A stretch of 32,575 nt of DNA from a virus (lineage: Duplodnaviria; Caudoviricetes): positions 1-32,575 of the IMG/VR virus record IMGVR_UViG_3300005573_000030; one strand, written 5' to 3'. A program made the position numbers and the translations under genes. Under the pieces are notes generated by a model. The model did not search any database, was not told where the DNA came from, and saw only the letters and a list, made by a program, of their open reading frames with translations. Shown here piece by piece: positions 1-32,575 of this stretch (its first letter is position 1; the number at the start of each line of letters is the position of its first letter).

Positions 1-121
1 AAGAAGTGCCACGGGAAGTAGGAGCTAAAAAAACCTTATAAACAAAGGCCAAAAGCCTCGTCGAAAGACGAGGTTTTTTTATTTGGAAAAAGGGAAAAAG
101 CAATGAACCAGACAGCAGCCA
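1..121. repeat. Exact terminal direct repeat (copy 1); circularisation overlap
   Basis: 1-121 is identical to 32455-32575; the repeat cuts through a leader and the start of ORF 103, as expected for an assembler overlap. Confidence 0.95.
51..80 (+). terminator. Intrinsic terminator in the early leader (same element as 32505-32534)
   Basis: AAAAGCCTCGTC-GAAA-GACGAGG followed by T7. Confidence 0.85.
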
Positions 122-387
122 GCCAGAACAAAATCGCCGCCGGAGAATTTAACAACTGCCCCGGCCGCGACGCGATAGAGGCAGCTATTGAAAAATTAGA
201 GATCGGCCTCGAGTACGTAGACCTCGACCGGCCCTACTGGCAGAACAAGGCCGACACCATGGTCTTCAGACTGAACGCGGCCAGCCCGGTCAACTTCGCG
301 AAGCTGGTCCACGAAATACAGCCGGACGAATTTCAAGAGACCAGCACCAGAGACCACCAGCGGATCCTGAGATTTTGGTGGGACTAA
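103..387 (+). CDS. Hypothetical protein, first gene after the early leader
   Basis: 94-aa ORF, A-rich leader, genome-typical codons. Confidence 0.75.
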   Translation: MNQTAASQNKIAAGEFNNCPGRDAIEAAIEKLEIGLEYVDLDRPYWQNKADTMVFRLNAASPVNFAKLVHEIQPDEFQETSTRDHQRILRFWWD

Positions 388-416
388 CAAACTAACCGAG
401 GAAAGGAAAAAGCACC

Positions 417-584
417 ATGGACAGAGCAACATTCCACGCGATCGAATCCTACAAGCGGATGAAGGTCGCGGAGTCAGCATACGAACGCTGCCGCAAGGAG
501 AACGAAGAAGCGGTCATAAGGGTACCGGAAAAAGAGATGGACCTTTACATGACCAAAACAGCAGCGATCGACAAAAAGTCTTAG
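417..584 (+). CDS. Small hypothetical protein (55 aa, MDRATFHAIESYKRMK...), not in the ORF track
   Basis: Translated by hand, ATG417 to TAG584; purine-rich leader ending CACC-ATG. Confidence 0.65.
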   Translation: MDRATFHAIESYKRMKVAESAYERCRKENEEAVIRVPEKEMDLYMTKTAAIDKKS

Positions 585-702
585 CCTTCGATCCGGGACC
601 CAAGAGCGCCAGCCTTGGGGACCGGGATGGGAAGCGAAGCAAAGGTCGGCCCGGCCGGACGGGACCCAAACATTAACCGGCAAAGCCATTAAGCAAAAAC
701 CC

Positions 703-831
703 ATGACACAAAAAGACATCAAAAAATTAAGCAAGGCCGAGTGGCAGCTCGTAGTTTACCTGCTGCAGCACGGCAAACCCCTGGCGCAGATCAAGCTCGC
801 CCGGGTAAGGAAGGAAGCCCAATGGAACTAG
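703..831 (+). CDS. Small basic hypothetical protein (42 aa, MTQKDIKKLSKAEWQLVVYLL...), not in the ORF track
   Basis: AAAAACCC-ATG start as in many genes here; stop overlaps the next start. Confidence 0.6.
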   Translation: MTQKDIKKLSKAEWQLVVYLLQHGKPLAQIKLARVRKEAQWN

Positions 832-983
832 TAAAAGCGACAGCGAAAGCGACGCTGATATTCGCAGCAGCATGGCTGGCACTTTGGGCCATGAGCTACA
901 CAGCCTGCGTAGGCACCTACCACAGCAGCGAGTGCCGGCAGGACCTGACCAGCCAGATAGTATTCAAGGTCATAAAAAAATGA
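822..983 (+). CDS. Small membrane protein
   Basis: ATG822 within ORF 741..983; hydrophobic segment TLIFAAAWLALWAMSY. Confidence 0.6.
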   Translation: MELVKATAKATLIFAAAWLALWAMSYTACVGTYHSSECRQDLTSQIVFKVIKK

Positions 984-1059
984 CCCCCGGGAAAAGGGCC
1001 ATTCAGGAAAAAGCAATTTAATTATAAACATCCTACTGGCCTGGGTCAAGGAGACAAGA

Positions 1060-1311
1060 ATGGACAAGCGAAAATTGACCCTTGGTGAGCGAAGTTATTT
1101 ATTAAACCTTTTAGCTGAGCAGCTTCCGAGCTGGAGCAGCGAGGTACTATGGGAATTTACCGAAGACCTCAGCCGCCGGCAGCGCGGATGGATAATACGC
1201 CTCAACCGCGAGCAGAAGTACGACCAGCTAAAATCGATTGTTAAAAAATTAATTGGAGAACACTACAGGAGAAAGCACCATGCCAAGCAAATTCCAAATC
1301 AGGAAGGCTGA
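1060..1311 (+). CDS. Hypothetical protein
   Basis: 83-aa ORF with AAGGAG upstream. Confidence 0.6.
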   Translation: MDKRKLTLGERSYLLNLLAEQLPSWSSEVLWEFTEDLSRRQRGWIIRLNREQKYDQLKSIVKKLIGEHYRRKHHAKQIPNQEG

Positions 1312-2503
1312 GCGTAGCCAGGTAAAGCTACGCATCGGGATATCCGGCCCGTCCGGATCCGGCAAGACCTACAGCGCACTAAAAATGGCCAGGGGAATGG
1401 CCAGCAGCTGGAGCAAGGTCTGCCTGATTGACACGGAAAACATGAGCGGCGACCTTTACGCGCAGCTCGGAGACTACAACGTAATAACCATGACCGAACC
1501 CTACAGCCCGGAGCGCTACATTGAAGCGATACAGGCGGCAGAGGACGCCAACATGGAAGTAATTATTTTAGACAGCGCGACCCACGAATGGGATGGCCGC
1601 GGCGGCTGCCTCGACATTGTCGACCAGCTCGGCGGCAGGTTCCAGGATTGGGCCAAGGTAACGCCCAGACACCGCAAGTTTATCGACAGCATGCTCAAGA
1701 GTACCGCCCACGTTTTAATCACCATGCGGACCAAGCAGGACTACGCGATGGACGAAGACAGCAGCGGCAAGAAGAAGGTCACCAAGCTGGGACTCAAAGA
1801 GGTGCAGCGCGAGGGCTTCGAGTACGAACTGACCCTGAACTTCGTGGTCGACATGAACCACCTGGCCAAGGCCGGCAAGGACAGAACCGGACTGTTTATG
1901 GGCCGCCCGGAATTCGTAATAACCGAGGAAACCGGCAAGGAGATACTCGAGTGGAACGCCAGCGGCAAGACCGCAGCGCCAGACTACACCCTGGTCAAAC
2001 GCCGCATTATGACCGAAGCCAAGCGGCTGGGAGTCGACCCCTACAGCAAGGACTTCGCCACCCAGGTGAAGGTAGCCACGGGCCTGGACATCAAGGACGA
2101 AGGCAGTCTCGAGGCCATATACAACCAGCTGAGCAAGATGCAAAAAATGCCGGCAAAACAGGAAGCACCAAAGCAGCCGGAACTGGACCCGCACGAAACG
2201 CAGAACCCTGAACCTGAACCGGAAAAGACCCCGGAGCAGATCGCAGAGGAACAGCGAGCGGAGCAGGAAAAGAAGGATGCAGCCAGGGCCGCGGCAGAGA
2301 AAATCAGCCCGGCAGAGCTGAAGGTCCTCCAGAGCCTGCTGCACCAAAAGGAAGGCATCGCACCGGACGATGAGAAAAACCAGGTCGGGTACCTCGGACT
2401 GGTCCACGACATCAACATCAAGACCATAACCGAAGTAACCCGCGACGAATTCCGGACCTTACAAAAGAAATTGCTGGCGCAAAAGAGTAAAGCGGAGCGC
2501 TAA
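1280..2503 (+). CDS. AAA_24/Sak4-like P-loop ATPase (putative recombination/annealing protein) with C-terminal extension
   Basis: Walker A GPSGSGKT, Walker B-like IILDSATHEW; Pro/Glu-rich linker; start moved to ATG1280. Confidence 0.8.
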   Translation: MPSKFQIRKAERSQVKLRIGISGPSGSGKTYSALKMARGMASSWSKVCLIDTENMSGDLYAQLGDYNVITMTEPYSPERYIEAIQAAEDANMEVIILDSATHEWDGRGGCLDIVDQLGGRFQDWAKVTPRHRKFIDSMLKSTAHVLITMRTKQDYAMDEDSSGKKKVTKLGLKEVQREGFEYELTLNFVVDMNHLAKAGKDRTGLFMGRPEFVITEETGKEILEWNASGKTAAPDYTLVKRRIMTEAKRLGVDPYSKDFATQVKVATGLDIKDEGSLEAIYNQLSKMQKMPAKQEAPKQPELDPHETQNPEPEPEKTPEQIAEEQRAEQEKKDAARAAAEKISPAELKVLQSLLHQKEGIAPDDEKNQVGYLGLVHDINIKTITEVTRDEFRTLQKKLLAQKSKAER

Positions 2504-2531
2504 AAAAGTGCCGGCCAGATAGCGTTTGAAC

Positions 2532-2591
2532 TTTGCTCTCGACCCTGTTCGTTTACCGCGAGGGCATAAGCGGACAGGGATCGAGAGCAAA
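2532..2591 (+). other. Long intergenic hairpin upstream of the replication gene
   Basis: TTTGCTCTCGA/TCGAGAGCAAA plus CCCTGTTCGTTTA/TAAGCGGACAGGG with two G.U pairs on +. Confidence 0.75.
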
Positions 2592-2621
2592 AACCGAATC
2601 AAATAACGGAAACCTAAACAA

Positions 2622-3164
2622 ATGTTCAAAGGCTTTTATATCCAAATATCCAACGGCCTACTAAAAGACAACCACAGAAAGCGCATGGGAGAGTCGGTAT
2701 GGGAATTTATGTGGTGCCTCGATCGCATCACCCGAATCGACGACAACGGTGACGGCTGGGTCCTCGGCGGTAAGCCGATCCAGCTCAAGAACCTAGCCCA
2801 GGACCTGGGAGTCCACGAAGTGACCGTGAGCCGTAATTTGACGCGGCTGAAGACCGAAGGGTACATCGAAACCGAACACACGCCCTACGGGATCCGGATA
2901 AAAGTAAGGCGAGCGAAAAAGAGCATAAAGCCAAAAGGGGGAAAAGTTGTGGACAACCTCGGGATTAAAAAAGAGAGGTTTAACACAAACGCAGCGAGGT
3001 TTAACATAAACGCTAAACCTAATATAAGACAATACAGTGACAATACAAGAATTAATAATAATGGGAACCGGGACCAAAAACCCAGGGACCCAAAAGCCCG
3101 GGAAAATTTGGCGCGAGTCGAAGCGATAAAAAAGAAAATCCGGGACAGGTTCACGATTAAATAA
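2622..3164 (+). CDS. Putative replication initiator (winged HTH)
   Basis: HTH-like LKNLAQDLGVHEVTVSRNLTRLKTEGYI; follows the recombinase; internal DNA repeats. Confidence 0.7.
   Translation: MFKGFYIQISNGLLKDNHRKRMGESVWEFMWCLDRITRIDDNGDGWVLGGKPIQLKNLAQDLGVHEVTVSRNLTRLKTEGYIETEHTPYGIRIKVRRAKKSIKPKGGKVVDNLGIKKERFNTNAARFNINAKPNIRQYSDNTRINNNGNRDQKPRDPKARENLARVEAIKKKIRDRFTIK
2949..3060. repeat. Candidate replication origin inside the initiator gene
   Basis: GAGGTTTAACAYAAACGC at 2975-2992 and 2996-3013; DnaA-box-like TGTGGACAA at 2949-2957; GACAATACA twice and an AT-rich tract downstream. Confidence 0.55.
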
Positions 3165-3180
3165 CTAACAAGGAAAAACT

Positions 3181-3474
3181 ATGCAAAGGGAAAAGCAAAT
3201 TCACAAGATGGAATTTATCGAGCAGCTGGCAGCCAGACTCGGTATAACCGTAACCGAAGCCGAGCGCATGCTCAACAACACGCTGGAATTAATTTATTAC
3301 TACGTGTCGGAGGGAATCAAAGTAAACATTGGCGGCTTTGGAAAATTTGAACGGAGCCACCGCAACGCAAGGCTCGGGGTAAATCCCAGGACCCTGCAAA
3401 AGATAAGGATCCCGGAACTTTACACGCCAAAGTTTAGAGCCGGCGACGCCTTCAAGTCAGCAATCAGAAAGTAA
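3181..3474 (+). CDS. hup: HU family DNA-binding protein
   Basis: VNIGGFGKF...RNARLGVNPRT...PKFRAG signature. Confidence 0.9.
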   Translation: MQREKQIHKMEFIEQLAARLGITVTEAERMLNNTLELIYYYVSEGIKVNIGGFGKFERSHRNARLGVNPRTLQKIRIPELYTPKFRAGDAFKSAIRK

Positions 3475-3504
3475 AAAAATAAAAAAACTAAAACAAAAAA
3501 CCAT

Positions 3505-4107
3505 ATGAACCAAGAACTCGAAACCCTAATGGCGGAGACCGACACCGCCCAAACCACTAACCGCCGCAGCTGGAAGCTGGGAGCCGCAGGGCTGCTCCTG
3601 GCCATAGCCGCGGCAGCGATAGGCACTTACCAGGTAAACAAATTCTTCGAAACCCACCGGATAGTTTTCCAAAGCCCGGTCAGGGTACGGATCCAGACCC
3701 CGGTATACGTAGCCAGGCGCGAAAAGCCGGCCCCGGAAATCCGCGAGGTCCAGGCAGCGCAGCACACCAGCCCACTAACAGCCGAGCAGCAGTACCTCTG
3801 CGACAAATTCGGACCAAACTGCAAGACCATGCTGGCCATACAGCGAGCAGAAAACAAGAGCGGCAGCTGCGACGCCATAAACTGGAGCAACAAAGACCAG
3901 AGCCTCGACATTGGGTACCTGCAGATAAATACCCTCTGGATCAATAAGCAGATTTTCAAACCGGCGCAACTGTTCGACTGCAAGACAAACATCGACGCCG
4001 GCTACGAGATCTTCAAACGCTGGGGAGGAGAAAAAGACCCGGCCAAGGGCTTCGGAGCCTGGACCACCTTCAACAACGGGGATTATAAAAAATACTTAAT
4101 AAACTAA
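3505..4107 (+). CDS. Membrane-anchored lytic transglycosylase-like (lysozyme fold) protein
   Basis: N-terminal hydrophobic helix; AIQRAEN (catalytic Glu), DIGYLQIN, NIDAG, AW motifs. Confidence 0.75.
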   Translation: MNQELETLMAETDTAQTTNRRSWKLGAAGLLLAIAAAAIGTYQVNKFFETHRIVFQSPVRVRIQTPVYVARREKPAPEIREVQAAQHTSPLTAEQQYLCDKFGPNCKTMLAIQRAENKSGSCDAINWSNKDQSLDIGYLQINTLWINKQIFKPAQLFDCKTNIDAGYEIFKRWGGEKDPAKGFGAWTTFNNGDYKKYLIN

Positions 4108-4110
4108 ACC

Positions 4111-4698
4111 ATGCCAAAACAAGAATACAAAAAAGAGCGCTGCGAGTGCTGCAAGCAGACGACAACCTACGCGCTGGCTATCAGCAAGGGAATCGCGGAC
4201 CTGGTCCGGGCCTTCTCGGTAGCCATTAGTAAAAAGGGCATCAACGCCATTCACCCGGGCAAGGAGCTGGAGGTATCAGCCAAGGAGTGGAGCGTGGAAA
4301 AAATGCTGGCCACCGGTTGCATTACCGTGCAAATGAACAAGAACAAATCCTTCGCTCGCGCCCACGGCCTCATTGCCAAGATAAAGGGACAGCCGGGCAA
4401 CTGGTGCCTGACGACCAAGGGAGCCGAATTCCTCCGCGGCCGGCAGGTGCCGAAGTACGCGATTGTCAGCAAGGTCACCAAGCACAACATAGGCTACTGG
4501 CAGCCGGAGCTTTACCAGGTACGGATAACCGACTTCACCAGCGACGAACCAACCTGGGAAGTGCCGAACCTGACCATAGTCGAAGGCCGGGTACTGCGAG
4601 AGGAGGACCTGCCTAAGCCGAAGCCCAGGCTGCAGCCGGCCCCGCCCGTTGGAATTTCTATCCAGCAGCTGGCCCAGCAGGTACTATTCAGCGCCTAA
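4111..4698 (+). CDS. Hypothetical protein with N-terminal CxxC
   Basis: 195-aa ORF, CECC motif. Confidence 0.7.
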   Translation: MPKQEYKKERCECCKQTTTYALAISKGIADLVRAFSVAISKKGINAIHPGKELEVSAKEWSVEKMLATGCITVQMNKNKSFARAHGLIAKIKGQPGNWCLTTKGAEFLRGRQVPKYAIVSKVTKHNIGYWQPELYQVRITDFTSDEPTWEVPNLTIVEGRVLREEDLPKPKPRLQPAPPVGISIQQLAQQVLFSA

Positions 4699-4708
4699 AT
4701 ACAAACCC

Positions 4709-4873
4709 ATGCAAACCAAAACAATCAACGAACTCAACATCGAAATCGCGCAGCTAACAGACGACCTGAAGAACACCAGCCCCATGGCCCAGGACTACTA
4801 CGGCGAGCTGTGGCACCGGCGCGAAAAATTAATAACACAGCGCGACGCGCTGCTGAAAGGAGTGAGCCAATGA
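4709..4873 (+). CDS. Small hypothetical coiled-coil protein
   Basis: AAACCC-ATG4709, in frame with ORF 4649..4873. Confidence 0.6.
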   Translation: MQTKTINELNIEIAQLTDDLKNTSPMAQDYYGELWHRREKLITQRDALLKGVSQ

Positions 4874-5160
4874 TAACCAGCTACAAGATCAAGAACCAGC
4901 TGCCGGTATACGGCGGCAAAAAGATAAAGGCCAGCCCAGCTAGGAAGCAGGCCAAAGCCGCCAAGCCGGCACGGTACCTGGTCGAGTACCCGAAAGCGAC
5001 CGGAAACGGAGACGCCGTGTACGGCCGGCAGATCGGAGACGCGCAAAGCTACGCGCTGCCCATGAGCGAGCAGGCGGCAATCAGAGAAATTTTTAAGAGC
5101 GGTGCCAGGGTTTACCAGCTGGTGCCAGTAAGGCTGGGCAAAGATGGAAAAGCAAAGTAA
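4870..5160 (+). CDS. Hypothetical basic protein
   Basis: ATGA overlap with the upstream stop. Confidence 0.6.
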   Translation: MITSYKIKNQLPVYGGKKIKASPARKQAKAAKPARYLVEYPKATGNGDAVYGRQIGDAQSYALPMSEQAAIREIFKSGARVYQLVPVRLGKDGKAK

Positions 5161-5392
5161 CAAACAGAGCCTCGATCCGGAAATGCAGCGAGCGCTGCGC
5201 GACATAGAGACGTCGCGCAAAGCCTACTACCGGGAATACGAACGCTACCTACGCAAGCGCCACCCGGGAATTTACTGGACCGCGGTCGCAATTAACATCG
5301 CCGGCGCCCTGGTATTTTTAGCAGCCTGCGCCGGCTTCGGGATGCTGGTAGCCAAGGCGATAGAATTCTGGACCAGGATCCTGGCCAGGTAG
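5144..5392 (+). CDS. Hypothetical membrane protein
   Basis: C-terminal hydrophobic stretch. Confidence 0.65.
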   Translation: MEKQSNKQSLDPEMQRALRDIETSRKAYYREYERYLRKRHPGIYWTAVAINIAGALVFLAACAGFGMLVAKAIEFWTRILAR

Positions 5393-5417
5393 GAAAAGCA
5401 ACTAACAAAACAAACCC

Positions 5418-5801
5418 ATGCCCCAATTAGAAATAGAACTGACCAAGGAAATCGAAATCAAAAACCAGCTGCGCGTACACAAAGCCCAGCTCAAGGACAT
5501 ACTGGAAGACAACCAGGAATACCAGGACCTGGTCGAAAAGGGAAAAGGACTGAATACCAGGCGCCGGCAAATTCTGGAATCGGTAGCCAAAGCCTTCCCG
5601 AACATTATGGACGCGATCGAGGAAGCCAAGGCAGAGCTAAAGAACCAGCGCGAGCTGGTCAGCGACGTGGCCATAAACCAGCTGCTGCGCGGCGAGCCGG
5701 CAACCACCATGCACTACCCGGACCAGCCAGGCTACGAGTGGCAGCCGGTCATTACGGTCAAGTACAAAAAAGTAAAAACCGACGGCCATGCAGAACGGTA
5801 A
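5418..5801 (+). CDS. Hypothetical helical protein
   Basis: 127-aa ORF, AAACCC-ATG start. Confidence 0.7.
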   Translation: MPQLEIELTKEIEIKNQLRVHKAQLKDILEDNQEYQDLVEKGKGLNTRRRQILESVAKAFPNIMDAIEEAKAELKNQRELVSDVAINQLLRGEPATTMHYPDQPGYEWQPVITVKYKKVKTDGHAER

Positions 5802-6477
5802 GAAAATCATTCTCGACCTCTGCGGCGGCACCGGATCCTGGAGCAAGCCGTACAAGGACGCCGGCTACCAGGTTATAAACCTCACGCTGCCGCAGTACGA
5901 CGTAACGAAAGCCGACCTGCACAACAAGGAGCTGCTGCTGTTTGCCGCAGCGGACCCGCTGGAAAACCTGCACGTGCCGATAAAGGACATCCACGGCATA
6001 CTTGCAGCGCCGCCATGCACGGAATTCTCCCTGGCCAAAGGCAACCGGCCCCGGGACTTTGAAAAAGGAATGAGCGTGGTCCGGGCCTGCCTGCAAATTA
6101 TCTGGCACGTGCGGACCCACGGCAAGCTGAAGTTTTGGGCCTTGGAAAACCCGGTAGGCTTCCTGCGGCAGTTTATCGGACAGCCGGCGCTGACATTCGA
6201 ACCGTGGCACTACGGCGCCGGCCACAGCAAGCGGACCGACCTGTGGGGATATTTTGAAAAGCCAGTAAGGCTTTATACCGAACCGCCGCTGTGGCTGACC
6301 GGCAGCAGCATCAAGTACAAATACAAGAGCCGGCACTACCGGAACGCCTCAGACCCCGTCTGCCCGAAAGAGTACGAATCCCAGCTGGCCGGCCTCCCGT
6401 GGAAGCAGCGCCGCGCCGCGATCCGGGCCATAACCCCGCCGCACTTTGCCGCCGCATTTTACAAAGCTAACCCTTAA
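5788..6477 (+). CDS. Short DNA cytosine-C5 methyltransferase
   Basis: Motif I LDLCGGTG, motif IV PPC, motif VI ENP, later KRT motif. Confidence 0.8.
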   Translation: MQNGKKIILDLCGGTGSWSKPYKDAGYQVINLTLPQYDVTKADLHNKELLLFAAADPLENLHVPIKDIHGILAAPPCTEFSLAKGNRPRDFEKGMSVVRACLQIIWHVRTHGKLKFWALENPVGFLRQFIGQPALTFEPWHYGAGHSKRTDLWGYFEKPVRLYTEPPLWLTGSSIKYKYKSRHYRNASDPVCPKEYESQLAGLPWKQRRAAIRAITPPHFAAAFYKANP

Positions 6478-6481
6478 CAAA

Positions 6482-6664
6482 ATGCTGGAACCAATCACGG
6501 TCAAAGTTTGGCACGAACAGCAGCGGTACCTAACGGACCGGCTCAGGGCATTAAAACAATTCAGAGGCTACAGCTGCGCCAGAAAAAACCGGATCCGCAT
6601 AAAGCAGCAAATCGCCGAGACGGTAAACCAGCTGCGGCGGCTGCACAAACACAGACCAATATAA
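6482..6664 (+). CDS. Small basic hypothetical protein
   Basis: ATG6482 in ORF 6446..6664 fills the gap between genes. Confidence 0.5.
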   Translation: MLEPITVKVWHEQQRYLTDRLRALKQFRGYSCARKNRIRIKQQIAETVNQLRRLHKHRPI

Positions 6665-6706
6665 ACCAAAAGCGGCCGAACCGACCGGCCGCTTAAGGAC
6701 AAAACC

Positions 6707-7159
6707 ATGCAAACGATTCAATTCACGATACCCGGCAACCACGAAGCCAGCGACGGTCACCCGGTACCCTACGAGCGCAGCACCCAGGCAGGCTTCTGGA
6801 AGCCGCGAGTGCGGCGTTACAGCGCCTGGAAGGACTACGTGCGCTCGCATTTTGACCGGCATACCCGATTGTACGGCCTGCCGGTAATTATCAGCGATGA
6901 CGGCAAAGCAGGCGCCCTCTTAACGAACGGCCGGCAGCTCAAGCCAATACAGACCAAGAGAAAGTGCCGGATGGATATTTTTATAACCTACAAAAACCAC
7001 GCGCACCCGGACAGCGACAACGTGTGGAAGGGAATAGCGGACGCGCTATTTTACAACGACAAGAACGTCGCCGGCAGCTTTGACTTCACGGTCGATAGCA
7101 AAGCCAAGCCAGGCGTAAAGGTAACAATCACGATACCAACCAATGAAGGACCAAAATGA
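6707..7159 (+). CDS. rusA: RusA-family Holliday junction resolvase
   Basis: PDSDNVWKGIADAL...ND signature. Confidence 0.8.
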   Translation: MQTIQFTIPGNHEASDGHPVPYERSTQAGFWKPRVRRYSAWKDYVRSHFDRHTRLYGLPVIISDDGKAGALLTNGRQLKPIQTKRKCRMDIFITYKNHAHPDSDNVWKGIADALFYNDKNVAGSFDFTVDSKAKPGVKVTITIPTNEGPK

Positions 7160-7346
7160 AAAACCAACACCAAAAAGGCACCAGGCGATCCTGCGCTACG
7201 GCCAGCCTTATGAATACTGGATAGAGCGCGGCCACCTCTTCGGCTTTGACCCGGACCACGTCGACCAGATCCGGCGAGCCGGCAGGCAGTACCTGGGGAA
7301 ATTTGTCGACATCGAGTGCTTTATTATTTATACCCGAGGAGAATAA
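7143..7346 (+). CDS. Hypothetical protein
   Basis: 67-aa ORF overlapping the end of rusA. Confidence 0.55.
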   Translation: MKDQNEKPTPKRHQAILRYGQPYEYWIERGHLFGFDPDHVDQIRRAGRQYLGKFVDIECFIIYTRGE

Positions 7347-7350
7347 AAAA

Positions 7351-7686
7351 ATGTTTTTCAGCAACAAAAAGCGCCAGCTCACACCAGCAACCGCGCCCAA
7401 AGTTAAGCCCCTAAAATTAACCGTGGAAATCAAGCTCGAGCGGACCGAAGACTACGGCTCGGAAAAAACCCTCGTGCAAATCGAGCGGACCGAAACCTTG
7501 GACCACAACACGGACGCCAGGATCCGGGACATCAAGGACGAAGTCGCCACCCAGCTGCAGGAAGTATTCGAAAAGACCCTGGACAAAATCGAAGGCCACG
7601 ACCAGCTGACCGACGGCTTCCACGCCGAACTGGCCAAGGCCAAGGAAAGCGGCAAACCCGCAGCGGAACAAGAAGCGAACTTTTAA
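7351..7686 (+). CDS. Hypothetical protein
   Basis: ATG7351 after GAGGAG and an A-tract. Confidence 0.65.
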   Translation: MFFSNKKRQLTPATAPKVKPLKLTVEIKLERTEDYGSEKTLVQIERTETLDHNTDARIRDIKDEVATQLQEVFEKTLDKIEGHDQLTDGFHAELAKAKESGKPAAEQEANF

Positions 7687-7718
7687 CAATTTATTAAAAA
7701 TTTAAAAAGCAAAACCCT

Positions 7719-8141
7719 ATGACACAAGAACCAAAAGACATGGACATGCATCTGAAGCCGGCAGACCCGGCCAAGCAGAACCCAAAGCTCAGCCCGGAAT
7801 TTAAACAAAAGCTGCTGGAAAAAACCCAGGAAGAAGCCTGGCAGCACGAAGCGGATGCAGCCTACGCCAGAGAGCTGGTCACGCCAAAGCTGCAGACGGT
7901 ATGCGACGAACTCGCTGCGGAAATAGCCAAGCTGAACGAGCAGATCGCGGAGCTGGAAAAGAGCCACACCAAAGCGGACCGCGAAAAGAAGAAGGCCCTG
8001 CTGGTCGAGCAGAACCAAAAGACCCAGCGCCTCACGCTGCGCCAGAACGTGCTGAAGCAGGCGCAGAAAACCGAGGAAGCCGAAGCGGCCAAGGCAGACG
8101 AACGCTGGCAGTATTACAGGTTCGTACAGGAAACATTTTAA
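7719..8141 (+). CDS. Hypothetical coiled-coil protein
   Basis: 140 aa, E/K/Q/A-rich. Confidence 0.7.
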   Translation: MTQEPKDMDMHLKPADPAKQNPKLSPEFKQKLLEKTQEEAWQHEADAAYARELVTPKLQTVCDELAAEIAKLNEQIAELEKSHTKADREKKKALLVEQNQKTQRLTLRQNVLKQAQKTEEAEAAKADERWQYYRFVQETF

Positions 8142-8199
8142 TTATTAAACGGCAGCGCCGGGAATCGCAGGATCCCCGGCCTGCGCTCGTTCTAACACA

Positions 8200-9519
8200 A
8201 TGCAGACCCAATACGTAAAGCTAAACGACCTGCGGCCGGCAGACTACAATCCCAGGTTTATGCCGGCAGAGGAAATGGCCAACCTCAAGGAGAGCATCCT
8301 GAAGGACGGCTTCATAGAACCGATTATTATTAATACCCGGAACGATCAAGAGAGCGGCGACCGCAGCAACGTGATAATTTCCGGCCATCAGCGCCGGCTC
8401 GCACTTTTGGATTTAATCGCCAAAGGACACGACATACTAAACCTGCAAGGCAAAGGCGCTGACACCGCGGTCCCGTGCGTACCGCTGGACCTGTCCCTGG
8501 AAGACGAAAAGCAGCTCAACATCCGCATGAACCGGATCAAGGGCAAGTGGGACGACGAAAAGCTGGCCGACATTTTGGTAGGGCTGCGCGGCAGCGCCAA
8601 CCTGGAAGTACGCACCGGCATGAAGACCGAGGAAATCAGCCGCCTGCTCGACACCAGGCTGCAGCCGATCGAAGACGCGCTGACCGAAGCCGAGAGCGAG
8701 GCAATCGAAGGCCAGGAACCGGACAGCAAGCCCGGGACCGTGTACGAATTAGGGCCGCACCGCTTAATTTGTGGCGACTGCACAGACGAACGCGTGTGGC
8801 AAAAGCTGCTCGACGGGCAGCAGGCAGATATGGTATTCACGGACCCGCCGTACAACGTAAACTACCACAGCCGCGGCGACAACCTCAAAGACACCGGCAC
8901 GGAGAAAATCGCCAACGACAACCTGGACCCGGAGCAATTCTGGAATTTAATCCAGCTGTCCTTTTTACGCATGGCCCAGCATGCCAAGAGCGGCGCCAGT
9001 TTTTACATTTGCAGCGGCTGGTCCTCTTACCCAACCTTCCTGCAGGCCATGGAGCCGCAAGGCATCGAACACCACGGCGTGATAATTTGGGTCAAGAACG
9101 TCCCGTCCATGGGCTGGAACGACTACCGCTACAAGCACGAATGGGTCCTGCGCGGAGCCAAGGCAGCCGGCGCCAAGGAAAAGAAGACCGCCGAGTCGAT
9201 TGTTTACGGCTGGAAGAAAGGCACCCACCAATTCCACGCGCAGAACGAGTACGACGTATGGGACATGCCGCGGAAAGCTACCGCCCACTACCTGCACCCA
9301 ACAGAAAAGCCTGACTGGCTGGCCATGCGAGCGATACGCAACAGCACCAACCGCGGCGACATTGTCGTGGATCCGTTCGCCGGCAGCGGCAGCACTATGG
9401 CCGCAGCGGAAAAGACCGGCCGCCGGGCCTTCCTCATTGAGATGGACCCGAAATTCTGCGACCGAATCCGCGCCCGTTGGGATAAATTAAAAACCCTGAC
9501 GGAAAAGCCGAGCGCGTAA
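8200..9519 (+). CDS. ParB-like N-terminal domain fused to N6-A/N4-C DNA methyltransferase
   Basis: YNPR and IISGHQR (ParB-like); DPPY, HPTEKP and DPFAGSGST (beta-class motif order). Confidence 0.88.
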   Translation: MQTQYVKLNDLRPADYNPRFMPAEEMANLKESILKDGFIEPIIINTRNDQESGDRSNVIISGHQRRLALLDLIAKGHDILNLQGKGADTAVPCVPLDLSLEDEKQLNIRMNRIKGKWDDEKLADILVGLRGSANLEVRTGMKTEEISRLLDTRLQPIEDALTEAESEAIEGQEPDSKPGTVYELGPHRLICGDCTDERVWQKLLDGQQADMVFTDPPYNVNYHSRGDNLKDTGTEKIANDNLDPEQFWNLIQLSFLRMAQHAKSGASFYICSGWSSYPTFLQAMEPQGIEHHGVIIWVKNVPSMGWNDYRYKHEWVLRGAKAAGAKEKKTAESIVYGWKKGTHQFHAQNEYDVWDMPRKATAHYLHPTEKPDWLAMRAIRNSTNRGDIVVDPFAGSGSTMAAAEKTGRRAFLIEMDPKFCDRIRARWDKLKTLTEKPSA

Positions 9520-9551
9520 TTTAAAACGAACCAAAGCGACCACCAAAACAA

Positions 9552-10181
9552 ATGCCAAAAAAAGACCACGACCAAGAAGTAGAAATCAAGAACGCCATAC
9601 GCGACGTTTTAGCGGTTAACCCGCTTATTTCCATGCGCTCGCTGGTCGAAACGCTGGCCCGGAAAAACTACAAGACGGCCGACGGCAACCCGCTGCACCG
9701 CGTGTACGTCGGCCGCCTGGTCCGCAAAGTGTGGGGAGACATGCGCGACCGCGTGGACCGGCAGACCAGCAGCGACCGGCTGGCTTTGATCAAGGAGCGC
9801 CACCGCCTCGTGTACGAGCGTTTAATGCGGATAGCATTCTACACGGACGACCTGCAGAAAGAAGGAGCGCCACCGCCGGCCTACCGGGACCAGATCCGCG
9901 CGTTAACCGAAATTATCAAGCTGGACCTGGCGATACTGAACGCGGAAATGGACCTGGGGATTTTCGAGCGGAACCTGGGAGCGATAGACATCGAAGCACA
10001 CCGCAACCAGCCGCTGCCGCCGGAACTGAAAGAGGCGATACTCAACACCGCGCAAAAGTGGGGAATCGTCAAAACCGTAAGCGCAAAAGAAATAAAAACC
10101 CTGCCCGATGGACATTCAAGCCAAAACAACAAACCAGCCGCAGCCGCTGCCGGCACCAAGCCCGGAGCTGCCAAGGCGTAA
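9552..10181 (+). CDS. Probable terminase small subunit
   Basis: Helical, HTH-like protein immediately upstream of TerL; called from position. Confidence 0.5.
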   Translation: MPKKDHDQEVEIKNAIRDVLAVNPLISMRSLVETLARKNYKTADGNPLHRVYVGRLVRKVWGDMRDRVDRQTSSDRLALIKERHRLVYERLMRIAFYTDDLQKEGAPPPAYRDQIRALTEIIKLDLAILNAEMDLGIFERNLGAIDIEAHRNQPLPPELKEAILNTAQKWGIVKTVSAKEIKTLPDGHSSQNNKPAAAAAGTKPGAAKA

Positions 10182-11607
10182 CGGCTACACAGCCGAGGAA
10201 TGGCTCGAAGCCATAAGCGACTACCAGACGCGGCGCGTGTTAGCCCAAACGCTGCCGGGGTTCTGTATGGTTTATTTACCGCACTATTTCTACCAGCAGC
10301 CGGCAGACTTCCACGAAGACCTCATGCGCGACATGAGCGATACCAGCATAGACAGCCTGCTGGTTATGGGCTTCCGCGGCAGCGCCAAGTCGACGATTGG
10401 CTCGCTGGCGTTGATACTGTGGGCTGCGTTGGAAAAGCCGAAGGACTACCCGTTCATTTTAGCGGTAGCCGACACCAGCCTGCAGGCCGGCATAAACATC
10501 GCCAACATAAAAAACGAGCTGGACAACAACCTGCTGATAAAGCAGGACTACGGTAACATTACCGGAAAATTCGTGGCCGATTGGGACCTCGAGAGCGAGG
10601 AAGAATGGCAGGCCAAGAACATGCTGCTATCGAACGGCGTCCGCATACTGGCCCGGAGCCGCGGCCAAAAGATACGCGGACTCAGGCACCGGCAGTACCG
10701 GCCCAGGCTGGTCGTGATAGACGACCCGGAAGACCTCGAGTGGGTCCGCAAAAAGGAAAACCGCGACAAGACCGAGCGCTGGGTCAAGAACGAAGTAATA
10801 CCGGCCATGGACGAAACATTCCGTAAGCTGGTTATTATCGGCAACCAGCTGCACACGGACGCGTTAATTGCCAGGCTCAAGAAGAACCCCCGCTTCAAGG
10901 TTTGGGAAATTCCGCTGGTCGACAAAGCCGGCCGCTGCACCTGGACCGCCAAGTACCCGGACGCCAAAGCGCTCGAGCAGCTGAAGGTAGACGTCGGCCC
11001 CGTGACCTACCAGCGCGAGTACCTGCTAAAAATCGTGCCAGAGGAAGGCCAGGTCGTAACCGAGGAAATGATTCACTACTACGACGCGACGCCGGCAGAG
11101 ACGGAACTCGGAGACACCGCCACCGCCTTCGACTTGGCAATCAGCAAAAAGAGTACCGCGGACTTTACCGCCGGCGTGGAAGGTCAGACCGCGGAGGTCG
11201 ACGGACACCTGCGGATATTTATCCAGCCGGACCCGATCAACGAGCGCATCGACCTGCACGAACTGATAGAACGCGCCAAGGCCATACTGGAAACCAAGGC
11301 CGGCGTCCACACGTTCCTGGTCGAAGACGTCCAGTACCAGAAAGCGGCCATAGGTGAAATGGAGCGCGAAGGGCTGCCCGTGGAAGGGGTCAAGCCGATC
11401 GGAGACAAAATGGCCAGACTGAAGACGGCCGTGATTTACATAAAGAACGGCACCGTGCTGTTTCCCCGGCACGGCTGCGAAGACCTGCTGCTGCAGCTTT
11501 TAGGATTCGGAATCGAGGAACACGACGACCTCGTCGACGCCTTAGTTTATTTGATTTTACACATGGTAAAAAACAACCTGCGGCAATGGCAAGTCGTAGG
11601 CGTATAA
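10108..11607 (+). CDS. terL: Terminase large subunit
   Basis: FRGSAKST Walker A, VVIDDPE Walker B, nuclease motifs AFDLAIS and HDDLVDAL. Confidence 0.92.
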   Translation: MDIQAKTTNQPQPLPAPSPELPRRNGYTAEEWLEAISDYQTRRVLAQTLPGFCMVYLPHYFYQQPADFHEDLMRDMSDTSIDSLLVMGFRGSAKSTIGSLALILWAALEKPKDYPFILAVADTSLQAGINIANIKNELDNNLLIKQDYGNITGKFVADWDLESEEEWQAKNMLLSNGVRILARSRGQKIRGLRHRQYRPRLVVIDDPEDLEWVRKKENRDKTERWVKNEVIPAMDETFRKLVIIGNQLHTDALIARLKKNPRFKVWEIPLVDKAGRCTWTAKYPDAKALEQLKVDVGPVTYQREYLLKIVPEEGQVVTEEMIHYYDATPAETELGDTATAFDLAISKKSTADFTAGVEGQTAEVDGHLRIFIQPDPINERIDLHELIERAKAILETKAGVHTFLVEDVQYQKAAIGEMEREGLPVEGVKPIGDKMARLKTAVIYIKNGTVLFPRHGCEDLLLQLLGFGIEEHDDLVDALVYLILHMVKNNLRQWQVVGV

Positions 11608-11613
11608 AACCCA

Positions 11614-11820
11614 ATGATACAAACAGAGCAAAAAGTAACAATTACGGTCGACCGCCGCTGGCTCAACCTGATAAAGCTGGCCGAGCGCACCGGCTGGGGA
11701 GACATGAGCATCAAGCTAAAGAACGGCGTACCGACCGACTGCGAAACCATAATTCCGCACGTCAGGCTGGACCAGCAGCAGGACGTAGACGACGCCTACC
11801 GGGCCATTGGCCTCGGGTAG
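11614..11820 (+). CDS. Small protein resembling the YezD/DUF2292 family
   Basis: Helix followed by WGDMSIKLKNG...HVRLD, matching the remembered family pattern; by eye only. Confidence 0.5.
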   Translation: MIQTEQKVTITVDRRWLNLIKLAERTGWGDMSIKLKNGVPTDCETIIPHVRLDQQQDVDDAYRAIGLG

Positions 11821-12083
11821 CCGGCAGAGCTTGAAAGATCCAAAACCGACCCCGCCGGCCAGGCTCGACCCTCGAATTATAAGGCTTTTCGAAGCTCAAG
11901 ATCCGGCCGGCGACGCTCTCGCAAATTTCCCAATGTTTCGATAGGTTCCAAAGATCCAGAATCGGCCGCCCGGCAGGGTTCCCGGAAAAAACAGGCCCCG
12001 ATTTCCGAAGGTTTCGAGGGCAAAACTTTCGCCAAAAAGCTCGAGAGGCTCCCGGGCCGGAAAGTTATCCACCGCGCGAAAAT

Positions 12084-12113
12084 TTGACAGCGGAATAAAA
12101 AAGGTGCTACAAC
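12084..12113 (+). promoter_or_regulatory. Putative late promoter
   Basis: TTGACA-18-TACAAC with extended TG; DnaA-box-like TTATCCACC at 12065-12073. Confidence 0.5.
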
Positions 12114-12219
12114 GAAAGTGACGAATGGACGGGAGACCGAATCAGCGGCCGCGACTGAATAAGTCCGGCCGCAACACCAAACCCGCCACAACAGAATACG
12201 AAGCCTGAATGGAAAAACC

Positions 12220-12270
12220 ATAGGGCCATGCACCGGCACGGAGCCGGAGAGCGCATGGCCCTATTTTTTT
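12220..12270 (+). terminator. Intrinsic terminator directly upstream of the portal gene
   Basis: ATAGGGCCATGC/GCATGGCCCTAT stem, inner CCGGC/GCCGG, T7 tail. Confidence 0.8.
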
Positions 12271-12291
12271 ATTGCCTAAGAAACAAACCCC

Positions 12292-14496
12292 ATGGACAAA
12301 ATCAAATGGTACGACAAAGCCCTGTCCGGCGTTGGACTCGTCCGCAAGAGCGCGGACGCAGACCAAGCCGGCGCTGCCGGTTTGACCAGCCATGCGCTGG
12401 CCGCGATTTTAGCAAACGAAGACGGGCCGCTGTCTCAGCGCCAGGCGCTGCAGCTTTACAGCGGCTGGAGCTACGCCTGCATACGCGCGATCGAGGAAGA
12501 AATCGCCAACATGGAATTCCAGCTATACCGGGTCACGGGCAAAGGCTACGAAGCCCAGCCGGAACACGAACTGCTGGACATACTCGAAGCGGTCAACGAA
12601 TCAATGACCGGCTACGACTTGCGCTACCTGACCGCCGGCCACCTGGAAGCCATAGGCAACGCGTACTGGTACCTCGAAGGCGTCAAAAACGAAACCGGCA
12701 AGCCCGTGGCTATCCACCCGCTCGTAGCCAGCCGGGTGCGCGTCAACATCAGCCGCAACACCTTCCCCGGCAAAATTGAAAGCTACGAGTACGAAGACCA
12801 GGGCCGGCGTTACACCTTCCAGCCTTACGAAATCGTCCACATCCGCTACCCGGACCCCTCCAACCCCTTCGTCGGTATCGGGACCGTGCAGGCCATAGCG
12901 AGCTGGATTCAGGCCGACAACTTCGCCATGGAATTCAACCGCCAATTTTTCAAGAACGGCACCAAGCTCGGCTACATTTTGGAGAGCGAAGCCAGCAACG
13001 AAAAGAACCTGAAGCTGCTGCAGAAAACCTTCGAAGCTACCTACCAAGGGCTGGGCAACGCGTACAAAGGCGTGGTGCTGCCCAAAGGGACCAAGTACAC
13101 AGACCCCGGCAGCGGCATGAAGGACCTCGACTTCGCCAATTTGCTGGCCACCATGCAGAACAAAATTCTGGCCGGCTTCCGTGTACCGCGGACCGTGCTG
13201 GGTATTACCGACGACGTAAACCGGGCCAACGCCGAAACGACCGACTACGTGTTTATTAAGCGGACCATAAAACCGAAGATGCAGCAAATCGTGGGCCACC
13301 TGAACGAAAAGCTGGTGCCGCGTTTTGGCGCGGACCTGTACCTGACCTTCAAAGACCCGGTGCCGGAAAACGAGGAAATGCAGATAAAGAAATTCCAGGC
13401 AGCCCTCGGCAACGCGCCGTGGATGAGCCTGAACGAAGCCCGCGAAGCGCAGGGCCTCGACAAGGTCACCGGCGGCGAAAGCATAATGGCCCCGTTTGGC
13501 CTCGTGCCAGTCGGATCCCCGGAGCCGAAGCAAATGAACACCCCGGCAACCAAGGTCAACGGCAAGAAGACCAAGAGCCGCGGCGCCCGGATCGCCGAGA
13601 GCCGCAGCGCGATAGCCAGGACGCTGGCCGAATTTGCCGCCAAGGAAATCGAAGCCAACCAGAGAGCGGTCGAAGCGGTCGTGCAAAAGGGCCTGGAAAA
13701 CATGAGCGACACGGAATTCGAACCGCTGCACAAAGCCTTCCTCCAGCGCGTAACCCCGTACGAAAAGCTGATAGCCAAGAAGCTGCGCGAACATAACAGC
13801 AAGGAAAAGGAAATCGTGCTGGAAAACCTGGCCAAAATTGCCAAAGCCTACGCCGGCAGCAAGACCAAAGCCAAACCGAGCCTCAAGGACATTCTAGACG
13901 AAGAAGAAATGGTCCTGTCGGTAATTGACCTGACCACGCCGGCGATTAAGGAATTATTCAAAAAGGAAGCCAAGGCCGCCGCAACGCTCATAGGCACCCC
14001 GGACCTCGACGTCGTCACGCCGCAGATAGACAAGGCCCTCGACCATGCGATAGAACTGATGGCCGGCAGCTACGAGGAAACCACCCTGAAGGTACTGCGC
14101 GACAAATTGGAAGCCGGCATCCTCGATGGGCTAAGCATGGACGAACTGACAGACCTGGTATCCGGGATTTACGAGTGGAAGGATACCGCCCAGGCAGAGA
14201 CCGTGGCCCGGACCGAGAGCTTCCGCGTGGCCAACAGCGGCGCCCGGACCGCCTACGAACAGAGCGGCGTCGTAAAGAGCCTGAAGTGGTACACCGCAGC
14301 GGACGAGCTGGTATGCGAATTCTGCGGACCCATGCACGGCAAAATCGTGGACATTGACCAGAACTTTTATAACAAGGGAGAGACAATCGAGGGCAGCGCC
14401 GGCGGCACCATGGAAGTCACCTACGACGACGTGAGTGGCGGCGCCCTGCACCCGAACTGCCGGTGCCAGATCCGGCCGGAAAAAATCCAAATTTAA
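12292..14496 (+). CDS. HK97-type portal protein fused to a MuF/SPP1 gp7-like head morphogenesis domain
   Basis: Portal motifs GNAYW, EIVHIRY, FRVP..LG, NEAR; C-terminal ARTE, W.TAADE.VC..C and HPNCRC. Confidence 0.9.
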   Translation: MDKIKWYDKALSGVGLVRKSADADQAGAAGLTSHALAAILANEDGPLSQRQALQLYSGWSYACIRAIEEEIANMEFQLYRVTGKGYEAQPEHELLDILEAVNESMTGYDLRYLTAGHLEAIGNAYWYLEGVKNETGKPVAIHPLVASRVRVNISRNTFPGKIESYEYEDQGRRYTFQPYEIVHIRYPDPSNPFVGIGTVQAIASWIQADNFAMEFNRQFFKNGTKLGYILESEASNEKNLKLLQKTFEATYQGLGNAYKGVVLPKGTKYTDPGSGMKDLDFANLLATMQNKILAGFRVPRTVLGITDDVNRANAETTDYVFIKRTIKPKMQQIVGHLNEKLVPRFGADLYLTFKDPVPENEEMQIKKFQAALGNAPWMSLNEAREAQGLDKVTGGESIMAPFGLVPVGSPEPKQMNTPATKVNGKKTKSRGARIAESRSAIARTLAEFAAKEIEANQRAVEAVVQKGLENMSDTEFEPLHKAFLQRVTPYEKLIAKKLREHNSKEKEIVLENLAKIAKAYAGSKTKAKPSLKDILDEEEMVLSVIDLTTPAIKELFKKEAKAAATLIGTPDLDVVTPQIDKALDHAIELMAGSYEETTLKVLRDKLEAGILDGLSMDELTDLVSGIYEWKDTAQAETVARTESFRVANSGARTAYEQSGVVKSLKWYTAADELVCEFCGPMHGKIVDIDQNFYNKGETIEGSAGGTMEVTYDDVSGGALHPNCRCQIRPEKIQI

Positions 14497-14521
14497 AAAT
14501 TAAGTAAGGCTAACAAAAACT

Positions 14522-15745
14522 ATGAACGAAGAACTAAAAAAATTCAGCGCAGAAATAGCCAGCATGCTGCGCGAGAAAATGGCCGAGCCGGCTGCGGTCG
14601 AGGTGACCGAAAAAATCAAGGCCGCCAAGGACACCGGAAACTTTGAAGTCGTGGTCTCGACCGAAGACGTCGACCGCCACGGGGAAATCGTCCGGCAGGA
14701 CGGCTGGGAATTGGACCGCTACAAGGACAACCCAATCGTACTATTTGCCCACGACAGCTGGAGCATGCCGGTCGGTTTAACCGACTCGATCGAGGTCGTG
14801 GTACAGAACGGCAAGAAGGTGCTACGTGCCAAGGGCCACTTCGCCCCGGCTGAAGCCAACCCGTTCGCGCAGCAGGTGAGGGCCGCCTACGACGCCGGCA
14901 TTTTAACCAAGACCAGCGTGGGCTTTATTGTCAAAGAGCAGAACGGACCCGAAATCACCAAAGCCGAACTTTTGGAATTCTCCTTCGTGCCGATCCCGGC
15001 CAACCCGTACGTGGAAGACCAGCTGAAAGCCGCCGGCTGCGACCTGGCTGAATTCAAAGCCAAGGGCCTCGTGGTCGAAGCGACCAAGGAAGGCGAGCCG
15101 GTAGACAACTCGCAGCAGCCGCAGCAAGTGACCCCGGAACCGGAAAAACCGACGACCGAAACCCCAGCCCCGGCCGAAAACGAGGCTGTAAAGCCAAATT
15201 CTGAAGCCGAAAAAGCGCAAACAGGTGCCGAAAATGGGGAAAACGGGCAAAAGGCCAAAGCCGCAGCAGACGACATGCCGGCAGCCTGCGGCGCAATTAT
15301 GACCGACATGCAGACCAAAGTAACGGATGCAATGACCGAAGCAGCCCTCGCTATACAGGAACTGGCAGCCGGCGAGGAAGGCGACGAAGAAGAAGGTAAG
15401 ATCACAAACCCCACCGCGACCAAAGAAGGCCGCGTACTGAGCAGCAAGAACCGCGAGAGAGTGACCAAGGCTGTGGGCCTGCTAAAAGAAACAGCGACCG
15501 CGCTTCAGGACTTGCTCGATGAGAGCGAGCCTGGGGACGGTAAAGCACAGGGAGAGGATCAGCAGCTAAAAACTGCAGACCCTGCAGAACCAAAGGTCGA
15601 ACCCAGCGCCGAGGGAGACGAAGTATTCAAGAGCCTGGACTCCTGGCTCGACGTACGCCGTGTCCTCCGGGTCGCTGACAAAGCGTTAAACAACGCGCTC
15701 AAAAACGCGAACCAGAAAATTAGAGAGCGCTCCGGCAATAAATAA
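14522..15745 (+). CDS. HK97-family prohead protease with long C-terminal extension
   Basis: DRHGE, VLFAHD, SVGF, LLEFSFVPIPANP; later KEGRVLS..N motif. Confidence 0.88.
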   Translation: MNEELKKFSAEIASMLREKMAEPAAVEVTEKIKAAKDTGNFEVVVSTEDVDRHGEIVRQDGWELDRYKDNPIVLFAHDSWSMPVGLTDSIEVVVQNGKKVLRAKGHFAPAEANPFAQQVRAAYDAGILTKTSVGFIVKEQNGPEITKAELLEFSFVPIPANPYVEDQLKAAGCDLAEFKAKGLVVEATKEGEPVDNSQQPQQVTPEPEKPTTETPAPAENEAVKPNSEAEKAQTGAENGENGQKAKAAADDMPAACGAIMTDMQTKVTDAMTEAALAIQELAAGEEGDEEEGKITNPTATKEGRVLSSKNRERVTKAVGLLKETATALQDLLDESEPGDGKAQGEDQQLKTADPAEPKVEPSAEGDEVFKSLDSWLDVRRVLRVADKALNNALKNANQKIRERSGNK

Positions 15746-15766
15746 TACTTAAAAATTATTGACGTG

Positions 15767-15809
15767 GGTCCGGCTGCCGTCGACCGATAGGACGACGGCT
15801 GACCGGACC
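15767..15809 (+). other. Hairpin upstream of the major capsid gene
   Basis: GGTCCGG/CCGGACC and GCCGTCG/CGACGGC stems. Confidence 0.7.
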
Positions 15810-15826
15810 AATAAGGAACCAACCAC

Positions 15827-17026
15827 ATGAACGAAGAACAACTCAAAGCATTGCAGGCCAAACTCGAGACCGCCTTCGACACCGTCATGGAGCAAAAACT
15901 CAAGGACGTCGTCGGACCCATGGTCGCGAGCGAGACTAAGTCAATCGTGGAAAAGATGCGCCTTGACCGAGCATTGACCGGCAAGGACCGCTCCGGGTTA
16001 AGCGACGACCAGAAAATGGCCTTCGCTGAACACGTTAAGAGCGTGGCGATGGGCCAGAAGACTGTCACCGGCCAGGTACCGGACACCGCTGGAAACGGCG
16101 GCGCCTTGGTGCCGGTCGAGGTCGCCTCTGCCATTAGCCGCATCGCCGCTTCCGTCGGTCTGGTGATGAGCCAGGCTACGAAGTGGGACATGAGCAGCGC
16201 GTACGAATTGGACGTGCCGAATTACACCGGCGCCTTCTTAGAAGGAGCGTACAACGACTACGACACCGCCGCTACAATCACCACCCTGTCTGCCTTTGGC
16301 AAGACTCAGCTGGTGACCAAGCGCTGGACCCTGGCCTTTGCCGTAAGCAAGGGCTTGCTCAGGACCGCCACGGTTAACCTGGCCGATTGGCTGTTGGCTT
16401 TGGCAGCGGAGTCCTTGAATAACATGATTGACAAGCAGGCGTTCGTCGGCGACGGCAATCCCTTCACCGGGATCACCAACGTCCCGGACAACCTGACTAA
16501 CGTTATCACGTTGGCGAGCGGTCAGAACACCTTCGCCGAATTCAAGGTCCTCGACGACGCGTCCGATATGATCGGCACCCTCGAGGAATCCCTCCTGCCA
16601 GGTGCGGCTTTCTACATGAACCGCACCGTGTGGGCCAAGCTCCGCGTCCAGAAGGACGGCACCACCGGGAACTACATCCTGCCGATGGCAGGTGCAGCCT
16701 CGAATGGCGTCTTGGCCAACAACCCGACTGGCGGCGGCGTCAAGCTCGCCGGTGAAATCCTGGGCTTCCCAGTCTTCACCGTGCGCCACTTGCCCGGCAC
16801 CAGCACCGCGGACCAAGCCTCTACCAAATTTATCGTGTTCGGTAACTTCTCCGCTGCTGCCTTTGGCGACACTGGCAAGCTCAGCGTAGAGGAACACCGC
16901 TCCGGTACCTTTGGCGGCAAGGAAATCGCCCTGGCCGGCCAACGCGCAATGGTCTTCGAACACGAACACGCCTTCGGAATCACCATTCCGAAAGCCTTCG
17001 TGATTGCCAAGACCGCTGCAAGCTAA
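15827..17026 (+). CDS. HK97-fold major capsid protein
   Basis: GGALVP.E, G.G..PFTGI, FYMN..VW..L...KD..GNYI, ILGFPV, IVFGNFS. Confidence 0.92.
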   Translation: MNEEQLKALQAKLETAFDTVMEQKLKDVVGPMVASETKSIVEKMRLDRALTGKDRSGLSDDQKMAFAEHVKSVAMGQKTVTGQVPDTAGNGGALVPVEVASAISRIAASVGLVMSQATKWDMSSAYELDVPNYTGAFLEGAYNDYDTAATITTLSAFGKTQLVTKRWTLAFAVSKGLLRTATVNLADWLLALAAESLNNMIDKQAFVGDGNPFTGITNVPDNLTNVITLASGQNTFAEFKVLDDASDMIGTLEESLLPGAAFYMNRTVWAKLRVQKDGTTGNYILPMAGAASNGVLANNPTGGGVKLAGEILGFPVFTVRHLPGTSTADQASTKFIVFGNFSAAAFGDTGKLSVEEHRSGTFGGKEIALAGQRAMVFEHEHAFGITIPKAFVIAKTAAS

Positions 17027-17050
17027 GCGGACCTAACGTAGGCAACCAAA

Positions 17051-17079
17051 CCCCGGGCCGGATCCTCCCGGCCCGGGGG
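17051..17079. other. GC-rich hairpin after the capsid gene
   Basis: CCCCGGGCCGG/CCGGCCCGGGG; no U-tract on +. Confidence 0.65.
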
Positions 17080-17109
17080 TACGATAAAAAATTATTAAAC
17101 AAAACTGAC

Positions 17110-17265
17110 ATGCCCGAAATTTTGGTAAATACCCCGGAAGGCACCAGCACCGTGCAGGTGCCGGACCAGACCGGGACCCCAGCTCCGGCCCCGGAGCCTA
17201 CCACCACACCGGAAACGACCCAGCCGGAAGCCGATCAGACCGACGGCGGGTCAGAGCAAAATTAA
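17110..17265 (+). CDS. Small Pro/Thr-rich protein (51 aa), not in the ORF track
   Basis: Translated by hand: MPEILVNTPEGTSTVQVPDQ...; A-rich leader. Confidence 0.55.
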   Translation: MPEILVNTPEGTSTVQVPDQTGTPAPAPEPTTTPETTQPEADQTDGGSEQN

Positions 17266-17308
17266 AGCAGCCAGGTGCTACAGGCATCCGGCAGCATTGG
17301 AGAAAAAA

Positions 17309-17704
17309 ATGGAAGACAGCGTAAAAGAGAACGTGGTGAGCAAGGTCAGCATTAAGCCGGCCGTTTACACCTCAACCGTAACCGGCGACGCGGTAGACAC
17401 AATCGGCGCCACCAGCGCGAAGCTGGTCCTGACCGTCGGCGACATTGACCTGGCCAGCGGCAACGAGACCTACAAGGTCAAAATCCAGCATTGCGATACC
17501 AGCGACGGCACCTTCGCGGACCTCGTGGCCGATGCGGACATCACCGCGGACAACCAGACCCTGCAGATCGCGGTCGAGAACCTCGACACCGCCACCGCCA
17601 AGCGCTACCTGAAAGCCGTGGTGACCTTAGCCGGCACGACCCCGTCCTGCCCCTGCAGCGGCGTGTTCGAACTCGGCGGCTACCAGAACAGCCCAGCCCA
17701 ATAA
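17309..17704 (+). CDS. Putative capsid decoration/cement protein
   Basis: Beta-rich, KRYLKAV motif, position after the capsid gene. Confidence 0.55.
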   Translation: MEDSVKENVVSKVSIKPAVYTSTVTGDAVDTIGATSAKLVLTVGDIDLASGNETYKVKIQHCDTSDGTFADLVADADITADNQTLQIAVENLDTATAKRYLKAVVTLAGTTPSCPCSGVFELGGYQNSPAQ

Positions 17705-17716
17705 ACCGTTCCGTCC

Positions 17717-17930
17717 CCAGCAGGCTGCCGAACCCGCCAAGGTCCGGCAGCTAACCGGGTACGAAATACCCCTGGCCATTTCCCCTCCTCGGGATAGGTG
17801 CCAAATGACACGGTAGGACCTGCCGGCCAAAATTGCCGGACGACTCCCAGACAAGACCCACAAATCCTCGGGCCTTGCCTGCCAGCCAAACGCCTGCCGG
17901 GAGCGGCGTCAGGTCCATAAGCCGCCCGGC
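17717..17930. ncRNA. Putative multibranch structured element, class unknown
   Basis: At least seven nested stems within a 250-nt intergenic gap. Confidence 0.5.
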
Positions 17931-17955
17931 CGCAATAACTAATTTTTTTACAACC

Positions 17956-18618
17956 ATGCCCGATCCAACATACAACATCCCCGGCGCCCTAACCAGCAAG
18001 GAGCGCGTCAAAGCGGCCCTGGGAATAGACGTGGCCAGCTTTGACAATTTGATCGACCAGTACATCGCCGGTTTTACCGGCTGGGTAGAGAGCTACTGCA
18101 ACCGGCAATTTTTGGAAGCCAAGTACAGCGAAATTATAACCGCGCCCGAAGGCGCCAGCTTCCTGGCCGTAGACAACGCGCCGGTCACCTCAGTCGACAA
18201 AGTGGAAGTCGCAGCCGGCACCCCGGCCGCCCGGACCTGGAACGAAGTACCGAGCAGCAGCTACGAACTCGAGTACGACGGACAGACCGTGGTGCCGGCC
18301 GAAGGCAGCCCGGTCCAGTACAGCGAGAGCGGAATTATAAATACGTACTTCCGGACCGTGGCCATACCGAACTACTACCGCGTAACCTACACCGCCGGCT
18401 ACAAGATCGACTGGACGGCCGAGACGGACGCGACCAAGCACAACCTGCCCCGCGTACTGACTGACCTGGCCACCCGGGCCGTGAGCAAACTGTACAGTAA
18501 GCGCAAGAGCGAGGGTAAGGACAGCGAACAGTTCGAAGGCGGCAGCATCACCTGGGAAAAGGTCCTGCCAGAGCAGGACAGGCTGGTGCTGGAAAACTAC
18601 CGCCGGACAAAATTCTAA
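17956..18618 (+). CDS. Head-tail connector (gp6-like adaptor)
   Basis: VKAALGI, VESYCNRQF, VTYTAGY, L..YRR; start moved to ATG17956. Confidence 0.8.
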   Translation: MPDPTYNIPGALTSKERVKAALGIDVASFDNLIDQYIAGFTGWVESYCNRQFLEAKYSEIITAPEGASFLAVDNAPVTSVDKVEVAAGTPAARTWNEVPSSSYELEYDGQTVVPAEGSPVQYSESGIINTYFRTVAIPNYYRVTYTAGYKIDWTAETDATKHNLPRVLTDLATRAVSKLYSKRKSEGKDSEQFEGGSITWEKVLPEQDRLVLENYRRTKF

Positions 18619-18628
18619 GCACACAAAA

Positions 18629-19057
18629 ATGGCAACCTTCGTAGACGTACAAATCAGCGGACTGAGCAAAGTGGTGAAGAACCTCGAGCGGTACCCGGAG
18701 ATAGCCGGCGACCGATACAGCAGGGCAATAAACGCGACGCTGTTCCTGATACAGAAATACGGCAACGAAGGAGACTACGGCAACGGCGGCATCTTCCAGT
18801 TTAAGACGCCCCGCGCCCTAAGAACCGGCAAACTGTCCCTGTCGTTTTTGGAAGGCACCCACCTGGCCAACCCCTACAACCTGGTAGGAATTATCGGCCC
18901 CACGGTCCGCTACGCAATTATTGTGCATGAGGGCCTCGGCCGCATGAAGGGACCTAACCGGTTTATGGAGCGGATAGTAAAAAAAGCCCAGCCGGACATT
19001 AACAGGATATTCGCCGAAGCGACCGACCAGGTAGCCGAAGCGCTCGCCACAGCCTAA
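18629..19057 (+). CDS. HK97 gp10-like neck/tail completion protein
   Basis: P..RTG.L..S, YA..VHEG, PNRFMER. Confidence 0.7.
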   Translation: MATFVDVQISGLSKVVKNLERYPEIAGDRYSRAINATLFLIQKYGNEGDYGNGGIFQFKTPRALRTGKLSLSFLEGTHLANPYNLVGIIGPTVRYAIIVHEGLGRMKGPNRFMERIVKKAQPDINRIFAEATDQVAEALATA

Positions 19058-19068
19058 AGGAAAACCAT

Positions 19069-19512
19069 ATGAGCAAAATGGCAGACTTAAAAACCAAGAT
19101 CAAGGAGCTGGTCCTCGACCCGCTCGTAACCGCCGGCAAGCTGAAAGAGGTACAGGTCGACGACTTCAAAATGCCGCTCCTGCAGCGGAGCGTCGCCCAC
19201 TACCCAGCCGCGATTTTAACCAGCCCGGAGGTAACGGCCAGCACGGTCAGCACCTTCCAGACCAACCAGCGGGTATACACCTTCCAAATCGTCGTGCTGC
19301 AGAAATTGGAAAACATCGCGCAGGCCGGCGACCTGGAAGACTTGATCGAAGCGTTAATGGACCAGATCGACAAAAACTATACCCTTGGCGGCCAAGCCGA
19401 CGGAGCAGTCGAACCGTCGACCAGCCAGCCCGAACCAATAGTAAGCCAAGGCCACCAGCTGGTCGCATTCGCGGTCCAGATCAGGGCCAAGGCCGACACT
19501 AACATAACCTAA
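19069..19512 (+). CDS. Putative tail terminator/completion protein
   Basis: Size and position before the tail tube gene. Confidence 0.55.
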   Translation: MSKMADLKTKIKELVLDPLVTAGKLKEVQVDDFKMPLLQRSVAHYPAAILTSPEVTASTVSTFQTNQRVYTFQIVVLQKLENIAQAGDLEDLIEALMDQIDKNYTLGGQADGAVEPSTSQPEPIVSQGHQLVAFAVQIRAKADTNIT

Positions 19513-19513
19513 T

Positions 19514-19699
19514 ATGCAAAGAGACTACCACGACAAGAGCATGCACACCGCGCCGGCCAAAACGGAAAAACCCGTGAAGGCCAAAACGGACGTGTACCAC
19601 TTCGCCGGCGACGGCAAGTACCAGCCGGCGGCGATCGAAGCCGCCAGTCCGGAGGAAGCCCAGGACAAATGGGAGCAGGCCCGGATCGAGATAAAGTAA
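19514..19699 (+). CDS. Small hypothetical protein
   Basis: 61-aa ORF tightly packed between genes. Confidence 0.6.
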   Translation: MQRDYHDKSMHTAPAKTEKPVKAKTDVYHFAGDGKYQPAAIEAASPEEAQDKWEQARIEIK

Positions 19700-19735
19700 C
19701 CAATCAAAAATAATTAAGAAATTAAAAATAAATTT

Positions 19736-20728
19736 ATGGGAAAAGGAATAGGCAGACAAATACAAATCGGACTCAGCAAGGAAGCCGTCCGCGGCACCGC
19801 TGAGACCGCCGTAACCTACTGGCTGCCGGTAACCGAGGCCACCGTGGAAGACTACGTAGAAAAAGCCGTCGACGACCAGGTCAATGGCGTGATAGAGGAA
19901 ACCAGCGGCAGCAGCATAACCAAGAAGGCAGCCAAGGCCAGCGTGAAAATGTACGCCGGCGACAAGAGCTTCCCCTTGCTTTTGGTACTGGCCCTCGGCG
20001 CGGTCAGCAGCGGAGACAACGCGGACAGCGACGCCAGCATTAAGGACCACAGCATCACGGTCAGCCAGTCGGTGCAGCACCCGGCCGCCACGATTTTCGT
20101 CGACGACCCGGTAGGCGCAGCCGACTACAAACACGCCCTCGGCTGCTTGGACAGCTTGGAAATTGCCGCAGAGCCGGGCAAGCGCGTGGAGCTAAGCGCA
20201 GCCTTCCGCGCCAAGGCCGCGGTAACCGCCGGATCCCTTTCGCCGGCCAAGACCGCTGAGAACCTGTTCCTGTCGAGCCACGTGAGCATTAAAATCGCAG
20301 CCACCGTGGCAGGTCTCACCGGCGCCACGGCAATCGCTGCCAGGAACCTGAAGCTGAGCATTAAGAAGAACCTGGAAGACGAAGACACCATCGGCTCGAC
20401 CAGCCAGACCGACACGCTAAACCGCAACCTGGCCATTGAGGGAGAATTCGAAGCCACCTGGTCCGGCGACAGCGACTTCAAGACCGCCTACTTAGCCGGC
20501 ACCGCCCAGGCTATGCGGATCGATTTCCTAAACGGCGACGTGACCATTGGCAACGCCGCGCACCCTGAAGTCAAAATGGACTTCTACAAGGTCACGTTCG
20601 AGGAACTGACCCGGCCGCTGAAGGGCAACGACGTGGTCAAACAGACCGTGAAGTTTAAAGCCCACTACAGCCTGGCCGACGCCAAGAGCGTGGTAGTAAC
20701 CGCAACCAACGCGGTAGCCAGCTACTAA
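19736..20728 (+). CDS. Tail tube (major tail) protein
   Basis: N-terminal IGLSKE..RGTA pattern, 330 aa, position. Confidence 0.78.
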   Translation: MGKGIGRQIQIGLSKEAVRGTAETAVTYWLPVTEATVEDYVEKAVDDQVNGVIEETSGSSITKKAAKASVKMYAGDKSFPLLLVLALGAVSSGDNADSDASIKDHSITVSQSVQHPAATIFVDDPVGAADYKHALGCLDSLEIAAEPGKRVELSAAFRAKAAVTAGSLSPAKTAENLFLSSHVSIKIAATVAGLTGATAIAARNLKLSIKKNLEDEDTIGSTSQTDTLNRNLAIEGEFEATWSGDSDFKTAYLAGTAQAMRIDFLNGDVTIGNAAHPEVKMDFYKVTFEELTRPLKGNDVVKQTVKFKAHYSLADAKSVVVTATNAVASY

Positions 20729-20760
20729 AATAATTAACTTATCCCGAGGAGAAAAAAGCC

Positions 20761-21147
20761 ATGCGAGAAACCAGAACCGTAACCACGCCGGCCGGCGCCG
20801 TTGCCGAACTGAAGACCTACCTGACGGCCAAGGAGCGCAACGAGCTGCGCCGCGTGTATTTGAAATCAATAAACCTGAACGCCAAAGACGGATCCACGAC
20901 CACCGGAGACTTATCCGGCGAGGTCATAGAGCAGGCCGAAGCCAAGCTGCTCGAGCTGGCCCTGGTCAGCTTAACCGTCGGCGGCAAGAGCCACAACGGA
21001 CCGGCAGCGATAGAGGCACTGCTGGAGTGCCGCCCGGCAGACTACGACTGCGTAGTGAAGGCGGCAGGGGAGCTGGACGGCGGTTTTTTAGAGACGAAAC
21101 CCGGTACCAATGGGAGCGCTACTACAACGCCGGCAGCGCAGAGCTAA
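20761..21147 (+). CDS. Tail assembly chaperone (G-like)
   Basis: Between tube and tape measure; contains a slippery site. Confidence 0.75.
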   Translation: MRETRTVTTPAGAVAELKTYLTAKERNELRRVYLKSINLNAKDGSTTTGDLSGEVIEQAEAKLLELALVSLTVGGKSHNGPAAIEALLECRPADYDCVVKAAGELDGGFLETKPGTNGSATTTPAAQS

Positions 21148-21287
21148 CTGAGGATATGGTCGCGGCCCTCCTGTGCCGCGAAATGAAGTGGACGTACCAG
21201 GAATACCAGGCCCAGCCGGCGCCGTTTATCGACACCATTCTCGACATGCTGCAGGCCGAGAGCGCAGCACAAAAAAAGAAAACCTAA
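21084..21287 (+). CDS. -1 frameshift extension of the tail assembly chaperone (GT-like)
   Basis: In-frame T TTT TTA at 21084-21090; -1 frame open to 21287 (LCREMKWTYQEY..QP). Confidence 0.78.
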   Translation, partial: FFRDETRYQWERYYNAGSAELTEDMVAALLCREMKWTYQEYQAQPAPFIDTILDMLQAESAAQKKKT

Positions 21288-21299
21288 CGAAACAAACCC

Positions 21300-22844
21300 A
21301 TGGCCGCACAAAGCGAAGTATCCATACTGGTCCGGCTGCGCGACGAAGCGAGCGCCGCCGTCGACCAAATCAACAACAAGCTAAAAGGCATACAGAGCAG
21401 CATGGAGCCGGCAGCCAACGCCAGCAAAGTGTTCGGCGCAGCCTTACTCGGAGCCGGCGTAGCAGCTGCCGGCTTTGGCTATGCAGCGGTAAAAGCCGCC
21501 AGCGACGCCCAGGCCGAGGACGCCAAAATGGACGCGACGCTAAAAGCCAGCAAGGGCAACTTCGAAGCCAACCGCGCTGCGGTTTTGAAAGCGGCCGAGG
21601 CGGCCATTAAGCTCGGGTTTGACGACGAAGACGCGGCCAACAGCGTGGCCAAACTGTACCAGCGGACCGGCGATATGACCGAGGCGCTGAAACTAAACCA
21701 GATCGCGATGGACCTCGCCAGGGCCAAGAACATGGACCTGGCCCAGGCCAGCCAAATGGTCGGCATGGTCCTGTCCGGCAACGGCAGGATCCTAAAGGAA
21801 TTCGACGTAGAGGTAGACGAAACCAAGACGCCCATGCAGCAGCTCGCCGAGCTGCAGCAAAAGGTAGCCGGCCAGAGCGCGGCCTACGCCTCGACCTTCC
21901 AGGGACAAATGGCAGCTTTGAAAGTCGGCTGGGGAAACTTTATGGAAACCGTCGGCGACCAGCCGCTGCCGATTTTGACCAAGCTGCTGACCGTGGTAAA
22001 CGAATTCGTCACCAACCAGCTGCCGCAATGGATAGAAAAAACGAAAGAGATAATTCAATGGATGCGCGAGCATAAGGAAATAATGCTCATAATTGCCGGC
22101 GCGATTTTGGGAGCTTTGATACCGGCGTTTATTTCAATGGCCGTGACTTTATTCACGACCGTAATACCGGCCTTCGTAGCCGGCGCCGTGGCCCTCGCGC
22201 CCTGGATGCTGGCCGGCGCTTTGATTGTCGGAATTGTCGAAGGCGTCCTATGGATAATTAGGCATTGGGACCTGGTAAAGCAAAAGGCCGCCGAGGTTTG
22301 GGACTGGATAAAAAACCACCTGGCGACCATTGCCCTGGCTCTCGGTCCGATCGGGCCGCTCGTGGTAGCGATAGTAAAAGCGGTCGATTTAATTATTGAC
22401 AATTGGGACCGGATAAAGGAAACCACGGAAAAAGTGTGGAACGCGATCCGGGACTTTTTCAAAGGCGTGTGGGAGCAGATAACGCAAATTTTTCAAGCCG
22501 CGGCTAACCAAATCATGAGCATAATTCAGCCCGTGCTGGACGCGGCCAACAAGGTCGGCAGCACAGTAAGCGGCGGCATGAACTGGCTCAACGCCAAGAC
22601 CAAGAGCGTCCTCGGCCTGGCCACCGGCGGCATTGTTACGCAGCCGACCCTGTCCTGGGTAGGCGAGGCCGGACCCGAAGCGGTTATACCGCTCGACCGT
22701 TTGAACCAGCTCGGCGCCGGACAAGGCGGCGGGTTAACCGTGGTCGTTACGGGTAACACCTTTATGAGTGACCAGGAAGCAGCGGTCGAGATCGGTAACC
22801 AGATCGCGGCCCGTTTGAAATTAGTAACCAGGCTCGGCCTGTAA
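21300..22844 (+). CDS. Tape measure protein
   Basis: Ala-rich helical, periodic Trp repeats, C-terminal LATGGIV...GEAGPEAVIPL. Confidence 0.9.
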   Translation: MAAQSEVSILVRLRDEASAAVDQINNKLKGIQSSMEPAANASKVFGAALLGAGVAAAGFGYAAVKAASDAQAEDAKMDATLKASKGNFEANRAAVLKAAEAAIKLGFDDEDAANSVAKLYQRTGDMTEALKLNQIAMDLARAKNMDLAQASQMVGMVLSGNGRILKEFDVEVDETKTPMQQLAELQQKVAGQSAAYASTFQGQMAALKVGWGNFMETVGDQPLPILTKLLTVVNEFVTNQLPQWIEKTKEIIQWMREHKEIMLIIAGAILGALIPAFISMAVTLFTTVIPAFVAGAVALAPWMLAGALIVGIVEGVLWIIRHWDLVKQKAAEVWDWIKNHLATIALALGPIGPLVVAIVKAVDLIIDNWDRIKETTEKVWNAIRDFFKGVWEQITQIFQAAANQIMSIIQPVLDAANKVGSTVSGGMNWLNAKTKSVLGLATGGIVTQPTLSWVGEAGPEAVIPLDRLNQLGAGQGGGLTVVVTGNTFMSDQEAAVEIGNQIAARLKLVTRLGL

Positions 22845-22848
22845 ATTT

Positions 22849-24387
22849 ATGATAACGCTGAAAATTAACACGGCAGACAGAACCAGCCTCATAGACTGGA
22901 AGACCTTCGAAAAGAAGGACGTGCTGACCCGCGAGCCGGACACGTGCCGCTTCAGCCTGGCCGTCAGCCCCAGCCAAACCTACCAGCCGGCAGTCGGCGA
23001 CACCGTGGAAGTAAAGAACGGCAGCACCGTGATATTCGGCGGGACCATTTTAAACATTACCGAGGAACCGGACGCCGGCGGGTACAAAAAGGTAACGGCG
23101 CAATGCAAGGACTGGAGCCACACGCTGGACCGGAAACTCGTGGCCAAAGTTTACAACACCACCAACCAGACGCTGCACGACGTCGTAGCCGACATTTTAA
23201 CCAATTTCACGGACGGCACCTTCACCATGGCCGGCGTAGCCAACCCCGGACCCGTGCTGCAAAAAATCGTTTTTAATTACTGCCCGGTAACCGAAGCCCT
23301 AAACCAGATCTGCACCCAGCTGGGCAACTACGACTGGTACATTGACGAAAACAAGGACATCCACCTCTTCGCGGAAAAGAGCCTGTCCGCCCCGTTTGCC
23401 CTAAGCGAAGACAACGGCAACCTGGTAACCGGCAGCTTCAAAATGACAACCGACTACAGCCAGATACGGAACCACGTGATAGTCAAAGGCGGCAGCACCA
23501 ACGGCCAGACAGTAACCAACGAGCAGATCGCCGACGGCGCACAGACCGTGTTCTTTGTCGGCTACAGCCTCGACGCCTTCGTCGCGCAGAAAGCCCTCGC
23601 CGCCACGCCCACCACCTGGGTCACGTTGAACGTAGGTATCGACGGCGTCGACGACCCGGCCGGCAAGGACTGCCTGTACAACAAGAACGACGGGCTGCTC
23701 ATTTTCCCGGCAGCGAGCAAGCCGGCAGCCAACGACAGAATCAAGACAGCCGGGCAGCCGATTTATAAACTGCTGAGCGAAAAAATGGAACTCGGATCCA
23801 TGGCCAAGTACGGCGAGTACCAGTACATGATTATTGACGAACGCATAACCAACAAGACGACCGCCGACCAGAGAGCTACGGCCGAGCTGACCAAGTACGC
23901 CAACCCCAGCCACAAAGCGAGCTTCACCACCTACAGCGACGGACTGCACACCGGCCAGAGCCTCGGCGTCAATTTGGCGAGCGCCGGCATTTCCCTGACT
24001 TTTAAAATCACCGCTATCCGGACCACCTTCCACACGCCGAGCGCTTTCCGCTACGACGTCGAACTGCTGGCCAGCGAAGACGTGACCATTATCGACCTTT
24101 TAAAACAGCTCACCACCGCCGGCCAGACCGACATGCTCGACCCGAACGAAAACGCGACCATCGACCGGCTGTACAGCTGCAGCGAAGAAGGAAGCGTAGC
24201 CGACAGCTTCGTAGTTTCCAAGAGCCACAACATGCAGATCGAAGGCGTAGCCGTAGCGGACACGCCAGTCACCCAGCCGGTAAACTACCCGACCGAATTC
24301 GTCCTTGGCCCGTACGTGCCAAACATTCAGTACAACGGATCCGACCACAAGCGGCAGTTTTTGCTGGACAACTCACCCCTTTGTTAA
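22849..24387 (+). CDS. Tail tip/hub protein
   Basis: Follows tape measure; IFGG.I, WYID..KDIH, IRN.VIVKG patterns. Confidence 0.7.
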   Translation: MITLKINTADRTSLIDWKTFEKKDVLTREPDTCRFSLAVSPSQTYQPAVGDTVEVKNGSTVIFGGTILNITEEPDAGGYKKVTAQCKDWSHTLDRKLVAKVYNTTNQTLHDVVADILTNFTDGTFTMAGVANPGPVLQKIVFNYCPVTEALNQICTQLGNYDWYIDENKDIHLFAEKSLSAPFALSEDNGNLVTGSFKMTTDYSQIRNHVIVKGGSTNGQTVTNEQIADGAQTVFFVGYSLDAFVAQKALAATPTTWVTLNVGIDGVDDPAGKDCLYNKNDGLLIFPAASKPAANDRIKTAGQPIYKLLSEKMELGSMAKYGEYQYMIIDERITNKTTADQRATAELTKYANPSHKASFTTYSDGLHTGQSLGVNLASAGISLTFKITAIRTTFHTPSAFRYDVELLASEDVTIIDLLKQLTTAGQTDMLDPNENATIDRLYSCSEEGSVADSFVVSKSHNMQIEGVAVADTPVTQPVNYPTEFVLGPYVPNIQYNGSDHKRQFLLDNSPLC

Positions 24388-24413
24388 TCAATAAAATTTT
24401 TAAAAACAAAGCT

Positions 24414-24914
24414 ATGCAAACCAACCAAACAGACATAGAAGTCAAAAAGCAGGAACGCGCCGGCTTAGAAGGCGTGTACCGCTTCACCTTTACCGACACC
24501 GTAACCGGCAAGGTCCGGGTCGAAGAATACCACAACAAAATTCCAGACGCTGGCCTGGCGGCGTTAGCTTCCCAGCTGGCCGATGCCAGCCCCAGCGTCA
24601 GCCCCATGACCCTGTCTTACACCGAACTCGGGACCGGAACCAACGCGCCGGCAGCCGGCGACACCGCGCTGCAGACGCCGACCTTTAGGAAGGCCATAGC
24701 CAGCCGGACCCGCAGCGGCGCCATTGTGTACGCCTCAGCCTACTACACCGCAGCCGAGTGCAGCGGAACCTTCCGTGAAGCCGGCATTTATATCGGCGGC
24801 AGCAGCACCCCAGGATCCGGAACCCTCTTCAGCCGCGTGGCTATCAACATCACCAAGGCCAACACAGAGACGCTGACGATTGACTACACCTTAACATTAA
24901 GCTCGGTCAACTAA
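24414..24914 (+). CDS. Tail tip/fibre-base protein
   Basis: LGTG..AP..GDTAL, FREAG, LFSR, LTIDY patterns. Confidence 0.65.
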   Translation: MQTNQTDIEVKKQERAGLEGVYRFTFTDTVTGKVRVEEYHNKIPDAGLAALASQLADASPSVSPMTLSYTELGTGTNAPAAGDTALQTPTFRKAIASRTRSGAIVYASAYYTAAECSGTFREAGIYIGGSSTPGSGTLFSRVAINITKANTETLTIDYTLTLSSVN

Positions 24915-24933
24915 CCGGAAAGGAACCACAGCC

Positions 24934-27012
24934 ATGCTAAAAAACACATACGCGATAGGCGAGGGCCTGCCGGCAGCCGACCTCAACACGATAGTAAATT
25001 TAATTCTCCAGAACAGCCACAACATCGAAGAACTGTACATGGAAAATTATATCGCCAGCAAAGCGACGCCGTACCAGGGCCTCTTCTTCGACGCCTTCTC
25101 CGATACGACCAAGGCCGAGAGCACCGCCAACGCCGGGACCAACGTCGCCGGCACCGCCGGCCAGACCAAGTTCACGGTCAACAGCGACGCCGAGCTGGCC
25201 AACTTTAGCGCCGGCGACCTGATTATTATCGGCGACGGCAGCAACCAGGAGATCAACACGGTCACCGGAAAAGCCAGCAACGTGGTCGAATCGAACCTGG
25301 CCAGCTTTGCCTTTTCCACCACCAAGCCGGCCAACTGGAGCGACAGCGGCCTGGTCAACAGCAACACCCAGCGCCGGATCCAGAGCGCCTGGAACAGCCC
25401 GGTCGGCGGCGACAGCAGCATCGGCACCCTCTCGAAAGCAGCCAGCGGCCTGACCATTGGCGCCACCTACACGCTGACCCTAAACTGCGCGTGGACCGCG
25501 GCGGCCAGCTTCGGCAACGACTTCACGATTGAAATAAAAATCGGCGGCGTCCAGGCGGCAGCCTACACCACGCCCTACGGCGGCGGCAGCTACAACTTCA
25601 GCACCACCTTCGTGCCAACGACCAGCAACCCCACCATCCAGGTAAACGTGTACGACAACTACAGCTCCAACAACAACGCCAACTGGATCTGGACGTTTAG
25701 CTTTAGCAACTTCCAGCTGACCCTGGGCAACAGCGTATTCGTGCAGAACGCCCTGGCTAACACCTACAGCGGCGGCACCGCCAAGAAGACCAGCACCGCC
25801 ATAGACACCACCAACAAAAAAATAACCATGACGGCTGGCTGGAAGAAGGACCTCTACCAAAGCAAGGAGACGACCTTCAGCCAGGACATGGCCGGCATTA
25901 ACGCCTGGCTCATGCGGACCAACGCGGAGCAGTACACGCCCACCGGCGCAGCCGCCCAGGGAGCGACGACCGTCGGGACCCGGGTCACCAGCGGCACGTT
26001 TGCCGCCGGCGACGTGATAGAGCTTTACAACGCCACCACCAAGTACCGCGAGCGCAAGACAATCAGCGGCGTCAGCGTCGGCAGCGACGGCGCCGCGGCA
26101 GCCTTTGACGCGACCGCCACCTTGGCCGCCACCACCGGAACGAGCGGCACCTTCGCCCACACCAACAGCGCGACCAACCCCTTCCTCGTCGTGGCCGTGT
26201 ACTACACCGGCGGCGTGGCACCAGCGGTCACCTACGCCGGCGCGGCCATGACTAAATTCGCAGACGTAGCAGCCGGCAACGACGGCGTCAACACGATCAG
26301 CCTCTTCAAGAAGACCAGCCCAGCCACCGGCGCCAACAACGTGGTCATAACCTTCGGCGCCAGCTGCACCTTCACCGCCTCCTCGGTCAGCTTTACCAAC
26401 GCGAGCGACGCGGACAACGTCAGCGCAGCCGGCGGCGGCACCCTGCCGGTTTCCACCAGCACCGCCACTACCAACGGCGACATGGTCTTCGGCGTATTAG
26501 GGACCAACAACAACATGAACCAGGCCGGGTTTACCTTTGACGCCGGCAGCACCAGCCGCTTCCAGGACTACTTCACCGCCGGCAAAGTCTGCTTCGCCGG
26601 CGCGACCAAGCCAGCGACGACAACCACCACCGCCATGACGCTCGGCGCCGGCCAAGGCTCAGCAGCCGGCACGATCGTCTGCCGTATCAAGCAGCTCAAC
26701 CCCACCAGCACCCTGACCTTTACCCCGGCCGTGAGCGCGGCCGCCGGCTTTACCACGGCAGACAAAATCGTCAAGGTCGCGGCCATCCCCCAGGTCAGCC
26801 TGGTCGACAGCGCGGCCAGCCACAGCTACCAGAACATGACCTACGTCCGGAGCGCTGAAGTCACGGTCGACGGCGCCACCTACGTGGAAGACCAGTACAG
26901 CTACACCCCAGGCACCCCGGAGAACAAGTTCCGCGTCCGGGTCATAATGAGCCGCGGCGACACCAGCCAGACTCCGAGCGCCAAGCGCCTGGCCGTAACC
27001 TTAAACATTTAA
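24934..27012 (+). CDS. Tail fibre/receptor-binding protein
   Basis: 692 aa, T/S/A/G-rich, beta-rich, last large tail gene. Confidence 0.7.
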   Translation: MLKNTYAIGEGLPAADLNTIVNLILQNSHNIEELYMENYIASKATPYQGLFFDAFSDTTKAESTANAGTNVAGTAGQTKFTVNSDAELANFSAGDLIIIGDGSNQEINTVTGKASNVVESNLASFAFSTTKPANWSDSGLVNSNTQRRIQSAWNSPVGGDSSIGTLSKAASGLTIGATYTLTLNCAWTAAASFGNDFTIEIKIGGVQAAAYTTPYGGGSYNFSTTFVPTTSNPTIQVNVYDNYSSNNNANWIWTFSFSNFQLTLGNSVFVQNALANTYSGGTAKKTSTAIDTTNKKITMTAGWKKDLYQSKETTFSQDMAGINAWLMRTNAEQYTPTGAAAQGATTVGTRVTSGTFAAGDVIELYNATTKYRERKTISGVSVGSDGAAAAFDATATLAATTGTSGTFAHTNSATNPFLVVAVYYTGGVAPAVTYAGAAMTKFADVAAGNDGVNTISLFKKTSPATGANNVVITFGASCTFTASSVSFTNASDADNVSAAGGGTLPVSTSTATTNGDMVFGVLGTNNNMNQAGFTFDAGSTSRFQDYFTAGKVCFAGATKPATTTTTAMTLGAGQGSAAGTIVCRIKQLNPTSTLTFTPAVSAAAGFTTADKIVKVAAIPQVSLVDSAASHSYQNMTYVRSAEVTVDGATYVEDQYSYTPGTPENKFRVRVIMSRGDTSQTPSAKRLAVTLNI

Positions 27013-27016
27013 AGCC

Positions 27017-27196
27017 ATGCAAAAAATCCAACACGGATCCGGCGCGACAGAAACCGTCCTGACGCCCGAAGATAAAGCCCATCTGCAGACGGTCGAGACC
27101 TTGAAAAAGAACAAAATCAAAAAGGGCAGCGACCTGACCGACGTCCAGGCCAAGGACCTGCTGCTCTTGATAGCTAAAAAGCTGCAAATTTTATAA
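27017..27196 (+). CDS. Small hypothetical protein (59 aa), possible fibre chaperone; not in the ORF track
   Basis: Translated by hand, ATG27017 to TAA27196. Confidence 0.6.
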   Translation: MQKIQHGSGATETVLTPEDKAHLQTVETLKKNKIKKGSDLTDVQAKDLLLLIAKKLQIL

Positions 27197-27219
27197 ATAA
27201 GCAGTTAAAATCAAAACCA

Positions 27220-27552
27220 ATGTCCCGTGAAATTGAAACCAACGAAGAAGCCAGGATGGAAAACAAGGCCAGTAAAATCGTGGCCGGAGCCTTCAATGGC
27301 CTGCGCGGCTGGATCGCCCTGGCCCTGACCTTGATCGGTTTAATCGTGGCCGGCGTGACGACCATAAGCGGACTGCGGCAAGAAGTCGCGGTCCTGTCCG
27401 AACGCGTCAGCCTGCTACTGAGCGACCACGAAAAGCGGATCCAGGCGCTCGAGGCGAGCCAGAAAACCCAGGACGGAAACCTAACCCACTTACTGTACCT
27501 GCACGACCCCAGCCTCAAAGCCGAAGACCAAGCGGCGCAGCAGAAAAAGTAA
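27220..27552 (+). CDS. Single-TM coiled-coil protein, possible lysis accessory
   Basis: TM WIALALTLIGLIVAGV followed by a coiled coil. Confidence 0.6.
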   Translation: MSREIETNEEARMENKASKIVAGAFNGLRGWIALALTLIGLIVAGVTTISGLRQEVAVLSERVSLLLSDHEKRIQALEASQKTQDGNLTHLLYLHDPSLKAEDQAAQQKK

Positions 27553-27577
27553 CCAAAAAAACCGAGGAGAAAAAACC

Positions 27578-28597
27578 ATGGAACCAAATACCTTCACCGG
27601 GCTACTCATACCGGAGCAGCCAATCAAGCTGACCGACTACGTACAGGGAGACCCGGGTAACCCGCTGCGCGGCTTAGACGCCAGGATCCTCAACCCGACC
27701 GGCAAGTGGGCCAAGTACCGGCCGCCGCTGCAGCGGCAAAAGAGCGCCAAGACCGGATTCGAGAGCAACGACTGCACCGGCTACGGCCTGTGCCGCAAAG
27801 TCGCGGCCGATTTGAACTGCATGCTATGGGAAGGCATGCTGCCGGCAGCGTTTGTCGAGTGGGCCAAGGCGAACAAGTACATACAGTACCCGGACGGGTA
27901 CCCGCAAGGAACGTTTTTATTTGACCCGCAGGTCCTCGGCATTATGGCCGGCACGACCCAAAACGGAAACTGGCTGCAGGTCGTAGCAGACACCGCGCGA
28001 AAGAACGGCCTCCTGCCGGCAGGAACCCTGCCAGGGCCGGACGGCTATCAGCCAGGCGACTGGGCCGGATTTTATAACAAGGAATTAATCACGCCGGAAA
28101 TCCGCTCGCTCGGTTTGGAATTTTTGAAGTGGGTAGACCTGCCGTACCAATGGCGCAACATCGAGGAAGGAGAGGCGCTCAAAGCCTGCTCCCTTTACAG
28201 CGCGGTATGCACGTGCGCCGGCTGGAGCAGCGACAGCCCGGTCAAGTGGTGCAACGCCGGCGATGCCACCAACCACGCCGTAGGCCAGACAGACGACCAG
28301 GAAATCCTCGACAGCTACCCGCCGGATTTGAAGCAGCTGAGCAGCGACTACGCGATACCTTACCAATTAATGGTTTTAACAACCGTAAAGGAGCAGCCAA
28401 CTATGGCAAAAACTATCGGATACAAAATCCAGAATAACCCGACCATTTACGTACTGGTCGGCAGCAACCTGGTGCCAGTAGCCGACTGGCCGGCGTTTAT
28501 CCGGCTCGGCGGCGACAGCAACAGCGTGGTGACTTTGGCAGACAGCGAACTGGCAAAGTTTACCATTGTATCGAGCGTTCTGTTTAAGAGCGCCTAA
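27578..28597 (+). CDS. Papain-like cysteine peptidase, candidate lysin
   Basis: Q...NDC, NHAV and DSY in papain order; separate C-terminal domain. Confidence 0.6.
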   Translation: MEPNTFTGLLIPEQPIKLTDYVQGDPGNPLRGLDARILNPTGKWAKYRPPLQRQKSAKTGFESNDCTGYGLCRKVAADLNCMLWEGMLPAAFVEWAKANKYIQYPDGYPQGTFLFDPQVLGIMAGTTQNGNWLQVVADTARKNGLLPAGTLPGPDGYQPGDWAGFYNKELITPEIRSLGLEFLKWVDLPYQWRNIEEGEALKACSLYSAVCTCAGWSSDSPVKWCNAGDATNHAVGQTDDQEILDSYPPDLKQLSSDYAIPYQLMVLTTVKEQPTMAKTIGYKIQNNPTIYVLVGSNLVPVADWPAFIRLGGDSNSVVTLADSELAKFTIVSSVLFKSA

Positions 28598-28627
28598 AAC
28601 ATTAAATCGCAAAAGGACAACAAAACC

Positions 28628-28924
28628 ATGAACCGAATATACGAAATCGTCGGCAGCCCGGCCTTCCAGATAACCAAGCAGGAAGCTATAAGCATAGCCA
28701 AGGGCATAGGCATCGCCGTAGCCGGCGCGTTGCTGACCGAGATAACACGGCAGCTGACCGGCGCCAGTTTTATCCTGACTTGGCACAGCTTCCAGGTAGG
28801 GCCGGCCGAATTTGCTGCCGGCAGCTACAACCTCACGCCGCTCATTTGGGTAGGCTGGAGCGCCTTCGTGAACTTTGCCAGGAAGTGGATCCCGGACACC
28901 CGGACCACAGCCGGCAAGCAGTAG
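28628..28924 (+). CDS. Putative holin
   Basis: 98 aa, two hydrophobic segments, VNFARKW ending, lysis cassette position. Confidence 0.55.
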   Translation: MNRIYEIVGSPAFQITKQEAISIAKGIGIAVAGALLTEITRQLTGASFILTWHSFQVGPAEFAAGSYNLTPLIWVGWSAFVNFARKWIPDTRTTAGKQ

Positions 28925-28992
28925 CCCGGGACCATTAACCGCGCCGAGGCGTGGAGGGTTAGCCGAAGGCCCGGACCGAGGCAGAATTCAAC

Positions 28993-29550
28993 ATGCCAAA
29001 AACAGCTATCAGGCTCGCGATTAAAATCGCTATAGCAGCAGGATTCGCCGCCGCGCTTTTGGCAGCCCCATATTGTGCGAGTAAAGAGACGGCTAACCAA
29101 AAAAAAGACGCGCCACGGGCAGAATTTGAAGCCGTTTCTATGCAAACGGCAGACGTGAGCGCCAAAACGGAACCAGAGGCGCCAAATCTCAAAGAACCAG
29201 CAGAGGCCAAAAAGTACCTGGCCGGACTGGCCACCGCGGCAGAATTTAAAGTGCTGCAGGAAATCATACAATGCGAAAGCGGCTGGCAGCACTACTGGCC
29301 GACAACCCGCGCCGGACACAAAGCCGGCGACGTGAAAATCAGCAACGGCAACATCGGCTTCGGACAATTGAACAGGCCGACCTGGGAAAAGTGGATGCAG
29401 AAAAACCACGGCCTGGACATTTACGACCCGGCCGACAACCTGAAAGCGACCCTGCTCATTTACCGCCGCAGCGGCATCGGACCCTGGGAGCCGTACAGCG
29501 GCCATTGCTTCAAACCAAAACTACAGGCGAAAGGAATCAGCCCACGGTAA
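28993..29550 (+). CDS. Lytic transglycosylase-like protein with N-terminal signal/anchor
   Basis: IIQCESG, IGFGQLN..TW, DP.DNL, G..PW; Ala-rich N-terminal helix. Confidence 0.78.
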   Translation: MPKTAIRLAIKIAIAAGFAAALLAAPYCASKETANQKKDAPRAEFEAVSMQTADVSAKTEPEAPNLKEPAEAKKYLAGLATAAEFKVLQEIIQCESGWQHYWPTTRAGHKAGDVKISNGNIGFGQLNRPTWEKWMQKNHGLDIYDPADNLKATLLIYRRSGIGPWEPYSGHCFKPKLQAKGISPR

Positions 29551-29634
29551 AACGCTGACGGCCGGACCGGAGAATCGACCCTCCGATCCCACCGCTGGCG
29601 CGTTACTTTGAAACAAAACTAGGAGGAAAATAAA

Positions 29635-29934
29635 ATGAGCTGGCAGGCGCAGCGGTACCAAGACGTGGACGGCCGCCTGGCAGGCGACCGGAACCAGAAA
29701 GGCAACAAGAAGCAGTACCGGCTAAGCAAGGCGCAGCGCGAAGCCCGGAACCAACCGACCGAGCATCACGTACCGCCGCAGAGCGTAGGCGCGGAATTTA
29801 CCCTAACCCGCGCCCGGAAGTACCACGAAGCGTACCATTTACTATTCGGCAACGCCGCGACGCTCGAGCGTTGTATTGCAATTCTGAAACGGGACTGGTG
29901 GACACCACCAGAGGAGGCAGCATGGCAGCAGTAG
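29635..29934 (+). CDS. Hypothetical protein with degenerate HNH-like motif
   Basis: EHHVPP.S.G...H..YH; AGGAGG upstream. Confidence 0.5.
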   Translation: MSWQAQRYQDVDGRLAGDRNQKGNKKQYRLSKAQREARNQPTEHHVPPQSVGAEFTLTRARKYHEAYHLLFGNAATLERCIAILKRDWWTPPEEAAWQQ

Positions 29935-30125
29935 CAACGAGACGCGAACCGGACAAGACCCCGCTGGCGCAGACCCAGCCCGGTCATTGCCACGAATGCA
30001 ACATCACCGTGGCGCCCTACGAACCGGGAAAGGTACATTGGCACGGCTTGACTTTCCACGGCTCGTGTTTTAAAACCTGGGTTCGCCGGCAGCCGGATCA
30101 TTTGACTAAAAGCCCGCCCAACTAA
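29922..30125 (+). CDS. Small putative zinc-binding protein
   Basis: CHEC...HGSC; GAGGAGG before ATG29922. Confidence 0.55.
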   Translation: MAAVATRREPDKTPLAQTQPGHCHECNITVAPYEPGKVHWHGLTFHGSCFKTWVRRQPDHLTKSPPN

Positions 30126-30137
30126 GAGCGGACAACG

Positions 30138-30170
30138 AATCCCGGGACGCCGCTCCCGGGATTTTTTATA
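30138..30170 (+). terminator. Intrinsic terminator ending the late operon
   Basis: AATCCCGGGA/TCCCGGGATT plus T-tract. Confidence 0.85.
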
Positions 30171-30189
30171 GCGCTTTTTATTTTTAACC

Positions 30190-30218
30190 TTGACACCTAC
30201 GCGCCAATTTGCTAAGCT
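30190..30218 (+). promoter_or_regulatory. Sigma70-like promoter
   Basis: TTGACA-17-TAAGCT with extended TG. Confidence 0.6.
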
Positions 30219-30245
30219 CAAACGTGGAGAGTAAATACCAAAACC

Positions 30246-30273
30246 AAAACAGGACACCGCGTTCTGTTTTTTT
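30246..30273 (+). terminator. Weak intrinsic terminator
   Basis: AAAACAGGA/TTCTGTTTT plus T-run. Confidence 0.55.
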
Positions 30274-30359
30274 ACGCCCACACAGGATCCACAGATCCGC
30301 AAAGAAAATTAAATATACCCACCGGCCGTAACCAACCGGCAGCGAGCCTATAACAGGGC

Positions 30360-30388
30360 TTGCAAGCGACGGCGGGATTTGGTAAACT
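30360..30388 (+). promoter_or_regulatory. Sigma70-like promoter for a putative sRNA/integrase leader
   Basis: TTGCAA-17-TAAACT with extended TG. Confidence 0.6.
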
Positions 30389-30535
30389 TGCACCGTAACT
30401 GCTTAATGGCTCTTACAGCGGACGTTCACCATTGGACCATTTACCAGCACATTATGTGCGAAGTAAGGTGCCTATGGGGATACCGCGAAATTGCAGCCGC
30501 GACGTACATTCAACTGGACGACGCCTGGCTGCCGC

Positions 30536-30565
30536 AAAACCCACTGTTCGCTTCAGCGGGTTTTT
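30536..30565. terminator. Terminator-like hairpin directly before the integrase start
   Basis: AAAACCCACTG/CAGCGGGTTTT (one A.C mismatch); T-runs on both strands. Confidence 0.6.
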
Positions 30566-30570
30566 GTGTG

Positions 30571-31713
30571 ATGAAATTTTCAGAGGCAATAGACAAATTC
30601 AAAGGCTGGCGCCTCTTCAAGGTTAAGGGAAATACCGTAAAAGGGTACGACCGGGAACTGCGAATGTTTTGTCTGTTCCTACGAAACCCAAACATCGAAG
30701 ACATCCGGCTCCAAGACGTTATGGAATACCTAAACGGTATGAAGGAGCTGGGCTGGGACCATAACAGCTTCGTCGGCAAGTGCATGGCGATTAGAAAATT
30801 TTTAGAATTTTTCCGGCTGCAGGGATACCGGGTCCTCGACGAAAACCTGGTGCCGGTGCCGCACAAAGAGTACAACATACCAAGAGTAGCGGACGAAGCG
30901 AGCTACTACCAGCTGCTGAATGCGATACCAAAACACAGCCACGACCCCAGGCACATTCGCAACAAGGCAATTATAAAAATGCTATGGGACACCGGAGCGC
31001 GAAATGGCGAAATTTTACAGCTCGACGTCGGAGACGTCGACCTGCAAAATTGCCGGGCCGTCATTCGCACGGAAAAGAACAAAGGTCGGCGGCCGATCCG
31101 GGAAATTTACTGGACCGAAGAAACCAGCGAAGCGATAGCAGACTGGCTGGCCAAGCGTCGGCACCTGCAGACGGTCTTCCACTTCAAGGACCCGGACGCG
31201 TTATTTTTATCCGTCACCGGCACCAAGGAAGGGCAGCGCTTGTCGGTCAAAGGCGTCGGCGAGATGCTGCGGCACTACAGCAACACGGCCAAGATACCGT
31301 ACATGAACGCCCACAGCTTCCGGCACCACATGGGCCACGACATCATAAAAAAGGGAGGCAGCGCGGCAGACGTTATGAACATTCTCGGACACAGCAGCCT
31401 GGCCAGCTCGACGATTTACACAATGATGACCAACAAGGAGCTGGAAGACCGCTACCGCTACTTCAAAGGAATCAACGAACGCGAGGCAGACGAAATCCGC
31501 AAACAGCTGCAGCAGCGGCGCCAGGGCCGGCAGCACGAAACCGTGCCGGTCCGGATCGGAGCCAAGCCGCGGCCGAAGGGCCGGCCGGAGGTTTGGGATT
31601 TGACCAAGGCCGCAACCCAGGTGCTGCTCGATCAGCAGCAGGAGGCCAAGCGCCGGCAGCCGCCGGCAGCGAAGAAGCGGCTGCACCCAGGCCCGGGAAT
31701 TGCCGGCTGGTAA
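30571..31713 (+). CDS. Tyrosine recombinase/integrase (XerC/D-like)
   Basis: TGARNGE (R), TEK (K), HSFRH, LGH, IY; start moved to ATG30571. Confidence 0.92.
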   Translation: MKFSEAIDKFKGWRLFKVKGNTVKGYDRELRMFCLFLRNPNIEDIRLQDVMEYLNGMKELGWDHNSFVGKCMAIRKFLEFFRLQGYRVLDENLVPVPHKEYNIPRVADEASYYQLLNAIPKHSHDPRHIRNKAIIKMLWDTGARNGEILQLDVGDVDLQNCRAVIRTEKNKGRRPIREIYWTEETSEAIADWLAKRRHLQTVFHFKDPDALFLSVTGTKEGQRLSVKGVGEMLRHYSNTAKIPYMNAHSFRHHMGHDIIKKGGSAADVMNILGHSSLASSTIYTMMTNKELEDRYRYFKGINEREADEIRKQLQQRRQGRQHETVPVRIGAKPRPKGRPEVWDLTKAATQVLLDQQQEAKRRQPPAAKKRLHPGPGIAGW

Positions 31714-31728
31714 AAAACGCGCTATGAT
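31700..31728 (+). promoter_or_regulatory. Putative promoter for ORF 31764
   Basis: TTGCCG-17-TATGAT. Confidence 0.5.
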
Positions 31729-31763
31729 AAAGCTGTTTTAAAAAATTAATTTAGGAAAAAGCA

Positions 31764-32024
31764 ATGACCCCATTATTCGAAACGAACGTGAAGTGGGCCT
31801 GGTCCAAGGTCCAGGTATTCCCCGGCAAGGTCGTACACACGACCGGCCTCACGCACAAAGAAAAAATAATTCTGGCCGGCCAGATCGCCAGCATCGACTC
31901 GGGCATACCGTCCGTCGGCAAGCTGACGCTGACGACAAACAGCGGCGAAAAATTCGAAATGCTGGTGCCGGCAAAAGACAAGCCGAAGCTGATAGAAGCG
32001 ATCGAATCACAAATGAAAAAGTAG
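31764..32024 (+). CDS. Stand-alone bacterial PH-like domain protein
   Basis: Beta-strands with I...QIASI, GKLTLTT.SG and a C-terminal helix. Confidence 0.55.
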   Translation: MTPLFETNVKWAWSKVQVFPGKVVHTTGLTHKEKIILAGQIASIDSGIPSVGKLTLTTNSGEKFEMLVPAKDKPKLIEAIESQMKK

Positions 32025-32029
32025 CAGCC

Positions 32030-32056
32030 AAGCCCGGGCAGCCCCCGGGCTTTTTT
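32030..32056 (+). terminator. Intrinsic terminator
   Basis: AAGCCCGGG/CCCGGGCTT plus T-run. Confidence 0.85.
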
Positions 32057-32065
32057 AATTGCCGC

Positions 32066-32093
32066 TTGACGGCTGTTGAGGATATGGTACAAT
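32066..32093 (+). promoter_or_regulatory. Promoter giving a probably leaderless mRNA
   Basis: TTGACG-16-TACAAT with extended TG; ATG begins 7 nt after the -10. Confidence 0.7.
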
Positions 32094-32099
32094 GGCCGT

Positions 32100-32324
32100 A
32101 TGAAAACACTACTCGAAACAAAAAAGATAGGACGGCCGCAAAAAGCAGAGCGCAACCGCGAGCTGGTAACCAAAATCGACGCCGGCTGGACCCTCCGGCA
32201 ATTAGCCGACTTTTACCGGATAGGTATCCGGGCCATTTGGGAGATCAACCAGCGCGACCACAACACCTACTGCCAAAACGCGAAATGTCCCAATAGAATC
32301 AAGCCTTCCGAGGGCAAAAAGTAA
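32100..32324 (+). CDS. Small HTH DNA-binding protein (Mor-like C-terminal HTH), candidate regulator
   Basis: GRP...ERNREL...GWTLRQLADFYRIGIRAIWEI; C-terminal Cys pair. Confidence 0.7.
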   Translation: MKTLLETKKIGRPQKAERNRELVTKIDAGWTLRQLADFYRIGIRAIWEINQRDHNTYCQNAKCPNRIKPSEGKK

Positions 32325-32348
32325 TCCACTTTTTTCCCACTTTTCCGG

Positions 32349-32377
32349 TTGACTTTTGTTGAGGAAAGGCTTATAAT
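32349..32377 (+). promoter_or_regulatory. Near-consensus sigma70 promoter of the early operon
   Basis: TTGACT-17-TATAAT. Confidence 0.85.
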
Positions 32378-32415
32378 TAAGTAGGATCATTAATAACCAA
32401 ATAAGAGCCATCAAC

Positions 32416-32534
32416 CGACGAGGCGAAGGCTCCTACGGCACAGCTAAGAAGTTTAAGAAGTGCCACGGGAAGTAGGAGCTAAAAAAACCTTATAAACAAA
32501 GGCCAAAAGCCTCGTCGAAAGACGAGGTTTTTTT
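32416..32534 (+). promoter_or_regulatory. Structured attenuator/riboswitch-like leader
   Basis: CGACGAGGC (32416-32424) can pair with GCCTCGTCG (32509-32517), the terminator 5' arm; nested stems between. Confidence 0.7.
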
Positions 32535-32575
32535 ATTTGGAAAAAGGGAAAAAGCAATGAACCAGACAGCAGCCA
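32455..32575. repeat. Exact terminal direct repeat (copy 2)
   Basis: Identical to 1-121. Confidence 0.95.

Follow-up and report, generated by a model that had tools for sequence, protein, structure and literature searches.

A phage attachment site inside an early-operon leader, and a putative RNA antiterminator split by integration, probably at the 3' end of secA

The window, which is the whole stretch of 32,575 nucleotides analyzed here, is the circular phage record IMGVR_UViG_3300005573_000030, with a 121-nt terminal repeat (32455-32575 equals 1-121) that starts at the attachment core described below. It encodes siphovirus head and tail genes, and its early region carries Sak4-like and DnaD-like genes. 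On the plus strand, the first part of the early operon (103..3164) comprises an ORF at 103-387, which has an alternative start at 32557, small ORFs, a Sak4-like/AAA_24 protein (1280-2503), and a DnaD-like protein (2622-3164). Positions 1-12000 of this strand hold no promoter above 9/12. On the same strand, Pfam and homologue searches place a tyrosine integrase of a Patescibacteria family at 30571..31713, and its named relatives come mostly from Patescibacteria. The SAM-like domain found by Pfam begins at residue 21, which would leave little space for an arm-binding domain. The integrase ends in a Q/A/P/K-rich tail of 80 aa (31471-31713) that extends past the 300-aa family core; homologues range from 296 to 424 aa, and their tail length is variable.

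A promoter-like site at 32066..32093 (plus strand) precedes a small helix-turn-helix (HTH) gene at 32100..32324 on the same strand, whose 74-aa product is assigned tentatively from HTH look-alikes (score 0.90); a homologue search returned the protein itself alone. The spacer of this site contains TGTTGAGGA (32074-82), a 9-mer found at only one other place in the window, namely, at 32357-65 within the early promoter, where it looks like an operator. The HTH protein is likely the repressor. The stretch between int and the HTH promoter (31764-32052) holds a terminator and an ORF of 86 aa that matches no family, and the corresponding gap is shorter in most relatives.

Downstream of the HTH gene, the early promoter, TTGACT-17-TATAAT (32349..32377, plus strand, 11/12 consensus), is the best of 7 sites in 28500-32575, where 2.0 are expected. 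Because the record is circular via its terminal repeat, the leader runs into ORF 103, as proposed in the initial annotation, which described a near-consensus promoter and a leader of ~170 nt. The helices named there are all present on the plus strand. The 5' strand of P1 (32416..32424) is a perfect 9-bp complement of 32509-17. P2 (32429..32479) consists of an outer helix, 32429-36/32472-79, and an inner helix, 32437-41/32460-64, both perfect complements. An intrinsic terminator follows at 32509..32534, with a stem at 32509-16/32521-28, a GAAA loop at 32517-20, and a U run at 32528-34. The 5' arm of this terminator doubles as the 3' strand of P1 (32509-17). The leader folds better than expected by chance (z -4.19, 0/200 shuffles), and when the upstream arm was shuffled 200,000 times, only 68 shuffles produced nine nucleotides perfectly complementary to the terminator arm. 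P1 and the terminator are mutually exclusive, and the two constrained folds lie ~1 kcal/mol apart (-51.7 versus -52.6). When the last 9 nt are kept single-stranded, P1 is complete at 32524-32534 and then stands at ~0.4; in the fully synthesized leader, the terminator takes ~60% at equilibrium. The absence of a known riboswitch class, suspected from the letters alone, is borne out by Rfam, which gives 0 matches at the gathering score in the window and 0 in 20 related loci, and merely weak subthreshold ones.

What lies at the center of this element? When 165 loci were searched with the leader, the matches were mainly to its central 30 nt, which encode KKFKKCHGK*, the last residues of the SEC-C motif of SecA. 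This copy of the secA 3' end (32446..32475, plus strand) was overlooked by the initial annotation. It contains a 15-bp core (32454..32468) that contig junctions reveal to be common to attP, attB, attL, and attR. All four junctions are present in both of the hot-spring metagenome runs that contain the window, with depths in the two runs of 3/2 for attP, 7/2 for attR, 4/3.8 for attL, and 5/2 for attB. In the contigs of both runs, two left and two right partners are combined in all four ways around 32454-32468, indicating that the phage exists both integrated and excised. The core lies ~130 nt 3' of the stop codon of the HTH gene, within the leader; attP is almost certainly part of the early transcript's leader. 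The early promoter stands on the P arm facing the core, together with the P1 5' strand, and the terminator stands on the P' arm. The outer helix of P2 bridges the two arms across the core, and its inner helix overlaps the symmetry of the recombination site. The purine-rich bulge ACGGGAA and the inner hairpin are accounted for by SecA codons (C-H-G-K-stop) and by the left/right symmetry of the site. An inner motif is common to the int leader and P2. A dif-like 11-6-11 site with exchange in 32448-53 was also considered but is not supported as such, since its spacer is not shared by the partners and goes along with the left arm.

The second left partner encodes SGKKY, like secA. The target of the window phage is inferred from the 15 letters over which this host partner is visible, and it is very probably secA. 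Integration would then likely complete secA through the 3'-end copy borne by the phage. Locus L086 reproduces the window sequence exactly as far as the core; beyond it come the arm and early genes of another phage, so the window phage had integrated at a second prophage's left end. This related prophage, at 11899-20900 of L086, lies directly behind attR of the window phage, and its abutment suggests that prophages stack at the secA end. Three other loci (L035, L044, and L055) have 2 to 3 cores in tandem, possibly scars. A short contig (run X1, record 3) matches window positions 32427-32463 with 2 differences and a different right flank, suggesting that this run contains one more variant site.

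Relatives of the window phage were collected as 164 integrase loci, a count that includes the window's own locus and duplicates. A SEC-C remnant on the same strand lies within 3.5 kb behind int in 87/164 of them and in 54 of the 91 loci that have a 3.5-kb flank. The intact secA end lies at the opposite end of the prophage, and Pfam confirms SecA in all three cases tested (L118, L173, and L189). The consensus of 65 sites follows the SEC-C codons, with their third positions free to vary. On these sequences, the 3' end of secA is a common integration site in Patescibacteria. A literature search for this site in Patescibacteria gave no relevant paper; the accessible part of a preprint on patescibacterial phages describes prophages with predicted att sites and does not contain the word secA (10.1101/2024.03.08.584096). 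In viral contigs, neither a 20-mer of the leader nor a 24-mer from the neighboring phage's arm found a match at the DNA level, single-protein searches with ORF 103 and with the Sak4-like protein gave no loci, and a phylum sample of 401 genomes yielded no additional carriers.

The layout of the arms is shared as well. Of 65 distinct P arms, 55 have a strong promoter within 260 nt that faces the core and 1 has it on the opposite strand; 43 carry two promoters. In the relatives inspected, int and the core are separated by a small basic ORF. Terminators are found in 19/23 far-end arms versus 10/70 arms beside the int-side core. Behind the terminator, all six relatives scanned have annealing or replication-initiation genes (Sak4/Erf-like, O-like, and DnaD-like), so the placement before recombination and replication genes noted for the window recurs in relatives. 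Locus L118 contains both ends of a 10-kb element: the complete secA end is at 1485, and the remnant is at 11542. The stretch 1485-11560 encodes an O-like replication protein, a methylase, an LPD38 protein, and an amidase, with no head or tail genes among 8 ORFs scanned; from its gene content, this element is likely a satellite with the same switch. Four loci (L108, L110, L119, and L150) carry the SEC-C core on the upstream side, 1.1-3.9 kb from the integrase end, a second layout in the same family. Family elements also occur in three records titled Bacteroidia or Bacteroidetes (L045, L046, and L048); their terminators and P1 matches are weak, and misbinning or a wider host range is possible.

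Between the two ends of the prophage, the strands of P1 change together. A total of 32 arm pairs were set up, from 9 intact sites (chosen by eye), 10 records with both ends, and 13 cases with the secA end elsewhere in the genome; 8 pairs were dropped, 4 without an int-side core and 4 without a terminator, leaving 24 (9, 10, and 5, respectively). The mean duplex is -14.2 kcal/mol for the 24 cognate pairs versus -8.2 kcal/mol for 486 foreign pairs. Since the 24 pairs are mutually related and fall into 12 terminator classes, significance over them is overstated; counted by class, the cognate arm comes first in 8/12. The cognate duplex exceeds all foreign ones at 6/9 intact sites, in 7/10 same-record pairs, and in 1/5 same-genome pairs, and it exceeds 95% of shuffles in 8/9, 7/10, and 2/5, respectively. 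In 9 of the 10 same-record pairs, the promoter arm has a 7- to 11-bp complement of its own terminator arm (at least 7 Watson-Crick pairs), and the three complete circles (window, L005, and L016) all have 9 to 11 perfect pairs. The strands, promoter arm first, are CGACGAGGC/GCCTCGTCG in the window, CCAGTAAGGG/CCCTTACTGG in L005, TCTCGTAGAGC/GCTCTACGAGA in L016, ATTCGTGAG/CTCACGAAT in L021, TCGACTGGGT/ACCCAGTCGA in L009-L209, CGCACGGG/CCCGTGCG in L034-L176, and, with one G-U pair, TCGCATGGGC/GCCCGTGCGA in L040-L178. The P1 strand lies at a variable distance of 22 to 61 nt from the core and often takes in loop bases, and G-U pairs are kept in L040, L018, and L019. The motif is wholly different between phages with 50-70% identical integrases, yet it tracks the terminator arm. 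The initial annotation staked P1 on its conservation and covariation in homologous leaders, and both are found across the arm pairs of relatives.

The match is absent from L010, L037/L175, L069/L186, and L049/L174 and weak at L046 (paired with L168) and L048. For L037/L175, which is one contig, no matching terminator and no inner junction were found. The pairing of L045, L046, and L048 with the secA ends of their own genomes was set aside as probably wrong, with phage-like genes following L046 and L048. Host-side and tandem terminators (L034, L068, L117, and L086) show no match to the arm upstream of them. The outer helix of P2 is less general than P1, with the cognate first in 8/24; in the L118 family it appears, by eye, to compete with a hairpin that masks the P1 strand.

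In folds of the joined arms, the equilibrium probability of the terminator falls below 0.5 in 7/24 cognate leaders, 0/469 foreign pairs, and 0/336 secA-led constructs, and it is 0.999 at the natural L086 junction. The terminator is still favored at equilibrium in 17/24 cognate leaders, meaning that read-through would rest on folding order or a helper. A cotranscriptional occupancy measure discriminated poorly, as 210/469 foreign pairs reached at least 0.5. P1 is probably a working antiterminator; that the switch is on by default without a further factor is only somewhat favored.

It is likely, if a shade less so than the role of P1 itself, that excision rebuilds an antiterminator at attP and switches the early operon on, and that integration into secA dismantles the switch. 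With the core inside the leader, integration brings the terminator and the early operon behind secA and removes them from the promoter and the P1 5' strand. In the prophage, secA would end on letters supplied by the phage and be followed by the phage terminator, which should be active because no matching strand lies upstream of it and which would block read-through from secA or from the promoter of a neighboring prophage. The early promoter would fire outward at the far end, into host DNA or the neighbor, and the equilibrium value at L086 suggests that its transcript would not open the neighbor's terminator. In the circle, the transcript would span attP, P2 would draw the strands of P1 together, and P1 would capture the 5' arm of the terminator first, as its 3' strand exits RNA polymerase earlier than the 3' arm of the terminator does; the operon would then be transcribed. 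The small HTH protein likely represses the early promoter and so would confer immunity against incoming circles, and induction would then have to begin with integrase-driven excision. The input of the switch is most likely the state of the DNA, integrated or circular, and not a ligand. The lysis/lysogeny role raised in the initial annotation is plausible; the mechanism differs from any proposed there.

Could the same split leader be set from elsewhere? A phage RNA acting in trans, of the type of phage P1 C4 or P4 CI and made, for example, from the promoter at 30367-30395, might choose between P1 and the terminator and give immunity. The near-equal energies of the two folds would suit such a regulator, as would a well-folded RNA at 30400-30570 (z -3.4) and a 13-nt near-complement between 30403-15 and 32402-14. 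However, that match ranks 14/27 and lies outside the 15 best duplexes genome-wide, and there is no C4 or other Rfam match; control by the 30395 RNA, which the initial annotation listed as a candidate to probe, finds no support above chance. In the largest cluster of relatives (17/61 loci), the pre-int RNA has a 10-bp match to the leader that ranks 2/27, but the cognate pair comes first in 0/27 clusters. An RNA from the int leader is therefore not supported as general control, one cluster keeping it open, and we regard this explanation as unlikely.

Less likely still, the repeated 9-mer could be a DNA site for an integrase arm, a directionality factor, or an HU-like protein, with the terminator serving as an insulator and the circle being read through by a protein antiterminator or leakage. 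The motif does flank the recombination site, the phage encodes an HU-like protein, and the terminator is favored at equilibrium in most cognate leaders. A protein-binding site would hardly change wholly between phages with such similar integrases while following the terminator arm, nor would it be expected at so variable a distance from the core, with loop bases included and G-U pairs kept. A boxA pattern, which divergent sites would escape, has no match in the leader. As for a new ligand riboswitch with P2 and the ACGGGAA bulge as its aptamer, the layout of an expression platform, the near-equal folds, and the lack of an Rfam match fit it, but it is very improbable, because the conserved letters are SecA codons that vary at third positions, the candidate aptamer is split in two in the prophage, and the flanking helices vary in sequence and length between relatives. 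From the expression-platform reading of the initial annotation, the terminator/antiterminator logic is retained and the aptamer is not. The leader is a real feature of the whole family, and its explanation through the attachment site is better supported than that of the initial annotation.

Integration is known to part regulatory elements from genes. In lambda sib retroregulation and the P2 split operon, an RNA element or a promoter is separated from the gene that it controls; both control int, and to our knowledge, neither uses an antiterminator assembled at attP. The element in the window works like the switch of ICEKp1. In the accessible part of that report, one end supplies a promoter and a short strand, which meet a terminator-like stem-loop from the other end at attP, a 15-bp strand relieves termination before int by a pairing proposed in silico and unvalidated, and the integrated form dampens host read-through (PMC13023037). 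The window likewise has a promoter and complementary strand before att and a terminator behind it. As far as that account goes, the output of ICEKp1 is int, which favors reintegration, and the target is a tRNA gene, whereas the window has an early replication operon as output and secA as target, transcribes int separately, and shows a pairing that covaries in 8/12 sequence classes. In Tn916 (transfer operon) and ICEclc (Pcirc), promoterless genes are transcribed through att after excision (PMC5812530, PMC6540685). As in the window, a promoter on one arm faces att and the controlled genes lie on the other arm; these are ICEs, however, for which the accessible parts of the reports describe no matched antiterminator/terminator pair, while the window controls phage lytic genes. 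The controlled genes in the window and in 6/6 relatives are Sak4/Erf-, O-, and DnaD-like and neither int nor an ICE transfer operon. For mycobacteriophage BPs, according to the part of the source available, recombination itself is the lysis/lysogeny switch, with a small cassette of int and a regulator, attP lies within the repressor gene, and integration removes a degradation tag (PMC3694055). Recombination as a switch and the small cassette are common to both, but attP of BPs is in the frame of the repressor, whereas that of the window is in the early 5' leader and would act via RNA structure. The window element thus falls outside the ICEKp1, riboswitch, and BPs-type classes. A literature search with thin coverage of subscription journals found no phage antiterminator split by attP.

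If this reading is right, integration alone silences the lytic programme, and the lysis/lysogeny switch is recombination that makes or breaks an RNA antiterminator, with no repressor at the early operon of the prophage. Private antiterminator keys would keep tandem prophages at secA from activating each other. The order of events would be the reverse of that in lambda, where derepression comes first and excision second. Whether phages and satellites of Patescibacteria at large use such an excision-first switch, running the whole lytic programme through attP in secA with private antiterminator/terminator keys, is evenly balanced in our judgment. Natural covariation would back a type of pairing merely proposed in ICEKp1, and the matched pairs suggest orthogonal terminator/antiterminator parts for recombinase-based circuits. 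A 200-nt template makes the switch testable in vitro despite an uncultured host.

Further regulatory features lie around the leader. On the minus strand, a strong promoter-like site at 1049-1021 (11/12) points back to the leader, followed by a hairpin at 1004-978, and antisense control of the early operon is possible. Directly before int, 30367-30570 holds a promoter-like site, a folded RNA (z -3.4), and a terminator, and this region probably controls int and hence induction. Relatives (e.g., L032 and L090) also have pre-int terminators, whose loops seem, by eye, complementary to the RNA upstream; the arrangement resembles C4-like logic and has no Rfam match. At 30118-30167, a 19-nt stretch like 32397-32415 shows complementarity to the int terminator in its loop region and is followed by a GC-rich hairpin and a T run.
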